From assembly GCA_034659475.1 (NCBI GenBank), contig JAYEHK010000155.1, positions 1,279 through 65,278 on the forward strand: a stretch of DNA of 64,000 nt. Reading direction: 5' to 3'. The DNA is from Bacillota bacterium. Its GTDB lineage: Bacteria; Bacillota; Syntrophomonadia; Syntrophomonadales; Syntrophomonadaceae. Positions 1 to 64,000 of this stretch are shown here, piece by piece. The translations under genes were made by a program, and so were the position numbers. The notes beneath the pieces are model-generated. The model searched no databases, had not been told where the DNA came from, and saw nothing but the letters and a program-made list of their open reading frames with translations. How positions within the stretch are numbered: the first letter of the stretch is position 1; the number at the start of each line of letters is the position of its first letter.

Positions 1-19
1 ATTAGCTTAATGCAGGCAC

Positions 20-271
20 GGGGACGGTTCATCTGTCCTGGAAATTATTGTATGAAAGGTGTATAATTTGTTCGAGGTGGTATTATGCCAAGAATTTGAT
101 ACTTGCCTTATCGAAAATGCAGCTGACTTTCAACGCTTAGACCAGGAAAAACGAAATCGTCTGTTAATAGAATTAAAAGCACACGGTTTATCCATAAGAC
201 AACTCGCTCGATTAACCGGTGTCAGTAAAGGAATTATCGAAAAAGCCTGGCGGGACAGATGAACCGTCCCC
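20..271. mobile_element. Miniature (~250 bp) element bounded by perfect 19-bp inverted repeats, enclosing only a transposase-type HTH remnant
   Basis: GGGGACGGTTCATCTGTCC at 20-38 is the exact reverse complement of 253-271. The enclosed ORF is only a C-terminal HTH. The GGGACGG/GATGAACC motif recurs at 25237, 26886, 43063 and 43131. Confidence 0.45.
59..262 (+). pseudogene. C-terminal helix-turn-helix fragment resembling the tail of IS200-like/REP-associated (Y1) transposases
   Basis: 67 aa with a GTG start, ending ...LKAHGLSIRQLARLTGVSKGIIEKAWRDR. There is no catalytic domain. A paralogous fragment lies at 21977-22189. The family assignment is from memory of similar Firmicute proteins. Confidence 0.4.
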
Positions 272-437
272 CTGTCTTCTAGATTGAAAAGCAGCAATTT
301 TTCTGCTATAATTCACACGGTTAAGAAAAATCGACAGCAAATGCCGTTAGACTTATGTGTTAAATAATCTATTCGTCGGAAGAATCAGTTAAAGAGGATC
401 TAGGGTTATTTTTGTTAGGTGTATTCAGATATTTCAA

Positions 438-466
438 TTGAAACATAGTGATTTTCCACATATAAT
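438..466 (+). promoter_or_regulatory. Sigma-A type promoter (TTGAAA-17 nt-TATAAT)
   Basis: TTGAAA at 438-443, an exact 17-nt spacer, and TATAAT at 461-466, upstream of the MATE gene. Confidence 0.5.
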
Positions 467-501
467 AACGGTGTGAGAAGCCAAAACTAACGTTTGAGGT
501 T

Positions 502-533
502 GCCACTTCAGTATTGAAGTGGCATTTTTTATT
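502..533 (+). terminator. Rho-independent terminator in the leader between the promoter and the MATE gene
   Basis: GCCACTTCA-GTAT-TGAAGTGGC (perfect 9-bp stem) followed by ATTTTTTATT. It lies about 60 nt after the predicted promoter and 55 nt before the ATG at 588. Confidence 0.6.
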
Positions 534-587
534 GAATAAATTAGTTACAGAAAGATCTCTTTTACAAGAAAGGTATACTAAAATAGC

Positions 588-1952
588 ATGAAACTAATCA
601 ACGATTTTACAGAAGGAAACATATTAAGCCCGCTGATAAAATTCACAATACTCATTTTTTTGTCGCTGTTTTTACAAGTAATGTACGGTACTGTTGACCT
701 TGCGATCGTCGGACAATTTGGAACTGCGGCAGATCTTTCCGCTGTTTCAACAGGCAGTCAGATAATGAATATTATAACCGTAATAATAGCTGGTTTTACG
801 ATGGGAACAACAATTTTGCTCGGTCAGCAAACAGGTAAGGGAAAAAGTGATGACCTAGGCAAAATCATTGGCGCATCTATCGCACTATTTGGTATGATTG
901 CAATTATTATTACTGTCGTTATGCTATTGTTTGCACGGTCGATCACAGAACTGATGCAAGTACCGCCCGAAGCATTTGAGAAGGCAGTAAGCTATATTGT
1001 CATTTGTTCGTCCGGAACGGTTTTTATAGTTGCTTATAATGTCATAAGCGGAATTTTAAGAGGGCTTGGCAATTCAAAATTACCGCTCATTTTTGTAGCA
1101 ATTGCCTGTGTTGTAAATATCGCGGGAGATTTTTTCTTTGTTGCGGTTTTGCATTTGAACACTTCCGGAGTTGCTATCTCTACCATCATTGCACAAGCAA
1201 CGAGTGTCGTTTTATCAGTACAAATCATCAAAAAGCAAGGGGTGCCGTTCCCATTCAAAAGAAATTTTATCAAATTTCAAAAAGGTTTTACAACCGAAAT
1301 GTTAAAGCTCGGCACACCTATTGCGTTCCAAAACGGATTGAACAGCATTTCATTTTCCATTATATATGCAATTGTAAATACTCTTGGCTTAACGGCTTCT
1401 GCGGGCATCGGTGTTGCTGAAAAGATTTTTAGTTTTCTGGTTATGTCTTCAACCGCTTTTATGTCGTCAATTTCAACATTTACGGCACAAAATGTAGGTG
1501 CGAGAAAATACGACAGATCCGAAAAATGTCTTACCTATGGACTGCTTTTTTCTTCCATCATCGGTTTTACTTTGTTTTATATTTCATTTTGGTGGGGTGA
1601 CGTTTTGGCATCAGTTTTTACACAAGAAAAAGATGTCATTACAGCCGCTGCTGGTTTTCTAAAAGCCACCGCAATCGAATGCTTTCTTGTATCAATTGCC
1701 ACTTGTTATTTAGGGTATTTTAACGGAATTGGCAAGACACTTTTTGTTATGATACAGAGCTTATTTACAGCATTTTTAATCAGGATACCGGTATTATTTT
1801 ACATGAGCCAAATACCCAATGTCACAATGTTTCAACTAGGACTCGCCGCACCTATTTCAGCCATGGGAAGTTTAATTGCGTGTTTTGTTTATTATTACCG
1901 TTTAAAAAAGAAAACTAGCCCAAACATTTCGTTACATTCAATAGAAGGATAG
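588..1952 (+). CDS. MATE family efflux transporter
   Basis: 454 aa with about 12 predicted TM helices and a typical MatE N-terminus (ILSPLIKFTIL...VDLAIVGQFG) and duplicated halves. Confidence 0.9.
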   Translation: MKLINDFTEGNILSPLIKFTILIFLSLFLQVMYGTVDLAIVGQFGTAADLSAVSTGSQIMNIITVIIAGFTMGTTILLGQQTGKGKSDDLGKIIGASIALFGMIAIIITVVMLLFARSITELMQVPPEAFEKAVSYIVICSSGTVFIVAYNVISGILRGLGNSKLPLIFVAIACVVNIAGDFFFVAVLHLNTSGVAISTIIAQATSVVLSVQIIKKQGVPFPFKRNFIKFQKGFTTEMLKLGTPIAFQNGLNSISFSIIYAIVNTLGLTASAGIGVAEKIFSFLVMSSTAFMSSISTFTAQNVGARKYDRSEKCLTYGLLFSSIIGFTLFYISFWWGDVLASVFTQEKDVITAAAGFLKATAIECFLVSIATCYLGYFNGIGKTLFVMIQSLFTAFLIRIPVLFYMSQIPNVTMFQLGLAAPISAMGSLIACFVYYYRLKKKTSPNISLHSIEG

Positions 1953-2511
1953 TTGCTACCACCACATTCTCTACTGTTCCGAAAGGACGAGCCAATAAGG
2001 GACGTTCTTTTGGTTGGCATTGTTGACGTTTCTTATTGGCCTATATATGCAATGGCTAATTAAGAAGTGAACTCTAAAATCATACTTTAAATTTTTGCAC
2101 CAACATGTTCAATATTTCTGCCAATTCTGCCTGTTTTTGTGTTACTAAACAAGCTTTCGGCTTCTATAAATGATAGCTGGTTGGTGTCTAAGGCCTGCCG
2201 GGACATTTTGTTTTTTCTATACGCACAGTCCCACATTAGAAAATAGCTACGAGACAAATTAATATTATTAAAAGTGACCGGAATCACTTCATAAAAACCA
2301 CTTTGAGATGAATGAAAAAAGAGCAGGTGCTCCTCCTTCAATCGCTCTTACTTATATTGATTTAAAAAATACAATTACCCCTTAATTATTAACATCCTAG
2401 TTGTTATAATAGATTGAGAAAATCACCAAAAAATAACAAATATTACGGAACAAAGACAAGCTCTCCAGGCGACGAGAGTCAATGTCAGTTACTATCATTG
2501 GAGGGAACTAA

Positions 2512-3423
2512 ATGATTATTGATACACTTGGTCATATCCGAAATAATCTCTATAACCTGGGGCTGATGGAATGCCCCATCTTTCTTCTGGATGGGCCGGA
2601 ACCGGTTATCTTTGACGCAGGAGTAAGCTGCGCAGGAAACATTTATGTTGAGGCCATCCGTTCCATCCTCGGCGATCGGCAGCCATCTGTACTTTTCCTT
2701 ACGCATGCCCACTGGGACCATTGCGGAGCCGCCTCCCATCTGAAAAAAGCATTCCCGCAAATGAAAGTTGCAGCCCCACATCTGGCAGTGGACATTTTGA
2801 AACTACCCAACGCACTGGCCTTAATCAAAATGCTGAATGACGATACCACAGCCAGAATGAGTTCTAGTCTGGAATTGGATTCATCACTGCTGACAAATGA
2901 ATCCTTCTGTACCTTTGAGATAGATATTGAGCTTACGGATAATCAAATTTTGGATGTAGGAGAAGGCACGACTGTACAGGCACTAGCAACTCCAGGTCAC
3001 ACGCGGGACCACTACAGTTACTATTTACCGAAGGAAAAAATTCTGATAGCGGGAGAAGCAGGAGGGGTGTACTACGGCCCTGAAACGGTTTCCACTGAAT
3101 TTGTGTCTGATTACGATGCATATGTGGCTTCCCTTAAGCGTTTAGCTGCTCTCCCGACAGAGGTCTTTTGTCAGGGGCACTATCACCATCTGGTTGGCAC
3201 AGAAGAAATCAGCGCATTCTTCAAACGATCATTAAGCGAAACAATACATTTCAAGGAAAGAGTTTTAGAACTTCTTGATGAAGAATCCGGCTCCATAGAC
3301 CGTGTGATGGAAAGGGTGAAAACAGAAAGGTATGATGTTATCCCTGGCCTCAAGCAACCGGAAGTGCCCTATCTTTTGAATCTAAAGGCCCAGGTGACTC
3401 ATTTGGCTGGTAAGGAGAAATGA
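2512..3423 (+). CDS. MBL-fold metallo-hydrolase
   Basis: HxHxDH motif (LTHAHWDHCG), downstream TPGHT, and a GGAGGG RBS 6 nt before the ATG. Confidence 0.85.
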   Translation: MIIDTLGHIRNNLYNLGLMECPIFLLDGPEPVIFDAGVSCAGNIYVEAIRSILGDRQPSVLFLTHAHWDHCGAASHLKKAFPQMKVAAPHLAVDILKLPNALALIKMLNDDTTARMSSSLELDSSLLTNESFCTFEIDIELTDNQILDVGEGTTVQALATPGHTRDHYSYYLPKEKILIAGEAGGVYYGPETVSTEFVSDYDAYVASLKRLAALPTEVFCQGHYHHLVGTEEISAFFKRSLSETIHFKERVLELLDEESGSIDRVMERVKTERYDVIPGLKQPEVPYLLNLKAQVTHLAGKEK

Positions 3424-3531
3424 GAAAAGGTCAACAGAGGGACGTCAGGCTGTAACGAAAGGTAGGCCAGAAAATCTTGTGTAAAATATAACATCCCCTT
3501 GTCTTTCCTGTCTTTTTAGGAAAATAAATTT

Positions 3532-3560
3532 GAGGCCGCAATCCTTTGAATTGCGGCCTC
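3532..3560. terminator. Bidirectional hairpin terminator between the convergent MBL gene and the giant surface-protein gene
   Basis: GAGGCCGCAAT-7 nt-ATTGCGGCCTC, T-rich on both flanks (AAATTTATTTT on the minus side). Confidence 0.6.
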
Positions 3561-3627
3561 AATAAGTTTTGATTTTGCTTTAGAGCATACTATACAGGAA
3601 TCCCATTATTCAGAGAAAACCCTCAGC

Positions 3628-6600
3628 TTATTTCTCCTTTCCCTGCAAAAGCACTACTATCATCTTCGCGGCTTCCGCTCTGCTAGCATTTGCGGCAGGT
3701 GCAAAGGTGTTGTCACCTCTGCCGGAAATGATACCCGCCTGCTGCATAGCGTAAACTGCGCTTCTGGCATAGCTGGCAATTTGTGCATCATCAGCAAATG
3801 TTTTAGACTGATTGCCTTCTGGCAAGTTATATTTGGCCACACTATCCGCATAACGGGTAATCATTGTAGCCATATCCTGACGAGTGATGACATCATTCGG
3901 ATTGAAATGGCCGTTCGCTCCCTTGGCAACACCTACCTGTGACGCCCAGGCAACATACTTAGCATACCATGCGTTTGCCGGAACATCACTGAATTGGTCT
4001 GTCCCCTGCGGAAGCGTATTCCCGCTCATTTTTGCCAGAATGGTTACAAATTCAGCTCTGCTGATGCTGTCATTGGGGGCAAATGTAGTCTCTGTTTTCC
4101 CGTTTACAATGCCGCGATCGGCTAGATAGTAGATGTATCCTTCTGCCCAGCTGCCCTGAACGACATCCGTAAACTTGCTATCTGCCACAATATCGATGAC
4201 TTCACCGACTGCATACATCGACAGATGGGTGGTGGTAAATACAATGGCTTTTTTCACATTGTCATATCTGCTGCCTTCCATTTGGGTAATCGTTCCGTCA
4301 TCTGCAATATAGAAGGCTGCGAGCTTACTGATGTCCTCTCCTGCTTTTGGCGTGTAAGGCAGTTCAATGCTCAACTTGCCAAAGCTGGTCACAGTCTTGC
4401 CATCTGCGATGACCTTGATATCAAACACTGGTCTGTCGCCAACGATCAACTTAGCTGATTCGGACAGCTCTTCCGCTTTTACCTGTTTTATGGCAGCTTC
4501 AAGAGAAGACTTAATCTTCATCTCCGCAAGGACATCCTCACCAAAGACGAGGTTTGCACCATTGCCATTTATGGTTAAGGTCTTTGCCTTGTTTATTTCG
4601 GTTGCCTTCAGTTTTACGTTGTCGGTACTGTCCGCATTCTTGATGAGGTCAGTCTTGGCTACTGCAGAAGAACCTCCGCCGCTACTGCCTCCGGTTGAAG
4701 CACTGGTTATAGTAATGGTTTTGGTACCGGAGATTCCCGAACCGTCATTGGCCATTGCCTTAACGGTTACCGTTCCAACCCCAGTTCCAGTTACTAAACC
4801 GCTTGCACTGATGGTCGCGTTGCCCGTCCCGTTTTCCACACTCCAGGTGACGGTGGCGTCCGTCGCGTCTGCGGGTAAAACTGTGACGCTCATTTGTAAA
4901 GTGCTTCCGTTTACCACACTTGTTGCATCACTGGCAGCGCTTACGGTAATGGCGTTTACTTTACCTGTTATTACGGCCGCGTTGACGGTTACACCAATGC
5001 TGGTGGTCAGGTCTACGTTACCGGTATTTACTACTCCGCCAGGCAAAGTAACCGTTCCGTTTACATTGAAGCTCTGTTCGGTTGTTGTGCTTACATCGTA
5101 GCTTGAATTAGCTACATCCCAGTTTACGCTAGCACTCACATTTCCTTGGTCGGTGACCATGGTTACAGTTGCGGGGAGTCCAAGGGCCTCCGCTGTTTTG
5201 GCGGTGCCATTGGCAATTCCGGTAGTCGCTGTCGGCGCTGTGATGCTTGCCAATACGCTATCAGCGCTACCTGTGGCGGTCTGCGCTATATTTCCTGCCA
5301 TATCGGTGGCAACAATTGTGATCTCACCAATGCTGTTGGCTGTAAAGCTTGCGGTATAGGTATCTGTACCCGCTTGTTTTTGCATCGGGTAGGTCGCAGA
5401 GCCTCTGGTCATTACCACGCTGTAAATGCCGCTTAGCACATCGGTCACGTCGGTAGAAACGGTAACTGTGTTGCCTGCCAGCATGGCTGACGTTTTGTCT
5501 GCGCCAAAAGCAGGTGCCGTTCTGTCCACCTTTACGGTCAGACTGTTGGCTGTTAAATTGTAATCATTCGTATCTTGAAGCTTTGCATTGATGACATAAG
5601 TACCTTCATCTGTAATGGCAGTTACATCAACCGGGCTGCTGGTATAAGTTTTGCTTGTCCAATCACCATTATCAACATTGTATTGCATTTTGGTTGGTAT
5701 GAAATTAGTCAGGCCCGTGGCTGTCAATGCAACAGGTACTGAGTCGCAACTCCACCAACCTCTTGTGTCTGGTACTGATGTAGTGAGTGTCACACTTCCG
5801 CTCGCAGGCTCCTCATTGGCAACCGTTAGTGCGTACGTTTTTGGCTGTGCTCCTGCACCTTCAGGTGCAACCGTCACTTTAAAGGTGTTGCTGCCGATTG
5901 CCAGCGGCAGGGTATAGGCAAGCGCGCCTGTTTCCTCTGCGAGGACTGTATCGGCGGCATCCTTTAGCATCACTTTGGCATTCGGATTAGCCGAGATGGC
6001 GGTTATGTTAGTGGATTTCAAACTGTTTGCACGTAGATCTGCATAGCTTGTTGTATCCTTATCGAAGCCTACCCCGACTCCAGATGCAGCCAATATTTGC
6101 AGGTCAGCGTTCATGGAATCCGCGGTCGCACTAAAATAGTGGGCTTCCACATCCGCACCCAGCGTGTCAAACAGAAAGGTCTTACTGATTACTGCCTCAC
6201 TGCCTAACGTGACCAGTCCCTCCGCCGTATTCGACAAGTATTGGGTTCTGATGATATTGCCGCCCTTATCCAGCAGGTTTACGGCAACATTACCGTTGGT
6301 TACAGCTGCCATGGCAAGATTCTGCAGGATCAGCACTGCGGTGGTTGCTGTAGCCGAATTCGACTGTTTCACGTCAACCTTAATGGCGTTTCCGCTGTTA
6401 CGCTGCACCAGATTTTCACAAAGAATGGTGCTGAAATTGTTTTCGCCTACAAACTCAGCCAGCTCTTTATCCGAGCTGTCTACAACCCACGCCTTGGCAT
6501 ACAGCGTGACTCCGTTGGCTGGTATTTCGTCTTTTCCTTTTCCTAAAAGATATGCCTTGATATCAAAGCTTAGATTTGTGATATAGGCACCGTTGTCAAT

Positions 6601-9600
6601 CAGCGATAATTCGCCAGGATCCGTAATGGTAACAATGGGAACCACTTGAGTCCCTGCAGTATAGGCAGAATTATCGTAAAATCCCAGTTTTACTGTTTTA
6701 CCGCTGGTGTTTAGCTTATAGTCACTGCTGTTATACAACGTCACTGCAAACTCCCGTTGACCCTCCTGCTCCTTTACGGTACTAATCTTAGAAATGCCCA
6801 CATCAGCTACCGCCAAAGGCAATGTTTCGCTGCCAGTCATATCTACAGTTGTACCACCAAAAGTGGCTGTACCGCTGTATGGTAAATCTGCAATGTTTTC
6901 AGGCACACTATAGTTTGCAAGCAGCGTGTTGCTTGTACCAGGTAAAATCTTGAGATTATCAAAGGTTTTACTCTCCGTACCATATGCTATAGTAACGCTG
7001 GTAATTAAGTCTTTCCCCTGATTTTGCACGGTAAAAGCGATTGGCATGATAAAGCCTGCCATAATCTCGGTATAGTTGAAGTCTGCCGCTGTAATTTCTG
7101 CTTTATTCTGATAGGTTTCGGTTGCGGTAAACATCTTGCTTTCGGTCTTGGGCACCATAATTGTGGTGTCCCCACTGGTTATTGTGTCAAATTCATTTTT
7201 GCTTTCAGTCCCTAAGATAATAACCTTTACTTCGTCGGTTGCAGGATTTGATACATACGCATCAAAGCTGTCTATGACAGTTTTATCAGTTGTATCAGTT
7301 TTTCCAGGCATTTGAGCAACGTCAATAGCCGCTGATGTAAAGGTAAGTTGGTTGTCATCTACTGTTTCCTGCACAAATTTAATTGCCTTTAAGGAGTCGC
7401 TTCCAGTAGCAGCATCAGGTTCTACCCATAAGATGGAGAGGTTTTTGAAATCTTTATTCGCTGCGCTGGTGTTTACAAACTTGAAGTTGCCACCGATATT
7501 GTTCCCGCTTGACACGGAAGACAAGCTATCAATGAAATCTTCTTTAGGACTGCCGTCATTACCAAAAGTGGCTAGACGAATATCGGATTTTTCTCCATCA
7601 ATTTTGTTCCAGGCAAGCATAAATCTTTCATTACCGCTAAATTCAGCAACGGTTAGCTGGGGATTTTGATCCGCTGTGATATCGTTGGTCAAACGAACGT
7701 TATTTACGCTCTCGCCACTACTTCCAACAACCCCATACACTACCTCGTAGCTACTGGCATCTCTTGTTCCGCTGGTATCAATGATGTAAGCAATGGCCGC
7801 AGTACCGTCAGCGGTCATCGCCGCTTTTAAGCCTACTACACTGCCATTTACACCGTTGTAAAGCGTCCTGGTTTCGTCTTCCGGACTCCACTGGCTGCCA
7901 TCATAAATACGATAAACAATGGTGTCTTTGCCGCTGAAGTCAGTAGGATTGGAAGCATCCCCGGCATACACACTACGCCATACCGCAATCGCTCGGCTGC
8001 CATTTGTGGCAACCACCGGCGCCATATCTGGCGTGCTGTTGTTCGTCAGTCTTTCGGTTGTCCATGCGCTGCCCTTGTAAATACTCGCATAAACCTCGGT
8101 GTTGTTAATCATCATAGACATTTCGGGAGCTGTTAGTTCATCACCAGCATTTTTGTCTATCTTATCAGTCAGACTTACCCATGCAGAGATCGCCTGACTA
8201 TTGTTGCTGGCAAAGGACAGCTGGGAATCGCCAAAGCTTGCAGCATCTGTGTTAATCTTCCCTTTGTCAGCATAGCTGCCACTTTCCTTCACTGCATAGT
8301 TTGCGGTAGTATCCCAAACATCAGGACTGCCGTTATCGGATAAGTACACCATCATCGTGCCATCATCTGCAATGAGTGGGTTGGCGTAAGGATAGGCATT
8401 TGATTGTAGTGTGCTCGGTGCAAGATTGTTTGTATCCAGCGACAATGCACTTATGGTTCCGCCCGGTGTACTCCAAACACGGGAATAATCGTTAAGATAC
8501 GCTCGACTCTCCAGCGCAGGTGCCTCGGAAATAACAACCGAATCTTGTCCCGTGGCTGCAGCATATGACTGTGCAGCCAGACTCATATTATCCATCGTTA
8601 GCATATCCCCGGTGGTCTCTTCCCAATAGACATTAATTTTGTCCCAGTTGCGATAGGTCCATTCTTTGTCAAAGCTTGCAGAGGCAAATGTTGCCTGATA
8701 GGAAATAAATAGTAATTTGGCAACAAACTTGATCCCAACCTGCCCTGCCAGGTTAAGCCTTGAACCTGATAAGGCTTTTTCGGTTTGGTTATAACCTGCT
8801 GCCTGATTTGCTATCTCGGTATCTAAATAATTGCGATTCAGGAACTGATTTTCATTTTCAAGCACTAATTGTCCAAAAACGCCTACCTTTAGCGCAATAA
8901 CAGTATAATCAATACCCAGGCCGCCAAAAGCATAGATATATGCCTTAATTCTGAGGTTGGTTAAATAGTCTGTGACACTTTCTTGGTCTTCTTGCCAATA
9001 GTAATCAATGCAATCTTTTTCGTCAGAGTATTGAACAGAAACCGGTTCATACAGCCTATGCGCATCAAATTCCAAACGCACGGCAGCACCCAGCTTAATT
9101 TCAAAGGTGCAAGGAACAGTCCCTACCCACTGTGTGTCAGTGTGGGAGAATTGATAGCTAATGCCGGCTCTGATCCCGCCCCCGATTGGACGTATTTCCC
9201 ATTTTTCCGTTTCGAAATTATAGATAATTTTGCAGCTAAAGTATCCGCCCACTTGATATTTGACCGAATTGCCGCTGCTATCATCAAGTATACTTTCAAT
9301 GTCGTCTTTTAGACCGCTGGCAAGTTCACGTGACTTGGCAAAGCCAGCTTTGCCTGTCCCGTTGGTTTTCACCTCATCATCATCCAACATCATTGAAAAA
9401 CTGTCTTCTTGGGGACCCATGTCCATTACATCGTCCCCGGGGTTGAGTTGCAATAACCCCTTAAACACTGTAGGATCTGCTGTGGGCGCCAGCATTAACG
9501 AAAAGTTGTCATTGCCAAACTGTATGCCGCTTGCAAAGTCGAGGGCACTTTGGGTGAAATTGTCTTCGGCCTCAAATGAAGTACCGGCTTTAATACTTCT

Positions 9601-12600
9601 CTGCATTTCTGCTTGGAAGTTGGCATTGACATCAGGGCTTGCTGATATATTTTCAACGGATAGCATATTACGAATCGAATACGCTTGCAAAGTAGAGTTA
9701 TACAGTGACCCATCCTCATTAAATAACTTAACAGTAAGCTTGCCCCTGCCTTTCTTGTTAATCCAAATATTGCTTTCATCAATCATTATTTGGTGCTCGG
9801 TCAGCAGCATGGTAGCAAAAGGATACTTAAAGGTTTTGTAATTTTGCCCGGCTAGTGCTGCACCCTTTTCGTTTAAGATTGAGATCGCTGCATTTGTGTC
9901 CTCTAAAGGTGTGCCCCACCAAAGTGCCTGGGTGTCAATTCTGATCTTTGGGGTTTGAGCATTGAGTCCAATGTTTCCGGTGGCATTTTTAATGCTTTCC
10001 AGGCGTCCGCTTTTCTTGTAGCGGTCTAAATGTTGCGTGCTGAAAAAAGGCTTATTCTGATCGACTGTTGGTTCAAGCGTTACTATGCTCTCACCAAAAC
10101 GCAGCACATCTGCACCGGAAAGGTTACCCGAAAACTTGATAATTTGGAGCTGATATTCATCATTCCCAAAGTGAAACTCAAACACATAGTCAATTTTATC
10201 TGTGGCATTTACGCTTGAAGCCAGGGTTTCGCCTGCTTCCGTGGACCAAAAGTTGTTAACATCAAACGCTTGCCTATAAAAACCTTTGGTCGGGGTGATT
10301 GTCATGGGTTTTTTCCAAGCGTCTTTATTATCGGAAATCTCACTGCTTTCGCAATAATTTCCGTTTTTATATACGCCAGCACGGATCGTAACCGTACCGA
10401 TGTAGGGAGTGCCGTCAGGATTTTTGAAGTTTAGGTCCAGCTGGGCGGCTTTCCGCAATACAAAGTTATTGATTGGATAAAGCTGTCCCTTGGAGCCGTC
10501 ATTTTCACCTGATAGCAGATTGACTTTATAAATCGTTCCCATATAGATACTACCGTCAAAGATGCTTTTGAGCTGCACATTGCCTTTAATCCCGTTCGGC
10601 TCATAAATGGCAACCGCACCCTTGTCATCGCTATTCACGGTTTTCTCTATACCATCCCCATTGGTGTAAATAAATTCAGTTAAGGCGAGAGGCATCGCCT
10701 GGAACAGGTAGAGTTTGTCCGTTAAGGTTTTAACCTCTAACCCTAAGGTATCGGTCATTCTTGATAATTTATGGGTTGCATTAATGGTGGCTGTTCCATC
10801 CTTTAAGCCGGCCAGTATAAAGTTGGCATCCGGCATATAAGATGGGAAATTATAATCTTCAATATTATTGTATCCGCCACCTTGAGAGTAGTTAATGTTG
10901 GCCACTTTGGAATCACTTGCTTGCCATTCAACCTGGTCAGTCACCAGACCATAGGAATAGTCACCATAGTTAATGGAGAGCTTGTTGGTCAAAGAAATGT
11001 TTCTTTCCAAAGCGACGATATCGGCGCTGGTCATGCCTGCTATGCGTCCTTCATTATCCATGGTAAAGGTCGAAGCGGGTTGTTTATCCACCCATATTTT
11101 CATGGCCTCCGCATCATAGACATGCAACACAAAGGAATCATAGCTGTAGGCTTCATCACCCGTGTTTTTGATTTTGGCAGTGACCGTATACACATCCTTT
11201 AATTTGCCGCTTACATCAGCAAAATTAAGGGTATAGCTTCCACTTGCAGCCTGACTGGTGGTAACGGAAGCCCCGTTTTTAGCCACTGCAAACTCAAAAT
11301 CACAGCCGCCTGTGGTGTCGTTTACGTTGGTTGACGCCCAATTTACAGCGAGTGATTGTGCCGTATCCAACATATAATAGCTGGCCGGGCGTTCGATCTT
11401 AACACTGGCAGGAGGGGATGCAACGATAATATTCCCCACAGTTTCCACCTTTTCGCCAGAAACATAAGGATTTTGCGTGCTGATTTTAACGGTATAGGCG
11501 GGCTCCGTACCACTTGAAAGCTTGGTCAATTGCTCCCCAGGAATGGTAAAGGAGTTGGCATTTACCGCTGTATTTGCCGTATAGCCTGGTGTTTTTTCTG
11601 CCAAAGCTGCTACGGTTGCGTAGTTGCCCTCATAAAGTTCGACGCTAAAACTGGTATCTTTTTGGGGTTCATCCTGTTGGTTAATGTAGATTACATTGGT
11701 GCTCCACATCACTTGCACAGGCACACCCATTTTGGTCGTGATCAACTTGCTCACGGATAGAGAGGGCTTACCCAGGTATACTTTAACAGTGAATTCTTCT
11801 GATGTCTTGATTACATCCTTGGTACCATCGTCCATGCCATTCATTGCAACCAGGTTAAATGTAACCTTTCCAACCCCCACCGGCGTAATCTCACCAGAGG
11901 TGGCCGAAATCGTAGCAATATTCGAATTATTGGAAACCCACTTGAAATCTTCGGTTTCGTGAAAAGTGGCGTTTCCGCTGTATGTATAAGTCAGCTTGAC
12001 GAATTGTTCATCCCCTATATTAAGCACCTTGGACGTAGGATGGTTAATTGTCATCTGATCTGCAGTAACAAGTATCAGCGGAGCTTTCGTAAATTCAACA
12101 CTTTTATTTGCTTCCATAATCGGTCTAAATACCGTGGGCGCTTCATCGGTAGCCATATAAAAAAGCATTTTGTAATCCCCACTGGCAGGCAGGTCAAACT
12201 CTGCAGTCAGCTTGTCCACTGCATCTGTAATATAGAGGGGTATTTTGGTTCTCCCATTGTCATAGGACGCATAAAGACGTTGGACCGTGAACTTATCTTC
12301 GACTTGATCAGTATAGCTGATAAGCCAATTATTTTGTTTTTCACCAACGGTTAACGTTCCTTCCACGGCGTTTTTGTTTTGGAACAGATTGACTTCCAAC
12401 TTGCCTTTGGTTTCGCCTGGCGAATAAGCCCCGGCTAAGGCATTGCCCTCTGCATCTTGTAAAGTCATACCGGTCATACTGTCAATCTCATTATAGTTAA
12501 AGGTCGTAGCCAGGCGTTCAACGCCGCTTGGGAAAGTATATGCGCTAACTCTTTTATTGGATGTATCATAGGTATCCCCCGATATTCTGACCGACCAGAG

Positions 12601-13287
12601 GATTTCTGAAGCCTGGGGCGGAATATCATACAGGAATGTAACTTTTGAGTGGGTAAGCGGTTTTGTGCTGTTATATACGCTTTTCGCGGTGTATTCTACG
12701 CCTTTATCGTCTTGCATGGTTAAGGTAAGCTCGGTCTTCTGCACAATAGGCTCGCTGAAGGTAACAACGATCGGAACCTGCTCACCTGCTTTAAAGGTTT
12801 TATTCGGCGAGCTTATCTCTTTCACTGTAGGATATTCATCATCTGAAACACGGGCATAAATGTCATAAGAGAAAGCGGAATCCGAAGTAAGATTGAACTG
12901 TCTGGTTGTACTAGGAGCTCTGAATGTCAGCCAAAGCGCATCTCCTTTACCAATGACTTGGCGATCTGGCTCCGATAAATTAAAGGGAACCACGGCGGGC
13001 GGCGTCTTCAGATCTATCGTAAGCGGTGTAAACGCACCGCTGGCATTTTTGGGAAATTGGTCTGTAAATTTGAACGTATCAGGATCATAATTGGTGCTCA
13101 GCGAATAGGTAGCTTTTATTGGTGCTGTAAAATTCAACTTCGTTGCCGCATTGTCAAGGAAAGCATTTCTTACAATTTCCGGCATCGTTAACTTCACACC
13201 CATGAGAAGCTCACCTTCACTTAGTCTATCACGGAACTCATATGCGCCATAGTCTATCACCAGTCTAGTAGAACTAGGTGTTTTCAT
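3628..13287 (-). CDS. Giant (3219 aa) cell-surface protein with Ig-like/Big_2 and cadherin-like beta-sandwich arrays, a beta-propeller-like repeat region and three C-terminal SLH domains; no N-terminal signal peptide
   Basis: Uninterrupted 9.66-kb ORF. The C-terminal ~185 aa contain 3 SLH repeats (FTDV..WAEGYIYYLADRGIVNG; FSDVPANAWYAKYVAWASQVGVAKG; FADDAQIASYARSAVYAMQQAGIISG). There is a Big_2-like segment (VTVLPADATDATVTWSVENGTGNATISASGLVTGTGVGTVTVKA). The N-terminus MKTPSSTRLVIDYGAYEF lacks a hydrophobic core. Confidence 0.85.
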   Translation of the reverse strand: MKTPSSTRLVIDYGAYEFRDRLSEGELLMGVKLTMPEIVRNAFLDNAATKLNFTAPIKATYSLSTNYDPDTFKFTDQFPKNASGAFTPLTIDLKTPPAVVPFNLSEPDRQVIGKGDALWLTFRAPSTTRQFNLTSDSAFSYDIYARVSDDEYPTVKEISSPNKTFKAGEQVPIVVTFSEPIVQKTELTLTMQDDKGVEYTAKSVYNSTKPLTHSKVTFLYDIPPQASEILWSVRISGDTYDTSNKRVSAYTFPSGVERLATTFNYNEIDSMTGMTLQDAEGNALAGAYSPGETKGKLEVNLFQNKNAVEGTLTVGEKQNNWLISYTDQVEDKFTVQRLYASYDNGRTKIPLYITDAVDKLTAEFDLPASGDYKMLFYMATDEAPTVFRPIMEANKSVEFTKAPLILVTADQMTINHPTSKVLNIGDEQFVKLTYTYSGNATFHETEDFKWVSNNSNIATISATSGEITPVGVGKVTFNLVAMNGMDDGTKDVIKTSEEFTVKVYLGKPSLSVSKLITTKMGVPVQVMWSTNVIYINQQDEPQKDTSFSVELYEGNYATVAALAEKTPGYTANTAVNANSFTIPGEQLTKLSSGTEPAYTVKISTQNPYVSGEKVETVGNIIVASPPASVKIERPASYYMLDTAQSLAVNWASTNVNDTTGGCDFEFAVAKNGASVTTSQAASGSYTLNFADVSGKLKDVYTVTAKIKNTGDEAYSYDSFVLHVYDAEAMKIWVDKQPASTFTMDNEGRIAGMTSADIVALERNISLTNKLSINYGDYSYGLVTDQVEWQASDSKVANINYSQGGGYNNIEDYNFPSYMPDANFILAGLKDGTATINATHKLSRMTDTLGLEVKTLTDKLYLFQAMPLALTEFIYTNGDGIEKTVNSDDKGAVAIYEPNGIKGNVQLKSIFDGSIYMGTIYKVNLLSGENDGSKGQLYPINNFVLRKAAQLDLNFKNPDGTPYIGTVTIRAGVYKNGNYCESSEISDNKDAWKKPMTITPTKGFYRQAFDVNNFWSTEAGETLASSVNATDKIDYVFEFHFGNDEYQLQIIKFSGNLSGADVLRFGESIVTLEPTVDQNKPFFSTQHLDRYKKSGRLESIKNATGNIGLNAQTPKIRIDTQALWWGTPLEDTNAAISILNEKGAALAGQNYKTFKYPFATMLLTEHQIMIDESNIWINKKGRGKLTVKLFNEDGSLYNSTLQAYSIRNMLSVENISASPDVNANFQAEMQRSIKAGTSFEAEDNFTQSALDFASGIQFGNDNFSLMLAPTADPTVFKGLLQLNPGDDVMDMGPQEDSFSMMLDDDEVKTNGTGKAGFAKSRELASGLKDDIESILDDSSGNSVKYQVGGYFSCKIIYNFETEKWEIRPIGGGIRAGISYQFSHTDTQWVGTVPCTFEIKLGAAVRLEFDAHRLYEPVSVQYSDEKDCIDYYWQEDQESVTDYLTNLRIKAYIYAFGGLGIDYTVIALKVGVFGQLVLENENQFLNRNYLDTEIANQAAGYNQTEKALSGSRLNLAGQVGIKFVAKLLFISYQATFASASFDKEWTYRNWDKINVYWEETTGDMLTMDNMSLAAQSYAAATGQDSVVISEAPALESRAYLNDYSRVWSTPGGTISALSLDTNNLAPSTLQSNAYPYANPLIADDGTMMVYLSDNGSPDVWDTTANYAVKESGSYADKGKINTDAASFGDSQLSFASNNSQAISAWVSLTDKIDKNAGDELTAPEMSMMINNTEVYASIYKGSAWTTERLTNNSTPDMAPVVATNGSRAIAVWRSVYAGDASNPTDFSGKDTIVYRIYDGSQWSPEDETRTLYNGVNGSVVGLKAAMTADGTAAIAYIIDTSGTRDASSYEVVYGVVGSSGESVNNVRLTNDITADQNPQLTVAEFSGNERFMLAWNKIDGEKSDIRLATFGNDGSPKEDFIDSLSSVSSGNNIGGNFKFVNTSAANKDFKNLSILWVEPDAATGSDSLKAIKFVQETVDDNQLTFTSAAIDVAQMPGKTDTTDKTVIDSFDAYVSNPATDEVKVIILGTESKNEFDTITSGDTTIMVPKTESKMFTATETYQNKAEITAADFNYTEIMAGFIMPIAFTVQNQGKDLITSVTIAYGTESKTFDNLKILPGTSNTLLANYSVPENIADLPYSGTATFGGTTVDMTGSETLPLAVADVGISKISTVKEQEGQREFAVTLYNSSDYKLNTSGKTVKLGFYDNSAYTAGTQVVPIVTITDPGELSLIDNGAYITNLSFDIKAYLLGKGKDEIPANGVTLYAKAWVVDSSDKELAEFVGENNFSTILCENLVQRNSGNAIKVDVKQSNSATATTAVLILQNLAMAAVTNGNVAVNLLDKGGNIIRTQYLSNTAEGLVTLGSEAVISKTFLFDTLGADVEAHYFSATADSMNADLQILAASGVGVGFDKDTTSYADLRANSLKSTNITAISANPNAKVMLKDAADTVLAEETGALAYTLPLAIGSNTFKVTVAPEGAGAQPKTYALTVANEEPASGSVTLTTSVPDTRGWWSCDSVPVALTATGLTNFIPTKMQYNVDNGDWTSKTYTSSPVDVTAITDEGTYVINAKLQDTNDYNLTANSLTVKVDRTAPAFGADKTSAMLAGNTVTVSTDVTDVLSGIYSVVMTRGSATYPMQKQAGTDTYTASFTANSIGEITIVATDMAGNIAQTATGSADSVLASITAPTATTGIANGTAKTAEALGLPATVTMVTDQGNVSASVNWDVANSSYDVSTTTEQSFNVNGTVTLPGGVVNTGNVDLTTSIGVTVNAAVITGKVNAITVSAASDATSVVNGSTLQMSVTVLPADATDATVTWSVENGTGNATISASGLVTGTGVGTVTVKAMANDGSGISGTKTITITSASTGGSSGGGSSAVAKTDLIKNADSTDNVKLKATEINKAKTLTINGNGANLVFGEDVLAEMKIKSSLEAAIKQVKAEELSESAKLIVGDRPVFDIKVIADGKTVTSFGKLSIELPYTPKAGEDISKLAAFYIADDGTITQMEGSRYDNVKKAIVFTTTHLSMYAVGEVIDIVADSKFTDVVQGSWAEGYIYYLADRGIVNGKTETTFAPNDSISRAEFVTILAKMSGNTLPQGTDQFSDVPANAWYAKYVAWASQVGVAKGANGHFNPNDVITRQDMATMITRYADSVAKYNLPEGNQSKTFADDAQIASYARSAVYAMQQAGIISGRGDNTFAPAANASRAEAAKMIVVLLQGKEK

Positions 13288-14429
13288 TAATGGAAAAGGA
13301 CCCGGCCCGGCCCGGCCACTGGATTGTAATATCGCTCTAATGCTTTTTCCAAAAATATTTCCCCATCAGCAGCCATACCGGGAAAGAGATTCGGTGCCGA
13401 GGAGCTATATAGGGTATAATCATAGGTTTTGCTCATGGTTATGGGAATCAGTTGACTTGACTTTCCGTTGGAAAACAGACATCCGTTAAGGTCTTTCAGG
13501 CGCAAATAGCCTAAGGTAGCCGAACCATTCCAGCGTTCACTTTTCACATCGGGCAAATAAAAGCTTGCATATTTAGGAGAAGTCCCGGTCATGGTTATGG
13601 AGCCTAGTTCTTTAGAAGTCCCCAACATCCCCGGCAGATATTCCTGTGAAAAGGTAGCTTGGCTATTATATTGGCCCCCAGTTATATTATAAGTGATGGA
13701 TACTTGGCCGTTATAGGCATTAGCAACAGCGCTGCAGTTCACAACTGGAACGGGAGCAACCGCAGCAGCAGTATACATCGCTTGTGCAGGGGCAGCAGGT
13801 TCAAGGTTTATCCCCTCGGTCGTAAGCTGATGTTCTAGGCTCGAAAGCATTTTCACATGTTCATCCGTTATCTGTATATTATTCTTGAGGAAATTCTCCT
13901 CAACAAATTGCATGTACGTTTCAAAGTCGATTAACTTGGCGATAAAGGCAAGGCTAACGGCTTGGTCGTCTACTTTGACCTCCCTGTCCAGATCAACATC
14001 GGGGGCATTCACAATGTCCCGCATTTGGTCCAGAGTATAAAGCTTGCCCTCCATCTCTATTTTATAGCTAAGACGGTTGCCTTTTTCGTCAATGATCCCC
14101 ATCGAAATCATTGATTCGAACATAGCGTCGGCTTTATCAGCCCCGTACTCTTTAGAAAGTGCGGCAATAAGCTGCTCTTTTGCATCGGGATTATATGAAT
14201 CCTCCACAAGTGATTTTGCGGCGATTTCAGGCTCTTCTTGGTCAGACAGTGGGATCGACTGCTCTCCTGCGTTGGGATTATATATCCCCTGCGTAGGTGA
14301 ATTAGCAGCAATAGTCTGCTCACTTGTGTTTGGATCATATGGCTCCTGTGCAAATGCATTTAGCGGTAATGTAGAAAGCAACATAATACATACCAGCAGC
14401 ATAGATATGAATTTTTTGAAATTTCTCAC
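13287..14429 (-). CDS. Secreted 380-aa protein (signal peptide plus YNPN/EQ repeats); possibly the detached N-terminus of the giant SLH protein
   Basis: GTG start preceded by an AAGGAGAAAC RBS. Signal peptide MRNFKKFISMLLVCIMLLSTLPLNAFA. Three degenerate (Y[DN]PN..EQ) repeats. The stop overlaps the next ATG as TAATG. Confidence 0.7.
   Translation of the reverse strand: MRNFKKFISMLLVCIMLLSTLPLNAFAQEPYDPNTSEQTIAANSPTQGIYNPNAGEQSIPLSDQEEPEIAAKSLVEDSYNPDAKEQLIAALSKEYGADKADAMFESMISMGIIDEKGNRLSYKIEMEGKLYTLDQMRDIVNAPDVDLDREVKVDDQAVSLAFIAKLIDFETYMQFVEENFLKNNIQITDEHVKMLSSLEHQLTTEGINLEPAAPAQAMYTAAAVAPVPVVNCSAVANAYNGQVSITYNITGGQYNSQATFSQEYLPGMLGTSKELGSITMTGTSPKYASFYLPDVKSERWNGSATLGYLRLKDLNGCLFSNGKSSQLIPITMSKTYDYTLYSSSAPNLFPGMAADGEIFLEKALERYYNPVAGPGRVLFH
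13301..13317. repeat. Perfect pentanucleotide repeat (CCCGG)3CC, 11 nt upstream (gene sense) of the stop/start junction of the two surface-protein ORFs
   Basis: Plus strand cccggcccggcccggcc; minus strand GGCCGGGCCGGGCCGGG, encoding ...VAGPGR... of the upstream ORF. Confidence 0.9.
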
Positions 14430-14685
14430 TTTAAGTTTCTCCTTTCGCTTATAATGAACGAATCCTTTGCTTTGGCTCTTACCCCGAAAGCGTCACCTCC
14501 AACTTTTCTCGGTCTATCGTTTATTTACTTGACCTAACAGATCGCCAGTTTGTATTATGTTAATTTATAAATCTTGCCAAAACACAACATCTGCGTGAAA
14601 TGCCGTTATTTTCGCTATGGAATGTAACATTAGCTGTTATAATGGATAATGTGTGCAGAATGACATTAGGGTGATAGGTAACAGG

Positions 14686-15405
14686 ATGAAAATTGCTATT
14701 TGCGATGATGACAAGCAGGAGCTTTGGGAAATCATTCGGCTTGTGGAGGAATATTTTAGCGCTAGCCTGACGGATGAGAAAATAGAAGTGTGCAGATTTG
14801 AAAGCAGTTTAGCACTGAACAAACAGCTTGAAGGCGGCAAGCATTTTGATGTTTTTCTTCTGGATGTCATTATGCCGACTATAAACGGCATTGCGCTTGC
14901 CGAAAAGATACGAAAAACAGATCAGGTTGCAAAAATAATTTTTTTGACTACATCGCCAGAATTTGCAGTGAAGTCTTATTCTGTAGATGCATTTCATTAT
15001 TTATTAAAGCCCATTGAAAAAGTCAAACTCTTTTCTGTTTTAGAAAAAGCCTGCAGTGATATTTGCAGCGACCTACAGCAATATATCGCTGTAAAAACAC
15101 AAAACAGTCTCACCAAGCTATTCTTCCGGGAACTAATCTATGTTGAGGTAATAGAAAAAACCGTATATTTTTATCAAAAAAGCGGGGTTACGATAAAAAG
15201 CAGCACTACGCTTTCTCAAGTTGAAGCTGTTTTACTAAAAGATAAACGTTTCATCAAGCCTCATCGCTCCTATATCGTCAACCTGGACTACATCAAGGAC
15301 CTATCACAGAAGGGCTTTACGACCACAAGCGACCTATTTATCCCTATAACAAGAAGTGCTTTCAAAGAAGTAAAACAGGTATATATCAAGCATTTATTTC
15401 ATTAG
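14686..15405 (+). CDS. LytTR-family response regulator (AgrA/VirR-like)
   Basis: Receiver domain (MKIAICDDD...DVFLLDVIMP) plus a LytTR DNA-binding domain (FIKPHRSYIVNLDYIKDL). The ORF track starts at 14653; the ATG at 14686 fits the family N-terminus. Confidence 0.9.
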   Translation: MKIAICDDDKQELWEIIRLVEEYFSASLTDEKIEVCRFESSLALNKQLEGGKHFDVFLLDVIMPTINGIALAEKIRKTDQVAKIIFLTTSPEFAVKSYSVDAFHYLLKPIEKVKLFSVLEKACSDICSDLQQYIAVKTQNSLTKLFFRELIYVEVIEKTVYFYQKSGVTIKSSTTLSQVEAVLLKDKRFIKPHRSYIVNLDYIKDLSQKGFTTTSDLFIPITRSAFKEVKQVYIKHLFH

Positions 15406-15429
15406 GAAGATTAATAAGAGGTAAAAAAC

Positions 15430-16698
15430 ATGTTGGATTATATAAGGTCTCTTCTTGCCTTTGTTTTCGCTATCAGTGTGATGTATATGCTCTTGGATTG
15501 TAAAATGAAACATAAGAGAACCCCCTATCTGTTGGGGTTTTACGTAACTGTCGTGCTAATTTGTGATGCGCTTATTTTACAAAAATGCGGGTATACATAT
15601 TTTATGGGACTATATCCCCTTCTTGTCCACTTTCCTGTATTTTTAGCATTTGTGTTTGTATCAAAGTTCAAACCCATCAAGGTATTTTTTGTTCTTTTGA
15701 CACTCGTCGCTTTAACCACGTCGTTTTCTTTGGTTGGACTTATTATTTCATATTTTTTTGACTCCAGCAGAGAAGTCGTGAACATTGTTTGCTATATCAT
15801 GTATCTACCCATAGGGTTTATTATTTACAAGTATATCCGTCCGTCATTTCTTTATATGATGCGTAACACAGATAAAGGTTGGTTAGGATTTTGCATTATA
15901 CCGCTTTCATACTCTGTGCTTATTTATTCTATCGGAATGTATAATTTGGACAAGGTGAGCATTGGACCCAATGTAAAGGATGCTGTGCTGCTCTTTATTT
16001 TGGTTTTTTCAGCTTATTTTCTGATTCTACGTTTGTTCAAACAAACCAGAGAACAGCTTACCCTGCAAAACGAACAGAATATATCACAAATGCAATTAGC
16101 CGCAGCACAGATACATTTGGAATCATTACAAGAATCACAAAAAAAAACGCTCATCTATCGCCACGATATGCGTCACCATCTGGATCTGATTAGCGCCTAT
16201 CTTACGGACAATAACCATGCAGCAGCACAAAACTATATTACAGAGGTCGAAGAAACCATTGAAGCCGCTACGGTTGAAACGTATTGCAACAATTACTCGG
16301 TTAACTTGATTCTGTCTTCGTGTATTGCGAAGGCCAGGAATGAACAAATTGCCGTTGAAACCCAAATCGATCTCCCAGAGAAGAACGCCGTAGCCAATAT
16401 GGACCTTTGCATGATTTTGGCCAATGCCATTGAAAATGGTATCAACGCATGCAAGTGTATTCCCCGTATAAACGACAGAACCTTGAAAATCGTCTGCAAA
16501 ACCAAAAACGATAAGCTCCTCATACAAATCACCAATAGCTTTGCAGGTACGGTCAGCTTTGTTAACGATATGCCGGTAAGCATGGAGGAAAATCATGGCC
16601 TGGGCACGAAAAGCATTGCAGCAGTGGCTAAGAAATACAACGGAGTGTATTCCTTCACCGCCGAAGATGGAGTCTTTACGACAAGCCTTTTCCTATAG
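15430..16698 (+). CDS. AgrC/VirS-type membrane sensor histidine kinase (GHKL ATPase, HPK10-like)
   Basis: About 6 N-terminal TM helices, an H-box (IYRHDMRHHLDLISAYL), an N-box (ILANAIENGINAC) and a G-box (NHGLGTKSI). It lies 24 nt after the LytTR regulator. Confidence 0.85.
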   Translation: MLDYIRSLLAFVFAISVMYMLLDCKMKHKRTPYLLGFYVTVVLICDALILQKCGYTYFMGLYPLLVHFPVFLAFVFVSKFKPIKVFFVLLTLVALTTSFSLVGLIISYFFDSSREVVNIVCYIMYLPIGFIIYKYIRPSFLYMMRNTDKGWLGFCIIPLSYSVLIYSIGMYNLDKVSIGPNVKDAVLLFILVFSAYFLILRLFKQTREQLTLQNEQNISQMQLAAAQIHLESLQESQKKTLIYRHDMRHHLDLISAYLTDNNHAAAQNYITEVEETIEAATVETYCNNYSVNLILSSCIAKARNEQIAVETQIDLPEKNAVANMDLCMILANAIENGINACKCIPRINDRTLKIVCKTKNDKLLIQITNSFAGTVSFVNDMPVSMEENHGLGTKSIAAVAKKYNGVYSFTAEDGVFTTSLFL

Positions 16699-16778
16699 CA
16701 AAAGAGAACCGCCCCTTGATAGATATAGTCATGTCTTTGGTCTAAGGATATACCCATCCTGAAAACGGTTATAAAATA

Positions 16779-16825
16779 TGTAAAAAGCTGCATGTTATCG
16801 CCAAAACGGCTCTTCATGCAGCTTT
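16779..16825 (-). terminator. Hairpin terminator after the oxidoreductase/CbiT-like operon
   Basis: Minus strand AAAGCTGCATG-20 nt-CATGCAGCTTT followed by TTTACATATTTT, 40 nt after the stop at 16866. Confidence 0.5.
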
Positions 16826-16865
16826 AATATATTATCTTATGTCAGCGGTATCAACCGCAGCGTGA

Positions 16866-17783
16866 TTACGATTCTTCGACACTTCTGGCAGAGATCAGCC
16901 ATGGAGCTGGGAATGGCTCCATCAAGTTTTTACTGTTAACGCGTGATACCTCTATATGGATTGCTTCCGTGCGCTCCAAACCGTTTTCCCGAAACAAAGC
17001 CGGAAGAGATGTCAGGATCTCGAAGTCCAACGTGTAGATCACAAAATCCATGGCTGGATTGATGGCCTTCAGACTCTTTATTTCACTGCCGATCCTTGGA
17101 GAACCCACAATAAACGCAACGTCAGGCACCGGCAGCTTATCCGGGATACCGGTTTCAAGAGACTCCACGATGATTACGTTGTTGAGACCAAATTTGTCAA
17201 CATTACATTTCATAGTCTCTCTATCCCTGCGGTCATATTCCACAGCAATGACACTGCCCTCAGCAGCAATCATGGCCGCCTCCACCGCGATGCTCTCCCC
17301 CGAGATGATACATATATTATCCTGATCCCTCAGATTGAGTTTATTCATTATAACAGCCCGAACTTCCCTGCACACATACTGAACAGATCCGCAGGAGAAC
17401 CGACTGTTCTCCATACCTATATGATAATTGGTTGCAGCGTTGGGATTCAGAATCAACATTGCTGCAGAAGCATTGATCCCGCGATCTATCATGTCTGATA
17501 GCTTGTCGTGCTTGATCTCTCCGGATGGATCAGAGCCCTCATTGTACCAGATATCGCAATCCCCCAGTTCCGCATTCCACATATCGTAGAATATTTCCGG
17601 ATGTCCGGCGTCCGTAAAAACCAGCACTGCACGATTGCTCATAATGGTCGGAATCAGGTTCTTATTCTTCCCTGTAATGTCCAGCATTTTCAGTTTTGCC
17701 AGATTGACCGGGGCGTTTTTTGAAAAATACTGGAGCCAGGATAAAATGACCTCATTGGTAAACATCGTCTGTTCCACAGGCAA
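16866..17783 (-). CDS. CbiE(C-terminal half)/CbiT-like protein (precorrin-6 methyltransferase fold) with a degenerate SAM motif
   Basis: Aligns by eye to CbiT (REVRAVIMNKLNL..., VIAVEYD, PDVAFIVGS, final PAPWLI). The GxGxG motif I is replaced by ICIISGESIAVEAA. The likely start is the GTG at 17777, 8 nt after AAGGAGG. It lies 63 nt after the oxidoreductase beta subunit. Confidence 0.55.
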   Translation of the reverse strand: MPVEQTMFTNEVILSWLQYFSKNAPVNLAKLKMLDITGKNKNLIPTIMSNRAVLVFTDAGHPEIFYDMWNAELGDCDIWYNEGSDPSGEIKHDKLSDMIDRGINASAAMLILNPNAATNYHIGMENSRFSCGSVQYVCREVRAVIMNKLNLRDQDNICIISGESIAVEAAMIAAEGSVIAVEYDRRDRETMKCNVDKFGLNNVIIVESLETGIPDKLPVPDVAFIVGSPRIGSEIKSLKAINPAMDFVIYTLDFEILTSLPALFRENGLERTEAIHIEVSRVNSKNLMEPFPAPWLISARSVEES

Positions 17784-17846
17784 AACCTCCTTATTACCGT
17801 TATCATACCATATTTTTTTGGATTTATTCCCAGCCTTAACTCGAGA

Positions 17847-18785
17847 CTAAGCGCCGGTGCGCTCCCGCAGACGTTCCCATTTTTGATCGACATAGCTCTG
17901 GGCTTCTTCAATCATCCACTCATTGCCCTTCTGAAACATATGGCGAAATCTGCCCTGAGGGCGGAGAAAGTCTTCCACCGGCAGCTTTTTCTTCGGTGTA
18001 TAATTCAGACGCCACACACCCTTCTCTACTTCGTAAAGGGGCCAGACGCAGGTATCCACCGCCAGCTTAATGATCTCCGCAAGCTTTTCCATGGGATAGT
18101 CCCATCCGCGAGGACATGGGGACAATACGTTCAAAAAGCAAGGTCCTTCCGTATAAATGGCTTTATGAGATTTGGTATGCAGATCCTTGAAATTGCCTAT
18201 AGGGGCAGTCTGGGCTACATAAGGAATATGATGAGCAACCAAAATCTCAGTCAGATCTTTTTTATTCTGTTTCTTGCCCTGCTGTACAGAACCTATCGGC
18301 GTTGTCGTCGTGCGAGCAAAAGGAGGCGTTGAAGATGAACGCTGGATTCCGGTATTCATGTAAGCCTCGTTGTCATAGCAGACGTAGACCATGTCATGCC
18401 CGCGCTCCATCGCGCCTGACAGGGATTGAAAACCTATATCATAGGTTCCGCCATCACCTGCAAAAGTAATGAACTTAACGTTCCCATCCACCTTGCCACG
18501 GCGTTTCAAAGCGTTGTATGCTGCTTCCACTCCGGAACAGGTAGCCGCGGAGTTTTCAAAAGCAGAATGAATGTAACTGTCCATATAGGCAGTATAAGGA
18601 TACATAAAGGTGGAGACCTCCAGACAACTGGTCGCATTCACCACCACTGCCCTGTCCTCTTCATCCAGGGCACGCAGAACCCCTGATACAACAACCCCGG
18701 CGCCACATCCTGCGCAAAGCCGATGCCCTCCGGTGAGACGTACCGGCTTTTCCACTTCCCGTTTCAGGTTATATACCGTGCTCAT
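17847..18785 (-). CDS. 2-oxoacid:ferredoxin oxidoreductase, beta (TPP-binding) subunit
   Basis: GGHRLCAGCGAGVVV and GDGGTYDIGFQSL motifs. The ATG overlaps the alpha-subunit stop (ATGA). Confidence 0.9.
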   Translation of the reverse strand: MSTVYNLKREVEKPVRLTGGHRLCAGCGAGVVVSGVLRALDEEDRAVVVNATSCLEVSTFMYPYTAYMDSYIHSAFENSAATCSGVEAAYNALKRRGKVDGNVKFITFAGDGGTYDIGFQSLSGAMERGHDMVYVCYDNEAYMNTGIQRSSSTPPFARTTTTPIGSVQQGKKQNKKDLTEILVAHHIPYVAQTAPIGNFKDLHTKSHKAIYTEGPCFLNVLSPCPRGWDYPMEKLAEIIKLAVDTCVWPLYEVEKGVWRLNYTPKKKLPVEDFLRPQGRFRHMFQKGNEWMIEEAQSYVDQKWERLRERTGA

Positions 18786-19972
18786 GCTCTCTCCTCCTTT
18801 GACCTCTGTCCCATATGGGTATATACCGGTCCTGTCTCGCCGGTTTCAGCTATATCCGCCAACCGGTCAAAGACTTTTTCAATATCCTCGGTCTTTACAT
18901 CGCGGCCGCCCAGACCGTAAACGATATTAATCAGATACGGGCGATTCTTCAGATCATACAAGGCACTGCGAGTCTCGGCAAATAACGGACCGCCATTTGC
19001 CGAAAAGCCCTCGGACTTGTCCATGACAGCTACGGCCCTAGTACCTGCCAGCACATGGGCCAGTTCCTCACCCGGGAACGGGCGGAATACTCTGATCTTC
19101 ACAAGTCCTGCCTTTACGCCATCCTCCCGCAGTTTGTCAACAGCTGCTTTGGCCGTTCCGGCACTGGATCCAATCAAAACCACTGCAAACTCGGCATCCT
19201 CCATCCGATATTCTTCAAACAGGCCATAACGCCGTCCTGAAATCTTTTCAAAATCTGCAGCTACCTCAAGTATCCGTGCCTTGGCCGCCTTCATGGCCTC
19301 GGCCTGCATAACCTTGTGTTCCATATAATAGGGACTGATGTCGTACGGTCCTACCGCCAGCGGATTTTCCTTTTTCAGCAGATAGTTTTCAGGGTGATAT
19401 TCGCCGATAAACTCACGCACTGCATCCGTCTCCAAAAGCTCGATATTCTCTACGGCATGACTGGTAATGAAACCATCCATACAGGTCATCACCGGTAAGC
19501 GTATGCTCGCAGGCTCGCCGATAGGCATGGCCATGAGAAAATTATCATAGGCCTCTTGATTATTTTCGGCATAGATTTGGATCCAACCGGTATCACGAGC
19601 TCCCATAGAATCGGAGTGGTCGTTGTTTATGTTAATGGGTCCTGAAAGGGCCCGGTTGACGCAGGCCAGTGCTATAGGCAGACGGCATGAAGCCGCCACG
19701 TACAAAAGCTCGTACATCAGTGCCAGTCCACAAGATGAAGTAGCGCTGATGGTTCTGGCTCCTGCAGCCTGCGCCGCAATGCACACAGACATTGAACTGT
19801 GTTCAGACTCCACGGTTACATATTCAGTATCTACCTCGCCGTCGGCCACATAATTAGCGAAGTATTCAGGGATTTCTGTGGAGGGAGTGATCGGGAACGC
19901 TCCCATGACATCAGGATTTATCTGCTTCATGGCATAAGCTACAGCCTCGTTGCCGGAAATGCATTTGTTCAT
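18782..19972 (-). CDS. 2-oxoacid:ferredoxin oxidoreductase, alpha subunit
   Basis: MNKCISGNEAVAYAMKQINPDV...ITPSTEI is typical of PorA/VorA. The start at 19972 overlaps the delta stop (ATGA); the ORF track start at 20017 is probably too long. Confidence 0.9.
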   Translation of the reverse strand: MNKCISGNEAVAYAMKQINPDVMGAFPITPSTEIPEYFANYVADGEVDTEYVTVESEHSSMSVCIAAQAAGARTISATSSCGLALMYELLYVAASCRLPIALACVNRALSGPININNDHSDSMGARDTGWIQIYAENNQEAYDNFLMAMPIGEPASIRLPVMTCMDGFITSHAVENIELLETDAVREFIGEYHPENYLLKKENPLAVGPYDISPYYMEHKVMQAEAMKAAKARILEVAADFEKISGRRYGLFEEYRMEDAEFAVVLIGSSAGTAKAAVDKLREDGVKAGLVKIRVFRPFPGEELAHVLAGTRAVAVMDKSEGFSANGGPLFAETRSALYDLKNRPYLINIVYGLGGRDVKTEDIEKVFDRLADIAETGETGPVYTHMGQRSKEERA

Positions 19973-20277
19973 TTTACCGCACCTCCAGTCACCATTGTAA
20001 TCGCATTGAAGGGACACACGTTCTCACAGATGCCGCAACCCTTGCAGTGCATATAGTCGAATTCCAGACGTTTCCCGTCCTTTACTGGAATGGCGCTGTC
20101 CGGGCAAAATGGAATACAAAGCATACAGTGTTTACAGGCTTCCTCGTGAAAAATGGGCGTGTTGGTCCGCCAGGCACCCGTATTAAAATCCCTTGCGGTT
20201 CCCGGTTCATATATCTCTCCGCCGGGGGTCAGATCCTGCCAGGGAGTACGTTCATTGATATCCTTTGCATGAATCAT
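19969..20277 (-). CDS. 2-oxoacid:ferredoxin oxidoreductase, delta subunit (2x[4Fe-4S] ferredoxin)
   Basis: Two CxxCxxCxxxCP motifs (CKHCMLCIPFCP; CKGCGICENVCP). Confidence 0.9.
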   Translation of the reverse strand: MIHAKDINERTPWQDLTPGGEIYEPGTARDFNTGAWRTNTPIFHEEACKHCMLCIPFCPDSAIPVKDGKRLEFDYMHCKGCGICENVCPFNAITMVTGGAVK

Positions 20278-20858
20278 CCTATCTGCACCTCCTCCATGGA
20301 TTTTTTCAGTGTTGCCATGTTCCCCTCGATAACCTGTGGCTTGTCTGCAAATTTATGTTGAAAGGATTCTTCTATATGCGCTAAAAAAGGCTCGGTTTCC
20401 AAAACGCCGCTCACCTTGACCACTGCGGCCAGCATAGGGGTATTGGGAAAGTTTCGGCCCAGAATTTCTTCCGAAATACGGCGGGCATCTATGGTGCAGA
20501 CTTTTCCCATCCATCCCCGCAGCCTGGGACGCATCTCGCTGGGAGAGCCGGTCGTGTTAATGATGATCGCACCGTCTTCTTTCAGTCCTCCGGTAACATC
20601 TACGCTGTCCAGCAGACTGTCATCTACCACAACCACATAGTCCGGATAGTATATATTGGAATGGATATTACAGCGTTTTTCACTAATGCGATTATAAGCC
20701 GTAATAGGGGCTCCCATACGTTCCGGTCCATACTCCGGAAATCCCTGCACGAATTTCCCTTCTAAGCCAGCCACATCTGCCAACAGCAGACAGGCCGTCT
20801 TGGCTCCCTGTCCACCCCGGCCATGCCAGCGAATTTCTACCATATCATTTGTTGCCAT
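20274..20858 (-). CDS. 2-oxoacid:ferredoxin oxidoreductase, gamma subunit
   Basis: EIRWHGRGGQGAKTACLLLA... is typical of PorG. GGAGGGAG RBS. The gene order gamma-delta-alpha-beta has 4-nt overlaps. Confidence 0.9.
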   Translation of the reverse strand: MATNDMVEIRWHGRGGQGAKTACLLLADVAGLEGKFVQGFPEYGPERMGAPITAYNRISEKRCNIHSNIYYPDYVVVVDDSLLDSVDVTGGLKEDGAIIINTTGSPSEMRPRLRGWMGKVCTIDARRISEEILGRNFPNTPMLAAVVKVSGVLETEPFLAHIEESFQHKFADKPQVIEGNMATLKKSMEEVQIG

Positions 20859-20887
20859 TGCTTCTCCCTCCAGTCATTATGATTCAT

Positions 20888-21130
20888 AAATAAAAAAGCT
20901 TCCGTCCCACAAAGGGACGAAAGCCTGAAAGACATTCGCTATACCACCCACTGAATACAAGCATACTATCATATGCGTTCCCTGTGACGGGGAAAACCGT
21001 CGGAGCCTACTGGATTATATCGTTCGGTCCGCAGCTCAGGAGTGATTTTCGGGTTCAAACTACTGGTACCGGGCTTGCACCACCCCCGGCTCGCTGAAAC
21101 GTTCGGCTGAAACGTACTCTCTCCGTCAAT
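20888..21130 (-). promoter_or_regulatory. T-box riboswitch leader (probable AUC/Ile specifier) with an intrinsic terminator, upstream of the oxidoreductase operon
   Basis: The minus strand shows, in order: TGACGGAGAGAGTA; CAGCGAG-CCGGG-GGTGGTGCAAG-CCCGG (AG bulge and distal loop); GAAAATCA-CTCC (specifier loop); GACGG-TTTTCC-CCGTC; ATTCAGTGGGTGGTATAGCGAA (T-box sequence, plus 20941-20962); and the terminator GCTTTCGTCCC-TTTGT-GGGACGGAAGC-TTTTTTATTT (plus ~20888-20925). Confidence 0.8.
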
Positions 21131-21435
21131 GCCTTTAAGATTTTTAAATTATAAATAACTATACCCACTTGACCGTGTTTTGTCAATCACTGTTTCTGAT
21201 TTTCAAGTAATTACAAAATCGCAAAATACAGGAGATAGCAGGTGAACCATCTCCATATCTTTACCCTGTCTTTACAGAAAAAGAAAACCTCCCCAACCGA
21301 ACTCCAAAGAGTTCAGCATATTGAAGAGGCAATGTTAATTTCTATGTAGAAATAGCCTGTACAATCACAAACTGATTTTTCCAGCTGTTTACTGTGCAAG
21401 GGAACTTCTTGACTATAATCTGTCAGTTGTTATGG

Positions 21436-21849
21436 TTAAGCAACTAAGTCCTCGTGGCCAGCTTCTTTAAGAGCTTCAGTATATAGCTTGTAGACAGGTT
21501 TTAGATTCGGCACCAGTTTCAGCATATCGGTTACAGCGCCCTGAGTTTTTATTTTCCCCTGGAAGGTGGCCATCATTAAATTGATTTTGCCTTGCCAGAA
21601 TTTGTTGAAAATATCATCGTTTTGAATTGATGTACAGTCTATCTTGATATCTGTTGGGCCGTATATAGCCTCTATTTTCCCATATAAATTCAAGGTAATG
21701 AAAGCATCCAGGTTAGGAACACTCAGTGCAACAGCTATGTTGGCACCAGACAGTTTTTTCTTCAATTCCTGATTATTTTGTACTTTGTCCATCATTATTC
21801 TAAAAACATCATAAATCTCTTCTGCATTTTTATACGCCATGTTAAACAC
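21436..21849 (-). CDS. SCP2 (sterol-carrier-like) domain protein
   Basis: 137 aa. The pattern ...FQGKIKTQGAVTDMLKLVPNLKPVY resembles the SCP2 C-terminal GKLKIxGDMxxAMKL motif. The assignment is moderate. Confidence 0.5.
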   Translation of the reverse strand: MFNMAYKNAEEIYDVFRIMMDKVQNNQELKKKLSGANIAVALSVPNLDAFITLNLYGKIEAIYGPTDIKIDCTSIQNDDIFNKFWQGKINLMMATFQGKIKTQGAVTDMLKLVPNLKPVYKLYTEALKEAGHEDLVA

Positions 21850-21976
21850 TCCTTATTTTTTTGTTTTATATTCATTTCGCAAATTGCAAATAAGTTCTAG
21901 CGAACGATTTTGGTGCACCTGTTAGATATAATTTAATATCATTTTGTGTTCCTTGTAAAATTAGTTATTCTTAATA

Positions 21977-22189
21977 TTATAATAAGTAGGGACCTATACC
22001 AGCGCCAACAGAGAATGTCTCCACTGTCACGCAATGTCCCTTTTTCACCCTTGCTACTATTCCTCGATTAACCTCAAAATGAGATGCAATATGACGGATT
22101 GATAAACTGTAGTTATTTCGTAGTTTGTTAATAATCTCGTTTCTTAATCCAGCATTATTCTCTATACAAAATAGTTCAGTATGTAGCTT
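21977..22189 (-). pseudogene. Second HTH-only remnant of the same transposase-like family
   Basis: An open frame without any start codon: ...NNAGLRNEIINKLRNNYSLSIRHIASHFEVNRGIVARVKKG... It aligns with the 59-262 fragment (RNRLLIELKAHGLSIRQLARLTGVSKGIIEKAW). Confidence 0.4.
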
Positions 22190-22249
22190 TTATTAAGCAG
22201 AATCCTGGATTTCTAATAGAATTAAGCCAGAATGCACCGCCCGATTTTT

Positions 22250-23656
22250 CTATTTATCTGAATAAAAGAATACCGTGAGATTTCCTTCGTCCGCAATCAC
22301 ACCGTATTCATATCCATGAAGCTCCAGAACGTTTTTGACGATGCTCAGTCCCAACCCGTGACCGCCCATACCGCGGTTACGGGATTTTTCGCTTCTGTAA
22401 TAGCGTTCAAACATTCGAGCGGCATCGCCCCGGGGAACATCCACGCCCGAGTTCGTAACAGACACCTTGCATCGATCTCTTTCAGCTTCAGCCATGACCG
22501 TGATTTCAGCTCCGTTGGAGGAGTATTGGATTGCATTGCTCAGAAGGTTTATCATAACTCTCTTCATTTTTTCGTAGTCGGCATTAACATTGAGTTCCGT
22601 TGTTTCCACTATCAGTGACATAGATCTGTCAATTATCTGGGCTCTGAATTTGTCGGCAGTGTTTTTGATTAAATCGGAAATATCAAAGTCTCTTTTATTT
22701 AATCCGTAATTCCCGCTTTCAAGTCTTGTAAGCTCAAGTGTATTCCGCACAAGCTCATCAAGACCGTCAACCTCATCTGAGATCGCGTTCAGATAATATT
22801 CGGCGGGCTTGCTTCCCACGCCGTCATTCAGAACTTCAATAAATCCGGAGATAATACCCAGAGGCGTTTTGAATTCGTGGGACATATCCATAAGCAGATC
22901 GCGCATTCTTTCCTCGTCGCTGGCCTTTGTCAGTGCATATTCGTCCAGCTGTTTGTTTTTGTCTTCAAGCTTTGCAATAGATTCGGAAAGATTTTTGGAA
23001 ATCATATTTATGTTGTCCGACAGCTCTTCAAGTTCGTCTCCGGTGTGAATGGATGTAGAAATTGAAAAATCCTCATTTGCAATTGCCCCGGCACTGCGGT
23101 TAAGCTGCAGCAGGGGTTTGGTGAACCAGCGCGAATAGATAAGTGACAGCACGATAATCAGCAAAATCTGCAGTGCAAAAATATAATAATAGTATCGGCT
23201 CACAAATTTAAACGGTCGTCCCAGTTCCTGAATTTCAAAAATGGTAATCGCGTTGATGTCTGTTCCGTCAAGCCTTGCTATAAGTACTGAATAATGAACG
23301 CCGGATTCCTCATCGGTAAAATCGTATTCTGTGCTGTTGCTGTACAAATTTGAATGGAGTTCATTCCTCACAGTATCAAGCTCATCTTCAATAAGTACGT
23401 TGCCTATTTCGTTAAACAGCCGCGTTGCCCGGTAACGCGAAACACCGCTGCTGCGGTTATGCCCCGTCAGAGCTTCACATGTACCGCTTATTGTCCTTGT
23501 GATGCCAATTTGCTTGTAATAGTGCTCATATATCGCCTGGGAATAATCGCTGAAATATTCATAACCTTCGCCTGCAATTTTCAAGCCGAGATAATATTCG
23601 GTGCCAGGCATTTGCATACAGTCAACAAATCCTGTATTCAAGCCATTTCTTGACAC
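22250..23656 (-). CDS. Sensor histidine kinase (HAMP-HisKA-HATPase), orphan and apparently lacking the first TM segment
   Basis: H-box MSHEFKTPLGIISG, N-box LLSNAIQYS, G-boxes GHGLGLSIV. There is a single TM before HAMP (YIFALQILLIIVLSLIY). GTG start, and no adjacent response regulator. Confidence 0.8.
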   Translation of the reverse strand: MSRNGLNTGFVDCMQMPGTEYYLGLKIAGEGYEYFSDYSQAIYEHYYKQIGITRTISGTCEALTGHNRSSGVSRYRATRLFNEIGNVLIEDELDTVRNELHSNLYSNSTEYDFTDEESGVHYSVLIARLDGTDINAITIFEIQELGRPFKFVSRYYYYIFALQILLIIVLSLIYSRWFTKPLLQLNRSAGAIANEDFSISTSIHTGDELEELSDNINMISKNLSESIAKLEDKNKQLDEYALTKASDEERMRDLLMDMSHEFKTPLGIISGFIEVLNDGVGSKPAEYYLNAISDEVDGLDELVRNTLELTRLESGNYGLNKRDFDISDLIKNTADKFRAQIIDRSMSLIVETTELNVNADYEKMKRVMINLLSNAIQYSSNGAEITVMAEAERDRCKVSVTNSGVDVPRGDAARMFERYYRSEKSRNRGMGGHGLGLSIVKNVLELHGYEYGVIADEGNLTVFFYSDK

Positions 23657-23709
23657 CGTGTTTGTTACCTTAATCTTGTGTAAGAGATAGTCAATATAGA
23701 CAACAGAGA

Positions 23710-25038
23710 CTAACTTTCTTGAAATGCAGCAATATTCCTATCCGTAAATCTCAATGTTTCGATGTTTCTCAATTCTGCAGCGCCGTCTCTGCCGATTACC
23801 GTATCATTTACAGTTATGCCGTTTGAAGTGCTTTCTATCTTGTATTCATCTGACGAACCACGGAATTGAACGGTATCGTTTCCGCCCCGGCCATCGATTT
23901 TGTTGCTGCCGCTGTTACCCATCAGCACATTGTCGAGGTCGTTTGCAGTAATATTGCTGTCGTTTGCACCCTGTAGCGCTATGCACTGCAAATACTGTGA
24001 TTTTGCAGTATAGGGCAATGTTTTGTCATATTCCATTATGAAATCGCCTGTAAAAGAGGGATCGACTCGCATCATCCGGGTAATATTTTCCGTTAGGAAG
24101 CTTTCCAGCGCGGCTTTTCCAACGGGATCTTTACGGGCAATTTCCGCTCGGTTTTTTGCGACATAACTGCCCCACATACTGCCTTCGCCCTCGGTCCATG
24201 GCTCCCAAATTCCGTAATAGCAGTCGATAACAGCAGCGATATATTCCTGTTCCAGTGAACCTTCCTTCTCCCATTCCCTGGCCAACCGTCCTGCTTTAAG
24301 CGCCCAAAGCCCCTTTTCGCCCCAATCTTTACTGTCCCCGGGGGAAGCGTTTATCATTGCATTGGCTATTATTTGGGTTATTTCAGGTGCTGCTCCGGGA
24401 TTTTGCGTTGTGCCTATGCCATTATCATGCACCAGGTGAAATATTTCCTCAAAGGATGCGTCGCGATGAGTAAAATCACAGTCTATATACCACTTGGAAC
24501 CAACGTTGGCAATTTCCGCATAATTAAGATTCTGACCGAGTGTCATGGCCGCCAAGGGCGTTTTACCGTCACGGTCGGCACCGTTCGGAAGAATCAACAC
24601 GGCATTTTTTTCCGCCATTCTGTTTGCAATTTCGTTTTTATCGATTTTATCGGTGCTTGTCAGATAGAAGCTTAGCATATCATAGGCGTAAAGCAACTGT
24701 TCATCATTTACTTCATTCATTGCCAGAAGACAAATGGGCTTTCCGTTCGGTGCCGTATAATTAATATATTTGCTGTAATATTTTTCAGCTGTACCGCCAA
24801 GCTCGTCTGTACTTCTCACAATGTCATACTCGTCGGCATAGTCCTCGTAATCAGGGTTGGTAATCTTCTGTGATGCCTTCCAGTCAGGCACTGTAAGCTC
24901 GTCAGCAGGTACTTTTGTGAACCCTGGATTTAAAATCTTCCACCCCAGGATACACAAAGCAAGCATAAAAACCACCGCAAGAATACCGGCAATTACTTTT
25001 CTCATATTGTTTAGCCTCCTTGTTTTTTCTGTTTTCAT
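23710..25038 (-). CDS. Membrane-anchored extracytoplasmic protein with a C-terminal RTX-like calcium-binding repeat
   Basis: N-terminal anchor VIAGILAVVFMLALCILGW. The C-terminus has LMGNSGSNKIDGRGGNDTVQF (GGxGxD-type nonapeptides). The central ~300 aa are unrecognised. Confidence 0.6.
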   Translation of the reverse strand: MKTEKTRRLNNMRKVIAGILAVVFMLALCILGWKILNPGFTKVPADELTVPDWKASQKITNPDYEDYADEYDIVRSTDELGGTAEKYYSKYINYTAPNGKPICLLAMNEVNDEQLLYAYDMLSFYLTSTDKIDKNEIANRMAEKNAVLILPNGADRDGKTPLAAMTLGQNLNYAEIANVGSKWYIDCDFTHRDASFEEIFHLVHDNGIGTTQNPGAAPEITQIIANAMINASPGDSKDWGEKGLWALKAGRLAREWEKEGSLEQEYIAAVIDCYYGIWEPWTEGEGSMWGSYVAKNRAEIARKDPVGKAALESFLTENITRMMRVDPSFTGDFIMEYDKTLPYTAKSQYLQCIALQGANDSNITANDLDNVLMGNSGSNKIDGRGGNDTVQFRGSSDEYKIESTSNGITVNDTVIGRDGAAELRNIETLRFTDRNIAAFQES

Positions 25039-25236
25039 AATGAAAGTATAAGTCCTCTGTGTATCCTCCGCGTACCCATTTTAGATTTTTGCGAAAAAAT
25101 CAGGCGATGCTACGATGCACCTCCCCGGAAGCAAAAGGGACGTCCCTTTTTGTTTTATCCAAAAGCATAAAAGAACAGATAGTTTTCCACTCGCTCTTGT
25201 AATATTTATTTGGTGGAAACCGGGGAGCAGACAGGT

Positions 25237-25299
25237 GGACAGATGAACCATCCCCCTGTCTGTATGTGTTATGTTACAAAAAGAACGTCCCGGTGTAAC
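25237..25299 (+). repeat. Bipartite repeat (GGACAGATGAACCATCCCC ... AAAGAACGTCCCGGTGTAAC), upstream copy
   Basis: Same two boxes in the same order and orientation as 26886-26936, flanking the 525-aa ORF. Confidence 0.6.
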
Positions 25300-25339
25300 G
25301 CGCCGGTATGGTATGATTTATAGAAAACCAAATGAAAGG

Positions 25340-26848
25340 ATGATTCTGTTGAAACATATCATTTCCTTAATTCTTGCAATAACAATGACATGTTCTTTGC
25401 TGACGTATGACGTATCGGCTGCGAACAATTCTGTAAGTATTACAATCCCGTCGTTCCAAGTGACTGTTAATGACCGAACCGTTGACAGCACACAGCTGCA
25501 GTATCCCCTGATCGTTTACAACGACATTACATATTTTCCTCTAACATGGAAATGGTGCCGTGAACTGGGGCTGGCTTCCAGCTACACCAACGAAGATGGT
25601 CTGTATATTGCTAACTATACCTCTGAAAGTCAAGATACATTGGATGATGGCAGCTATCAGGCAGCGGGCACCCAATATACTGCCGTAATTCCCATTTATC
25701 CGGTTTATATCAATGGACAGCAAATTGACAATAACAAGGAAGAGTATCCGCTTCTTAATTTCCGTAATATCACCTATTTCCCTCTGACCTGGCGTTTTGT
25801 CGCAGATGAATTTGGCTGGGACGAATCCTGGAGCAATACGTCCGGCTATAAACTGTATACGCACGGCAGCGCAGCAGAATATCCTCCAGGTACGCATTAC
25901 TATAGTGAAAGCTTCTTTCCGCTGGAAAACTACCGGGACTACTTAATCACGGAGAAGGTGCGTGAAGAGCGGTCTATCAATACCCAGCCTAGCGAACATG
26001 GAACCTATAGTGACAAGTATGAAGGCAGAACGTACAGCTATTACAAACTGGACTATGCCACCGACACACTGACCCAAACTGCGTCTGAAGAAACAGCAGA
26101 CACACCATATAATTCGGGTGCTGTCAGTGGCGAAAACGTTGATGATTTGTTCTGCGGGAACAGCAGCATCCTTTGCTTCAAAGACAGCCCATTACTGGAT
26201 CTGACAGAAGATGCCGGGACTGGCAACGCCATTGACAGAGTGTATGCGACAAAGCATTCCATTAATGGTATGACCGTTTACATGACTTTTGTGCTGTTCA
26301 CACAAGACAACAGAAGCATCCCGGCTCCATATACGCCGCGTAAGTACTACGCATTTATCGACAAGGGTGATGGCGTTCTGCATCAGGTGGATAGCTGGCC
26401 CACAGATCAGATTCTGTCGGCGGTCTATCCCTGCGGAACAGATGGTGTCTATCTCTGCTCAACCGGTCGTATCTTTGGGAGCACCCGCTATAACAATGGG
26501 AGGGGCTGGATCTGCATCGTCAACGCTGACTTTTCAGTGACAACACTGAATGGACGGTGGGAAGATTGGAATAGTCTTGATGCTGTTGGAATGGATGATG
26601 CAGGTAACCTGTATCTCCTGAATACCTGGTTTCCTGACTATGACCTTGCAAACAGAACACAGGGTACTGTAAGCCCCATCAACGACGGCTATTTCCGCCT
26701 TAGTTTAGACGGTAAGCTTACAAAGATCTATCCCTTTGTTAAGGCAGATCAGATATTTGTTACCCCTTCCGGTGAAATCTACATTGATGCAGATTGGATT
26801 GATCCAATATTGCATTTGCAGACCGGTACATGGATCAAGCCGGATTAA
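25340..26848 (+). CDS. Secreted protein with two copper-amine-oxidase-N-like (stalk) repeats and a C-terminal beta-rich domain
   Basis: Signal peptide MILLKHIISLILAITMTCSLLTYDVSA. Duplicated motif YPLIVYNDITYFPLTWKWCRELGL / YPLLNFRNITYFPLTWRFVADEFGW. The track start at 25271 reads through the upstream repeat; 25340 (ATG) or 25349 (TTG) is more plausible. Confidence 0.6.
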   Translation: MILLKHIISLILAITMTCSLLTYDVSAANNSVSITIPSFQVTVNDRTVDSTQLQYPLIVYNDITYFPLTWKWCRELGLASSYTNEDGLYIANYTSESQDTLDDGSYQAAGTQYTAVIPIYPVYINGQQIDNNKEEYPLLNFRNITYFPLTWRFVADEFGWDESWSNTSGYKLYTHGSAAEYPPGTHYYSESFFPLENYRDYLITEKVREERSINTQPSEHGTYSDKYEGRTYSYYKLDYATDTLTQTASEETADTPYNSGAVSGENVDDLFCGNSSILCFKDSPLLDLTEDAGTGNAIDRVYATKHSINGMTVYMTFVLFTQDNRSIPAPYTPRKYYAFIDKGDGVLHQVDSWPTDQILSAVYPCGTDGVYLCSTGRIFGSTRYNNGRGWICIVNADFSVTTLNGRWEDWNSLDAVGMDDAGNLYLLNTWFPDYDLANRTQGTVSPINDGYFRLSLDGKLTKIYPFVKADQIFVTPSGEIYIDADWIDPILHLQTGTWIKPD

Positions 26849-26885
26849 CTGATGTTAGTAAAAGAATGATTGAAACAGCTTAGGG

Positions 26886-26936
26886 GGACGGATGAACCGT
26901 CCCTCTTTCTTCCCCGAAAGAACGTCCCGGTGTAAC
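26886..26936 (+). repeat. Bipartite repeat (GGACGGATGAACCGTCCC ... AAAGAACGTCCCGGTGTAAC), downstream copy
   Basis: Direct repeat of 25237-25299. The first box is itself a perfect palindrome, GGGACGG-ATGAA-CCGTCCC. Confidence 0.6.
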
Positions 26937-26952
26937 CGGTGTAATCTGTCTG

Positions 26953-29028
26953 TTAAATTGTAAACTCCGCAGCCAAATTGTATTTGTCATAGTCCCCTGT
27001 ACCTCGAAAATCCGATATGTTTTTCACTATGCGGTATTCACCTGTGTCCAGACTGCCATAAAGCCAGTCCCAGTCGACTGCCCATTCGCCATCGTCTCCA
27101 GGAGCCAAATCATAAGCAATATCATTAAATCCATAGTCGCCATCTATAATGACAGGGACCTGATACCAGCTTCCATTGAGTTTCTTTTCCAGGCAAAAGT
27201 ATTCACCATAGTCACACTTCCTGCTAGAGTTATTCTGAAATGCTACTATCACACCGGTTGTGGAAACTGTTCCTTTTTTTACATTCATAGTAACGCCATC
27301 AAAGTTGTTAACAGTTTGATATGTTGTAGATTTCCAGTAAGTTGGCTGGACAGGTCGGCTTGAAACAAGATCAACCCCAACAAACTCATCAAGTGAAACT
27401 TGTAGACCAAGTTCCTCGTTTACGTATTCAAGAGCAACCTCCAAAGGATTTAAAAGATATGGTTTATGTCCGTCATCACATTGTTTTTGCAAATCATTAT
27501 AATAATCCATCGTCATGACATCAGTCTTAGGAGTAACATAATACACATTACCGTTTCCGTCCATCCAGCGCTCTACACACCAAATTCCAAAGTCTCCCTG
27601 AACAACCGGTTGAGATAAAACCAGTTGGCAGATTTCTCCGTTCGACCAGGGAAATTTCACAACCATACGATTTCCTTCATACGTTTCGTGGGGCAGCAGA
27701 CCCTTTCCTTCAAGGAATATACGAAGAGCCGTTTGCTGTCCTGCAAGTGTGGTAAAATCACCTTCCCCACTCCGAATACATCCTAAATACTGTGGTTTTG
27801 ATCCTTCATAAGAAAAAATCAACATAGGCTTACCCATACTTGCATCTTCCGTAATCCACCCATCTACTGCATTCATGCCGCCCGGAAAGATCGCCTTGCT
27901 TATATCAGCAGGTTTTATACGATATTCAAGACGCCAAATTTCCAAAGGTGATGAAAATAGTTCGTCAAATGATGCTATTTTTTCAAGCTTCGTAATTTTG
28001 CTGTCAATAATCTTGACACTATTTCCTTCGTATTCTTCGTAAGTTGTAATTCGCTGCTCCATAAATTGATTGGCATAATCCTCTACGGTTAATTGTTCTT
28101 CTTGTGGATTACTCATTAGTCCCACACAGATTGCTGCCACTGCAATTACGGCCGCGACAACAACCCAGAATGCAGGCTTCTTGTAGTTTAATATATTCAT
28201 TATGCGTCCTTTCGTATTGTTCTCCCCAAAGGCAAGCGGACAACCACCTATAATTCGCCTGCCTGTGGACAGTGCTAAAAGAGAGGTTGAATAGTCCTTT
28301 TTAATCTCATTGCCCATCTGCTTAATAACACTTTCATCGCAGGATAGCTCCATATCCTCGCTCATAAGGAAGAAAGCAACCCAAACCAGCGGATTAAACC
28401 AGTGAACACACAGCACCAAAAACGCAAATAACTTTATTACATGGTCAAATCTTTTAATGTGAGTTTGTTCGTGCTTAATAATATAGACTTTTTCATTTTC
28501 AGAAAGGCTTGTCGGAAGATAAATCCCAGGCTTGATCAGACCAAAAACAAAAGGTGTTTTTATGCCATTCATTTCATATACATTCTCGAAAACTGGTTTT
28601 GCAGATTTCAATTGGAGATACAGCCTTATCGCTGTAAAAATACTGTATATAAGTAATAAAGCAATACCAAAGAGCCATACTGCTTCCCCCAAAGTAATCC
28701 ATATCTGCATAGGGTTTGCACTGGCACCAACGACAGGTGCAGGCAAGGATTGATTGGCCGCCTGGTCTACTAATGTAATACCACTATGAATCTGTGGGGT
28801 CTGCGAATACATAATATTATGCGGTACAGTTTGTGTATTGATAGGAATAAGGCTGAATATGCTTTCAAAGGAAAACGGGCATATAAGTCTGAACAACACC
28901 GCAGACCAAAGTGCATACGAAAAAATCTTGGGTGCTTTTTTAAGCAGCAGCCGTGCCACGATAACAAACAAAATAACATAGCAAGACGTAATGCTCATGT
29001 TTAGAATTTGCAGAAACAACTCTTCCAC
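26953..29028 (-). CDS. BlaR1/MecR1-family M56 peptidase signal transducer with a non-PBP extracellular domain
   Basis: N-terminal TM bundle and zinc motif HEQTHIKRFDH. The ~390-aa C-terminal region has no visible SxxK/KTG penicillin-binding motifs. Confidence 0.85.
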   Translation of the reverse strand: MEELFLQILNMSITSCYVILFVIVARLLLKKAPKIFSYALWSAVLFRLICPFSFESIFSLIPINTQTVPHNIMYSQTPQIHSGITLVDQAANQSLPAPVVGASANPMQIWITLGEAVWLFGIALLLIYSIFTAIRLYLQLKSAKPVFENVYEMNGIKTPFVFGLIKPGIYLPTSLSENEKVYIIKHEQTHIKRFDHVIKLFAFLVLCVHWFNPLVWVAFFLMSEDMELSCDESVIKQMGNEIKKDYSTSLLALSTGRRIIGGCPLAFGENNTKGRIMNILNYKKPAFWVVVAAVIAVAAICVGLMSNPQEEQLTVEDYANQFMEQRITTYEEYEGNSVKIIDSKITKLEKIASFDELFSSPLEIWRLEYRIKPADISKAIFPGGMNAVDGWITEDASMGKPMLIFSYEGSKPQYLGCIRSGEGDFTTLAGQQTALRIFLEGKGLLPHETYEGNRMVVKFPWSNGEICQLVLSQPVVQGDFGIWCVERWMDGNGNVYYVTPKTDVMTMDYYNDLQKQCDDGHKPYLLNPLEVALEYVNEELGLQVSLDEFVGVDLVSSRPVQPTYWKSTTYQTVNNFDGVTMNVKKGTVSTTGVIVAFQNNSSRKCDYGEYFCLEKKLNGSWYQVPVIIDGDYGFNDIAYDLAPGDDGEWAVDWDWLYGSLDTGEYRIVKNISDFRGTGDYDKYNLAAEFTI

Positions 29029-29030
29029 AG

Positions 29031-29393
29031 TTATCCCTCCTTATGATCATTGATTAGCTTTTGCAGCTCATCAATTTCCTTATCGCTTAGCCTTTTGCTT
29101 CTTGTGAATGCAGCCAAAAATTTCGGCAGAGAACCCTCAAAGGTTTCCTCCACAAACTGCTTGCTTTGCCCGGCATAAAACTCATCTTTTTTTATGAGAG
29201 CAGATACAGTGCCACCTTTATTTTCAAAAATTCCTTTGCCCTCAAGTCGTTTTAGCATAGTATAAGTGGTTGACTTCTTCCAGCTTAGTTCTGCCTCACA
29301 CAGCTTAACCAAGTTTCCCGATGGGATAGGCTCATGCGCCCAAATAATATCTGCAAATCTGGCTTCCATATCGGTAAGTTTATATTCTTTCAT
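29031..29393 (-). CDS. BlaI/MecI/CopY-family transcriptional repressor
   Basis: MKEYKLTDMEARFADIIW...STTYTMLKRLEGKGI winged-helix domain. GGAG RBS. The ORF track start at 29591 is too long. The stop is 2 nt before the blaR1-like start. Confidence 0.85.
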   Translation of the reverse strand: MKEYKLTDMEARFADIIWAHEPIPSGNLVKLCEAELSWKKSTTYTMLKRLEGKGIFENKGGTVSALIKKDEFYAGQSKQFVEETFEGSLPKFLAAFTRSKRLSDKEIDELQKLINDHKEG

Positions 29394-29411
29394 TCTGTTC
29401 AGCTCCTTTGG

Positions 29412-29458
29412 GTCTACAAGTTTTAGACTAACACATTCATAGTTTATAACTTGTAGAC
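29412..29458. promoter_or_regulatory. Candidate BlaI-type operators: two inverted copies of GTCTACAAGTT(T/A)TA(G/A)AC
   Basis: GTCTACAAGTTTTAGAC (29412-29428) and its near-identical inverted copy GTTTATAACTTGTAGAC (29442-29458). They lie in the divergent region between blaI and the lipoprotein gene. Confidence 0.4.
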
Positions 29459-29557
29459 TGTTTTGACAAGAGGATGTTACACCGGTATAACCCGGAATGG
29501 TTTTTGTTGGTGGCGGAAATACTAAACAAACAGACCTATAAGGATGAGGTGAAAAGA

Positions 29558-30634
29558 ATGAATCAATCACGATTAAGAAAGCTAATACCATTCCTTCTTA
29601 TAGCCAGCTTACTATGGCTTCCCGGCTGCACAGGACAGTCAGCGCAGAAACCGGCCAAGAAACCAATTGATACAACCCAGCAAAAAACGGCTCCTCCAGC
29701 TCAAATGCAGATCATGCTGACAGGAGAGGAAAGATTGCTTGAGAATCTGCTGCAACAGGCTGAAAAAGAGAAATTAGCCTCTAAGCAGGCTGCCGCCGAG
29801 GCCAAATTGAAAGCAGAGCAAGAAGCATTAACCAAAGCCCGGGCGGAGGCACTCGCCAAACAAAAGGCAGAACAAGAAGCCCAAGCCAGGCAAAAAGCGG
29901 AGCAGGAAGCCCAGGCAAAACAAAAGGCCCGGGAAGAGACCCAAAATAATAATAAAGCACAGCCAGTGATGCCAGGTACTCCAACGCCGGAAGCCCAGGA
30001 AACTCCGCAAAACCAACAAAATAATTCTGTTTCTGTTCCTTCCATGACAGAACCGGTACTGGCCCAGGGCAGCCAGAATTCTTCCTTCTGGCCGGTAGCT
30101 GCCCAGTCAGTGCAAAAACTCAATCAGAATTGGAATGCACTGGAGCCCCAGGCAGACGAAGCCGGTTTGAACACAACCCAGCGGAACAATATCAAAAAAG
30201 CGCTTGATGACTTAACTGCTGCAGTAAACGCTCAAAATACTGAAAAAAGTTTGATGGCAGCCATTGAATTATTCAGACAATCAGGCAATCTTGCAAATGT
30301 ATTCAGTTACCCGGTCCCTTCCGAATATTTTCAGTTAAACTATGCAATCATGATGTCAGCCTTGGAATCAGAAAAAATGGAATGGTCAGCAGCAGAAGCC
30401 CGCATTCCCAGAATACAGTCTGCCTGGAAAGCGGTTAAAGCTGCTGCAAAGGGCGAAAATGCAAGCTTAATGAATCAAACTGAATTATCGATTCGCGATT
30501 ATGAACAGGCCATTCGCAATAAACAAGCGAAAATCATTTCAACCAAAGCAGAAGTCGCATGGCAGAATTTGAAGGCCGTTAAAGATGCGCTTATAGAAAT
30601 GGGTACCTCGACTGCCGGAAAGACAGGAGAGTAA
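29558..30634 (+). CDS. Lipoprotein with a low-complexity (QKAEQEA)n coiled-coil region
   Basis: GAGGTG RBS. MNQSRLRKLIPFLLIASLLWLPGC lipobox. Repeated AKQKAEQEAQARQKAEQEAQAKQKA. The C-terminal helical domain is unrecognised. Confidence 0.7.
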   Translation: MNQSRLRKLIPFLLIASLLWLPGCTGQSAQKPAKKPIDTTQQKTAPPAQMQIMLTGEERLLENLLQQAEKEKLASKQAAAEAKLKAEQEALTKARAEALAKQKAEQEAQARQKAEQEAQAKQKAREETQNNNKAQPVMPGTPTPEAQETPQNQQNNSVSVPSMTEPVLAQGSQNSSFWPVAAQSVQKLNQNWNALEPQADEAGLNTTQRNNIKKALDDLTAAVNAQNTEKSLMAAIELFRQSGNLANVFSYPVPSEYFQLNYAIMMSALESEKMEWSAAEARIPRIQSAWKAVKAAAKGENASLMNQTELSIRDYEQAIRNKQAKIISTKAEVAWQNLKAVKDALIEMGTSTAGKTGE

Positions 30635-30662
30635 GAGCGTGTACGTGTAACCTAGTATTATT

Positions 30663-30710
30663 AAAAAAGCTGTTGACCTCAAACATGTCAACAGCTTCTG
30701 TTTTATTTTT
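30663..30710 (+). terminator. Rho-independent terminator
   Basis: AGCTGTTGAC-9 nt-GTCAACAGCT followed by TCTGTTTTATTTTT. Confidence 0.7.
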
Positions 30711-30805
30711 AACTGTTTAAACAAATAGCTTGAAATGGCATCATCCGATCAAAAGGTATTTTGTGCTTAACATATTCCCTTTTTCATTGCATTATCTGAT
30801 TGTCT

Positions 30806-32359
30806 TTACACAATTTTTGTTGTCCATTCCTCTAGATTCCAGATATCTGATACGATATCCTGATAAAATTCAGGCTCATGACTCACTAACAGCATCGTGC
30901 CGTGAAACTCTGACAACGCAGTTTTCAGTGCTTCCTTGGCATGCACGTCAAGATGATTGGTCGGCTCATCAAGAACCAATAAATTCATATTTCGAAGCAT
31001 CAGCTTGCATAATCTTACCTTGGCATTTTCACCGCCGCTGAGCACTTTCATCGGACTTTCTATGTGTTCGGCAGTCAGCCCGCATTTAGCCAGAGCACGG
31101 CGTACCTCCGCATTCGTCATGGAAGGGAATTCCTTCCATATTTCCTCATGCGCTGTATGTCTTCCTGCAGCTTCCTCTTGCTCAAAATAACCGGTTTCAA
31201 CAAACGTATCAAGCTCAATCGTTCCCGCTATTGGCGGCTGAATGCCCAGTAATGTTTTGAGCAAAGTGGATTTTCCCAAGCCGTTGACACCCTTCACGGC
31301 AATTTTTTGTCCTCTCTCAAGCCGTAAATTAAGCGGAGCGGTGAGTGGTTCCTCATAACCGAGGACAAGATCTTTTGCCTCAATAACGATTTTTCCGGTG
31401 GTCCGAGCTGAAGAAAATGAAAAAGTCGGCTTTATCTTTTCCCTGCCCAGCTCAATGATATCCATCTTATCCAGCTTCTTTTGGCGGCTCTTTGCCATAT
31501 TGGTGGTGGCAACTCTTGCTTTGTTGCGGGCAATAAAATCCTCCAGGTGTGAAATCTCTTTTTGCTGCTTATCATAGGCCTGTTCAAGCTGGCGTTTTTT
31601 CAGCTCACTCATTACAACAAAGTTATCATAATCACCTTTATAGCGCGTCAGTATTGCATTTTCAACATGATACACAACATTAACCACAGAATTGAGAAAA
31701 GGAATATCATGGGAGACTAAAATGAAGGCGTTTTCATAATTTTGCAGCAGGTTAGTCAGCCACACAATATGATTCTCATCTAAGAAATTGGTGGGTTCAT
31801 CTAAAATCAAAATCTTAGGATTCTCTAATAAAAGCTTGGTTAACAACACTTTTGTGCGCTGCCCTCCGCTGAGGTCTCCCACATCTCTGTCCAGACCAAT
31901 ATCGCCAAGGCCCAGACCGTTGGCGTACTCTTCTATGCGGGCATCGAGCATATAAAAGCCGCTGTTTTCCAGCATTTCCTGTATTTCTCCAACATCCTCG
32001 AGCATGGCAGTCATTTTCTCCTCACTGCAATGTGACATTCGGTCGTACATTTCCAGCATTTCCTGTTCTTTCAGGTACATATCAGTAAATGCCTCGCGCA
32101 GCACGTCACGGATTGTTTTCCCTTTGGTCAGGGTGCTGCTTTGGTCAAGGTAGCCGGTCGTGATGTGTTTGCACCAACTCACCTTTCCCTCATCAGGCAT
32201 TAGTTTGCCGGTAATTATGTTGAGAAAGGTGGACTTCCCCTCGCCATTTGCTCCAACGAGGCCCACGTGCTCACCATTTAACAGTCGAAATGATGCTTTT
32301 TCTAAAAGATTCCGTGGACCAAATCCATAGGATACATTTTCTACATTCAAAATGCTCAT
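30806..32359 (-). CDS. ABC-F family ATPase (two NBDs, no TMD), YfmM-like
   Basis: Two Walker A motifs (GANGEGKST; GVNGLGKST), two signatures (LSGGQRTK; LSGGENAK) and an interdomain linker. It is very similar, from memory, to B. subtilis YfmM. GGAGG RBS before MSILNVENV. Confidence 0.9.
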   Translation of the reverse strand: MSILNVENVSYGFGPRNLLEKASFRLLNGEHVGLVGANGEGKSTFLNIITGKLMPDEGKVSWCKHITTGYLDQSSTLTKGKTIRDVLREAFTDMYLKEQEMLEMYDRMSHCSEEKMTAMLEDVGEIQEMLENSGFYMLDARIEEYANGLGLGDIGLDRDVGDLSGGQRTKVLLTKLLLENPKILILDEPTNFLDENHIVWLTNLLQNYENAFILVSHDIPFLNSVVNVVYHVENAILTRYKGDYDNFVVMSELKKRQLEQAYDKQQKEISHLEDFIARNKARVATTNMAKSRQKKLDKMDIIELGREKIKPTFSFSSARTTGKIVIEAKDLVLGYEEPLTAPLNLRLERGQKIAVKGVNGLGKSTLLKTLLGIQPPIAGTIELDTFVETGYFEQEEAAGRHTAHEEIWKEFPSMTNAEVRRALAKCGLTAEHIESPMKVLSGGENAKVRLCKLMLRNMNLLVLDEPTNHLDVHAKEALKTALSEFHGTMLLVSHEPEFYQDIVSDIWNLEEWTTKIV

Positions 32360-32541
32360 GAGTGCCTCCAACAAATATTATAATCTCTTATATATAAACA
32401 CAAATTTTTTAATAAACCTACTAAAATTCTTTCATTATTAGATGAAATTTTCCACACTGGATAACTCACTAGGATCAGCGTGGCCAAAGGGTATTTTATC
32501 ACATATTTGCAAAGTGGAAAGCACAAGGAAATATCTGCACT

Positions 32542-32575
32542 AAAAAAACCACTTTGAAACAACCTTCAAAGTGGT
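32542..32575 (-). terminator. Rho-independent terminator after dapA
   Basis: Minus strand CCACTTTGAA-GGTTGT-TTCAAAGTGG followed by TTTTTTT. Confidence 0.7.
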
Positions 32576-32596
32576 CGTGCATTGAGGTGTAAGTCA

Positions 32597-33475
32597 TTAA
32601 AATCCGTAATCCACCATGACCTGCTTAAGAACCTCCAGATTCTCTTCACCCATTTCTACGAGCGGCATGCGACCAATACCCACATTCATTCCGATTAAGT
32701 TAAGCGCTGCCTTAATAGGAATGGGGCTTACTTCAATAAAGATCGCTTTGATTAGATTCAGTGCGCGAAGCTGAATTTTCCTGGCCTCTTCCACATCACC
32801 GGCCAGGTACCTAGCTGTCATTTCATGAAAATCTCTGGGAATCAAATTGGCTGTGGTTGAAATAACCCCTTTTGCTCCTAATGACATCATCGGTACCACA
32901 ATTCCGTCATCACCTGAGTAAATGGTGAAATCTTCTCCGCATAAATTCACAATATCTCCAACCTGGCTGAAATTGCATTCTTTAATGGCAACAATATTAT
33001 CAATCAAAGACAGCTCTTTGACTGTCGCAGGATTAATATTGAGATTGGTTCTGCCCGGTACATTGTATAGTATGATGGGGATTTTAACACAGTCGGCGAT
33101 GGCTTTATAGTGCTCGTAAAGCCCCTTTTGGGTGGTTTTATTATAATAAGGAGTAACTGATAGAATCCCATCAGCCCCGGCTGCTTCAACTGCCTGGGAT
33201 AATTGAACCCCATGACGGGTATCGTTGCTGCCAGCCCCTGCAATAACCGGGACTCTCTTGCCTACTTTCTCAACCGTAAATTTAACCGCAGATACCTGTT
33301 CCTCGTCTGTCAGGGTACTCACTTCGCCGGTAGTTCCGCAAATAACGATAGCATCGATGCCATTGCCAATCTGGAATTCAATAAGCTCTGCCAGTTTATC
33401 GTAATCTACTACATCATTTTTAAAGGGCGTAATAATAGCTACAGCTGAACCGGTAAACAGAATCGGTTTACTCAT
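32597..33475 (-). CDS. dapA: 4-hydroxy-tetrahydrodipicolinate synthase
   Basis: GTTGEVSTLTDEE, YNVPGRT and the catalytic-Lys region VAIKE. GGAAGGA RBS before MSKPILFTG. Confidence 0.9.
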   Translation of the reverse strand: MSKPILFTGSAVAIITPFKNDVVDYDKLAELIEFQIGNGIDAIVICGTTGEVSTLTDEEQVSAVKFTVEKVGKRVPVIAGAGSNDTRHGVQLSQAVEAAGADGILSVTPYYNKTTQKGLYEHYKAIADCVKIPIILYNVPGRTNLNINPATVKELSLIDNIVAIKECNFSQVGDIVNLCGEDFTIYSGDDGIVVPMMSLGAKGVISTTANLIPRDFHEMTARYLAGDVEEARKIQLRALNLIKAIFIEVSPIPIKAALNLIGMNVGIGRMPLVEMGEENLEVLKQVMVDYGF

Positions 33476-33597
33476 AGTAATCCTTCCTTTCATTGAGACA
33501 TTCTGTTATAACATAAATATTCTGATCTAGGCTGAGAATGGACTTTTGTTTATATTTACAGTACCATCATATTAATATACAGTAAAATAGATTGGTT

Positions 33598-33612
33598 TGA
33601 TTATTTTAATCA
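33598..33612. promoter_or_regulatory. Palindrome TGATTA-TTT-TAATCA, candidate LysR-type binding site in the dapA/LysR divergent region
   Basis: Perfect dyad with LysR-like T-N11-A geometry, 34 nt upstream of the regulator ATG. No other support. Confidence 0.3.
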
Positions 33613-33645
33613 TTTATATTGATAATTAAACATTGGGGAAAACTT

Positions 33646-34527
33646 ATGGAATTAAGACAGCTTAAAATATTTGTTACCGTTGCAGAGGAGAAGAGCTTTA
33701 CCCGAGCTGCACAAAAAATGGGTTATGCTCAGTCAAATATTACAACCCAGGTGCGGCTATTGGAAGAGGAATTTGGGACTAGGCTTTTTGAGCGTTTGGG
33801 AAAAAAAATAGCGCTGACACCAGATGGGGAAAAGCTTCTGTATCATGCGAAAAGGCTGCTCCGGTATGCTTCCGAAGTTCAGGAAGCTATGACCAGCTCA
33901 ACCGAACCCAATGGTATCATTAATATCGGCATTGCCGAATCATTATGCCTGTTTAAACTGCCTGCTCTTTTAAAAAAATACAGCATTCTCTATCCCCAGG
34001 TAAAGCTAGTAATACGCCAGGGTACACCCCTTGATTTTGCCCGATGGCTGCGCGACAATACCATTGATGTGGCCTTTTCTTTGGATCAGGTTATAAATGA
34101 TGCCGATCTGATCACCAAAATATTATGTGAAGAGCCCATGATTATTGTAGGTAACAATGAGCACCCTTTAATCGCTAAAGGCTATATCGAGTTAAAGGAT
34201 ATTGACCAGGAATCATTTATTTATACAGAACGCAACTGCAGCTACCGATCAGTAATCGAAAACTACCTGGCAGACTCCAAAATAAAGCCAGGCTCTTCCT
34301 ACGAATTTGACAGCATTGAAGCGATCAAACAGTTTGTTTTAAGCGGTTTAGGGATTGCGTTGCTGCCTTATGCAGCCGTGGAAAAAGAGTTGTCATCCGG
34401 AAACATGGTTGACCTCAGGTTGATTGAGCCCAAAATAAAAATGTATACCCAGATTGTTTACCACAAAAATAAATGGCTGTCGCCAACCCTTTTATCGTTG
34501 CTGGATTTGGTTAATGAATATTTTTGA
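33646..34527 (+). CDS. LysR-family transcriptional regulator
   Basis: MELRQLKIFVTVAEEKSFTRAAQKMGYAQSNITTQVRLLEEEFG HTH plus a substrate-binding domain. Divergent from dapA. Confidence 0.9.
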   Translation: MELRQLKIFVTVAEEKSFTRAAQKMGYAQSNITTQVRLLEEEFGTRLFERLGKKIALTPDGEKLLYHAKRLLRYASEVQEAMTSSTEPNGIINIGIAESLCLFKLPALLKKYSILYPQVKLVIRQGTPLDFARWLRDNTIDVAFSLDQVINDADLITKILCEEPMIIVGNNEHPLIAKGYIELKDIDQESFIYTERNCSYRSVIENYLADSKIKPGSSYEFDSIEAIKQFVLSGLGIALLPYAAVEKELSSGNMVDLRLIEPKIKMYTQIVYHKNKWLSPTLLSLLDLVNEYF

Positions 34528-34657
34528 ATTTCGAAGAGTGACATTGGAACCATCCGAGACCACTGAAAAAGTAGCTAAATTTCACTGGGGTATGCATAAG
34601 TACCCAGTCCGACTTTTTCAGTGGTCTCGAACCATCCCCTTGTCACGCTCAGTAATA

Positions 34658-35590
34658 TTAAAGATCTTCAATTTTGCTTGTAAGAAGAATCGCCTCTCTT
34701 TTACGCACCATTTCCTCATAATTAAAGAAATATTTCTTTTTTTTGTAACATCTTTTAAATGTTGCAACATATTTTTTTGATTCAAAATATTTTTTCATTC
34801 CATTTGAAACATAGTGAACTTGCTCCCCGGGGTCATAAACTGCAGGCGCATCTTTATGAAGATCTATAATCGTTTCTGTGATGACACCCCAGGAGATGTC
34901 CGCAATGGAGTAGTTTTTAAGGTCTCTCACTGCTGCCCTAAGTGTAGCTTCCTGAAGCGGGTCAAAGAACTTAAATTCTTTTGAATACATGATAGCGCCA
35001 TGCATATGGCTCGGAATATCAAGAAATCCGTCTTTATAAACTTCCCTTGATATATTATAAAGCAACTGAAAGCAGTATTTTAGTATGCCAAGTCCGGGAC
35101 TGCTCTGGCCCGGTAACTGTGGCCTGTTTTTGTCAAAAACTGTAAGGGGATTTTTGGCTGACAACCATTCAATAAGAATCATATTGTAAGGATCTATTTT
35201 AAAATCCTTTTCAAAAAACCGTTCATGAGGAATAAAGGTGTGCTCACTGACCCTGAGGTCAAGAAGCTGATTTTCAGGGGTTTTATCTTTCCAGTAGAGC
35301 CTGAAATAATTTATATAGTTTTCATCCCTGTCAATATCAATATGAATAGCAGAGAACCCTATAGATTCAAGATGCTTTAACAGCCCTATTGACTCAATCA
35401 TATTGTTCATGTCTTGCTCTGAAAATCTTCCCAGAAATAATTTTTTTGAACCTGCAAGGCTTTGAATGTCTAAATCTATGCTGCTTATGTCGACTTTCCC
35501 AAAATCAAGATTGAATGTATCAGCAATTATAGGATCAGCCTTTTTAAAACTTTTTAATTTATTTGCTTTAAGGCCCGCTTTTTCAGTCAA
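34658..35590 (-). CDS. Uncharacterised 310-aa cytoplasmic protein
   Basis: Clean ORF with no TM or signal peptide, lysine-rich ends, and no domain I can recognise. Confidence 0.6.
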   Translation of the reverse strand: MTEKAGLKANKLKSFKKADPIIADTFNLDFGKVDISSIDLDIQSLAGSKKLFLGRFSEQDMNNMIESIGLLKHLESIGFSAIHIDIDRDENYINYFRLYWKDKTPENQLLDLRVSEHTFIPHERFFEKDFKIDPYNMILIEWLSAKNPLTVFDKNRPQLPGQSSPGLGILKYCFQLLYNISREVYKDGFLDIPSHMHGAIMYSKEFKFFDPLQEATLRAAVRDLKNYSIADISWGVITETIIDLHKDAPAVYDPGEQVHYVSNGMKKYFESKKYVATFKRCYKKKKYFFNYEEMVRKREAILLTSKIEDL

Positions 35591-35661
35591 TGAAATACTC
35601 CTTTCAGGTTCACCTGCTCTGCCTTTGTCAGGTACTGGGGGATTTAAGTGTGTGGCACGAG

Positions 35662-35967
35662 TTATCTGCTGAAGATTGTTTCTCCAACTCGTCTAATATG
35701 ATCAATCAGATCTCTATTCTCAATCTTTTCAAAAACCAGTAAATCAACGTGATATGGTAAATCAAGCTCATCTAGGATTATACCCATTTTCAGCAAATCA
35801 TCCATATCTAAATCTTCACCTTTTAATGCCAGATCAATGTCCGAACCATTTGTGTAATTCCCCATGGCTCTCGATCCAAAAAGAATGGCCTCTTCAACCT
35901 TTTGATTTTTAGCAATATTATTGATAATCTGCTTTAATGTATCCTGCGTTAATCCAAATCGCATCAT
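35662..35967 (-). CDS. Minimal nucleotidyltransferase (MNT/HI0073-like)
   Basis: ILFGSRAMGNYTNGSDIDLAL (GS...DxD pol-beta NTase motif). GAGGA RBS. The start is 1 nt after the upstream stop. Confidence 0.8.
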   Translation of the reverse strand: MMRFGLTQDTLKQIINNIAKNQKVEEAILFGSRAMGNYTNGSDIDLALKGEDLDMDDLLKMGIILDELDLPYHVDLLVFEKIENRDLIDHIRRVGETIFSR

Positions 35968-35968
35968 G

Positions 35969-36391
35969 TTAATCCTCATTCTCACGAAGCTGATTCAGTT
36001 TATTTTGCAGTTGATAAAAGGCTTTGAAATACGGCTCACTGATTAACCCGATCATTTCCTCTGCGGTTTTTTCATCATATACATGACTTGTCAGGTTCCT
36101 GCTCTGAATCATTTTCATCCAAATCTCTCCATCCTCAATGAGACCCAGTTGGAATGCCTCTTTGGTAGCGTCTCTCGAGCCATATATCTCGTTATTGCCT
36201 CTGCTTTGCAAAAAATCTTTCAATGTTTTCCACGCCAACTCATGAGTATATTCAAAAGCCTGAATCATCCCCTGCTTTTCAAGGTTCGAGAGGTCTCTTG
36301 TTTTCATCAGATCTACTGCTTCTTTTAGCTGCTGTAATGCCTTCTGATAGTTGCTAAACCGCTGCTCCCAGCGAATATCTTTATCGCCCAT
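35969..36391 (-). CDS. Nucleotidyltransferase substrate-binding protein, HI0074 family (HEPN-related partner)
   Basis: 140 aa, all-helical, with a WEQRFSNYQKALQQL start typical of the HI0074 family. It is tightly coupled to the NTase gene. Confidence 0.75.
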   Translation of the reverse strand: MGDKDIRWEQRFSNYQKALQQLKEAVDLMKTRDLSNLEKQGMIQAFEYTHELAWKTLKDFLQSRGNNEIYGSRDATKEAFQLGLIEDGEIWMKMIQSRNLTSHVYDEKTAEEMIGLISEPYFKAFYQLQNKLNQLRENED

Positions 36392-36529
36392 CAGTAAGTC
36401 CCCTTCCGTTTCGCATTATGCCATTATAATAGCACAAAACAATCACTTTATGATTCCATTTTTATAGAAGCAAAAAAGAACGTCCCCTTTGCTTCTGCTT
36501 AAGAGAAATCCTTCCCTCTGGGGGGAAAT

Positions 36530-36603
36530 GGGGTCAGGCCACTTACTTGTCCACATATTTTGATTAAACAATTAGTAAGTTGACAAGTAAGTGGCCTGAC
36601 CCC
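36530..36603. repeat. Perfect 22-bp inverted repeat (GGGGTCAGGCCACTTACTTGTC) with a 30-nt loop
   Basis: 36530-36551 is the exact reverse complement of 36582-36603. In gene sense it starts 8 nt after the SWIM gene stop. Confidence 0.9.
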
Positions 36604-36611
36604 TTTATCCG

Positions 36612-37331
36612 CTATACCCCGAATAATTCAAAAACATCCTTATCGTCAAGCACACGATGACTTTTCTGATCTGAATTCGCCAGCATGCTTTGCATTTTTT
36701 GTTCAATGGTTTTCTTTAGCAATACTTCAAAATCAATATTGCGAAGCTTGAAAAACAAGGTGGGGTCCTCGTCAAACCTTGCCCCTATTCCATACAGGGT
36801 GGCGGCAACGTGTTTGCACATATCTGCCCAATCATAACAACTGCAGCTAAACTTAATTTCCTTATTGCTGGGAAATAAGCCGGCCCCCTTTAAAGTGAAA
36901 AGCTCCTCTAATTCCTTGGGAAATTTACCCTCTAAAAGCTCTGCCAAATTGTCGATTTTATGATTGCATACGGAAAGAATATTCTCCCATTTTTCATTAG
37001 CAAGCGCTGCGATTTTAATCTCTACCTGGTAGGGCTTTTTCGCACTACCCAGAACCAGAGCTGTTACAATACCCGTTTCAATCTTTAAGTCAAGCACTGC
37101 ACCATTTCTGACATAGCTGCGCCCACGAGTTATTCTATTCGAGTAGTCGGCATAGTTTTCAAGATTCTTGTTCCATGCCTTTCCCCACCAAGTAGTAGCC
37201 AGTTTGTTGCCTTCAATAACGATCGGCGCCAAATCCGGGTTCTTCTTTTTCAGCTTTTCAATTTGCTTTTTAGCCATTTCTTTCTTCTGAGAAACAGGTA
37301 CATACTCGGGGTACTGGTCATAACGAGCCAT
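36612..37331 (-). CDS. SWIM zinc-finger protein
   Basis: CxC...CxH motif (CSCYDWADMCKHVAATLY). The ATG overlaps the SNF2 stop (TAATG). Confidence 0.8.
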   Translation of the reverse strand: MARYDQYPEYVPVSQKKEMAKKQIEKLKKKNPDLAPIVIEGNKLATTWWGKAWNKNLENYADYSNRITRGRSYVRNGAVLDLKIETGIVTALVLGSAKKPYQVEIKIAALANEKWENILSVCNHKIDNLAELLEGKFPKELEELFTLKGAGLFPSNKEIKFSCSCYDWADMCKHVAATLYGIGARFDEDPTLFFKLRNIDFEVLLKKTIEQKMQSMLANSDQKSHRVLDDKDVFELFGV

Positions 37332-40000
37332 TAATCTTCACCTGCCTGTACTAATGTGAATAATTCCATTAATTGCTGGTTATCCAACTCTGTTATCCAG
37401 CTTTCTCCGGATGCTGCTACTAATTCACCTGCCAGCTGACTCTTGGCTTCAATCATCATATCGATTTTTTCTTCAATAGTACCAGCTGTTATAAACTTGT
37501 GAACGATAACATTTTTTTGCTGTCCAATACGAAAAGCACGGTCGGTTGCTTGATTCTCAACAGCCGGATTCCACCAGCGATCAAAATGTATAACGTGATT
37601 GGCAGCAGTAAGATTCAGCCCCACACCCCCGGCTTTTAACGATAGCACCATAAAAGGAACATACTCCTCACCACAGAATTTATCCACCAGTTCCTGGCGC
37701 TTTTTAACGGGTGTTCCGCCATGTAATATTAGTCCCTGGCGGTTAAATATCGTTTCTAGAAAATCGGCTATTGGTTGGGTCATTTCTCTAAACTGGGTAA
37801 AAACCAGCACACGCTCTCTTTTTTCATATATGGTTTCACAGATCGCCTGTAATCTCTCGAATTTACCACTATACTTAGGCTGGAATGTAGTTTGCGCTAA
37901 AAACTGATCCGGATGATTACATATTTGTTTGAATTTCATAATACTTGCCAAAACTAATCCCTTACGGCCTATACCTTCCGCAGTGGCTAAACTTTTTTCT
38001 AATTCCTTGACCAGGCTATTATATAAAACGACCTGCTTTTTGCTCAAGTTGGCATAAGCTTTTATTTCAATTTTTTCGGGCAGATCGGCAATTACACTCT
38101 TATCGGTTTTTAGGCGACGCAGAATAAATGGATTTATTACTGCCCGAAGTTTGGAGTAGTCCGGGTTGCCGCCGTCCTTCAATCTTTTTGTAAACGCTTT
38201 GAATTCTTTGGCTGTTCCAAGCAATCCCGCATTTAAAAAATCAAACAACGACCATAAATCAGACAGACTATTTTCAACCGGCGTGCCTGTCAGCGCTATC
38301 CTGGCATTGGCCTCCAATTGTTTTACCGCTTTGCTCTGCTTGGTGCTCGGGTTTTTTATAGCCTGCGCTTCATCTAATATCAGCAGATCCCATTTAACAG
38401 TCCTTAGTTCCTCAATTCGCACCACCATTCCGTAGGTGGTTATGTATAAATCTGTATCATCCATATTTTGCAGATCGCATTTTTCTTTGTTGCTATATAT
38501 GGCTTTATATTTTAGCAGGGGGGCAAATTTTTCTATTTCTTTTTGCCAATTTCCCATTAACGAGGCTGGAATTATCAGAAGCGCCCGCTCGCCGGAATTT
38601 ACTCTAAGATACTCCAGCAGCGCAATGATTTGCACCGTTTTCCCAAGCCCCATATCATCAGCCAGACAAGCCCCAAAGCCTAAATTCTTCATATAGTTTA
38701 GCCAGTCAAAGCCCTTTTGCTGATATCCCCGCAGGCTGGCATGAAAATCATCGCTTATGGCTATATTGCTCATTAAAGAAGGGTTAGTCAGTCTGGATGT
38801 AACGCTGTTTAACCACTCGCCATTGGATATTTCCAGGCTAAGCTCATCATGCTTAATGCCTAAGATTTCACTGGCATTTAACTGCATGCGCATCGCCTCG
38901 GCTATGCTGTATTCACATGTGTCTGCCAGTTCTTTGGCCTTCTGGTAAGCATCCAGGGTTAACTGTAGTTTTTGATGGTCAACTTCTACCCACTTGCCTT
39001 TGATAAATAATAAACCACTGCTTTGGGTTAATAAATCCCTGATTTCTTGCTCTGTAATCTCATCCTCACCCAAAAACAGCCGGGCATTAAAATCAAGCAG
39101 AGCATCCATTCCAACCCTAGAGGGCTCCCGGTCTCCAAGCTGGATCGATAGTTTGAATGAATTGGACTTTTTCTTCCACCAATCGGGTATACGGCATAGA
39201 ATGCCGCATTCTTCGTAAAGGGGTATCTCCTTTAGAAATATATATGCTTCATTAGATGTCAGCTTTAGCGGACTAAATAATTCACCACTTTCAACAAATT
39301 CAGCTATAAAATTGCTCTTCTGGGCTACTTTGCTGACGGTTGAAAGTAATTTTAGCAGCCTATCATTTTGGTCTTGATACTCAATCAAAGCATTTTTCAG
39401 TGGCGTATGAGTGGCTTTTTTATCACCTGCACGCCCCGTGCTATAAGTTGCCAAAAATGCAAATGGATACTCGTCGGACTTGTTTTCAACCAAATGAAAA
39501 AACACCCGCCCAACCAGATTTATCCTGGAGTTATGCTCCAGCAGGAATTCTTCTACTGTACCTGAATAAACTTTGATTTCGGTTGCAAAAACCTCTGACA
39601 GGCTTTGATATATATCTTTTATCCAATCACCGTTTATGAATTCCAGCCCCACCACAAATGGAACGCTATTTAAGATTTCCAATATTTCATCATCGGTTGG
39701 CGTTAATACAGTATCCTCGCGGATAAATTCAATATCAGCAGTTTTAGCCAGCCCTTTAATGAAATTAGAAGCTATGTTATGTAAAAAAGCCATTGATACA
39801 GACATTTTTTGGGTAGATTCAACAAAACCCAGGTAAAATAACATTTTGCTATGATTATCCAAATATTTTTCATACAGTTCATTTTCAAAGCTCTTATCTG
39901 TAGCAGAAGATGCTTTACCTGGTATTATTTCAAAGTTAAGATAAAAGCCTTGTTCTAAAAAATAGACTATTAATTCCTTGTTATTAGTATTTATTTCCAT
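37331..40000 (-). CDS. SNF2-family helicase/ATPase with an N-terminal SNF2-associated domain
   Basis: Motif I LADDMGLGKT, motif II LILDEAQAIKN, helicase C (LSLKAGGVGLNLTAANHVIHFDRWWNPAVENQATDRAFRIGQ). Confidence 0.9.
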   Translation of the reverse strand: MEINTNNKELIVYFLEQGFYLNFEIIPGKASSATDKSFENELYEKYLDNHSKMLFYLGFVESTQKMSVSMAFLHNIASNFIKGLAKTADIEFIREDTVLTPTDDEILEILNSVPFVVGLEFINGDWIKDIYQSLSEVFATEIKVYSGTVEEFLLEHNSRINLVGRVFFHLVENKSDEYPFAFLATYSTGRAGDKKATHTPLKNALIEYQDQNDRLLKLLSTVSKVAQKSNFIAEFVESGELFSPLKLTSNEAYIFLKEIPLYEECGILCRIPDWWKKKSNSFKLSIQLGDREPSRVGMDALLDFNARLFLGEDEITEQEIRDLLTQSSGLLFIKGKWVEVDHQKLQLTLDAYQKAKELADTCEYSIAEAMRMQLNASEILGIKHDELSLEISNGEWLNSVTSRLTNPSLMSNIAISDDFHASLRGYQQKGFDWLNYMKNLGFGACLADDMGLGKTVQIIALLEYLRVNSGERALLIIPASLMGNWQKEIEKFAPLLKYKAIYSNKEKCDLQNMDDTDLYITTYGMVVRIEELRTVKWDLLILDEAQAIKNPSTKQSKAVKQLEANARIALTGTPVENSLSDLWSLFDFLNAGLLGTAKEFKAFTKRLKDGGNPDYSKLRAVINPFILRRLKTDKSVIADLPEKIEIKAYANLSKKQVVLYNSLVKELEKSLATAEGIGRKGLVLASIMKFKQICNHPDQFLAQTTFQPKYSGKFERLQAICETIYEKRERVLVFTQFREMTQPIADFLETIFNRQGLILHGGTPVKKRQELVDKFCGEEYVPFMVLSLKAGGVGLNLTAANHVIHFDRWWNPAVENQATDRAFRIGQQKNVIVHKFITAGTIEEKIDMMIEAKSQLAGELVAASGESWITELDNQQLMELFTLVQAGED

Positions 40001-40136
40001 GTTTCCTCCTGACAGACTATGGCTTGTTCATAATATATTTCCATTTGTTTTTTTAGTATATCCTAAATCTCCAAACTATTTTCAATTCAAGCCAACAGAG
40101 GGACGTTCTTTTTGTTTGCCTTCATGAAAGAAAATC

Positions 40137-40870
40137 CTAGTCATCAAACAAAAAGTAGGGTCGAAGGCAGGCGCGGTAAAGTATTAGACCTTGTGAGGCC
40201 ATGCTGTTTCTCCCCTTTCGGGTGAGTGTCCCCCTCAAGCGGGTCATCTTCCCGTTTCCAGACCCCGCCACCTCAAACGCAGCATGCGGTTTTCCCGCAC
40301 TACGCTTTCCTAATCGCTTCGTGTCAAGGTTTATGTGTCCTAACGTGCTGGGAAGGCTTTCGGGGTTTTCTGGGGATACCACTTCCCAGTCTTGCTTTTC
40401 ACTCTTTTGAAGTCGAATCCTAGAAAGCTAAAGCTTTCGTCTTTTGTCAGATCTACCACTCGCGTCTTGTCTGTATTCACTTCTACCTCTAGCTTCATTA
40501 GTTCTTCGATTAGCCTTTTATATACCTGTCCTAATAGTTTTTCCTACCGCGGGTGCCCATCCACCAGTACTACCATATCATCTGCAAATCTTGCATACAT
40601 GCACATATAGCCCCCAGAAACGCCAGCTTGGTTCAGACTTCGCCTTGATATATATCTTTTCCCTCAATTCTTGCAGTCCTATGGACGGCTTTGTCATTAG
40701 ACTCCAGTAGTTCAGTTTCCTTCCCCACTGCTAACCAAGCTACAGGGTTTCTACTTCTTTCCCTGGCAGGACTGTCTCCTACTGAACATACCAGCCTTTA
40801 CTGGACATACGAACATCCCAGTGTAACACAAAACATGCAAACGTGATTGTTCTCCTCTTTGCACAAGATC
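40137..40870 (-). pseudogene. Decayed group II intron-type reverse transcriptase (internally deleted, frameshifted, in-frame stops)
   Basis: Minus-strand translation shows RT-0-like LQELREKIYIKAKSEPSWRFWGLYV. It is joined out of frame to RFADDMVVLVDGHPR* (YADD box, plus ~40562-40588), then EKLLGQVYKRLIEELMKLEVEVNTDKTRVVDLTKDESFSFLGFDF. RT domains 1-4 and the maturase/X domain are absent. Confidence 0.6.
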
Positions 40871-41035
40871 CATGATTAATTTTATTAATTCCTTGGAATT
40901 CAAACTTTCTAACTTCACATACTATTCTTTTTTACTATCTTTAATCTCTTTGGGGAGTTCTGTGCCTTTAATCATTTTTTTCTCATCTGACTTCACCCTG
41001 CGTTCAAGTTTCTTTAAATCTTCCTCCGGCGGAAG

Positions 41036-41818
41036 TTACTCGGGCTTTATTCCACGATCCACTAACATGCTTCGTACGCCCTTATTATTCAAAATGTGTT
41101 CATCAGTGATTGCCAACTCGCCGTTCATATCGTGCTGCTCCACATTGTAATTAGTTATTTCCGTTGCCAGATTCTTTGCAGCAATAGTTACTGTCGGCAA
41201 AAAATCGGCCAAAGGGCGATTCCCTTGTACCCCCAAACGATTCTTCATGGCCTGGGTAGCAATGCCACCAAAAAGCATAGCATCACCCTTGGAACGAATG
41301 CGTCCAAAGCCATGATCATCTACTCCACGCTCGTAAATATTTTTTGAAAGCATGGTCTCAGATTCGCGTAGTTTCTTACGGGCCTGTAGACGCTCCTGGA
41401 GACAAATGCGTTCTTCAATGATTTCCTGTTTACGGGTCTGTACTGCAAAATAAGTTTGTGCAAAGGCAATCTGATCCTTTCTTGGATCCCCATTCTGAGC
41501 AATCAGGTAACAGGCATAGCGAGTTAGCATAATGTCCTCAATAGACCTCTCCGCACCAGACCCTATTTGGACCATTTTCGTGACGTCACGAAAATGGTCT
41601 ATTACATTATAGCCCATTGTTTTACAGGAAGTTTTGGCTTTATCAATAGCGTTCTTAAAGTTCTCCCATCGATCATATCCCAAGGCTTCCTGTAATTCAC
41701 GAGCAAACCAAAACTCCACTTCATAATCCTCAACAACATGAACTATTTCGTCAAACTGTCTATGTAATTGTAGCATCAACTCTTTTTTCACATTCTTCCC
41801 TCCCTCGAAATTATCCAA
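41036..41818 (-). CDS. dinD: DNA-damage-inducible protein D family (truncated by an in-frame TAA)
   Basis: FWFARELQEALGY...MVQIGSGAERSIEDIMLTRYACYLIAQNGDPRKDQIAFAQTYFAVQTRKQE matches E. coli DinD from memory. The reading frame continues after the stop for 37 codons (to 40922). Confidence 0.8.
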   Translation of the reverse strand: MDNFEGGKNVKKELMLQLHRQFDEIVHVVEDYEVEFWFARELQEALGYDRWENFKNAIDKAKTSCKTMGYNVIDHFRDVTKMVQIGSGAERSIEDIMLTRYACYLIAQNGDPRKDQIAFAQTYFAVQTRKQEIIEERICLQERLQARKKLRESETMLSKNIYERGVDDHGFGRIRSKGDAMLFGGIATQAMKNRLGVQGNRPLADFLPTVTIAAKNLATEITNYNVEQHDMNGELAITDEHILNNKGVRSMLVDRGIKPE

Positions 41819-41921
41819 ATAGTCCGGACATTTATCCCCCCCCGAAATCCTTCCATCTTTTTCCTCAAGTATATTTGTTTCCGTTTAACGCGTCAAAAGG
41901 AGCGCACCATGCGCCAAAAAA

Positions 41922-41950
41922 GCAAAAAACCCAGGTTCAAAAAACCTGAG
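41922..41950 (-). terminator. Terminator after tmRNA
   Basis: Minus strand CTCAGGTT-TTTTGA-AACCTGGG followed by TTTTTTGC. Confidence 0.6.
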
Positions 41951-41966
41951 TTCATTAATAAATTAA

Positions 41967-42317
41967 TGGTGGAGGCGAGGGGAATCGAACCCCTGTCCGA
42001 AAGATAGACCAGCCCAGTATCTCCGAGCGCAGTCCGTGATTTAATTTCACCCTTTGGACGTCCACGGACGAACTTCCTGAGGCTATCCCCGATTAAATTC
42101 CCCTTTTAGCCCCTCGAGAAAAAAGGCTAAAGGGTACCCTCGCTATGTGACGCCCTGCACTAAACCGCGAGGTTATCTAGCCGGACGAGCAGCCTTAGGC
42201 TGCTAGTGCAAAATTATCTTCTGCAGTTATATTTGTTTTTCACCTTTTTAACGAGCTGGCGACAACTCGGCTCGCTGCTCGACCCACCTTATCCCCCGTC
42301 GAAACCAGTACGCCCCC
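41967..42317 (-). ncRNA. ssrA: tmRNA (ssrA)
   Basis: 5' GGGGGCGTACTGGTTTCGACGGGGG... and 3' ...GGGGTTCGATTCCCCTCGCCTCCACCA (tRNA-Ala-like ends). Internal tag reading frame ...GCAGAAGATAATTTTGCACTAGCAGCCTAA = AEDNFALAA* (plus ~42195-42224). It lies immediately downstream of smpB. Confidence 0.9.
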
Positions 42318-42380
42318 TTAATAAGGATTCACACTGCCATACTATTTTATAACCATTGTGACGTTTTGTCACTGGAAATC

Positions 42381-42851
42381 TTATTCTCTGTTTTTTTCTT
42401 TCATGGCCCGCTCTATGGACCGTTTTGCATCTCGGGCTGCAATGTCATCGCGTTTGTCGTAGTCTTTCTTGCCGACTGCGACAGCCAAGTCCATCTTGGC
42501 CAGGCCATCCCGAAAATAAATCTTGAGCGGGATCAACGTATGACCAGATTGCTTTTGTATGCCTAACAGTTTGTCTATTTCCCGGCGATGCAACAGTAGT
42601 TTTTTTTGTCTGAGTGGCTCATGGTTAAACTGATTTCCCATCTCATAGGGACTGATGTGGAAATTATTCACCCAGACTTCTCCGCCTTTGACGACCGCAT
42701 AGGCATCCTGCAGATTTCCTTTACCCATCCGCAGGGCTTTGACTTCGGTTCCTACCAGAACAATCCCCGCCTGGTAGACTTCTAATATATGATATTCATG
42801 CCGGGCCTTGCGGTTTTCTACTGCCGCTTTAATTCCCTTTTTTTTCGCCAT
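42381..42851 (-). CDS. smpB: SsrA-binding protein
   Basis: MAKKKGIKAAVENRKARHEYHILEVYQAGIVLVGTEVKALR is canonical SmpB. The ORF track start at 42908 is too long. Confidence 0.95.
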   Translation of the reverse strand: MAKKKGIKAAVENRKARHEYHILEVYQAGIVLVGTEVKALRMGKGNLQDAYAVVKGGEVWVNNFHISPYEMGNQFNHEPLRQKKLLLHRREIDKLLGIQKQSGHTLIPLKIYFRDGLAKMDLAVAVGKKDYDKRDDIAARDAKRSIERAMKEKNRE

Positions 42852-43055
42852 ATACGCCACCTTGATTAGAAAACTCGGCTTGCGCCTAATTCTTATTATA
42901 CCAGCCACAGTTTACAGGTTAAAACTTCTGCTAGTGTAAAGAAACCCTCGCCCGAAATTGTTTCTTTTTCAAGCCAGGGCTTATGTCTATTTTTTGCATC
43001 ACCTGTGCGTTCATTATAGCATATCTAATGTCCTCGTCAAGTTATACACCTTTGA

Positions 43056-43154
43056 GAGTGAGTCAGGGGACGGTTCCTTGACTCATTTTGACTTTTATGA
43101 GCTGGTTTGAAAATTGCTCTGGAATGAGTCAAGGAACCGTCCCCTGACTCACTC
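43056..43154. repeat. Perfect 31-bp inverted repeat (GAGTGAGTCAGGGGACGGTTCCTTGACTCAT) with a 37-nt loop
   Basis: 43056-43086 is the exact reverse complement of 43124-43154. It begins 2 nt after the rnr stop codon and contains the GGGGACGGTTC motif of the dispersed repeat family. Confidence 0.9.
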
Positions 43155-43156
43155 CT

Positions 43157-45262
43157 TTAGACGAGTTCAAAATCGATCTGGGCTGCGTCTACGTCGACGC
43201 GTACCAGTTGAACGCGCACCTCATCACCGATAGAATAACGCATGCCTGTGTGGGTACCGATGAGGGTCATGGCTTTATCGTTGAATTCGTAATAGTCATC
43301 TGCAATGGTGGAGATATGAACCAGTCCTTCAACCGTATTGGGCAGTTCGACAAAGAATCCAAAAGGCTGTACAGATGAAATTCTTGCGTCAAAGTCCTCC
43401 CCGACAAACTGCTCCATGTAGCGGGCTTTTTTTAGACCAATCAATTCACGTTCGGCTTCTTCTGCTTTGGTCTCCTGCACGCTTGATTGTTCGCCGTATT
43501 TGCCCATCCTTTTCTCCAGCGCCGCTCTCTTCTTCCCGTTCATCTGTCCGTCTAACAGGATAGACAATACACGATGGACGATGAGATCCGGATAGCGCCG
43601 AATGGGACTGGTAAAGTGGCAGTAGTATTTTGACCCTAATCCGAAATGTCCCAGTTCCTGGGGCATATATCGGGCATGTTTCATGGAACGCAAAACCATC
43701 AGCGAGATGACGGTTTCCTGGGGCGTTCCTTTGATGTCATTTAATAGCTTTTGAAAGGTATAGGATTCAACCTGATTTCCCTGAATCTTGTGTCCAAAAA
43801 CGCCCAGAACTCTGTTGAGTTTCTCCAGTGATTCCCCGGCTGGTTTTTCGTGGACCCGATAAAGGGTAGGGATTTCTGCCCAATACAGGTGTTCTGCCAC
43901 GGTTTCATTGGCTTTGATCATGAAGTCCTCAATGAGCATTTCACCAACACCACGTTCAAATTTTTTGATTTCAATCGGGAAACTGTTTTCATCAACAATA
44001 ACCTTTGATTCGGGAAAGTCAAAATCCAATGCCCCTCTGGCAGTACGTTCACTGCGGAGGATGTCGGCAAGTTCCTTCATCATCAGGAAGTCATCGACCA
44101 GATCAGCATAGCGTTCTTTGGTTGCCTGATCATTGTCGGTAATGATTTTATTGACGGCTGTATAGGTCATGCGTTCATTTACATGGATGACAGACTTAAA
44201 TATATCATAGCTGGTCACTTTACCGGTGCGGTCAATGTCCATCATACAGGTCATGGCCTGACGATCCTGTTGCGCGTTCAAACTGCAGACATCATTGGAT
44301 AGTTCCTTGGGCAGCATGGGGAGTACCTTGTCAATCAAGTAGACCGAGGTCGCTCTTTCCAACGCTTCTTTATCCAACTTGCTGTCTTCACGTACATAAT
44401 AAGATACATCAGCTATATGAACACCCAAACGATAGCCATTATCCAGTTTCTCAATAGACACTGCATCATCGAGATCCTTGGCATCTTCTCCATCGATGGT
44501 GACCATGCGCAGATCTCGCAGGTCTCTGCGTTTTGCAATCTCTTCATCGCTCACCGGTTGGGCCACTCGTTTGGCTTCCTCAATGACTGCACCCGGGAAA
44601 TGGGTCCGCAGGCCGTGTTTTTTGATCACAATCTCGACATCCACCCCTGGATTGCCTCGTTTGCCAAATACCTCGGTAATCTTTCCTTCGGGGTAGCGGT
44701 CTTTGGCGGGGAAATTGGTGATGGTTACAAGCACCTTGTCTCCATTGGTGACCTTTAGCTTTGGGCTGGTTTTGACATTGATCGGATAGATCTGCCGGGC
44801 ATCCAGCGGAATAACCTGGGCCGCGTGTTTTCCTTTTTCGAAGGTGCCTACCAGTTCTTTGTTGGCCCGGGTGATCACCCGTATCACTTCTCCTTCGGGA
44901 CGCTGGTCACCGGATGCTTTTTGATGAAGCCGGGTCATGACTTTATCGCCGTGCATGGCTCCATTTAGATCTCGGCCGTAGACAAAAATCTCTGGGGAAG
45001 CCGGATCATCAGGGAGCAGAATGCCATATCCCCGTTGACTGAGCTTAATCATCCCTTTGAATATATTCATCATTTCCGGCAGACCGTATTTATCCTTGCG
45101 GGTTCGAACAATCTCGCCTTCCTTTTCGAGTTTCCCCATGATTTTACTAAAATTTAATTCGGCTTCCCAATCCAGTTCAAATGCTTGTACCAGTTCATTA
45201 TATGCCATGGGGCGATAGCTGGCCTGTCGCATATAGTCCAGAACACTTTCTGTATCTATCAT
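43157..45262 (-). CDS. rnr: Ribonuclease R
   Basis: 701 aa with an RNB catalytic domain (DGEDAKDLDDAVS...), cold-shock-like N-terminal domains and a C-terminal S1 domain. Confidence 0.95.
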   Translation of the reverse strand: MIDTESVLDYMRQASYRPMAYNELVQAFELDWEAELNFSKIMGKLEKEGEIVRTRKDKYGLPEMMNIFKGMIKLSQRGYGILLPDDPASPEIFVYGRDLNGAMHGDKVMTRLHQKASGDQRPEGEVIRVITRANKELVGTFEKGKHAAQVIPLDARQIYPINVKTSPKLKVTNGDKVLVTITNFPAKDRYPEGKITEVFGKRGNPGVDVEIVIKKHGLRTHFPGAVIEEAKRVAQPVSDEEIAKRRDLRDLRMVTIDGEDAKDLDDAVSIEKLDNGYRLGVHIADVSYYVREDSKLDKEALERATSVYLIDKVLPMLPKELSNDVCSLNAQQDRQAMTCMMDIDRTGKVTSYDIFKSVIHVNERMTYTAVNKIITDNDQATKERYADLVDDFLMMKELADILRSERTARGALDFDFPESKVIVDENSFPIEIKKFERGVGEMLIEDFMIKANETVAEHLYWAEIPTLYRVHEKPAGESLEKLNRVLGVFGHKIQGNQVESYTFQKLLNDIKGTPQETVISLMVLRSMKHARYMPQELGHFGLGSKYYCHFTSPIRRYPDLIVHRVLSILLDGQMNGKKRAALEKRMGKYGEQSSVQETKAEEAERELIGLKKARYMEQFVGEDFDARISSVQPFGFFVELPNTVEGLVHISTIADDYYEFNDKAMTLIGTHTGMRYSIGDEVRVQLVRVDVDAAQIDFELV

Positions 45263-45340
45263 TCTTCACCTCCTGTTCATGTCAATCCTTACACATGAAC
45301 ATGTTTACCTTTAGTATTCCCGCTTTTGCAGCATTTTTTT

Positions 45341-45892
45341 CTATAAACCAAGCGTCGGAGCGATTTTTTTCATACTTTCCAGCGAGATCGTCATGAATTC
45401 TTCCAGTTCCAGTCCCAGCTCTGTGCAGGTCTGCATCTGTTCCCGGTTGGCACCTCTGGCAAAGGATTTTTCTTTAAACTTTTTTTTCAGAGATTTTAAC
45501 TGTACGCCCTCTAATGACTTATCCGGTCGCACCATCGCTGCTGCGGTAATAAAACCAGAAATAGGATCCGCAGCATAGAGAACCTTGTCCAACATAGACT
45601 CGCGCGGCAAACCATGCGCCCCGTTATGTACCTTGACCGCATAGACGATATCAGCTTCCACCCCATTGTCCTCAAGGATCTGTGCCCCCACCAGGGAGTG
45701 CTCTGCCAGATCATCCCCGATTTCATCATAGTCTATATCATGTAGAAGTCCTGCCAGACCATACTTCTCCACGTCTTTTCCCAATCTTTCTGCCAGCCCT
45801 CTCATGATCGCCTCAACAGCCAGTGAGTGATGGACAAGATTTTCATTGGTTAGATGCTGGTTTAATAACGTAAGTGCCTCTACTCGTTGCAT
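45341..45892 (-). CDS. HD/HDIG-domain phosphohydrolase
   Basis: HSLAVEAIMRGLA...LLHDIDY (H...HD motif), 183 aa. Confidence 0.8.
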   Translation of the reverse strand: MQRVEALTLLNQHLTNENLVHHSLAVEAIMRGLAERLGKDVEKYGLAGLLHDIDYDEIGDDLAEHSLVGAQILEDNGVEADIVYAVKVHNGAHGLPRESMLDKVLYAADPISGFITAAAMVRPDKSLEGVQLKSLKKKFKEKSFARGANREQMQTCTELGLELEEFMTISLESMKKIAPTLGL

Positions 45893-45917
45893 GTTGTAAG
45901 CTCCTTTCTATTTATAA

Positions 45918-46200
45918 ACATTTGATTCCCCTGCAAAAACCCCCAATATTTCTGTTTGGATGTATAAATATTCTGGAAGCGTTGGCGGAGCATGGGAGCA
46001 ACACTCTGCGAAGACGAACGGAAAAAGGGGGCGAGCCCCACGGACGGGGCGAGAGGGCATCTGAACATGGACGTGAATTTGTCCTGTACCCCTTTTTCCG
46101 TTCGTCGAGTAGTTAGTGTTGCCCCATGCGGAGACTGCTGTAAGAATATTTATACATCCAAACTCACTAATATGACTTTCCGCAGGGGAATCACATTTGA
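45918..46200. repeat. Long imperfect palindrome (~280 bp; two ~130-bp arms head to head)
   Basis: Perfect 21-bp block GTTTGGATGTATAAATATTCT (45954-45974) versus 46143-46163. Further paired blocks are GCATGGG(A/-)GCAACACT, GACGAACGGAAAAAGGGG and ATTCCCCTGC. The mismatched blocks are of equal length. Confidence 0.8.
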
Positions 46201-46420
46201 ATTAAAAGCATGATCTCATTGTAGGCTTCTCCTAGAAATGGTAACCCATTAGGCGAAAATTAGCAAAATATTGCAGCCAAATCAATTTTCTTACTCCCCC
46301 CCACACCCAAAGGAAACAATCCCATATAGAAATAGATTAAGCGTATTGCATTTTATTTATGAATGAGACAAAATGAAACGCCCCCCTGTCTCATATTTTC
46401 GTACTAACCACTTCAACGTT

Positions 46421-46450
46421 CCAACTGTCCAACTAACCAACTTTCCAACT
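46421..46450 (+). repeat. CCAACT octamer-array element, copy 1
   Basis: CCAACTGTCCAACTAACCAACTTTCCAACT. The minus sense reads 4 tandem AGTTGGNN units. It ends 34 nt from the RND gene stop. Confidence 0.7.
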
Positions 46451-46483
46451 AATAACTCCGCTTATACTCAACCTATTTTCTTA

Positions 46484-49400
46484 CTACCCCTTAGGTCTCA
46501 ACTGGCAGTGCTTCTTTCCCCGATACAGATAGTAAAGAGAAGGAATCAATACCAGCGTAAGCATGGTTGAGTATAGTAATCCCCCGGCAATACATGTCGC
46601 CAGTGGCTTGAATAATAGATTATTCCCCAGTGCCAATGGCATTAAACCCAGAAACGACGTTCCGGCTGTAAGCAGAATGGGTCGTAAACGCTGGGCTCCT
46701 GCCTCTTGTATGGCATCCTGCAGATTCATCCCGTCACGCATCTTCTGCTCCATAAACTCCACCAGAATAACCCCATTCCTGACAACCACCCCGGCCAGAC
46801 TGATGACCCCCATCAGGGACATAAATCCCAGTGCGGTACGGGTCATAAACAGGCTGTACAGTGCACCGGAACTGCTTAGTAATACGGTAGTCATGATCAA
46901 CAAGGCCAGTACTAAGGAGTTAAACTGTACTGCCATGACCATAAGAATGAGCAGTATGACAACCATAAAGATCTTGCCAATCTCAATAAAGACTTCATTA
47001 CGCGCTTCATTTTCGCCGGCAAACTCAAAACTAAAACCCGGGTAATCGCTGACTGCTTCTTCAACCTCGGAAGCGACTGCGGCTTGAATTTGATCGGCTG
47101 TGGTTTTACCATCCAGATAAGCCCGAATCGTATTGCTGCGTTGATAATTGTCATGCGAAATTCTTTCAAATTCCAGATCTGTTACTGGGTAACCAACCGT
47201 ATCCAGCGCTACTGGATGCCTGATTTCATTAAACAATGTGATTCTAGAGAAGTCCTGACTTAACCCCTTCATTTCGCCCTGATATTTTAATCGAACATCC
47301 ATTAATTGGGTCCCATCATCCCACTCTCCAATCTTCAGACCTTCGCCATGCAGGCGCAGAGCCTCACTCACTTCCTGTCGGTTGACCTTATGCATATGCA
47401 TGGCCTGACGCTGAGGCATAAAAACCAGCGCAGGCACAGATTGTCCCAGATTGTCATTGACACTCAAAACCCCAGGTTGGGATAGGAGCAGCTGGCGCAT
47501 CCTATCGCTTACGTCCTGTAAGTCATCCAGCGAATCACCGGTAACTTTAATCGCCAATGGCGCCCCTGTCGGCGGTCCCGATTCAACCACGGAAAGTGTA
47601 AATCGGGCAAGGGGAAATGTTTTATCCAGTTCGTGACTTAACTCGTCTTTGACCTGACGTGCCTTTTCTTTTTCCCGATCTACAAACACCAGCATATTGG
47701 CACTATTGGGTCCAACGGGACCGGCACTGCTCATCCCAAATATTCGCGGCACTGATGTCGCGTAATACGTGTTCACCTCTCTGATGCCTGGCTTTTGCCG
47801 TATGTAGTTTTCAATCTCATCAACAGTCTCCATGGTCGATTTCAGTGAACTGGACTGGGGCAGTTCGATCTCTGCAAAGATCTCCTCCCTGTCTACGTCG
47901 GGGAAATATTCAAGCGGTATGAACGGAATCAGCGCATAAGCCAACAGGCTAAGCACCAAACAGCATACTGCAGAACGCCAGGGATGATGAATGATTCGGG
48001 GCAGTAGATGGACTGCGTAATATGCCTGCCATCGGCTGATAGGCTGATCCAGCCAACCGCTTTTCCGATTCTGATTTCCCTTTTGCAAGCACTGCTCCAA
48101 AACATAGCGATACACCGGGGTAACAAACAGGGCTGCCAGCGTTGATGCTATGATCGTTGCAACGATAACAACCGGCAATGGGCGGATAAAACCACCCGAT
48201 CCTCCTGATAACAAACACAATGGCAGAAAGGTAAAGATTACGATCAGGGTAGAAGTAATAACCGAAGTGGCAACTCCTCGCGTCCCCTTTAAGATGGATT
48301 CACGAACCCCAAGACCCTGTATACGGTAACGGGTAATATTCTCATTCACCACAATGGCATCATCAACCAGGATACCTAAAACGATAATAAAGGCGATCAA
48401 GGTGATCTGGTTCATATCCACCCCTGCCAATGGAAGCATGATAATGCCGCCGCATAAGGCCAGGGGAATGGTTAATGCGACCCCCACAGAGGTATAGCGG
48501 TTTAACCCTGCCGAGGAAACCAGCGCTACGCATAACATGGCCAATAAAAACGCAATCCCCAGATCATGAAACATTTTTGTTATCGGGTCGGCCTGGGTGT
48601 AAATCTGAACGATCTCAACCCCTGCCGGCAGCACCTTTTCCATCTGCTCTATAAGGCTGGAAATATCCCGATCCACCTTCAGCAGATCTACATCCGAGCT
48701 GGCAAAAAAGCTAACCGAGACAGCCGGTTTACCCTGGTAGGTTACCCTCTCTCCATCAGGTGCAGGCGTTTCGGTTACCGAGGCAATATCACCCACCCGC
48801 AGCACAGTATTTCCATCACCAGCAGATAACGGCAGATCAAGCAGATCTGCTGCATCTACTGTCTGATCCAGCGCCCATCGGTACACCACACCATCCATAT
48901 CCCACTTCCCCGGCGGCGCGGGTCTGATTTCTGTTTGTAGCTGGCGGATAAGCTGTGAGGGTGAAAGCCCTGCAGCAGCCATGCGAGCTGGATCTGCTTC
49001 CAATAAGACTTCATGCGCTTGCAATCCCTGTATATGCACCTGTGATACACCAGGCAACTGACGAAAAGCAATCTCCCATTTTTCCAGAAAAGCATCCAAT
49101 TGAGTCAGATCACCCTCCTGTTCAGCGACCAACTGGTAGATGGAAACCCCCTGCATCCGCAGGTCACTGTCCATGGAAGGCAACTGAACGCCATCAGGAA
49201 ACTCCGCCGTTGCCTGACTCATCTTTTGCTGCACCTGGTTCCAAAGTTTTTCTTTATCCCGGGTTGATTTTGCAGTGACTGTAATGACGGATACCCCCGC
49301 CTGTGAATTGGAGGTGATCTCCTCTATTCCGCTTACGGCAGCAATGGATTCTTCTAATTTCCCTGTCACATACTGTTCGACCTGACGGGCAGTTGCCCCC

Positions 49401-49549
49401 GGATACACGGTTGTAATAATTGCTACTGGATGGTCAATTACAGGAACCTCTCTCCGCGGCAGCTGATACAGGGTAATCAACCCCATGGCAATCACCAGCA
49501 TAACCGCCAGCCATACGATCAGCCGACGCTTCAATACTTGTTCCAGCAT
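46484..49549 (-). CDS. RND (AcrB/AcrD/AcrF family) efflux permease
   Basis: 1021 aa, 12 TM helices with two large loops, typical N-terminus (RRLIVWLAVMLVIAMGLITLYQLPRREVP). Confidence 0.9.
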   Translation of the reverse strand: MLEQVLKRRLIVWLAVMLVIAMGLITLYQLPRREVPVIDHPVAIITTVYPGATARQVEQYVTGKLEESIAAVSGIEEITSNSQAGVSVITVTAKSTRDKEKLWNQVQQKMSQATAEFPDGVQLPSMDSDLRMQGVSIYQLVAEQEGDLTQLDAFLEKWEIAFRQLPGVSQVHIQGLQAHEVLLEADPARMAAAGLSPSQLIRQLQTEIRPAPPGKWDMDGVVYRWALDQTVDAADLLDLPLSAGDGNTVLRVGDIASVTETPAPDGERVTYQGKPAVSVSFFASSDVDLLKVDRDISSLIEQMEKVLPAGVEIVQIYTQADPITKMFHDLGIAFLLAMLCVALVSSAGLNRYTSVGVALTIPLALCGGIIMLPLAGVDMNQITLIAFIIVLGILVDDAIVVNENITRYRIQGLGVRESILKGTRGVATSVITSTLIVIFTFLPLCLLSGGSGGFIRPLPVVIVATIIASTLAALFVTPVYRYVLEQCLQKGNQNRKSGWLDQPISRWQAYYAVHLLPRIIHHPWRSAVCCLVLSLLAYALIPFIPLEYFPDVDREEIFAEIELPQSSSLKSTMETVDEIENYIRQKPGIREVNTYYATSVPRIFGMSSAGPVGPNSANMLVFVDREKEKARQVKDELSHELDKTFPLARFTLSVVESGPPTGAPLAIKVTGDSLDDLQDVSDRMRQLLLSQPGVLSVNDNLGQSVPALVFMPQRQAMHMHKVNRQEVSEALRLHGEGLKIGEWDDGTQLMDVRLKYQGEMKGLSQDFSRITLFNEIRHPVALDTVGYPVTDLEFERISHDNYQRSNTIRAYLDGKTTADQIQAAVASEVEEAVSDYPGFSFEFAGENEARNEVFIEIGKIFMVVILLILMVMAVQFNSLVLALLIMTTVLLSSSGALYSLFMTRTALGFMSLMGVISLAGVVVRNGVILVEFMEQKMRDGMNLQDAIQEAGAQRLRPILLTAGTSFLGLMPLALGNNLLFKPLATCIAGGLLYSTMLTLVLIPSLYYLYRGKKHCQLRPKG

Positions 49550-49552
49550 AGA

Positions 49553-50653
49553 TTAAAGACCTTCCTTTACGATAACTGCTTCCCCATCCCGCAGACGGTG
49601 CAGTCCACCCGTTACAACAAGACTTCCTTCGTCTACCCCTGATACCACTACCCTTGACCCTTCCGCTGCGCCTAATGCTACCTTCTGTCGATAGGCTTTT
49701 TGATCCTTAATTACATATACATAGGGATCTTCACCCCCGCCAATCGCTTCTATTGGCACCAACACCTTTGCGTCGCTTTCCAGCAAGAACTTTACCTCTG
49801 CAAAAGAACCCGGGCTCCAGTCCAGTTCAGGATTATCCACCCGTATTTTAATGACAATTCTTTCTGTTCCTGGCTGTGAAACTGTGTTTATGTTCTCAAT
49901 CATCGCCAGTCTAACCTCTCCCCGATATTCCACCTGCAGGCTGTCCCCTTCCTGCCATCCGTTCATTTCCTCCCGAGGAACCGCCAGATCCATAACGAGA
50001 TGATCCCGCTTGCCAGCTCTGAATACCATTTGTCCTGCATTGACGTACTGTCCTATTTGCACCATATTCTCTGCCAGCCAGAGGGTATCATCCGCCTTTA
50101 ACGCAGCATTATCTATATTCAGACGGCTCTCTTCTTGTCTGACCAATGCTTGGTCAAGCCGAAGCTGGGTCTGGTTCATATCGTTTGCCAGCAATGCTAA
50201 ATCCAGCTCCATTTGTTGCAACGCGTCTTGTGATATGGCGCCCTCTTCAAAAAGCAGTTGCTGTTTGGCAATCGTTCCCTGGTCCTTTTGATGGCTTTCC
50301 TTTACTTTTTCATATTGAAGCTGCGCCAGGGCCACCTCCTGATCAGCACTTTCCATCGCCAGAGAAGTCGTCTGGTTTTCAATTAGGACCAGGGTATCTC
50401 CATTCATCACCTTATCCCCTGCCTGATGATAAAAATGGCGTACATATCCGGGCATCTGGGCACAGATATACTGCTCTTCATCAAGCTCCATTACCACGTC
50501 ATAAACCTTTTTCACCGATATTTCCTGTTTCTTTACTTTCTCAACGGTTACCGTCGGTCGCATATCATTACTCGCTGCCTCCTGGCCTGGTGCACAACCT
50601 CCTGCGCAGAGCAAAAGCAGCACAACTGCCAGAACCCCTATTCTCGTTTGCAT
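49553..50653 (-). CDS. Efflux RND periplasmic adaptor (membrane fusion protein), lipoprotein
   Basis: LLLLCAGGCAPG lipobox, coiled-coil hairpin and beta-barrel regions. It ends 4 nt before the RND permease gene. Confidence 0.85.
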   Translation of the reverse strand: MQTRIGVLAVVLLLLCAGGCAPGQEAASNDMRPTVTVEKVKKQEISVKKVYDVVMELDEEQYICAQMPGYVRHFYHQAGDKVMNGDTLVLIENQTTSLAMESADQEVALAQLQYEKVKESHQKDQGTIAKQQLLFEEGAISQDALQQMELDLALLANDMNQTQLRLDQALVRQEESRLNIDNAALKADDTLWLAENMVQIGQYVNAGQMVFRAGKRDHLVMDLAVPREEMNGWQEGDSLQVEYRGEVRLAMIENINTVSQPGTERIVIKIRVDNPELDWSPGSFAEVKFLLESDAKVLVPIEAIGGGEDPYVYVIKDQKAYRQKVALGAAEGSRVVVSGVDEGSLVVTGGLHRLRDGEAVIVKEGL

Positions 50654-50854
50654 TCTATTCCTCCCTAGGCCTTACGCCTCGCCTCTTCTTTCTTTTAAGA
50701 ATACTATAAGTCAGTTAATAAGATCTGCAAAGGTATATTTTGGTATTGTTCCGCACACTGCCTTTTTAAATCATCTCATCCAGGGGTATGCAAATTCATC
50801 AGCATTCAGAATTAACCATCAATGGCCGCACGACACAACCACCGATGAAAATAA

Positions 50855-50928
50855 GTGAGGAGTGAGGCGTTAGGAGTCAGGCGCTATGCGCCAGGCATTG
50901 CCCTTACTCCTCACCCCTGACCCCTTAC
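50855..50928. repeat. Heptamer-array hairpin, copy A: (GTNAGGN)4 - GC mini-palindrome - (NCCTNAC)4
   Basis: GTGAGGA GTGAGGC GTTAGGA GTCAGGC, then GGCGCTATGCGCC, then CCCTTAC TCCTCAC CCCTGAC CCCTTAC. Confidence 0.8.
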
Positions 50929-50935
50929 AAAAAAG

Positions 50936-51068
50936 GTCTGCGTCCTTAATCACGACCGAAAGGGAGTATCGGTTGTACCCGTAGTGTGCGAAAGTTCAGA
51001 AAGTCTGCGTCGTCAGCATCCTTAATAGTGACCGCAGGGAACATCAGTGGTACCCGTAAGGGTGCGTC
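50936..51068 (+). repeat. Two imperfect tandem ~55-65-bp repeats (GTCTGCGTC...CCTTAAT...GACCG...GTACCCGTA..GTGCG)
   Basis: Unit 1 is 50936-50990 and unit 2 is 51002-51066, aligned by eye. Unit 2 has a 9-nt insertion (GTCAGCATC). Confidence 0.6.
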
Positions 51069-51114
51069 TATTAAAAAGCTATTTTCTAATTAATTACCAT
51101 AGTGTATACATAGT

Positions 51115-51143
51115 CAAAAAGGCTCCCGCTATGCGGGAGCCTT
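51115..51143 (-). terminator. Rho-independent terminator after the esterase gene
   Basis: Minus strand AAGGCTCCCGC-ATA-GCGGGAGCCTT followed by TTTTGAC. Confidence 0.7.
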
Positions 51144-51226
51144 TAGTTCTTTATTATGTAATCCGTCTCATTCAATCCTTATATCTTCTTTAACCATTAG
51201 TTGTAAGCAGCACAGGTTTAAAGCCC

Positions 51227-52027
51227 TCACTCCTGACCCTTTTTCTTAATGATTCCATCATTGTTTTCCGCGCAAACCCTGGTCATAAACGCAACGATTT
51301 CAGCTGCTATTTTATCCTTTTCGGGCCCCATGGTGGCAACATGTTCAGACATCTCTAATTCTACTTTTTTAGCCTGAACGGCACCGATCTTTTCCATCAA
51401 AAAATCAGCACTTTTGGGATTTACGGATTCATCTTTCAGAGACTGTATAACAAGAAGCGGCACCCTGATTTCACATAGTTCATCAACCAACCGATGTCGA
51501 AGGCTCAACATGCTTTGAAAGGCTTTCACCGGTATAACTTCATAAGCAAAACGGCCCTGATCAGCCAGTTCCCGCAGCTTTACAAGACCTTTTTTTAAAA
51601 AATACGGTTTAACAACCCGCATCACAGGAGCAGATACGCTTAACAATGGATGATTGTTATATATAGGCGCATTTATGGTAACTATTCCATTAATTCCTTC
51701 GATTTGATCAGCAGCATGAAGCGCCAACAGTGCCCCCATAGAAAAGCCGACAACAAACACCCTGGCATAATTCTCACGAAGATAATTAACTTCTGTATTG
51801 ACAGCTCCATACCAGTCTTCCCAGGTTGTATCCTTCAAATATTTCGGGTTTGAACCATGACCCGGTAGAAGCAATCCGCTTACAGAACATTGCGTCATTT
51901 CATGGACAAGCTTTGCCACCGGATATACTTCTGAAGGGGAAGCGGTGAAACCATGAATAAATAGCAGTGCAATATCTTTGTTTCCTTGTAAAAAAAAAGG
52001 CTCGGCCTGCGGGTAAATGTATATCAT
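51227..52027 (-). CDS. Alpha/beta-hydrolase carboxylesterase (YvaK/Est-like)
   Basis: HGFTASPSEV, nucleophile elbow GFSMGA, 266 aa. GGGAGG RBS before MIYIYPQ. It sits in the same position as yvaK in the B. subtilis secG-yvaK-rnr-smpB-ssrA block. Confidence 0.85.
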   Translation of the reverse strand: MIYIYPQAEPFFLQGNKDIALLFIHGFTASPSEVYPVAKLVHEMTQCSVSGLLLPGHGSNPKYLKDTTWEDWYGAVNTEVNYLRENYARVFVVGFSMGALLALHAADQIEGINGIVTINAPIYNNHPLLSVSAPVMRVVKPYFLKKGLVKLRELADQGRFAYEVIPVKAFQSMLSLRHRLVDELCEIRVPLLVIQSLKDESVNPKSADFLMEKIGAVQAKKVELEMSEHVATMGPEKDKIAAEIVAFMTRVCAENNDGIIKKKGQE

Positions 52028-52137
52028 GATTTCCTCCCTTATACTGTACACGATATTTTTCCTCTAAATCGTTACTATCATAATCCTAATTCAAAACTAC
52101 TCTTCTATCTAGTGTTTTTGAAAAAATAAATTAATAT

Positions 52138-52271
52138 GGTTACTACTCAGCCGTGTTAATCCGTGTCTATTCTTTCCAACTTACCAACTAACCAACTGAC
52201 CAACTTTATGCCGCATAATCCGTCAACTGTCGAAACTTGAGTTATTATTTTGTCAATGGCTGAGTAGTAAC
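52138..52271 (+). repeat. CCAACT octamer-array element, copy 2, bounded by 14-bp inverted repeats
   Basis: GTTACTACTCAGCC (52139-52152) versus GGCTGAGTAGTAAC (52258-52271). The core CCAACTTACCAACTAACCAACTGACCAACTTT (52176-52207) is followed by ATGCCGCATAATCCGTCAACTGT, as in copy 3. Confidence 0.8.
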
Positions 52272-52320
52272 TTAATATGAACCAGACAAATAAGCAATTT
52301 ATTTTTTATTCCCAGAAAAT

Positions 52321-52353
52321 AGAAAAAGCAGGTGGCTAAGCCACCTGCTTTTT
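52321..52353 (-). terminator. Rho-independent terminator after hppA
   Basis: Minus strand AGCAGGTGGC-TTA-GCCACCTGCT followed by TTTTTCTATTTTC. Confidence 0.75.
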
Positions 52354-52362
52354 AAATACTAA

Positions 52363-54372
52363 TTATTTAATAAGTAACTGGGATACGAACACCAATGATA
52401 CGATGGTCATAAGCTTCAGCAAAATGTTCAGTGAAGGACCAGCGGTATCCTTACAAGGATCGCCAACAGTGTCACCTTCAATAGCAGCTGCATGAGCCGG
52501 ACTATGTTTTCCGCCATATGCACCAGTAGTTTCGATGTATTTTTTAGCATTGTCCCATGCTCCACCTGCGTTAGCCAGCATGATCGCCAGACAAACACCA
52601 GATACGATAGCACCAGACAGCATTCCAGCCAGCGCTTCAGCGCCTAGCCCAACGCCAACAATAACCGGAACAACGATAGCCATCAGACCAGGCATAACCA
52701 TTTCTTTAATGGCAGCTTTAGTACTGATTTCAACACATTTAGTATAGTCTGCAGTTGCTTTTCCTTCCAGCAAACCTTTAATTTCTCTGAATTGTCTTCT
52801 TACTTCTTCAACCATTTCTCCGGCTGCTCTGCCAACAGCACCCATGGTCATAGCACAGAATAAGAAAGGCAGCATACCACCAATCAGCAGACCAACAATA
52901 ACGAGAGGATTCAGGATATCAACAGACTTCAATCCTACGACCTCGGCAAAGGCAGTTAAAAGAGCCAGTGCAGTCAGCGCAGCAGAACCTATAGCAAATC
53001 CTTTACCAATCGCAGCAGTAGTGTTTCCAACGCCATCAAGTTTATCCGTAGTTGCTCTAACTGATTCGTCTAATTCCGGAGTCATTTCAGCAATACCACC
53101 AGCATTATCAGCAATAGGACCATAAGCATCAACGGCAACAACCATTCCTGTGGTTGCCAGCATTCCTACAGCAGCCATAGCAATACCATAAAGACCAGCC
53201 AACTTAAAGGCGATAAGGGTAGCTGCACATATCAGCAGAATAGGAATAGCGGTTGAAAACATTCCAACACCCAGACCAGCAATAATAACAGTAGCCGGAC
53301 CGGTTTGAGTTGCTTCAGCAATAGACCGCGTCGGTTTATATGCATCAGAAGTATAGTACTGGGTAACAAAACCAATGATGGTTCCTGCAACCAGACCACT
53401 GACAATAGCTCCAAATACGCCGATCCCAATCTCAGGAGCGAGCAACTTGGTGCTGGCAAAATAAGCGAAGATAAGTAATATAATCGCTGAACCTACAGTC
53501 CCTTTGTTAAGTGCTACTAATGGATCAGAATCTTCTTTGGTCTTAACAAAAAATGTTCCGATAATAGAAGCAAGGATACCGCCTGCAGCAATAATCATAG
53601 GTAATAAAACGCCGCCCATTCCCAGGGTTGCCATACCTACAGCGCCCAGGGTCATAGCAGCAATAATTGAACCAACATAGGATTCAAACAGGTCAGAACC
53701 CATCCCAGCAACGTCACCAACATTGTCACCAACATTGTCAGCGATCGTAGCAGGGTTTCTGGGATCATCTTCAGGAAGACCCGCTTCAACCTTACCAACC
53801 AGGTCAGCTCCAACATCAGCAGCCTTGGTGTATATTCCACCACCAACACGACCGAATAAGGCAATAGAACTACCACCCAGAGCAAAACCATTTACAACCG
53901 TAGGATCCTCAAAGATTATGTAGAGAATACCTAATCCTAAAAGTCCTAAACCGGAAACAGACATTCCCATTACAGCTCCACCTGAAAACGCTACTTCTAA
54001 GGCACCGTTTAAAGATGTTCTGGCTGCATTAGTTGTTCTGACATTAGCTTTGGTTGCAACTTTCATGCCTATGAATCCAGCTAAAGCTGAACATATGGCA
54101 CCAGCTAAAAAGCATATTGCTGTCTGCCAGGAAACAAATAGTCCAACAATTACAAAAACAATAACAACAAATACACTGATTGCAGTATATTGTCTCTTCA
54201 AAAAGGCCATAGCGCCTTCGGAAATATAACCTGAAATCTCAACCATTTTCTCTGTTCCGGGGTCGGCTTTGTTAACTTTTCCTGCCAGGAACAATGCAAA
54301 AAGCAACGCAATCGCACCGCCTGCGGGCGCAAATGCTACTAAGCTTTGCAGATTCTCCATAATAACAAACAT
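52363..54372 (-). CDS. hppA: Membrane-integral pyrophosphate-energised ion pump
   Basis: 669 aa, about 16 TM helices, motifs [19 protein letters not shown] and DNVGDNVGD. The true start may be the ATG at 54360 (MENLQSL). Confidence 0.95.
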
Positions 54373-54439
54373 CTCCTCATTATTATTGTGAAAAAATTAA
54401 AATAGTGGCCTGCATGCAGATATTCTATTTCTCTATCAT

Positions 54440-54664
54440 CTAAAGCAGTGCCAAAAGCAAGGTTAGTACGACAAATCCAGCTGACAGATATGCAGTAATT
54501 TTAGCCAGCAGATCATCGACTCCTTTCTTCTTTCCAAAAAGTGCTTCGCTACCACCAGCAATACTACCTGATAAACCTGCACTCTTACCTGACTGTAACA
54601 AAATTGTTGAAATGAGCCCGAGTGCACACAGAACCTGTAGCACGAGCACTATTGTTTTGACCAC
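54440..54664 (-). CDS. secG: Preprotein translocase subunit SecG
   Basis: 74 aa, two TM helices, LLQSGKSAGLSGSIAGG motif. Confidence 0.9.
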   Translation of the reverse strand: MVKTIVLVLQVLCALGLISTILLQSGKSAGLSGSIAGGSEALFGKKKGVDDLLAKITAYLSAGFVVLTLLLALL

Positions 54665-54750
54665 CTTTTAACCTCCTTTCATCAACGAAGCTTCCCGAAA
54701 GCCGCAGTATATTTTACCACAATAGTACGTCGGGATACAACCCCGATCCC

Positions 54751-56070
<1,320 letters not shown>

Positions 56071-56211
56071 TTACTCATAGTTTCACACTTCAAGGATTAT
56101 GCGTCATAAGAACAGGAACAGAAGGGGACAAGCTGTGTCTGACCCCAACAATGTTCTATTGGGACTCTGCGTATCTAGATAATTGTGTGGTAACGCCGCA
56201 TGAAGGGAGCC

Positions 56212-56277
56212 AGGCTCCTAACTTATTCGCAATACGTAATAGAAACTAGTTTTATTTTCTGAATAAGTTAAGAGCCT
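56212..56277. repeat. 17-bp inverted repeat (AGGCTCCTAACTTATTC / GAATAAGTTAAGAGCCT) in the gpmI-eno spacer
   Basis: One G/A difference (G-U in RNA) and a 32-nt loop. Confidence 0.7.
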
Positions 56278-56352
56278 AGCACCTTTTTGGCTTTTGGAGT
56301 CTGTTTCCGTTCTCACGCTGATCCGCTCCGCAGCAGGGATTAACCTAGCTTT

Positions 56353-56435
56353 GGTAAGGGGTTAAAGGTTAGGGGGTTAGACGCTTCGCGTCAAACATTT
56401 TCCTCACCCCTCACTCCTAACTCCTTACTCCTTAT
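56353..56435. repeat. Heptamer-array hairpin, copy B
   Basis: GTAAGGG GTTAAAG GTTAGGG G.., then GACGCTTCGCGTC, then TCCTCAC CCCTCAC TCCTAAC TCCTTAC TCCTTAT. Confidence 0.8.
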
Positions 56436-56492
56436 TGAAATAGTCTGCCGTGTAAAGGGGGGAGATTATATTGATATCCCCTCTGAACCGTT

Positions 56493-56524
56493 CCAACTTT
56501 CCAACTAACCAACTGTCCAACTTT
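56493..56524 (+). repeat. CCAACT octamer-array element, copy 3
   Basis: CCAACTTTCCAACTAACCAACTGTCCAACTTT followed by ATGACGCATTATCTGTCTACT. It ends 37 nt from the gpmI stop. Confidence 0.7.
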
Positions 56525-56560
56525 ATGACGCATTATCTGTCTACTATGTCATTTGACTTC

Positions 56561-58099
56561 TTATTCCACCAGCGATCGCCCGGTCATTTCTGGGGGCAGG
56601 GGGATGTTCATTATGGAGAGCAGCGTGGGGGCTACGTCTCGCAGGGAGCCTTCTTCTCGCAGCGTTTTTTCTTTGTATTTTTCCGAAACGAGAACAAAAG
56701 GAACAAGGTTCGTGGTATGTGCAGTAAATGGGAACCCTGTTTCTGGGCTAACCATTTCTTCACAGTTCCCGTGGTCTGCTGTGATAAGAACTGTCCCCTG
56801 CTTCTCCAGGACCTTATCAACAACCTGTATCAAACATTCATCAACAGTATGAACAGCCTCAATGGCTGCTTCCAACACTCCAGTGTGTCCTACCATATCT
56901 GGATTGGCGTAATTCATAATACAGACATCATAGGTATCCTTGTCTAATTCTTCAAGCATTCGCGCTGTTAATTCTCTGGCGCTCATTTCCGGTTTGAGAT
57001 TATAGGTTGCTACATCAGGAGAGGGAATGAGAATGCGTTCCTCACCTGGATTGGGTTCTTCCACCCCACCGTTGAAAAAGAACGTAACATGTGCATATTT
57101 TTCCGTCTCCGCGATGCGAAGCTGTTTAACGTCCTTTTCAGCCAGGACTTCTCCCAAGGTGTTTTTTAGATTCTGGGGTTTATAAGCAACCGGCACCTCA
57201 AGCTGAATATCATACTCTGTCATGCAGACATAACAAATATCAGGTACTTTTCTTCTTTTAAATCCCTTGCATTCTTTATCAACCAGCGCATGGCTGATCT
57301 GTCTGGCCCGATCTGCCCGGAAATTGAAGAAAATAACACTATCGCCGTCATTGATCGTTCCTCTTGGGTTGCCCTTATCATCTACCAGAACAACGGGCTC
57401 GACAAATTCATCTGTGACTCGTTCCTCATACGATCTTTCAATCGCCGCCTGCGCATTAGGAGAAGGAACGCCCTCTCCCAGTACCATTGCATCATATGCT
57501 TTTTCAATACGATCCCAGCGATTATCACGATCCATGCCGTAATAGCGGCCACCCAGCGTGGCGATTTGCCCAATACCAAGCTCCTGCATCTTCATTTCCA
57601 ATGCATCAATGTATTGCTGGGCACTTTTCGGAGCAACGTCTCTTCCATCCAGGAATCCATGCACATAAACGCGTTTCACCTGCTGTTCTTTACACATTTC
57701 CAGCAGAGCATAGAGGTGGGTCATTAGACTGTGCACGCCGCCATCGGAGAGCAACCCCACGAGGTGTACAGCACCATCATTTTTCACAGCCTGCTGCATA
57801 GCCCGGATAAATTCTTTATTGTCAAAAAAACTTCGGTTCTCAATCGCATTACCGAGTCGAGTGATCTCCTGATAGACAATCCGACCCGCACCCATGTTTA
57901 GATGCCCCACTTCGGAATTACCCATCTGACCATCTGGAAGGCCTACACATTTCCCACAACATTTAAGCACCGTAGAAGGATAAGTACCCTGCAGACTTTT
58001 AAAATTCACCGGATTGGCACAGGTCACGGCATTGTCATCACAGGGATGCCGTAATCCCCACCCATCCAAAATCATTAATACCACCGGTTGTTTAGCCAT
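56561..58099 (-). CDS. gpmI: 2,3-bisphosphoglycerate-independent phosphoglycerate mutase
   Basis: MAKQPVVLMILDGWG..., SEVGHLN, ADHGN motifs. 512 aa. Confidence 0.95.
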   Translation of the reverse strand: MAKQPVVLMILDGWGLRHPCDDNAVTCANPVNFKSLQGTYPSTVLKCCGKCVGLPDGQMGNSEVGHLNMGAGRIVYQEITRLGNAIENRSFFDNKEFIRAMQQAVKNDGAVHLVGLLSDGGVHSLMTHLYALLEMCKEQQVKRVYVHGFLDGRDVAPKSAQQYIDALEMKMQELGIGQIATLGGRYYGMDRDNRWDRIEKAYDAMVLGEGVPSPNAQAAIERSYEERVTDEFVEPVVLVDDKGNPRGTINDGDSVIFFNFRADRARQISHALVDKECKGFKRRKVPDICYVCMTEYDIQLEVPVAYKPQNLKNTLGEVLAEKDVKQLRIAETEKYAHVTFFFNGGVEEPNPGEERILIPSPDVATYNLKPEMSARELTARMLEELDKDTYDVCIMNYANPDMVGHTGVLEAAIEAVHTVDECLIQVVDKVLEKQGTVLITADHGNCEEMVSPETGFPFTAHTTNLVPFVLVSEKYKEKTLREEGSLRDVAPTLLSIMNIPLPPEMTGRSLVE

Positions 58100-58850
58100 T
58101 TATCCCCAACCTCACGATCTTTGCAAAATCAGATGGATTAAGACTTGCACCGCCAACCAGCGCGCCGTCGATATCCTCCTTCAACATGAGCTGTTCCGTG
58201 TTGGCTGGTTTTACACTGCCTCCATATAATACAGGAACATCCTGTGCTGTGTTCTCATCATATAGAACAGAAAGACATTCCCTGATAAACCTGCACATTT
58301 CCTGGGCATCATCGGGGCTCGCATTAACACCCGTTCCGATCGCCCAGACAGGTTCATAGGCAACCACAAGCCCCCGACTGGAAAACGTGATTTCTTTCAA
58401 ACCTTCCTGCATTTGTTCTTTTACAACCTCACGCGCCATCTGGTTTTCACGCTCCTGAAGGGTTTCTCCCACACAGAAGATAGGAATCAATCCTGCAGAC
58501 AGAGCCGCCTTTATTTTGCGATTGATCTGAGTATTGTTTTCTCCTATGACGCTACGCCTTTCCGAGTGTCCAATGATAACATAACCACAGCCACTATCCG
58601 TCAGCATTGATGGAGCTATTTCACCGGTATAAGCCCCTTTTTCCTCCCAGAATAGGTTTTGCGCACCCAGACTTATGTTGCTGTTTTGTACCGCCATATT
58701 CATGATTAATAGCGCTGTAAAGGGCGGACAAATAACAATATCAACAGCTTTTAAATCAGCCACCTCGGGCACAAATTCTTTCATAAAATCTTGGGCTTCT
58801 GTTTGGAGTTTATGCATTTTCCAATTTGCAGCGAAGAATGGTTTTCTCAT
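58092..58850 (-). CDS. tpiA: Triosephosphate isomerase
   Basis: FAANWKMH, IIGHSERR, AYEPVWAIGTG. GGAGG RBS before MRKPFF. Confidence 0.95.
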   Translation of the reverse strand: MRKPFFAANWKMHKLQTEAQDFMKEFVPEVADLKAVDIVICPPFTALLIMNMAVQNSNISLGAQNLFWEEKGAYTGEIAPSMLTDSGCGYVIIGHSERRSVIGENNTQINRKIKAALSAGLIPIFCVGETLQERENQMAREVVKEQMQEGLKEITFSSRGLVVAYEPVWAIGTGVNASPDDAQEMCRFIRECLSVLYDENTAQDVPVLYGGSVKPANTEQLMLKEDIDGALVGGASLNPSDFAKIVRLGING

Positions 58851-58894
58851 TTCGTACACCTCCTCAGTATCCTATTTTCGGTGATAAAAATAAT

Positions 58895-60070
58895 CTACAC
58901 TTCACAGGATTTTACACCCGGCAGTTCCATTCCTTCCAGGAACTCCAGTGTAGCGCCACCACCAGTAGAAATATGGGTTACTTCTTTTTCAATACCCAGC
59001 GTATGGAAAGCGGCTGCCGTATCTCCCCCTCCAATTACTGATACCGCATTTGAACGAGCTACTGCATGGGCAACCTCATTGGTTCCCCTGGCAAAGTTTT
59101 TAAATTCATAGACACCAAGCGGACCATTCCATATAATGGTGCACGCCTCTGCAATCGCTTTTCCAAATCGTTCTACGGTAGAGGATCCAATATCGACGAT
59201 CATTTGATCATCAAGTATTTGCTGAACACTGACCTGCTCAAAAGCAGCATCGGCTTTGAACTCTGAAACCACAACGGCATCCGAGGGAAGCAATATTTTT
59301 TTGCCTTTCTCCTCAGCCAACTCCATTAATTTTCGGGCTTCATCCATCAGTTCATCCTCACAAAGCGATTTGCCAATATTGAAACCTTTGGCCTTAAGAA
59401 AAGTGCAGGCCATACTGCCACCCAGCAAAAGCACATCCATTTTGTCCAAAAGGTTTCTGATCAAGCCCAGTTTATCCTTGACTTTAGCACCACCCAATAT
59501 TGCCATTCTGGGACTCTGGGGAAGTTCCATCACTTGGCGAAGCATGTTCACTTCATTTTCCAAAAGAAAACCCGCATATGACGGAAGGTAATCAGCAACC
59601 CCTGCGGTAGAAGCATGTGCACGGTGAGCTGTTCCAAAAGCATCATTAACATAGATCTCCCCGATTGATGCCAGCGCTCTGGCAAAGGCAGCATCATTTT
59701 TTTCTTCCTCCGGGTAGAAGCGAACATTCTCTAGCATAAGAATGTCCCCCTGGTTCAATTGGTCCACCATTTTTTCGACACCTGGTCCGATACAATCCTC
59801 TGCCATTTTAACTTCACGGCCAAGGATCGTGCTCAAATGATTGGCAATCGGCAGGAGACTGTATTTTTCGCTGCGTTTTCCCTTGGGTCGTCCCATATGG
59901 CTCATTAAAATAAGTTTTCCGCCATTCTGCAGCACATACTGTATGGTGGGAAGAGCTGCCTGAATACGGTTATCATCCGTAATCTTCCCCTCCTCACTCA
60001 TAGGAACATTAAAATCAACTCTTATCAATACTCGTTTTCCAGAAATATCTGCATCTTTTATGGTCCTCAA
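58895..60070 (-). CDS. pgk: Phosphoglycerate kinase
   Basis: RVDFNVP, typical N- and C-domains (GGGDTAAA). Confidence 0.95.
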   Translation of the reverse strand: MRTIKDADISGKRVLIRVDFNVPMSEEGKITDDNRIQAALPTIQYVLQNGGKLILMSHMGRPKGKRSEKYSLLPIANHLSTILGREVKMAEDCIGPGVEKMVDQLNQGDILMLENVRFYPEEEKNDAAFARALASIGEIYVNDAFGTAHRAHASTAGVADYLPSYAGFLLENEVNMLRQVMELPQSPRMAILGGAKVKDKLGLIRNLLDKMDVLLLGGSMACTFLKAKGFNIGKSLCEDELMDEARKLMELAEEKGKKILLPSDAVVVSEFKADAAFEQVSVQQILDDQMIVDIGSSTVERFGKAIAEACTIIWNGPLGVYEFKNFARGTNEVAHAVARSNAVSVIGGGDTAAAFHTLGIEKEVTHISTGGGATLEFLEGMELPGVKSCEV

Positions 60071-60095
60071 CGTTCGTACACCCCCGGTAGATTAA

Positions 60096-61100
60096 TTAAA
60101 ATTTAGATGCCACATAAGCAACCAAGTCTACAACTCTCAATGAATAGGCCCATTCGTTGTCATACCAGGCAATTACTTTGGTCATTTTATCGTCCATGGT
60201 CATGGTCAGCAATCCATCAACAACCGAGCTGCACGGTTCTCCATTATAATCTCTTGAAACCAGCGGTTCTTCAGTATATTTCAAGATCCCTTTCAAACTG
60301 CCTTCTGCCGCCTTTTTAAATGCTTGATTAAGGTCTTCCGCAGTCGCTTTATTATTTATTTGTACAGTAAGGTCTACCAGAGACACATTAGGAGTCGGAA
60401 CTCTGACAGCCATCCCATCCAGTTTACCCTTCAGTTCAGGAATAACTAATCCAACAGCCGCTGCCGCACCAGTGGTTGTTGGAATCAGCGACGCGGATGC
60501 GGTTCTTGCCCGTCTTAAATCACTGTGCTCCATGTCAAGCACACGCTGGTCATTGGTAAAAGAATGAATGGTGGTCATCAGTCCTTTTTCAATCCCAAAA
60601 TTGTCTAATATCACCTTCGCGGCTGGTGCCAAACAGTTGGTGGTACAGGAGGCATTCGAAATGATGTCATGATTGGCAGGGTCATATTGATCATGATTTA
60701 CACCCATAACTGCTGTGAAGTCTACATTTTTTCCTGGTGCTGTGATAATTACTTTTTTAGCCCCTGCCGTTATATGCTTGCCAGCTTTCTCTTTGGTTCG
60801 GAATGCACCGGTTCCTTCCACGACCACTTCAACACCCAGTTCCTTCCAGGGAAGTTTTTCAGGATCACGTTCTGCTAAATATAGAAACCGTTTTCCACCC
60901 GCAACGATACTGTCGCCTTCTACTCTAACCTCTCCCTCATATTGACCATGAACCGAATCATATTTAAAGAGATGTGCACCTCCGGCTGGATCGCCCAGAT
61001 CGTTGACTGCTACCACCTCGATGTCATCTCTGCCTAGCGCCGCCCGAGTAACCAGGCGTCCAATTCTCCCAAAGCCGTTAATCCCAATTTTCACTGTCAT
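60096..61100 (-). CDS. gap: Type I glyceraldehyde-3-phosphate dehydrogenase
   Basis: MTVKIGINGFGRIGR, SNASCTTNCLAP. GAAAGGA RBS. Confidence 0.95.
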   Translation of the reverse strand: MTVKIGINGFGRIGRLVTRAALGRDDIEVVAVNDLGDPAGGAHLFKYDSVHGQYEGEVRVEGDSIVAGGKRFLYLAERDPEKLPWKELGVEVVVEGTGAFRTKEKAGKHITAGAKKVIITAPGKNVDFTAVMGVNHDQYDPANHDIISNASCTTNCLAPAAKVILDNFGIEKGLMTTIHSFTNDQRVLDMEHSDLRRARTASASLIPTTTGAAAAVGLVIPELKGKLDGMAVRVPTPNVSLVDLTVQINNKATAEDLNQAFKKAAEGSLKGILKYTEEPLVSRDYNGEPCSSVVDGLLTMTMDDKMTKVIAWYDNEWAYSLRVVDLVAYVASKF

Positions 61101-62130
61101 TATGTTCATCCTTTCCATTAATGATGTTTTGCGCTACCCCTTCATCGGTGATCAACACAGATTCTTGTTTATGCTGCAGTACGGCTTTAATCGCCTCTGC
61201 TTTGTTACTTCCTCCTGCAACGGCAACAATGTTTTTAATATTTTTCAGGTCACTGGTCTCAAGACCTATGCCTGGTATCTCAAAGATTATCTTGCCCCAC
61301 CGATCGAAATAATACCGTAAGGCTTCGCCCATTCCTTCATTTTCCTGTAAAAATTTAATTTCGTCTGCTGATAATCCCCTCTTTTCAGCCATTTCCAGCG
61401 CCGGTCCAATCCCATGAACCAGAATATCCGCTGATTTGATCTTCTCCACAACCCGGGTAATATGTATATCTTTTTGCAGGGCTTTGGCCGTACTTTCCTC
61501 CAGATTATCCGGGATATGCAACAACCTGTACTGGGCTCCGATCGTATCTGCAATCCTCGCCGCGATACTACCGGCCTGTGTCTCTACGTTTTCTCCCAGG
61601 CCACCCCGTGCTGGAAGAACACAGATATCAGCACAATTTACACCCGGGCGCATAGACCGCGCCATCCCAGCCAGTGTTGAGCCTCCGGTAACTGCCAGAA
61701 TACATCCCGGGAAAAGAATACGTCGCAGATACTCCGCTGCGGCACGCCCCAGATCTTCTCTGGTATAATTGCTTAAATAAGAATCCCCAGGAACAATGAT
61801 CACTTCATCCAGATCAAATCTTCTCTTCAACTGCTCTGACAGTGATTGCAGCTTGAAAAGACAGGGAATAATCTCATCCACCTCCCTAAGCATCTCCTCA
61901 CCATAAGACGTGATGTAGATACCAGCCGGTGTACTGATAAGCGCGCCCTTCGCTTTCAGCAAGTCTACCTCTGAACGAACCAGTCTCTCCGAACACCCCA
62001 CAGTTTTCCCCAGTTGTCTCCTCCCCACTGGTTGCTGATAAAGAATCTGCCGAAGAATCTGATAGCGGTTTTCCATCATTTCAACCGCTTCAGGCGCAAA
62101 TCGTTCAATAATACCCAAAAGTCGATTCAT
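61078..62130 (-). CDS. cggR: Central glycolytic genes regulator (SorC/DeoR-type)
   Basis: N-terminal wHTH and a SorC sugar-phosphate binding domain. It is in the canonical position upstream of gap. The start MNRLLG follows a GAGGT RBS. The 3' end overlaps gap by 23 nt. Confidence 0.85.
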   Translation of the reverse strand: MNRLLGIIERFAPEAVEMMENRYQILRQILYQQPVGRRQLGKTVGCSERLVRSEVDLLKAKGALISTPAGIYITSYGEEMLREVDEIIPCLFKLQSLSEQLKRRFDLDEVIIVPGDSYLSNYTREDLGRAAAEYLRRILFPGCILAVTGGSTLAGMARSMRPGVNCADICVLPARGGLGENVETQAGSIAARIADTIGAQYRLLHIPDNLEESTAKALQKDIHITRVVEKIKSADILVHGIGPALEMAEKRGLSADEIKFLQENEGMGEALRYYFDRWGKIIFEIPGIGLETSDLKNIKNIVAVAGGSNKAEAIKAVLQHKQESVLITDEGVAQNIINGKDEHNDSENWD

Positions 62131-62174
62131 ACCATACCTCAATAAACTTACTGAAGAGATAAAATAACTATGCG

Positions 62175-62210
62175 CGGGATCATTATATACTACAGGGACA
62201 TTTTTGTCCC
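62175..62210. promoter_or_regulatory. Candidate CggR operator overlapping the cggR promoter -10
   Basis: CGGGATCATTATATACTACAGGGACATTTTTGTCCC has two GGGA(T/C)-N6-type repeats, like the B. subtilis CGGGAC-N6-TGTC tandem operator (from memory). The minus strand reads TATAAT between the repeats. Confidence 0.5.
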
Positions 62211-62318
62211 ACCAGATTTAAAAAAACACACAATTCAAACCTTCTTCGTGATTATTATAGCACTTTTATTTAAAAATGATGCACAAAATATTAATTACTT
62301 CCTTCCTTCGTATTTCAA

Positions 62319-62356
62319 AGGGGAGGGTTTCGCGTGTTAACGCTAAACCCTCCCCT
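62319..62356 (-). terminator. Hairpin terminator after the darA-like gene
   Basis: AGGGGAGGGTTT-14 nt-AAACCCTCCCCT, followed on the minus strand by TTGAAATAC (weak U-tract). Confidence 0.55.
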
Positions 62357-62365
62357 GATCTCCCT

Positions 62366-62665
62366 CTATAAATGAAGCATTTTCTCAATCGGCATAATAA
62401 ACACCGTCGCCAGACCTTCCTTAACTTTGTCCGGGCACTGATTTCCCTCCAGGCGTTCTAGTTTTTTCTTTTCCGTATAATCTTTAATTGTTTGGATGAC
62501 GACCTGAACTTCTTCACCTTCAACACCACTCATCAACGTCGTGCTACCATGCCTTAAAAAACCGCCAGAACTAGCTAACCGCGTCACAGGGATGTTTTTT
62601 TGCACTAGCTTCTCAACGAGTCCCGGTGCAATCTGGTCGTTAACCACTGCCATAACTAATTTCAT
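62366..62665 (-). CDS. darA: PII-like cyclic-di-AMP receptor (DUF970, YaaQ/DarA/PstA family)
   Basis: MKLVMAVVNDQIAPGLVEKLVQKNIPVTRLASSGGFLRHGSTTLMSGVE aligns closely, from memory, with B. subtilis YaaQ (MKLIVAVVQDQDSNRLL...[23 protein letters not shown]). Confidence 0.75.
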   Translation of the reverse strand: MKLVMAVVNDQIAPGLVEKLVQKNIPVTRLASSGGFLRHGSTTLMSGVEGEEVQVVIQTIKDYTEKKKLERLEGNQCPDKVKEGLATVFIMPIEKMLHL

Positions 62666-62668
62666 ACG

Positions 62669-64000
62669 CTATCCGACCTCCTTATTAATCGCTACCGTAT
62701 AGGCATTAATAATATCGCTTCTGCTAATAATCCCCACCAGTTTCGCCGGATCATCTGCGTCCACCACCGGCAATCTGCCCACATCTCCTTTTGCCATCTG
62801 ATCCATAACCGTACGAATACTGTCTTCGGGATATACGGTAAGCGGATTGCGGTGTACAATATCACCAACCTGACAGTTCCGGTTCCCTTTCTTTATTTCA
62901 TCCAATACCTCTTCGTAGGTAATAATCCCCGCCAGTTGATCCTCCATCATGACCGGATAACCGGTGTAGCTCTGCGACAGAAGGCGTTCCTTGACTTCTT
63001 CCACACCCATGTTTGCGTCCAGCGTCACGACCTCTCGTGTCATTACCTCTGAAACAGAAACTTGCCCTAACAGGGTTACATTCTTATTCCTGCGAACATC
63101 CAACCCTCTTCGCATCAGTTTTTCGGTGTAGATGGTTTCTGGGTATAATCCCCTCGTCACCAGTGAGCTTATCACACACACCACCATTAATGGAAGCACG
63201 ACTTTGTAATCCCCCGTCATTTCAAAAAGCATAATAATCCCGGTGATGGGTGCCTGCGACATGCCAGCAAAGACACCCCCATTCCAACCAGTGCATATGC
63301 ACCTGCAGGTGCTGTAATCATTGGAAAATAGGTATGAACAAAATATCCGAAACTCCCCCCCAGCATAGATCCCATAAAGAGTCCCGGCGCAAAGACACCT
63401 CCCGATCCACCAGATCCGATCGTGATGGAAGTGGCCAACAGTTTAACAAAAAGCAATGTAAAAACGAGTATCCATGGAAGACCATTTTTCAAGACATCTT
63501 CAACCGTTTCATATCCCACACCAAAAACTTGTGGAAAGTATAGGCCGATTACACCGATCATAAGACCGCCAATAACCGGTTTAAAATATTCAGGCACTAC
63601 GGTTATCCTGTCAAATGCATCTTCTGCCCGGTACAGTACTTTGATATATAACACTGCAAACAAACCTGCTAAAACTCCTAATACAAGGTAAAACAACATC
63701 TCAACCGATGACACCAATTCATATGGCTGAACCATGAATGCCGGGTAATCTCCGAGAAATACCCGACTAATAACAGCTGATGTAACCGAACTGATTACAA
63801 TCAAAATAAAATTACTGGTTGCAAATTCACCCAGAATGATTTCCTGCGCAAACATGACGCCGCCTATTGGTGCATTAAATGTGGCTGAAATCCCTCCAGC
63901 AGCGCCACACGCAACCAGCGTTTTCATAATATTGGGGGTAAGCTTGAAAGCCTGTCCAACAGCCGATCCAATGGCAGAAGAGATCTGAACAATCGGTCCT
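62669..64000 (-). pseudogene. ClC chloride channel with a C-terminal CBS pair, split by a frameshift (5' end outside the window)
   Basis: The two ORFs 63217-63927+ and 62669-63262 overlap in different frames. Upstream it reads GPIVQISSAIGSAVGQ...GGSGGVFAPGLFMG...YALVGMGV, then the frame is lost. The second ORF resumes with MSQAPITGIIMLFEMTGDY and two CBS domains. Confidence 0.8.

What the first reader, a model, noticed from the sequence alone, without database searches (positions are those of the whole stretch)
13280..13320. Signal peptide and SLH anchor sit on two ORFs separated by a frame change 11 nt after a (CCCGG)3 repeat
The 380-aa ORF has a classical Sec signal peptide but no anchor. 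The 3219-aa ORF has three C-terminal SLH wall-binding domains, but its N-terminus (MKTPSSTRLVIDYGAYEF) has no hydrophobic core. The two ORFs meet as TAATG. Just upstream lies a perfect pentanucleotide repeat (minus strand GGCCGGGCCGGGCCGGG). The downstream frame is open across the tract (GGC CGG GCC GGG CCG GGT CCT TTT CCA TTA ATG). Deleting exactly one 5-nt unit gives ...YYNPVAGPGPFPLMKTPSS..., a single ~3.6k-aa secreted, wall-anchored protein. Three explanations fit: a slipped-strand ON/OFF switch for a giant adhesin, a fixed +5 duplication that split the gene, or an assembly error.
Basis: seen in the sequence. Interest (0 to 1): 0.8.

Follow-up and report, generated by a model that had tools for sequence, protein, structure and literature searches.

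The report
Giant surface-protein gene split by frameshift
One very large gene for a secreted, cell-wall-anchored surface protein has been cut in two by an extra 5-base copy in a short repeat, which is an ordinary, probably recent inactivating mutation and not a demonstrated on/off switch.

Summary
On the minus strand, 13317..13301 reads GGCCGGGCCGGGCCGGG (3.4 perfect 5-nt units). Eleven nt later the 380-aa signal-peptide ORF (13287..14429) stops, and the 3219-aa SLH ORF (3628..13287) starts, in TAATG. Removing one unit gives one 3598-aa ORF.

Relatives show that this was one gene. 91 of 150 family representatives carry both parts in one protein. All 7 related loci in reference genomes (Syntrophomonadaceae and allies) have one open frame from signal peptide onward. 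ORF B has no signal peptide and no GGAGG-type ribosome-binding site. The overlap holds no slippery heptamer.

An independent Logan assembly of SRR26901930 is 100% identical over 7143 nt, so an assembly artefact is unlikely.

My best reading is a real +5 slippage duplication (2 to 3 units) that frameshifts the gene. It is recent, because 3219 downstream codons are still intact.

An evolved phase-variation switch is not excluded but has no support:
- Three units is below the cut-off of 5 or more used for pentanucleotides.
- No relative carries such a tract.
- No length variants could be examined, because reads are not available here.

This is an ordinary kind of event and of low interest. Read-level counting of tract lengths would settle it.

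The parts
13301..13317 (-). Perfect pentanucleotide tract GGCCGGGCCGGGCCGGG (3.4 units of GGCCG; CCCGG on the + strand). It is the inferred site of a +5 tandem duplication.
   Evidence: It is the only such tract in 64 kb, and deleting one unit fuses the ORFs.
13287..14429 (-). ORF A (380 aa; NCBI MEA1962144.1, 'hypothetical protein'). It is the 5' part of the ancestral gene: Sec signal peptide, a helical N-terminal module, a Calx-beta-like domain and the start of the variable cassette. Its last 5 codons (RVLFH) are out-of-frame read-through.
   Evidence: Homology to the N-termini of the giant relatives is shown. Calx-beta is detected in relatives, and the AF2 model is confident for fused residues 230-335.
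14349..14429 (-). Signal-peptide coding region (MRNFKKFISMLLVCIMLLSTLPLNAFA), with the GTG start at 14429 and the Shine-Dalgarno AAAGGAG at 14439-14445.
   Evidence: The N-terminus is conserved in relatives (KVRNFKK...LPLN.LAQ).
3628..13287 (-). ORF B (3219 aa; NCBI MEA1962143.1, 'S-layer homology domain-containing protein'). It is the 3' part of the ancestral gene and has no signal peptide and no GGAGG-type SD.
13288..13365 (-). The 78-nt stretch in which both reading frames are open. The frame change must lie inside it.
   Evidence: It contains no X_XXY_YYZ slippery heptamer.
12925..13406 (-). Lineage-specific (orphan) inter-module cassette, fused residues ~342-500. The frameshift lies 34 codons into it. 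In the closest relatives a conserved module of the same length, of the 'NLNGW...GGEIKG' type, sits here.
   Evidence: BLAST and tblastn homology stops at fused 341 and resumes at ~500. No significant hit to any relative's cassette was found.
3631..4176 (-). Three C-terminal SLH wall-binding domains (ORF B residues ~3038-3212).
   Evidence: Pfam PF00395, E=1e-34, 3 stretches.
3530..3562 (-). Strong intrinsic-terminator-like hairpin (15 pairs plus a T run) after the gene.
14653..16698 (+). Divergently transcribed LytTR-family response regulator (14653-15405) and HATPase_c_5 histidine kinase (15430-16698). They are conserved neighbours of this gene family and likely regulators (inference).
   Evidence: The same neighbours occur at L004, L006 and L008.

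Best explanation
ORF A and ORF B are the two halves of a single ancestral gene. That gene encodes a ~3600-aa secreted, SLH-anchored giant surface protein: signal peptide, helical module, Calx-beta-like domain, variable cassette, many Ig-like modules and three SLH domains.

A replication-slippage event duplicated one 5-nt unit in a short GC-only tract (GGCCGGGCCGGG to GGCCGGGCCGGGCCGGG). This shifted the frame so that translation stops 5 codons later.

In the sequenced (majority) allele, the cell can export only a 380-aa N-terminal fragment. The 3219-aa remainder has no export signal and no proper ribosome-binding site. At best it is made at low level by termination-reinitiation at TAATG and stays in the cytoplasm, so the wall-anchored protein is effectively OFF.

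The lesion is recent, because the 9.6-kb downstream frame is still intact. In principle it can revert by loss of one unit. It is best described as an ordinary slippage frameshift (an incipient pseudogene or loss-of-function variant), not as an evolved switch.

Shown: the sequence anatomy, the single-gene ancestry, and the agreement of two assemblies. Inferred: that the lesion is the 5-nt duplication, its recency, and the fate of the products.
For: (1) Single-gene ancestry.
- An exhaustive HMMER search with the fused N-terminal 1200 aa found 346 relatives, mostly 3000-3700 aa.
- 91 of the 150 listed carry the ORF A module and the ORF B module in one polypeptide, in the same order. The spacing is 143-200 aa in the closest ones, against 177-199 in the fused query.
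- Seven loci were pulled from GTDB reference genomes by ORF B-module similarity alone (Syntrophomonadaceae, Syntrophomonas, Syntrophomonadales, other Bacillota and Oscillospiraceae). All 7 have one open frame running from a homologous signal peptide through both modules.

(2) ORF B cannot stand alone as a surface protein. It has no hydrophobic N-terminus and no GGAGG/AGGAG motif upstream. Its ATG is simply the first start codon in a frame that opens only 78 nt upstream.

(3) The repeat is the lesion.
- It is the only pentanucleotide tract in 64 kb and lies inside the 78-nt window, about 2e-4 by chance.
- Removing one unit restores a 3598-aa ORF.
- Homology to an Oscillospiraceae relative continues in the ORF A frame up to ...FLEKALER (13332), past the A5 and T5 runs. 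This weakly argues against a homopolymer lesion.

(4) The sequence is real. The Logan assembly of SRR26901930 is 100% identical over window 10287-17429.

(5) Inactivating lesions are common in this family. These loci were chosen because they looked truncated.
- L002/L003: a frameshift plus a TAG replacing the SLH Trp.
- L004: a small frame-shifting indel at AAAATCAAACACGGG.
- L005/L006: a TAG at a position where two relatives (P0005, P0132) have Tyr.
- L007: two in-frame stops.
- L008: many frameshifts.

(6) Three units is below the >=5 cut-off used for pentanucleotide phase variation (PMC5953494). No relative carries such a tract.
Against: - No reads were available, so minority 2-, 4- or 5-unit alleles cannot be excluded.
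- The cassette that contains the junction has no detectable homolog, and AF2 could not model it (pLDDT ~30).
- A single lesion in an otherwise intact 10.8-kb gene, sitting on a reversible repeat, is also what a phase-OFF allele would look like.
- Both assemblies come from the same read set.
Confidence: 0.62

Rival explanations
1. The tract is an evolved contingency locus. Slipped-strand mispairing changes the unit number at high frequency, so the giant SLH-anchored protein switches ON (2 or 5 units) and OFF (3 or 4 units) within the population. The assembled consensus happens to be the OFF phase.
For: - The unit length is not a multiple of 3, the tract is perfect, and 2 or 5 units restore the frame.
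- The target is a giant surface protein, the typical class of phase-variable gene.
- The downstream 3219 codons are intact, as expected if the gene is regularly ON.
- The tract is 100% G+C in a 44% G+C gene.
Against: - There are only 3.4 units. The field's cut-off for pentanucleotides is >=5, and opa alleles with 1-4 units are classed non-variable (PMC5953494).
- No pentanucleotide tract occurs in ~120 kb of related loci, and no other candidate contingency tract occurs in the 64-kb window.
- The tract lies 1.1 kb into the gene, not near the 5' end.
- Two assemblies both give 3 units, and the 28.8-kb Logan contig runs straight through the site.
- A 2-unit fused protein is absent from a 15-billion-protein collection.
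Confidence: 0.15
2. It is a sequencing or assembly artefact. The real genome has 2 units and one intact 3598-aa gene.
For: - The gene would then be like all its relatives.
- GC-only, partly palindromic tracts can be troublesome for sequencing.
- Both assemblies derive from the same run.
Against: - Two independent pipelines (the NCBI MAG contig of 71 kb and the Logan k-mer assembly) are 100% identical over 7143 nt including the tract.
- The 17-nt tract is shorter than typical assembly k-mers.
- Insertion of a clean 5-nt unit is not a usual short-read error type (general knowledge).
Confidence: 0.07
3. It is a functional two-product arrangement. Either ORF A is a separate secreted partner and ORF B is translated by termination-reinitiation at TAATG, or a programmed -1 ribosomal frameshift in the overlap makes the full-length protein at a set ratio.
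For: - The stop and start overlap as TAATG.
- The ORF B frame is -1 relative to ORF A, and both frames are open for 78 nt.
Against: - The overlap holds no X_XXY_YYZ slippery heptamer.
- There is no stable local structure (DNA fold z=0.65).
- All 7 unbiased relatives, and 91 of 150 representatives, are single-frame genes.
- ORF B lacks any export signal although it carries SLH wall anchors.
- The stop 5 codons after the shift is what random out-of-frame reading gives.
Confidence: 0.05
4. The frameshift is real but lies elsewhere in the 78-nt window, as loss of one base from the A5 or T5 run at ~13345-13356. The pentanucleotide tract is then a coincidence.
For: - Adding one base at A5 also gives an open fusion (...FLEKSIRAILQSSGRAGPGPFPLM...), derived from the frames.
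- One-base homopolymer indels are the commonest frameshifts, and they break relatives L002 and perhaps L004.
Against: - The chance of an unrelated perfect 3.4-unit pentanucleotide tract falling in this 78-nt window is about 2e-4.
- Similarity to the L015 relative continues in the ORF A frame through ...LEKA.., beyond both homopolymers. This rests on 4 residues and is weak.
Confidence: 0.03

Closest known systems
Frameshift-disrupted (split) genes, or incipient pseudogenes, created by short tandem duplication through replication slippage
   Same: - Two adjacent same-strand ORFs in different frames match consecutive parts of one protein in relatives.
- The lesion is one extra repeat unit.
- The downstream part lacks its own start and export signals.
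- The same family shows other independent nonsense and frameshift lesions.
   Different: Nothing essential differs.
Neisseria opa genes: (CTCTT)n pentanucleotide repeats in the signal-peptide coding region, giving translational phase variation of surface proteins
   Same: A pentanucleotide unit lies inside the coding region of a surface protein, and the unit number sets the reading frame. Some lengths are ON (2 or 5 here) and others OFF.
   Different: - opa tracts that switch have >=5 units (5-24 in the PhasomeIt survey), and alleles with 1-4 units are scored non-variable (PMC5953494). Here there are 3.4 units.
- The tract is 1.1 kb downstream of the start.
- It is not conserved in relatives.
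- No length variation has been observed.
SLH-anchored giant surface proteins and adhesins of Bacillota (large multi-Ig-domain proteins with a C-terminal SLH triplet; recalled from general knowledge)
   Same: An N-terminal Sec signal peptide, a long array of Ig-like/Calx-beta/Big_2 modules and three C-terminal SLH domains.
   Different: - Most of the protein matches no curated family. NCBIfam gives nothing, and Pfam covers only SLH, Big_2 and Big_4.
- C-terminal anchors vary among relatives (SLH, Flg_new, AIR9-type Ig).
- No member has been characterised, as far as the tools show.

Membership tests
Split gene / frameshift pseudogene | Both ORFs align to consecutive parts of a single protein in relatives | tested here: met
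   91 of 150 representatives and 7 of 7 GTDB loci have both modules in one frame, in the same order, with similar spacing.
Split gene / frameshift pseudogene | Adjacent ORFs on the same strand in different frames, with a minimal edit restoring one ORF | tested here: met
   The ORFs overlap as TAATG, the ORF B frame is -1 relative to ORF A, and deleting 5 nt gives a 3598-aa ORF.
Split gene / frameshift pseudogene | The downstream piece lacks its own translation and export signals | tested here: met
   There is no GGAGG/AGGAG upstream and no hydrophobic N-terminus (max KD 0.94, against 2.6 for ORF A).
Split gene / frameshift pseudogene | The lesion is real in the DNA rather than a sequencing or assembly error | tested here: inconclusive
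   Two independent assemblies are 100% identical, but both come from run SRR26901930. Reads could not be inspected.
SSR-mediated translational phase variation (contingency locus) | An intragenic simple repeat whose unit length is not a multiple of 3, with some repeat numbers in frame | tested here: met
   The unit is 5 nt, and 2 or 5 units give a full-length ORF.
SSR-mediated translational phase variation (contingency locus) | Repeat number at or above the empirically mutable threshold (>=5 for pentanucleotides) | tested here: not met
   There are 3.4 units. The cut-off, and the non-variable status of 1-4-unit opa alleles, come from PMC5953494.
SSR-mediated translational phase variation (contingency locus) | Observed variation in repeat number among cells, reads, strains or orthologs | not testable with these tools
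   - Only one sample carries this sequence.
- The fused allele is absent from the protein collection.
- There is no read access.
SSR-mediated translational phase variation (contingency locus) | The repeat is conserved in homologs, or other contingency tracts exist in the genome | tested here: not met
   No pentanucleotide tract occurs in ~120 kb of related loci, and it is the only such tract in the 64-kb window.
Programmed -1 ribosomal frameshifting | A slippery heptamer X_XXY_YYZ in the overlap, with a downstream stimulatory structure | tested here: not met
   No canonical heptamer occurs in 13379..13289. The local fold is no better than shuffles.
Programmed -1 ribosomal frameshifting | The two-frame arrangement is conserved among relatives | tested here: not met
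   All 7 related loci are single-frame.
Secreted SLH-anchored cell-surface protein | An N-terminal Sec signal peptide | tested here: met
   It is present on ORF A only: MRNFKKFISMLLVCIMLLSTLPLNAFA|QE. It is conserved in relatives.
Secreted SLH-anchored cell-surface protein | A triplet of SLH domains | tested here: met
   PF00395, E=1e-34, 3 stretches at the C-terminus of ORF B.
Secreted SLH-anchored cell-surface protein | Demonstrated surface localisation or adhesin function | not testable with these tools
   The organism is an uncultured MAG, and no experimental data were found.

The most novel reading that the evidence does not exclude
The (GGCCG)n tract is a working contingency locus in an uncultured, environmental, Syntrophomonadaceae-like member of the Bacillota. 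Unit gain and loss would switch a 3600-aa S-layer-anchored surface protein between a full-length wall-bound form (2 or 5 units) and a secreted 380-aa N-terminal fragment (3 or 4 units). This would give population-level surface heterogeneity, for example against phage or for partner attachment in syntrophic consortia.
Probability: 0.13. Interest if true: 0.45.

Novelty: new member of a known kind. Interest (0 to 1): 0.2.

Why it matters
Practically, the NCBI records MEA1962144.1 and MEA1962143.1 should be read as one disrupted gene. The large family of uncharacterised ~3000-3700-aa surface proteins in Syntrophomonadaceae and allied Bacillota has a defined N-terminal architecture: signal peptide, helical module, Calx-beta and a swappable cassette.

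Biologically, it adds one more case of loss of a giant surface protein by a trivial slippage event. It would only become interesting if read data showed real length heterogeneity, which would extend repeat-driven phase variation to an environmental anaerobe.

Tried and rejected
1. Orthologs sharing this junction, to compare repeat number. All of the following failed, so the cassette is unique to this MAG:
   - an exact-pattern scan of JGI metagenomes;
   - peptide-seeded scans of GTDB genomes and JGI metagenomes with the junction module;
   - a word-index protein search with the fused junction, which returned only ORF A itself and, oddly, not ORF B.
2. Exact look-up of the repaired 3598-aa protein among 15 billion proteins: absent.
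3. Residue-level homology across the junction. BLAST and phmmer of the cassette against 150 relatives and 7 loci gave nothing significant beyond the 'SKTYDY' motif. A motif resemblance seen by eye (YEFRDRLSEGELL against FREYVREGLVTHF-type motifs) did not hold up statistically and is not used.
4. AlphaFold2 of fused residues 215-575 with a 15-row alignment. The Calx-beta-like domain is confident, but the cassette has pLDDT ~30, so there is no structural test of the repair. The second job was not spent.
5. Hidden homology in other frames of the cassette DNA (tblastn of relatives): none.
6. -1 PRF heptamer scan: none. Hairpin propensity of the tract: not above shuffles.
7. A literature search for the run accession: nothing.
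8. The apparent enrichment of breaks just after module A in relatives (L002, L005, L007). I rejected this as evidence because those loci were selected for starting there.

Full report
**1. Checking the observation.** The minus strand at 13317..13301 reads GGCCGGGCCGGGCCGGG. Tandem Repeats Finder reports period 5, 3.4 copies and 100% matches. Eleven bases later (TCCTTTTCCAT) comes TAATG. Its TAA (13289..13287) ends a 380-aa ORF (13287..14429, minus strand), and its ATG starts a 3219-aa ORF (3628..13287).

ORF A starts at a GTG with AAAGGAG 9 nt upstream. It opens with a classical signal peptide, MRNFKKFISMLLVCIMLLSTLPLNAFA|QE. ORF B carries three C-terminal SLH domains (Pfam E=1e-34) plus Big_2 and Big_4. 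Its first 70 residues have no hydrophobic core: the maximum hydropathy over 15 residues is 0.94, against 2.6 for ORF A.

The ORF B frame is open for only 78 nt upstream of its ATG (13365..13288), so the frame change must lie there. Deleting one 5-nt unit yields a single 3598-aa ORF reading ...YYNPVAGPGPFPLMKTPSS.... Five units would also be in frame.

The tract is the only repeat with unit >=5 and >=3 copies in the 64 kb. About 0.15 are expected per window, which is roughly 2e-4 for one inside the 78-nt stretch.

**2. Where the sequence comes from.** ORF A and ORF B are deposited as separate CDSs of a MAG labelled 'Bacillota bacterium'. They are MEA1962144.1 (hypothetical protein) and MEA1962143.1 (S-layer homology domain-containing protein).

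The Logan assembly of run SRR26901930 contains a 28.8-kb contig that is 100% identical to window 10287..17429, tract included. Two assembly pipelines therefore agree, although both start from the same reads.

**3. One gene or two?** An exhaustive HMMER search with the N-terminal 1200 residues of the repaired protein found 346 relatives, most of them 3000-3700 aa.
- In 91 of the 150 listed, the ORF A module (fused 80-350) and the ORF B module (fused 520-1200) lie in one polypeptide in the same order. The gap between them is 143-200 aa in the closest relatives, against 177-199 in the repaired query.
- As an unbiased test, I pulled loci from GTDB reference genomes using only ORF B-module similarity. 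The seven loci come from Syntrophomonadaceae, Syntrophomonas, Syntrophomonadales, a 'Desulfosporosinus' MAG, two Bacillota MAGs and an Oscillospiraceae MAG. All seven have one open frame that begins with a homologous signal peptide (…KVRNFKK…LPLN.LAQ…) and runs through both modules.

The ancestral state is thus a single gene. ORF B also has no GGAGG-type ribosome-binding site. The overlap holds no canonical -1 slippery heptamer and no unusual local structure. The two-ORF layout is therefore a lesion, not a design.

**4. Where exactly is the lesion?** Homology to the closest relatives (50-66% identity) stops at fused residue 341 and resumes at about 500. Between these points the relatives carry a conserved ~158-aa 'NLNGW…GGEIKG' module. 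The window instead carries an unrelated ~160-aa cassette with no detectable homolog anywhere. The frameshift lies 34 codons into this cassette.

AlphaFold2 modelled the preceding Calx-beta-like domain confidently but not the cassette (pLDDT ~30).

An alternative repair is to add one base at the A5 or T5 run at ~13345-13356. It also gives an open fusion. However, it would leave the perfect pentanucleotide tract as a ~2e-4 coincidence. Weak similarity to the Oscillospiraceae relative also continues in the ORF A frame through ...FLEKALER, beyond both homopolymers. I therefore take the +5 duplication (2.4 to 3.4 units) as the lesion.

**5. What kind of event?** The downstream 3219 codons are intact, so the lesion is young, or it is regularly reverted. 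The evidence bearing on an evolved switch is as follows.
- Surveys of phase-variable loci use >=5 units as the cut-off for pentanucleotides. They score opa alleles with 1-4 units as non-variable (PMC5953494). Here there are 3.4 units.
- None of ~120 kb of related loci has a pentanucleotide tract, and the window has no other candidate contingency tract.
- The tract lies 1.1 kb into the gene.
- Independent inactivating lesions are common in this family:
  - L002/L003 have a frameshift next to a T5 run, plus a TAG replacing the SLH tryptophan.
  - The syntenic closest homolog L004 has a small frame-shifting indel at AAAATCAAACACGGG.
  - L005/L006 have a TAG at a position where two relatives (P0005, P0132) have tyrosine in a Calx-beta motif.
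  - L007 has two in-frame stops.
  - L008 is heavily fragmented.

  These loci were picked because they looked truncated, so their frequency is not meaningful. They do show that loss of this protein is tolerated.

The most economical reading is an ordinary slippage frameshift that is the majority allele in the sampled population.

**6. Consequences (inferred).** The OFF allele can export only a 380-aa fragment: signal peptide, helical module, Calx-beta-like domain, and 34 cassette residues plus RVLFH. The 3219-aa remainder could at most be made at low level by reinitiation at TAATG. Lacking a signal peptide, it would not reach the wall, so its SLH anchors would be useless.

**7. Rivals.**

| Explanation | Probability |
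|---|---|
| Slippage frameshift, majority allele (best) | 0.62 |
| Evolved phase variation | 0.15 |
| Assembly or sequencing artefact | 0.07 |
| Functional coupling or programmed frameshifting | 0.05 |
| Lesion at a homopolymer instead of the repeat | 0.03 |

Counting tract lengths in the reads of SRR26901930 would discriminate the first three at once.

**8. Comparison with known systems and verdict.** Mechanistically this resembles opa-type pentanucleotide phase variation. It fails the repeat-number criterion and the conservation criterion for membership, and variation could not be tested. It meets every testable criterion of a frameshift-split gene, and of a secreted SLH-anchored surface protein once repaired.

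It is a new instance of a well-known kind of event, and interest is low (0.2). The most novel reading not excluded is a real contingency locus in an environmental syntroph-like Bacillota (probability ~0.13, interest ~0.45 if true).

Noticed in passing
window 12925-13406 (-): The ~160-aa segment between the Calx-beta-like module and the first conserved Ig-like module is an orphan cassette. In the closest relatives (L009-L012) a conserved 'NLNGW…GGEIKG…FWGQASSTM' module of the same length sits there, with sharp homology boundaries at fused residues 341 and ~500. This looks like module replacement in a mosaic surface-protein gene.
   Followed up: partly
window 14653-16698 (+); L004 1764-3777; L006 1-1004; L008 1-731: A LytTR-family response regulator and an HATPase_c_5 (Agr/LytS-like) histidine kinase lie divergently upstream of the giant gene. 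The same neighbours recur at three related loci, which suggests a conserved regulatory pairing.
   Followed up: partly
L002 1082-1145 and 13228; L003; L004 7140-7180; L005/L006 2168; L007 2091 and 8097; L008: Several family members in other metagenomes are also broken.
- L002: a frameshift next to a T5 run, plus TAG replacing the SLH Trp.
- L004: a small frame-shifting indel at AAAATCAAACACGGG.
- L005/L006: TAG at a position where two relatives (P0005, P0132) have Tyr; identical in two different assemblies.
- L007: two in-frame stops (TGA, TAG).
- L008: multiple frameshifts.
The loci were selected because they looked truncated, so no rate can be inferred.
   Followed up: partly
window 16139-16147 (+): An A9 homopolymer lies inside the HATPase_c_5 kinase gene next to the giant gene. 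It is one of only two 9-nt homopolymers in the window.
   Followed up: no
L005/L006 1967-1974; L012 3316-3323: G8 homopolymers lie inside the coding region of related giant genes. In L005 the run is ~200 nt upstream of the TAG stop. These are possible slippage-prone sites.
   Followed up: no
window 41967-42317 (-) and 40653-40784 (-): Rfam finds a full-length tmRNA (181.8 bits) and a group II intron D1-D4 match (81.1 bits) about 1.2 kb apart.
   Followed up: no
The word-index protein search with a query that was 74% identical in sequence to ORF B did not return ORF B (P0151), although that protein is in the collection. Absence of hits from that tool is therefore weak evidence.
   Followed up: no
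L002 11959-13743: In this relative the SLH domain is not on the giant protein. It is on a separate downstream gene with its own signal peptide (MKNTIKAKLTALLIS…), itself interrupted by a TAG. Anchoring architecture therefore varies within the family.
   Followed up: no

Follow-up and report, generated by a model that had tools for sequence, protein, structure and literature searches.

A T-box leader with an isoleucine specifier precedes a five-gene 2-oxoacid:ferredoxin oxidoreductase operon that probably serves isoleucine supply

The window analyzed here, a 64,000-nt stretch of DNA from a member of the Bacillota, carries a unit of five genes on its minus strand. Four of them encode the gamma, delta, alpha, and beta subunits of a 2-oxoacid:ferredoxin oxidoreductase (OFOR), the fifth (orf5) encodes a protein with a CbiT fold, and the unit lies downstream of a promoter and a leader RNA of the T-box type. 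The features of the locus, in the direction of transcription, are as follows.

21158..21186, minus strand: sigma-70-type promoter, TTGACA-17 nt-TATAGT, which agrees with the consensus at 11 of 12 positions and ranks first among sites in the region scanned
20886..21138, minus strand: entire T-box leader, beginning with Stem I and ending with the U tract of the terminator (RF00230 match and covariation over 70 leaders)
20274..20858, minus strand: OFOR gamma subunit, 194 amino acids (TIGR02175 PorC_KorC, 210.9 bits; PF01558)
19969..20277, minus strand: OFOR delta subunit with two [4Fe-4S] clusters, 102 amino acids (TIGR02179, 103.8 bits; Fer4 domains)
18782..19972, minus strand: OFOR alpha subunit, 396 amino acids from the ATG at 19972 (PorA_Arch, 485 bits; POR_N and PFOR_II; PDB 9bt4_B, 331 bits)
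17847..18785, minus strand: OFOR beta subunit, TPP binding, 312 amino acids (PorB, 358.6 bits; PF02775; PDB 9bt4_C, 264 bits)
16866..17777, minus strand: orf5, a 303-amino-acid CbiT-fold protein whose glycine-rich SAM-binding loop is shortened (AF2 model, Foldseek, and linkage)
16782..16822, minus strand: probable operon terminator, hairpin GCUGCAUG-20 nt-CAUGCAGC with UUUUU after it (seen by inspection of the sequence)

The initial annotation had described a four-subunit OFOR operon. The gamma-delta-alpha-beta order directly downstream of the leader stands, but the operon comprises five genes with the addition of orf5. The predicted promoter upstream of the leader was graded strong and is of the sigma-70 type, while the hairpin at the operon end escaped the pattern scan because its loop is longer than 8 nt. 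No OFOR paralogs were found in the window. The operon enzyme is annotated variously as a pyruvate or a 2-ketoisovalerate enzyme.

The subfamily models TIGR02175 and TIGR02179 scored above their cutoffs, which places the enzyme in the four-subunit OFOR family. For all four subunits the best-scoring models were those of archaeal-type pyruvate synthase, and the nearest solved structure is a four-subunit PFOR (PDB 9bt4). Models for VOR scored lower than those for POR (345 versus 485 bits for alpha and 298 versus 359 bits for beta). The NCBIfam equivalog cutoffs, given in parentheses, were not reached by PorA_Arch at 485 (550), PorB at 359 (405), PorC at 185 (270), or PorD at 101 (120), and for this reason the enzyme was filed neither as POR nor as VOR; by its sequence it resembles POR rather than VOR. 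The conserved PITP threonine and an arginine are retained in the alignment, and we take these to be the equivalents of Thr31 and Arg114 of the D. africanus enzyme. Near the arginine, a conserved clade signature, PININNDH, replaces PINIWNDH, so that an Asn stands in place of the aromatic residue of true PFORs, a substitution that could enlarge the substrate pocket.

The orf5 product was modeled by AF2 with a pLDDT of 86. Residues ∼120 to 303 matched CbiT (PDB 3e05) with a Foldseek E value of 4e−13, a TM-score of 0.85 (normalized to target length), and 24% identity, and they follow an extra N-terminal domain of ∼115 amino acids. The structure search returned the generic CbiT fold only and gave no functional answer. 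We did not file orf5 as CbiT because its SAM loop is two residues shorter (IIS-G-ES versus DIGAGSAS), its TIGR02469 score of 44.9 is below the cutoff of 78.3, it has no Pfam match, and its context is OFOR rather than cobalamin genes. In nearly all loci examined it adjoins the OFOR genes, and it never adjoins cobalamin genes. The Ruminiclostridium/Oscillospiraceae loci differ in that orf5 precedes the T-box and is not under its control.

A permissive regional covariance-model scan matched the leader to RF00230 end to end (model positions 1 to 219, window positions 20910 to 21138) with 87.3 bits and an E value of 1.6e−19, which is far beyond chance expectation. A default Rfam scan of the whole window at the gathering cutoff reported no T-box. 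Default annotation overlooks the leader because its score lies ∼6 bits under that cutoff of 93 bits, which is an annotation threshold and not a biological feature. The leaders of seven relatives also fell below it, at 43.8 to 88.8 bits (E values of 2e−6 to 6e−18). Since the score is under the cutoff, the structural features of a T-box were tested individually. They lie at the following positions.

21034..21132, minus strand: Stem I, with K-turn base, specifier loop, middle helix, AG bulge, and distal stem-loop (RF00230 alignment and pairing)
21120-21115, minus strand: AGAGUA of the K-turn and specifier region, UGACGGAG / CUCCUGAGC (read from the sequence)
21095-21091, minus strand: AG bulge AGCGA at the top of Stem I
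21090-21068, minus strand: distal stem-loop at the top of Stem I
21044..21046, minus strand: AUC (Ile) as specifier codon, with the loop sequence GAA-A-AUC-A (RF00230 register and conservation)
21001..21031, minus strand: Stem II with GAA...AGUA loop motifs (pairing of helix 6)
20978..20999, minus strand: Stem IIA/B pseudoknot element (pairing of helices 7 and 8)
20961..20976, minus strand: Stem III (pairing of helix 9)
20914..20949, minus strand: T-box sequence GGGUGGUAUAGCG and antiterminator (invariant GGUGGU; helices 10 and 11)
20946-20943, minus strand: UGGU bulge in the T-box sequence, predicted partner of the tRNA 3' end ACCA
20886..20926, minus strand: intrinsic terminator, a 13-pair hairpin (20926-20896) followed by the U tract TTTTATTTAT, mutually exclusive with the antiterminator

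Posterior probabilities were high in the Stem I region of the RF00230 alignment. Stem I presents the codon at the 3' side of a specifier loop with an AGUA...GAA S-turn, and its top, AGCGA and the GGUGGUGCAAG loop, aligns to the RF00230 consensus as a tRNA elbow platform. The 5' arm of the terminator is the 3' strand of the antiterminator, so that the two structures share one segment. The hallmarks that the initial annotation had listed for the minus strand were thus each located, its T-box identification is borne out by the end-to-end match, and the covariance-model comparison it proposed gave the 87.3 bits above, though under the gathering cutoff. The terminator, which it placed about 30 nt before the gamma ATG, ends ∼28 nt ahead of that gene. 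A single-sequence minimum-free-energy fold of the leader was uninformative, with a z score of −1.58 and a noncanonical structure.

Conservation was examined in related loci, of which 70 of 80 have a homologous leader directly upstream of the orthologous gamma gene, with identities to the window down to 64%. Across these 70 leaders the proposed pairs are formed in 92.8% of cells, versus 36 to 52% when the partners are slid, and 25 pairs show compensatory changes on both sides; none of 500 shuffles reached the observed values. Helices 1 to 5 of Stem I are paired in 76 to 100% of cells, with changes on both sides in 14 of 22 pairs, and the distal stem is paired in 98.8%. At the top of Stem I, A42, G43, G45, A46, G57, and T58 are invariant. 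Stem II (helix 6) is 96.9% paired and has compensatory changes in 4 of its 6 pairs. Helix 7 (IIA) is almost invariant at 99%, and helix 8 (IIB) reaches 72.9%, a value lowered by a single weak pair of the four that is open in most cells. Stem III (helix 9) is 98.6% paired, and one of its pairs changes from AU in 54 leaders to GC in 11. The GGUGGU of the T-box sequence is invariant, and the adjoining antiterminator helices 10 and 11 are 97 to 100% paired, with a closing pair that is GC in 50 leaders, AU in 13, and GU in 7. In the terminator, 97% of cells are paired and covariation is seen at 7 of 12 pairs. Eight loci without a leader were inspected: three hold deletion remnants (L043, L044, and L046) with large internal deletions and GGGCGGC replacing GGGUGGU, four have unrelated upstream sequence, and in L016 only the 3' end of the terminator is present, at the start of the contig.

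The codon AUC is found in all 70 distinct leaders within the pattern GAA-N-AUC-N, and none of them has a Val or Leu specifier. The base before the codon varies among A, U, G, and C, and the base after it among A, C, and U; in 14 of the 70 it is a pyrimidine (C in 13, U in 1), versus the usual purine. The frames AAU, AAA, and NAU were ruled out by the variable preceding base. The isoleucine specifier read in the initial annotation therefore holds in the RF00230 register and, as does the covarying structure, in the orthologous leaders with which it was to be compared. No tRNA genes were found within the 64-kb window. Taken together, the leader is almost certainly a T-box switch of the isoleucine class.

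Stem I also contains the 10-nt direct duplication noted earlier, two copies of ACGTTTCAGC at 21115-21106 and 21102-21093 on the minus strand. Each copy supplies the 5' strand of a separate helix in Stem I. An exact repeat is present in 14 of 70 leaders, distant leaders match at only 1 to 5 of the 10 positions, and an equally long repeat arises in ∼2.6% of shuffles. As a lineage-specific, nonconserved element, it was rejected as a functional feature.

Together, the promoter, the T-box, and all five genes make up a block of 4.3 kb. Between different families this block is 85 to 88% identical, whereas the flanks are unrelated, and the limits of the homology coincide exactly with the −35 hexamer at one end and the stop codon of orf5 at the other. 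The combination of switch and operon occurs in at least 70 other anaerobe genomes, whose record titles point to digesters, rumen, and gut, and Syntrophomonas wolfei is among the carriers. No neighboring genes beyond the five (such as an acyl-CoA ligase, an ilv gene, or an aminotransferase) are conserved across the related loci, and the same is true of the SCP2 gene upstream in the window.

We propose that the leader is a transcription-attenuating T-box specific for tRNA-Ile with the anticodon GAU, a switch mechanism that has good support. Transcription would begin at the promoter at 21186-21158, and the nascent RNA would form Stems I and II, the IIA/B pseudoknot, and Stem III. In the default state, the hairpin at 20926-20896 and its U tract would stop the transcript ∼28 nt before the gamma gene. 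When isoleucine is short, the anticodon of uncharged tRNA-Ile would pair with AUC while its elbow docks on the platform of AG bulge and distal loop, and its free ACCA end would pair with the UGGU bulge and stabilize the antiterminator. RNA polymerase would then continue into gamma, delta, alpha, beta, and orf5.

Because a T-box turns its genes on when charging of tRNA-Ile is low, this control fits a supply enzyme, and the OFOR would run in the synthase direction and feed isoleucine synthesis. S. wolfei grows on fatty acids only and lacks any catabolic oxoacid metabolism that reduces ferredoxin (PMC5626996); that such hosts have no catabolic use for an enzyme of this kind adds support for a biosynthetic, carboxylating role, which we consider reasonably likely. 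The reaction we favor would convert propionyl-CoA, CO2, and reduced ferredoxin to 2-oxobutyrate, the isoleucine-specific precursor. Anaerobes are well known to make isoleucine by this ferredoxin-dependent carboxylation (PMC7476758), and a POR-like rather than VOR-like enzyme makes it at least as likely as the route from 2-methylbutyryl-CoA that the initial annotation named as one possibility. The naming of 2-oxobutyrate as the product is nonetheless tentative. The explanation as a whole, a tRNA-Ile T-box attenuator that gates the operon of a biosynthetic POR-like OFOR, is in our judgment likely to be correct.

The alternative reaction would yield 2-oxo-3-methylvalerate from 2-methylbutyryl-CoA. 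Under the same switch, an enzyme that carboxylates this or branched acyl-CoAs generally to the 2-oxoacid would salvage 2-methylbutyrate from the environment directly into isoleucine and bypass the ilv pathway. Such a route was reportedly described for rumen bacteria and Clostridium sporogenes by Robinson & Allison in 1969 and Monticello in 1984 (the latter cited in PMC7476758). It agrees with a specifier that is solely Ile, with carriers in digesters, rumen, and gut, where 2-methylbutyrate is present, and with an Asn that could widen the pocket. The cassette is also found in S. wolfei subsp. methylbutyratica (L073), which metabolizes 2-methylbutyrate (see PMC4777749). However, all four subunits match POR better than VOR models, the nearest solved structure is a PFOR, and the operon is not linked to any gene for acyl-CoA activation. 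An enzyme for branched chains would usually be expected to serve valine and leucine as well, yet no leader of the 70 reads either. We therefore regard this reaction as unlikely. A still less probable reading makes the enzyme an ordinary pyruvate synthase paralog that raises pyruvate from acetyl-CoA when isoleucine is short, since isoleucine synthesis uses pyruvate. Its top model and structure matches are indeed pyruvate enzymes, the PITP threonine and the arginine are retained, and it can be deduced from PMC5626996 that fatty-acid-degrading syntrophs must form pyruvate from acetyl-CoA. Yet valine, leucine, alanine, and gluconeogenesis also need pyruvate, which makes isoleucine-only control in 70 of 70 leaders hard to rationalize, and the unmet PorA, PorB, PorC, and PorD cutoffs, the clade's own PININNDH loop, and a dedicated fifth gene all argue against it.

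The isoleucine link would be spurious if the leader were a decayed, nonfunctional T-box relic or if it read serine. Every member scored (the window and seven relatives) is under the Rfam gathering cutoff, and truly decayed copies do exist in L043, L044, and L046, but these look quite different, with their internal deletions and GGGCGGC. A relic would not keep invariant functional sites and helices that covary down to 64% identity. Conservation alone is compatible with the +1 frame, UCN, in which every leader has a serine codon (UCA, UCC, or UCU). We rejected this frame because the RF00230 register places AUC, not UCA, with high posterior probability and because UCN would leave no unpaired base between codon and helix. 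The discriminator base of bacterial tRNA-Ile is A73 and that of tRNA-Ser is G73, so the invariant U after UGG, which matches A73 and not G73, was counted for the isoleucine reading. A relic or a serine reader is accordingly very improbable. 

It is plausible, if somewhat doubtful, that the 4.3-kb block acts as an isoleucine-supply module that is self-contained and spreads horizontally. Such a module would combine a dedicated ferredoxin-dependent 2-oxobutyrate (or 2-oxo-3-methylvalerate) synthase, a degenerate methyltransferase-like protein as a new obligatory fifth component, and a T-box clade systematically missed by Rfam-based annotation.

A T-box specifier works as a label of function built into the locus, naming the amino acid whose shortage activates the genes; the Ile specifier here labels an otherwise unassignable oxidoreductase as a probable part of isoleucine supply. 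If confirmed, these would be the genes for the reductive pathway, dependent on ferredoxin, that leads from short-chain acyl-CoAs to isoleucine. They would explain isoleucine supply in fatty-acid- and propionate-degrading syntrophs and in many gut and rumen Clostridia, and would correct the widespread annotation of the OFOR and of the "precorrin-6B methylase." Because all scored members fall below the gathering cutoff, regulon reconstructions at that cutoff would miss the clade. A full-text literature search found no T-box linked to such an OFOR, and an earlier mention is possible, for example in older T-box surveys (Vitreschak 2008, Gutierrez-Preciado 2009).

The leader is like the canonical transcriptional T-boxes of RF00230, especially the Ile (AUC) leaders of Bacillota ileS and ilv-leu, in element order, AUC specifier, and the predicted mode of induction, by uncharged tRNA. 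It shares with them the K-turn, S-turn specifier loop, AG bulge and distal loop, Stems II, IIA/B, and III, the UGGN bulge, and a competing antiterminator and terminator. It differs in its T-box sequence, GGUGGUAUAGCG versus the usual GGUGGUACCGCG, in a conserved GAA/AGUA internal loop in the middle of Stem I, and in its regulated genes, a ferredoxin-dependent OFOR and a CbiT-fold protein rather than a synthetase, a classical ilv gene, or a transporter. In subunit set, domains, PITP threonine, and arginine, the enzyme is like the four-subunit archaeal-type PFOR/pyruvate synthase (PDB 9bt4), from which it is set apart by subcutoff equivalog scores, PININNDH in place of PINIWNDH, an extra partner gene, and predicted tRNA-Ile gating. 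VOR of Pyrococcus, Thermococcus, and Methanothermobacter shares the OFOR superfamily and four subunits, and VOR has been proposed to act anabolically on branched acyl-CoAs in methanogens; for the alpha and beta subunits of this operon, VOR models score clearly below POR models, and no Val or Leu specifier accompanies the cassette. Residues ∼120 to 303 of orf5 have the fold of CbiT and of the C-terminal domain of CobL (precorrin-6B C15-methyltransferase, PDB 3e05), whereas its low identity, shorter SAM loop, extra N-terminal domain, and OFOR linkage distinguish it. A known functional counterpart is the propionyl-CoA to 2-ketobutyrate activity of anaerobes, with which the reaction and role proposed here coincide. 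To our knowledge, no dedicated gene set has so far been tied to ferredoxin-dependent carboxylation of propionyl-CoA to 2-oxobutyrate. That activity has been known to biochemists since the 1960s, and the system described here offers genes and a regulatory signal; if the proposal is true, the activity would for the first time be identified at the level of genes.

The minus-strand leader at 20886-21138, 5' of the 2-oxoacid:ferredoxin oxidoreductase (OFOR) operon, carries the elements of a T-box in the order described in the initial annotation, both by reading of the sequence and by an end-to-end match to the Rfam T-box model RF00230.

Promoter and leader features, minus strand, in 5' to 3' order (promoter and terminator positions from a pattern scan; all elements after the promoter within 21138-20886)
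21186-21158: near-consensus promoter, TTGACA-17-TATAGT
K-turn base UGACGGAG ... CUCCUGAGC, read from the sequence
AGAGUA box
AG bulge (AGCGA)
Distal stem-loop GCCGGG-GGUGGUGCAAG-CCCGGU
Loop segment GAAAAUCA
Second stem with GAA/AGUA motifs
Small CGG/CCG hairpin, overlapping a UUCC/GGAA pairing
GCAUAU/UAUGC hairpin
GGGUGGUAUAGCGAA
20926-20896: terminator, a G+C-rich hairpin of 12 to 13 bp, followed by UUUUUUAUUUAU

The U tract of the terminator ends ∼28 nt before the gamma-subunit ATG at 20858, close to the ∼30 nt originally estimated. The conserved middle internal loop of Stem I has (G)AA on its 5' strand (21102-21104, minus) and AGUA on its 3' strand (21061-21064, minus). A34 and T75 of this loop are invariant, and it resembles a second S-turn/loop-E motif, inverted relative to that of the specifier loop.

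When the region was scanned permissively, RF00230 aligned from model position 1 to 219 with 20910-21138 (87.3 bits, E = 1.6e-19). The curated gathering score for this model is 93, and it is because the leader scores six bits lower that a whole-window scan at Rfam defaults did not report a T-box. The only matches in that scan were a tmRNA gene (41967-42317, minus; 181.8 bits; ARAGORN tag peptide AEDNFALAA) and, ∼1.2 kb from it, a fragment of a group II intron (domains D1-D4, RF02003; 40653-40784, minus; 81.1 bits). The leaders of seven related loci (L008, L023, L062, L065, L071, L073, and L075) scored 43.8 to 88.8 bits. Since every leader scored, that of the window and these seven, falls below the cutoff, this T-box clade is invisible to default Rfam-based annotation.

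Using the alpha subunit as the query, 80 related genomic loci were retrieved, mostly from Syntrophomonadaceae, Desulfitobacteriaceae, Peptococcaceae, and their relatives, and also from Oscillospiraceae, Ruminiclostridium, Intestinibacillus, and Anaerovoracaceae MAGs. In ∼70 of these, nhmmer with the window leader as the query found a homologous leader immediately 5' of the gamma gene. The 70 leaders include no duplicates and are 64 to 93% identical to the window leader, and every one of them has GGUGGU at the T-box bulge. RNAalifold, given no prior information, recovered the Stem I helices, Stem II, part of IIB, Stem III, and the terminator, with compensatory changes at 26 of 45 pairs. We also wrote the canonical T-box structure by hand, complete with its IIA/B pseudoknot and antiterminator, and counted pairs on the same alignment. 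Standard pairs occupied 92.8% of cells, versus 36 to 52% when the 3' partners were slid by 1 to 3 columns, and both sides had changed at 25 pairs; values this high occurred in none of 500 shuffles. In the terminator, 97% of cells are paired and 7 of 12 pairs covary. Fifty leaders close the antiterminator with G-C, 13 with A-U, and 7 with G-U, and the 3' base of this pair covaries with its partner in the terminator as well, the pattern expected when two mutually exclusive helices have a strand in common. Model scoring, leader comparison, and covariation-aware folding, the computational checks proposed in the initial annotation, all bear out its T-box, the model score being below the gathering threshold.

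Judged from this alignment, the leader is very probably a functional, selectively maintained T-box and no relic. Decayed copies look different and have large internal deletions. Three were seen, at L043:∼3030-3135, L044:∼3068-3153, and L046:∼3059-3154, in MAGs labelled Firmicutes UBA5774, Desulfosudis, and Proteobacteria. Stem I and Stem II are deleted in them and the terminator part is kept; L043 has GGGCGGC where intact leaders have GGGUGGU, and an Rfam scan of the three loci did not find a T-box.

The specifier position in the RF00230 alignment holds AUC at plus-strand 21044-21046, the triplet that had been placed there by hand folding. AUC occupies the GAA-N-NNN-N-helix motif in all 70 leaders (69 by pattern and L055, the seventieth, by eye), while the bases around it vary in the 69 pattern-matched leaders (5', 52 A, 8 U, 7 G, and 2 C; 3', 55 A, 13 C, and 1 U). 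The only alternative compatible with this conservation is the +1 frame, UCN, which would specify serine. That codon would abut the helix with no unpaired base between them, and it conflicts with the register of the covariance model. Bacterial tRNA-Ile has A73 as its discriminator and tRNA-Ser has G73; the U that follows UGG in the bulge is invariant and would pair with A73. Model register, absolute conservation between variable flanks, and this matching U all favor AUC, and the leader is almost certainly an isoleucine T-box as judged by comparative sequence analysis. No tRNA genes lie within the 64-kb window.

The 10-nt duplication noted in Stem I is present, with both ACGTTTCAGC copies where they had been reported; one supplies the 5' strand of one Stem I helix and the other that of the next, and an AG-rich element comes after each. 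Only 14 of the 70 leaders, all of them closely related, have the repeat without mismatch, and matches decay to 1 to 5 of 10 positions in distant ones. Shuffling the leader produces an equally long repeat in ∼2.6% of cases. We found no evidence that it is a functional feature.

The four OFOR genes of the initial annotation overlap or abut 3' of the leader, and a fifth gene that it had not included also follows.

Genes and downstream hairpin of the operon, minus strand
20858-20274: gamma (TIGR02175, 211 bits)
20277-19969: delta (TIGR02179; two 4Fe-4S motifs)
19972-18782: alpha (POR_N and PFOR_II)
18785-17847: beta (TPP-binding domain)
17777-16866: orf5, separated from beta by 69 nt that hold a good ribosome-binding site
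16822-16782: hairpin and U run 3' of orf5

orf5 adjoins this OFOR in nearly every locus with enough sequence. It lies downstream of beta in closer relatives (70 to 91% identity), and a Ruminiclostridium/Oscillospiraceae group has it upstream of the leader instead; clustering of all ORFs revealed no further conserved neighbor among the 80 loci. Comparison with Syntrophomonas wolfei Goettingen, "Ca. Formimonas warabiya," Pelotomaculum propionicicum, and others (loci including L081, L008, L023, L073, and L004) gave a single colinear block of 84.6 to 87.5% nucleotide identity that extends from the −35 hexamer (∼21187-21220) to the orf5 stop (∼16843-16882). Because this block lies between unrelated flanks, promoter, T-box, and five genes are a discrete 4.3-kb cassette. 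The high identity between families, noncoding leader included, together with the unrelated flanks, suggests horizontal spread of the whole regulated module. The operon also looks like an independent transcription unit, since a terminator-like hairpin with a T-rich tail (GGAGATGG...CTATCTCC; 21231-21254, minus) separates its promoter from an upstream SCP2-domain gene (21436-21849). Signaling genes lie beside the cassette at 14653-16698 (plus) and 22250-23656 (minus). One flank has a LytTR response regulator with a GHKL kinase, and the opposite flank has a HAMP/HisKA histidine kinase; in the other genomes compared, none of these genes is conserved beside the cassette.

The database label of orf5 is "precorrin-6B methylase." Its AlphaFold model (36 homologs) is confident (pLDDT 86, pTM 0.81), and residues ∼120-303 superpose on CbiT (PDB 3e05; E = 4e-13; TM-score 0.85, target-length normalized; 24% identity), with an additional N-terminal domain of ∼115 amino acids. 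However, the glycine-rich SAM loop, IIS-G-ESIAVEAA, is two residues shorter than that of CbiT, Pfam gave no match, and the CbiT model matched only below threshold, which argues against orf5 being CbiT. SGESIAVE is invariant in the family, and no cobalamin genes were found near orf5 in the window or in loci L001-L079. Candidate identities for the protein are an accessory subunit and a divergent methyltransferase.

No substrate-level NCBIfam model reached its cutoff for any of the four OFOR subunits. The best models for all four are archaeal-type pyruvate synthase, ahead of 2-ketoisovalerate:ferredoxin oxidoreductase (VOR) for alpha (485 versus 345 bits) and beta (359 versus 298 bits). The nearest solved structure is 9bt4, a four-subunit pyruvate:ferredoxin oxidoreductase (PFOR), followed by oxalate oxidoreductase. 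Alpha conserves the PITP threonine and an arginine, which we take to be equivalent to Thr31 and Arg114 of the Desulfovibrio africanus enzyme. The loop beside this arginine (residues 127-134 of the 411-amino-acid ORF; ∼19580-19603, minus) reads PININNDH, whereas 9bt4 has PINIWNDH and D. africanus LSIFGDH; Asn thus replaces the aromatic residue found in true PFORs, and the loop may be a determinant of substrate size.

A T-box switches genes on when the tRNA it names is uncharged, so the product of this OFOR should raise isoleucine supply. S. wolfei grows only on fatty acids and lacks catabolic ferredoxin-reducing oxoacid metabolism (PMC5626996), and in such carriers the enzyme would be expected to act as a synthase. 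A biosynthetic carboxylase, as the initial annotation also proposed, is therefore the probable role. Anaerobes are known to make isoleucine from 2-ketobutyrate obtained by ferredoxin-dependent carboxylation of propionyl-CoA (PMC7476758, which cites Buchanan 1969, Monticello 1984, and Eikmanns 1983). Propionyl-CoA should be at hand in the carriers, which degrade fatty acids and propionate or are anaerobes of the gut. Of the precursors of isoleucine, 2-oxobutyrate alone is specific to it; it is also the closest pyruvate analogue, and we tentatively favor it as the best-fitting product for a POR-like enzyme under isoleucine-only control. Carboxylation of 2-methylbutyryl-CoA to 2-oxo-3-methylvalerate, the route originally suggested, is plausible but less likely. 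Less plausible still is an ordinary pyruvate synthase: the model matches resemble one, but pyruvate is not isoleucine specific.

The leader is the same type of RNA as canonical transcriptional T-boxes, among which an isoleucine specifier is also common. Full-text literature searches and a reading of T-box surveys turned up no account of a T-box paired with an OFOR, and an earlier mention in a review table is possible. What is unusual is the OFOR as a target class, a clade lying below the Rfam threshold, and a switch that shares a mobile-looking cassette with its operon. The OFOR is an informative, nonstandard T-box target.

Follow-up and report, generated by a model that had tools for sequence, protein, structure and literature searches.

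The window, by which we mean the whole 64,000-nucleotide stretch that was analysed, contains minus-strand genes for an AcrB-family RND permease, an H+-pyrophosphatase (hppA), and iPGM (gpmI), names that were given in the original prediction and are upheld by Pfam. Each gene is followed by four tandem AGTTGGNN units, also on the minus strand, and these predicted arrays were borne out: copy 1 at 46421 to 46450 (AGTTGG-AA-AGTTGG-TT-AGTTGG-AC-AGTTGG) after the RND permease gene, copy 2 at 52176 to 52205 (AGTTGG-TC-AGTTGG-TT-AGTTGG-TA-AGTTGG) after hppA, and copy 3 at 56493 to 56522 (AGTTGG-AC-AGTTGG-TT-AGTTGG-AA-AGTTGG) after gpmI. The pattern AGTTGGNNAGTTGGNNAGTTGG gave seven overlapping matches in the window, all on the minus strand and all at the three sites, with a chance expectation of none (100 dinucleotide-preserving shuffles), and TRF reported period-8 arrays of 4.0 to 4.4 copies at each site. 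Measured from the high coordinate of the arrays, the distances to the upstream stop codons are 34, 156, and 37 nt for copies 1, 2, and 3, respectively, in agreement with the values first proposed. An Rfam 15 scan of positions 45800 to 57000 of the window gave only sub-threshold matches (E ≥ 0.028), none of them at the arrays.

The three arrays had been described as copies of one element, which proved wrong: each is a member of a different repeat family dispersed through the genome. Copy 1 has nothing in common with copies 2 and 3 beyond the array itself. The box reported to be common to copies 2 and 3 was confirmed, reading AGTTGACGGATTATGCGGCATAA and AGTAGACAGATAATGCGTCATAA, respectively, as was the upstream GCCGTGT(T)AA box, found as ACACGGC in both. 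The shared box is the inner part of a 26- to 31-bp terminal repeat that is present ~119 times genome-wide.

The source genome is a Syntrophomonadaceae-like Bacillota MAG (99% complete, 3.16 Mb, 186 contigs). It is that of an unusually repeat-laden anaerobic Firmicute in which intergenic modules are reused, among them octamer, heptamer, nonamer, and decamer arrays, hairpins, and a common terminal repeat, and this load of repeat modules has broken the assembly into its 186 contigs. When an array was counted as at least three exact AGTTGGNN units, the search for further copies showed that the trio in the window is not alone: the genome contains 180 arrays, with 3 to 23 units each, and 171 of them are intergenic in that they do not overlap ORFs of 90 aa or more. 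Among the tandem repeats of this genome, the period-8 AACCAACT class is the most frequent. Sorted by their flanks, nearly all arrays fall within three repeat families: (i) family A, with 68 arrays plus 14 that have the A-type upstream box only; (ii) family B, with 11 arrays plus 5 that have the B-type upstream box only; and (iii) family C, with 72 arrays. All three show conserved arms, and the sequence flanking the elements is unique to each copy. BLAST depth is 30 to 50 copies for the A core, 66 to 130 for the C arms, and 9 to 26 for the B arms. Near contig edges, arrays point towards the break in 30 of 30 cases on the 3' side and in 26 of 29 on the 5' side, indicating that contigs are interrupted within family A cores.

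Copy 1 lies in a family C element of ~99 bp (46392 to 46490, minus strand), delimited by flank sorting and by alignment of the 72 family C arrays. Elements of this family are about 100 bp long and carry the array between two 17-bp direct boxes, with no inverted ends; in copy 1 the order is left box GGGGTAGTAAGAAAATAG, GTTGAGTATAAGCGGAGTTATT, array, AACGTTGAAGTG, and right box GTTAGTACGAAAATATG. The exact 30-mer of copy 1 is the commonest family C array (17 copies genome-wide), and BLAST coverage falls from the level of the arms to 1 to 3 copies immediately outside the element. Neither sense of the element's RNA folds significantly. The left box contains the stop codon of the RND permease gene (TAG, 46484 to 46486); the gene thus takes its stop codon from a repeat box.

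Copy 2 lies in a family B element of 133 bp (52139 to 52271, minus strand). As originally proposed, it is bounded by exact 14-bp inverted repeats, GTTACTACTCAGCC and GGCTGAGTAGTAAC (52258 to 52271 and 52139 to 52152), which form a closing stem (z = -4.9). Family B elements are ~133 bp long and enclose, between their 14-bp inverted ends, one family A-type end plus array. Comparison with the terminal-repeat logo and the flank table placed a further family A terminal repeat, CAAGTTTCGACAGTTGACGGATTATGCGGCATAA, inside the element, immediately 5' of its array (52206 to 52239, minus strand). The downstream flank of the family is common to 11 arrays, and eight BLAST matches cover at least 80% of the length of the element.

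Copy 3 belongs to family A, whose members are about 0.45 to 0.67 kb long and consist of a terminal inverted repeat of 26 to 31 bp, an inward-facing (AGTTGGNN)n array, a core of ~400 bp, and a mirror-image end, so that arrays of both senses are carried on one element. Genome-wide there are 26 inverted pairs of the terminal repeat, 273 to 671 bp apart, and the mean identity of 13 full cores is 95.4%. The copy 3 element is ~475 bp long (56079 to 56553, minus strand, ends ± ~5 nt; its inverted pair is listed at 57369 to 57819 of contig C155), and its core is 90 to 93% identical to those of other family A copies. Its left terminal inverted repeat, AAATGACATAGTA-GACAGA-TAATGCGTCATAA, is at 56523 to 56553, and its right one, TTATGACGCATAATCCTTGAAG..., at 56079 to 56109 (both minus strand); the latter abuts the core directly, the octamer array being present at the gpmI-proximal end only. 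Nested in the core is a heptamer fold-back (56353 to 56435, minus strand) made up of (GGAGTAA/GGGGTGA)n, GACGCGAAGCGTC, and (TAACCCC)n, and this is the sole part of the family A core that matches other genomes of the class. Full-length core matches were found in this genome only among the 125 genomes of the class, and family A is restricted to this species. The copy 3 element takes up most of the gpmI-eno spacer. In close relatives the corresponding gap is 0 to 64 nt in 12 of 18 loci, versus 523 nt here; the spacer has been lengthened from tens of nucleotides to 523 nt, of which the element accounts for ~475 nt.

A logo built from 119 ends gives the terminal repeat a 7-6-7 layout, CGCAGTA-GACAGA-TTATGCG. 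Not every end carries an array: 29 of 120 terminal-repeat matches have no adjoining array, most of these bordering other, array-free elements and a few looking like chance matches. The right end of copy 3 and an inner end at C85:8426 are of this array-less kind, and such ends belong to element copies that are equally well conserved.

Orientation relative to genes was a genome-wide check named beforehand, and it came out random, the outcome that had been set in advance as refuting and as plain MITE behaviour. Family C arrays in co-directional spacers are 16 sense versus 16 antisense, all arrays are 37 sense versus 29 antisense (p = 0.39), and the count relative to the local gene-strand majority is 89 versus 91; the spacers occupied are tandem (56), convergent (23), and divergent (18). 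Since orientation is random genome-wide, the co-orientation of the window trio with the upstream genes is due to chance. The closeness of arrays to stop codons results from TAA or TAG within the element boxes themselves: of the 29 family C copies that share the sense of the gene upstream, 7 have an array starting 33 to 34 nt past the stop codon of that gene, which is thereby located inside the left box. Array length is far more variable than the flanking sequence (3 to 23 units versus ~95% identity of family A cores). The median number of units in family A is 6, with no preferred value in its range of 3 to 23, family C has a mode of 4 and a range of 3 to 12, and long arrays show higher-order periodicities of 16 and 24 nt.

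We conclude that the arrays are probably modules within three families of small, selfish, non-coding, dispersed MITE-like mosaic repeats that have recently multiplied in this genome. The BLAST depth, the identity of the A cores, and the unique flanks together amount to many dispersed similar copies at unrelated loci, as is typical of MITEs. The three window elements, at ~99, 133, and 475 bp, are under ~0.7 kb, none of them fully contains an ORF of 70 aa or more, and TT-unit arrays, as read from the sequence, bear stop codons on both strands. Terminal inverted repeats are present in family A (26 to 31 bp) and family B (14 bp, exact); family C has its 17-bp direct boxes instead. Of the two interpretations first offered, the MITE alternative is thus supported by the random orientation, the inverted ends, and the ~95% identical cores, and the 3'-UTR protein-binding array is unsupported in this genome.

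Such elements would spread in trans by means of an enzyme that reads the terminal repeat, and their insertion would leave no target duplication. The arrays would lengthen and shorten through replication slippage and would be carried modules, not signals for neighbouring genes. Among 26 family A/D pairs, no direct repeat of 3 to 9 bp was enriched at offsets of 0 to 15, the best score being 3 of 26 pairs at k = 3. The absence of a target-site duplication in family A is unusual for classical MITEs. A search for conspecific contigs found none. No multi-copy transposase is present in the assembly, which omits contigs of <2 kb, so that a collapsed insertion sequence could be missing. The sole gene-bearing element with the family A terminal repeat (C147:24694-26600) is degenerate: the repeat surrounds a frameshifted integrase and an IS91-like Y2 transposase. 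An intact pair of integrase and Y2 transposase at C179 has no terminal repeat, and across the class neither Y1 nor Y2 transposase genes co-occur with arrays. Also counting against the MITE-like explanation are the direct boxes of family C and the recurrence of the octamer elsewhere, and no enzyme is tied to the elements.

Arrays were found in 11 of the 125 genomes of the class (6 of 41 genera) and are absent from the other 114; nine further Bacillota genomes also carry them, eight of the uncultured Clostridia type and one Evansella. In the other Bacillota genomes, the AGTTGGNN unit has matching NN variants (TT, AC, TC, AA, AT) and unrelated flanks, a recurrence that a purely passive microsatellite does not predict. 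The array is consistently at the 5' edge of a genome-specific partner, which here is the MITE arms. In genome G010, a REP-like GGAGACTNNAGTCTCC hairpin lies no more than 90 nt from the array in 10 of 19 cases, and in genomes G043 and G046 the array is paired with other octamer arrays or with complementary CCAACT arms. In several genomes the arrays have recurring degenerate end units, AAAGTAGAA on the 5' side and NNAGGAAAAG on the 3' side. The array could conceivably be the conserved functional unit of tiny mobile repeats of an undescribed class that spreads horizontally in anaerobic Bacillota, a tentative proposal that we consider rather unlikely. A putative protein would read AGTTGG at the 8-nt spacing, the partner would change with the genome, from the MITE arms of the present one to the REP-like hairpin of a sister genus and the further octamer arrays or fold-back arms of Clostridia MAGs, and the module would tend to settle directly against gene ends.

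The same recurrence, edge position, and degenerate end units favour an explanation in which the array acts in cis, as the conserved working end of a mobile module that is promiscuous in its choice of partner sequences. Each AGTTGG would then be bound by a single subunit of a DNA-binding protein, for example a transposase or recombinase accessory factor, or a protein of the ribbon-helix-helix type. The family A array sits directly inside the terminal repeat, much like the subterminal binding sites of other transposons, among them Tn7, Mu, and Ac/Ds. However, array-less ends occur on equally well-conserved copies, the unit number of family A has no preferred value, no candidate protein co-occurs with the arrays, and at the one orthologous site in two species the array is conserved no better than the surrounding spacer (~84%). 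We therefore regard an active cis-site as doubtful.

It is very improbable that the arrays are, as was first preferred, 3'-UTR RNA elements whose GG motifs, spaced by 8 nt, are bound by a multimeric RNA-binding protein that controls stability or termination of the upstream gene. The sense of the window trio and the start of two of its arrays no more than 37 nt from a stop codon favour this function, and some data from elsewhere agree with it: in two other Clostridia genomes, a gene of the same sense precedes 13 of 20 arrays, 10 of which start no more than 20 nt past its stop, and in G010 a T-run precedes 8 of 19 arrays. However, orientation is random here, family A bears both array senses on one element, and stop-codon proximity is explained by the element boxes; the absence of arrays from 114 of the 125 class genomes argues against a conserved host regulator. 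TRAP reads (G/U)AG every 5 to 6 nt and HutP reads UAG every 7 nt; the 8-nt spacing and AGUUGG motif differ from both and fit no known system. Equal numbers in sense and antisense and absence from most relatives likewise set the arrays apart from RNA-binding-protein arrays of the TRAP, HutP, or CsrA sponge type.

Least probable of all is an action through structure or strand composition, with the G-rich strand forming G-quadruplexes or the G-poor, C-rich (NNCCAACU)n complement serving as a Rho-loading site that stops antisense transcription. In formal terms, GG tracts repeated four times every 8 nt satisfy the motif of a two-tetrad quadruplex, and the antisense RNA of the family C element is predicted to be wholly unstructured (minimum free energy, 0 kcal/mol), as Rho-loading sites are. 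However, ViennaRNA with quadruplex energies, which predicts a strong G4 for (GGGGUGA)4, gives the octamer arrays only ordinary pairs (-1.7 kcal/mol) and no G4, random orientation is not expected of an insulator against antisense transcription, and the phylogenetic distribution is patchy.

For the window itself, the outcome is deflationary, in that the arrays give no information on the regulation of the RND pump, hppA, or gpmI, and local effects are incidental. For annotation it is a warning, as in this genome repeat insertions have a hand in where stop codons fall and how long operon spacers are. With three families that share one array, a terminal repeat resembling a recombinase site, and no target duplication, the MITE-like repeats offer a tractable case for the spread of tiny modules; if the array were a protein-recognition module common to several genera, it would point to an undescribed mobility or DNA-binding system.

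Among known systems, the REP, BIME, and REPIN elements mobilised by RAYT (Bertels and Rainey 2011, PMC3116915) are likewise abundant short intergenic repeats with mosaic module clusters and no target duplication, but the octamer arrays are not palindromic and, like the family C element, do not fold significantly. None of the nine Y1_Tnp ORFs examined (ten PF01797 matches) has an array or terminal repeat within 400 bp, and the number of Y1 genes, present in 101 of the 125 class genomes, does not track array presence. The terminal repeat resembles a tyrosine recombinase core site, which is a lead and not a classification. Its 7-6-7 layout, inversion at both ends, and lack of target duplication recall dif/Xer modules and the IS91-family elements that carry an integron-like tyrosine recombinase (10.1101/542381), and the C147 element encloses both a tyrosine recombinase and a Y2 transposase. 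However, the repeat resembles the host's own dif-like site in TTATG only, and the genes enclosed at C147 are broken.

Family A, with long inverted ends of tandem short repeats facing each other around a central segment and with unit numbers that differ between the two ends, resembles the Foldback (FB) transposons of Drosophila. The latter are eukaryotic and have much longer arms and, in some copies, a partner transposase, whereas family A has a conserved unique 26- to 31-bp terminal repeat outside the arrays and some array-less ends. The BOX elements of Streptococcus pneumoniae have the structure boxA-(boxB)n-boxC, with a 45-nt boxB. BrickBuilt, a MITE of Porphyromonas gingivalis, has a repeated unit of 23 nt (Klein et al. 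2015, PMC4596501). The elements described here share with both a small, non-coding, strictly intergenic nature, a leader, spacer-less tandem repeat, and tail, small inverted ends, a variable unit number, and a limited host range. They differ in the 8-nt unit and in that the array module is common to three otherwise unrelated families and to other genomes with other partners.

The cyanobacterial STRR heptamers are dispersed tandem heptamers. TAACTGA direct repeats occur in Beggiatoaceae, Cyanobacteria, and Bacteroidetes (MacGregor 2015, PMC4679880), and in 'Maribeggiatoa' the sets have a fixed sense and lie a few nucleotides upstream of start codons (PMC4679880). As in these repeats, one specific short unit recurs in head-to-tail arrangement, with over 100 intergenic sites in a genome, and the distribution is patchy, suggesting horizontal spread. 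In contrast, the unit is not a heptamer but has eight nucleotides, two of which are free to vary, it is embedded in MITE-like elements of an anaerobic Bacillota host, and it shows no fixed sense or start-codon position, orientation being random and all spacer types used. In its modular intergenic space, this genome resembles those of cyanobacteria and giant sulfur bacteria.

The three arrays are located on the minus strand at 46421-46450, 52176-52205, and 56493-56522 (copies 1, 2, and 3, respectively). Each contains four AGTTGG cores at an exact 8-nt spacing, with the spacers AA, TT, and AC in copy 1, TC, TT, and TA in copy 2, and AC, TT, and AA in copy 3. Within the window, a pattern search for three units of the octamer AGTTGGNN, which carries this core, gave matches at these sites only and always on the minus strand, none being expected by chance (100 shuffles), and TRF called period-8 arrays at all three. 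The three arrays of four tandem octamers described in the original prediction are thus confirmed, as are the ~25-nt box common to copies 2 and 3, the exact 14-bp inverted repeat bounding copy 2, and the spacing of the arrays from the AcrB-family permease, hppA, and gpmI stop codons. The arrays are not three copies of one element, as had been proposed; sorting of their flanks places copies 1, 2, and 3 in different repeat families, here designated C, B, and A, respectively.

The assembly that includes the window (3.16 Mb in 186 contigs, 42% G+C, 99% complete) contains 180 arrays with three or more exact AGTTGGNN units (range, 3 to 23), split 100 to 80 between the two strands. Our ORF map, limited to frames of 90 aa or more, comprised 2,689 ORFs and covered 81% of the genome, and 171 of the 180 arrays overlapped none of these ORFs. 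Among tandem-repeat classes in this genome, period-8 AACCAACT ranks first, ahead of two heptamers (AACCCCT and ACCCCTC) and a decamer (AACGCTGATT). The heptamers AACCCCT, ACCCCTC, and AAGGGGT form ~120 arrays genome-wide, and the decamers AACGCTGATT and AAATCAGCGT (~60 arrays) and the nonamers ACACGGATT are abundant modules adjoining the octamer elements.

When the 40 nt on either side of every array were sorted, nearly all arrays fell into three families of dispersed repeats. (i) Family C (72 arrays) is ~100 bp in size and has the order GGTTAATTAGAAAATAG, GTTGAGTATAAGCGGAATTATT, array, AACGTTGAAGTGG, GTTAATTAGAAAATAG; the boxes are direct, inverted ends are absent, and the array most often has four units, with 17 occurrences of the precise 30-mer seen in copy 1. 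(ii) Family B (11 arrays whose downstream flank is complete and 5 with the B-type upstream box only) is ~133 bp in size, ends in GTTACTACTCAGCC and its complement, and encloses a family A-type end and an array. (iii) Family A (68 arrays with a recognized core arm and 14 with the A-type upstream box only) has the order terminal repeat, (AGTTGGNN)n, ~400-bp core, (NNCCAACT)n, terminal repeat, and the terminal repeat occurs in 26 inverted pairs whose members are 273 to 671 bp apart. On the basis of BLAST coverage, which falls steeply at the element ends, there are 30 to 50 copies of the family A core, 66 to 130 of the family C arms, and 9 to 26 of the family B arms.

Copy 3 forms the end nearest gpmI in a ~475-bp family A element (56079-56553), the other end of which has the terminal repeat and no array. 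The element occupies most of the 523-nt gpmI-eno spacer, and since only 0 to 64 nt separate these genes at 12 of 18 related loci, the spacer is explained by an insertion. Inside the core of the element, at 56353-56435, GGAGTAA and GGGGTGA heptamer arrays oppose (TAACCCC)n around a GACGCGAAGCGTC mini-palindrome; for a perfect (GGGGUGA)4, a strong G-quadruplex is predicted. Thirteen complete family A cores had a mean identity of 95.4%, and at this level of likeness (95%) their alignment was uninformative for covariation. Among the 125 genomes of the class, full-length family A matches were found in this genome only; the sole part of the core matching 22 other class genomes consists of similar heptamer runs. 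Plasmid and phage searches gave no match to a source of family A. Arrays near contig ends face the break (30 of 30 at 3' ends and 26 of 29 at starts), which indicates that short-read assembly collapses inside the family A element. The only Logan contig obtained by an exact-protein look-up was identical to the window wherever it aligned and ended inside the same repeats.

Copy 2 belongs to a complete family B element located past the hppA terminator, and copy 1 to a minimal family C element (46392-46490) that has the TAG stop codon of the AcrB-family permease gene (within 46484-46490) inside its left box. As the final 12 residues of the permease extend past the Pfam profile and the stop codon is in the left box, the C terminus of this protein may have been reshaped by the family C insertion.

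The original prediction considered that the arrays might be a gene-linked RNA element, with a MITE as the alternative, and named random orientation relative to genes as the outcome that would refute the former. The genome-wide check gave just this, with gene positions outside the window taken from our own simple ORF calling rather than from curated annotation. In co-directional spacers, 16 family C elements were in the sense orientation and 16 in the antisense orientation; for all arrays, the ratio was 37 to 29 (P = 0.39), and relative to the local gene-strand majority it was 89 to 91. Arrays were found in tandem (56), convergent (23), and divergent (18) spacers. As for replication, array orientation was not linked to the local gene-strand majority and showed no clear link to GC skew. 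The same sense of all three window copies is an unremarkable coincidence. The apparent nearness of arrays to stop codons is due to the outer boxes of the elements, which include TAA or TAG: of the 29 family C copies oriented like the gene upstream of them, 7 have an array that starts 33 to 34 nt past the stop codon of that gene, so that the stop codon falls inside the left box. Folding of the family C element was not significant (z = +0.3), and the antisense minimum free energy was 0 kcal/mol. A known RNA family and G-quadruplex formation by the octamer arrays were rejected, as there was no Rfam match and the quadruplex prediction was negative. The gene-linked RNA reading is therefore not supported, whereas the MITE alternative, in a modular form so far undescribed, is supported by arrays that lie inside dispersed families and are oriented at random to genes.

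Slippage would account both for the spread of family A array lengths (3 to 23 units) beside a core of 95% identity and for the higher-order periods of 16 and 24 nt in long arrays. The arrays are dispensable to the elements: some element ends have no array, and the terminal repeat also bounds other, array-free elements. The sole feature that slippage and MITE spread do not predict is one array module with changing partners, and this is the basis of the case for the array as a possible novel mobile module.

The three-unit pattern was present in 11 of the 125 class genomes (6 of 41 genera), this genome being by far the richest with 710 matches and every other having at most 53. Octamer arrays were also identified in nine more Bacillota genomes, namely, eight uncultured Clostridia-type genomes and one Evansella genome, and the array flanks in those genomes differ from the flanks here. 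In the sister-genus genome G010, 10 of 19 arrays (loci L102-L121) have a REP-like GGAGACTNNAGTCTCC hairpin no more than 90 nt downstream; the REP-like palindrome GGAGACT(N2)AGTCTCC is dispersed in this sister genus. Two Clostridia MAGs from long reads have arrays in the form of ~45-nt mini-elements, AAAGTAGAA + (AGTTGGNN)3-4 + NNAGGAAAAG, which often adjoin (GCTGAGRG)n arrays or complementary CCAACT arms and, in most cases, a gene end lies no more than about 25 nt from their 5' side. At one orthologous site in these two Clostridia species, the array was kept, and the conservation was that of the surrounding spacer, giving no sign of selection on the array. The Clostridia MAGs G043 and G046 (loci L122-L141) also contain other G-rich octamer arrays, namely, (GCTGAGRG)n and (GTTGAGRG)n, with (AGCGGAAA)n arrays found in G045 and (AATAAAGA)n arrays in G044; the extra arrays of the Clostridia MAGs are often beside AGTTGGNN arrays or opposite their complements.

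The element ends carry CGCAGTAGACAGATTATGCG, and we looked for target-site duplications around the elements and detected none. Conservation of the terminal repeat, (A)GTTTCGCAGTA-GACAGA-TTATGCGNCRTAA, starts ~12 nt outside GACAG. Its 6-bp center lies between two 7-bp inverted arms, the inner of which is better conserved. This layout is like that of a tyrosine recombinase core site, and from the sequence we infer that the elements may move via a tyrosine-recombinase-like site at the terminal repeat. The sole gene-bearing element with these terminal repeats (contig C147, 24694-26600) combines an IS91-like Y2 transposase gene with a frameshifted phage-integrase-type gene (tyrosine recombinase); recombinases associated with IS91 have been reported to cluster with the integrases of integrons (10.1101/542381). 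However, the intact gene pair on contig C179 has no terminal repeat, the terminal repeat and the host dif-like site (contig C91, 10023) have just TTATG in common, and Y2 genes do not track the arrays across genomes. The IS91-like Y2 transposase was rejected as a general partner of the arrays, being present in only two of the seven genomes with more than one three-unit match. A RAYT/Y1 transposase is likewise rejected as the mobilizer, since none of ten diverged Y1+HTH genes has an array or terminal repeat beside it and the family is found in 101 of 125 genomes irrespective of arrays. An all-against-all BLASTP search for a multicopy transposase in the assembly gave just metabolic paralogues and prophage-like duplicates, and a metagenome scan, made with a view to empty sites or polymorphisms, found no conspecific (best match, 79%).

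Several further features were seen at these loci. The C147 element is ~1.9 kb, and each end consists of the terminal repeat and a GTCAACTTT-GGGGACGGTTCTT-AAAGTTGAC hairpin; the hairpin pair alone makes short elements (~90 to 140 bp) on C168, C170, and C176. Beside the intact integrase/Y2 pair, C179:4702-8060 contains a helicase-like gene (544 aa), a gene with no assigned function, and a gene with the P-loop motif GRTGSGRTH, and the region looks like a defense or mobile island. The dif-like site, single in the genome (C91:10023-10050), reads ACTTCCTATAA-TGAACA-TTATGTAAACT and has four mismatches to Bacillus subtilis dif. The ten Y1_Tnp-domain genes, most of ~260 to 290 aa, are on C179, C59, C47, C66, C68, C182, C185, C186, and C42, and a long Y1-like form (ORFs of ~250 to 350 aa) is found in most class genomes, unlinked to repeats.

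A cyanobacterial origin, suggested by GCGATCGC in gpmI and by the STRR-like look of the arrays, was rejected, as the best match to the enolase of this genome (81% identical) is in a MAG labeled Syntrophomonadaceae and the genomes bearing arrays are Bacillota. A literature search for the octamer unit found no mention of it, string matches being unrelated primers only. The BOX elements of pneumococcus consist of a leader, repeated units, and a tail, and the architecture of the elements described here is similar. The BrickBuilt MITE (PMC4596501) also combines a leader, tandem units, and a tail. The TAACTGA (PMC4679880) and STRR repeats share with the arrays a specific short unit, more than 100 intergenic sites, and a patchy distribution, and family A resembles eukaryotic foldback elements in its mirrored layout. 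The elements differ from these known systems in their octamer unit, in the absence of target duplication, in their anaerobic Bacillota host lineage, and in having one array common to three families.
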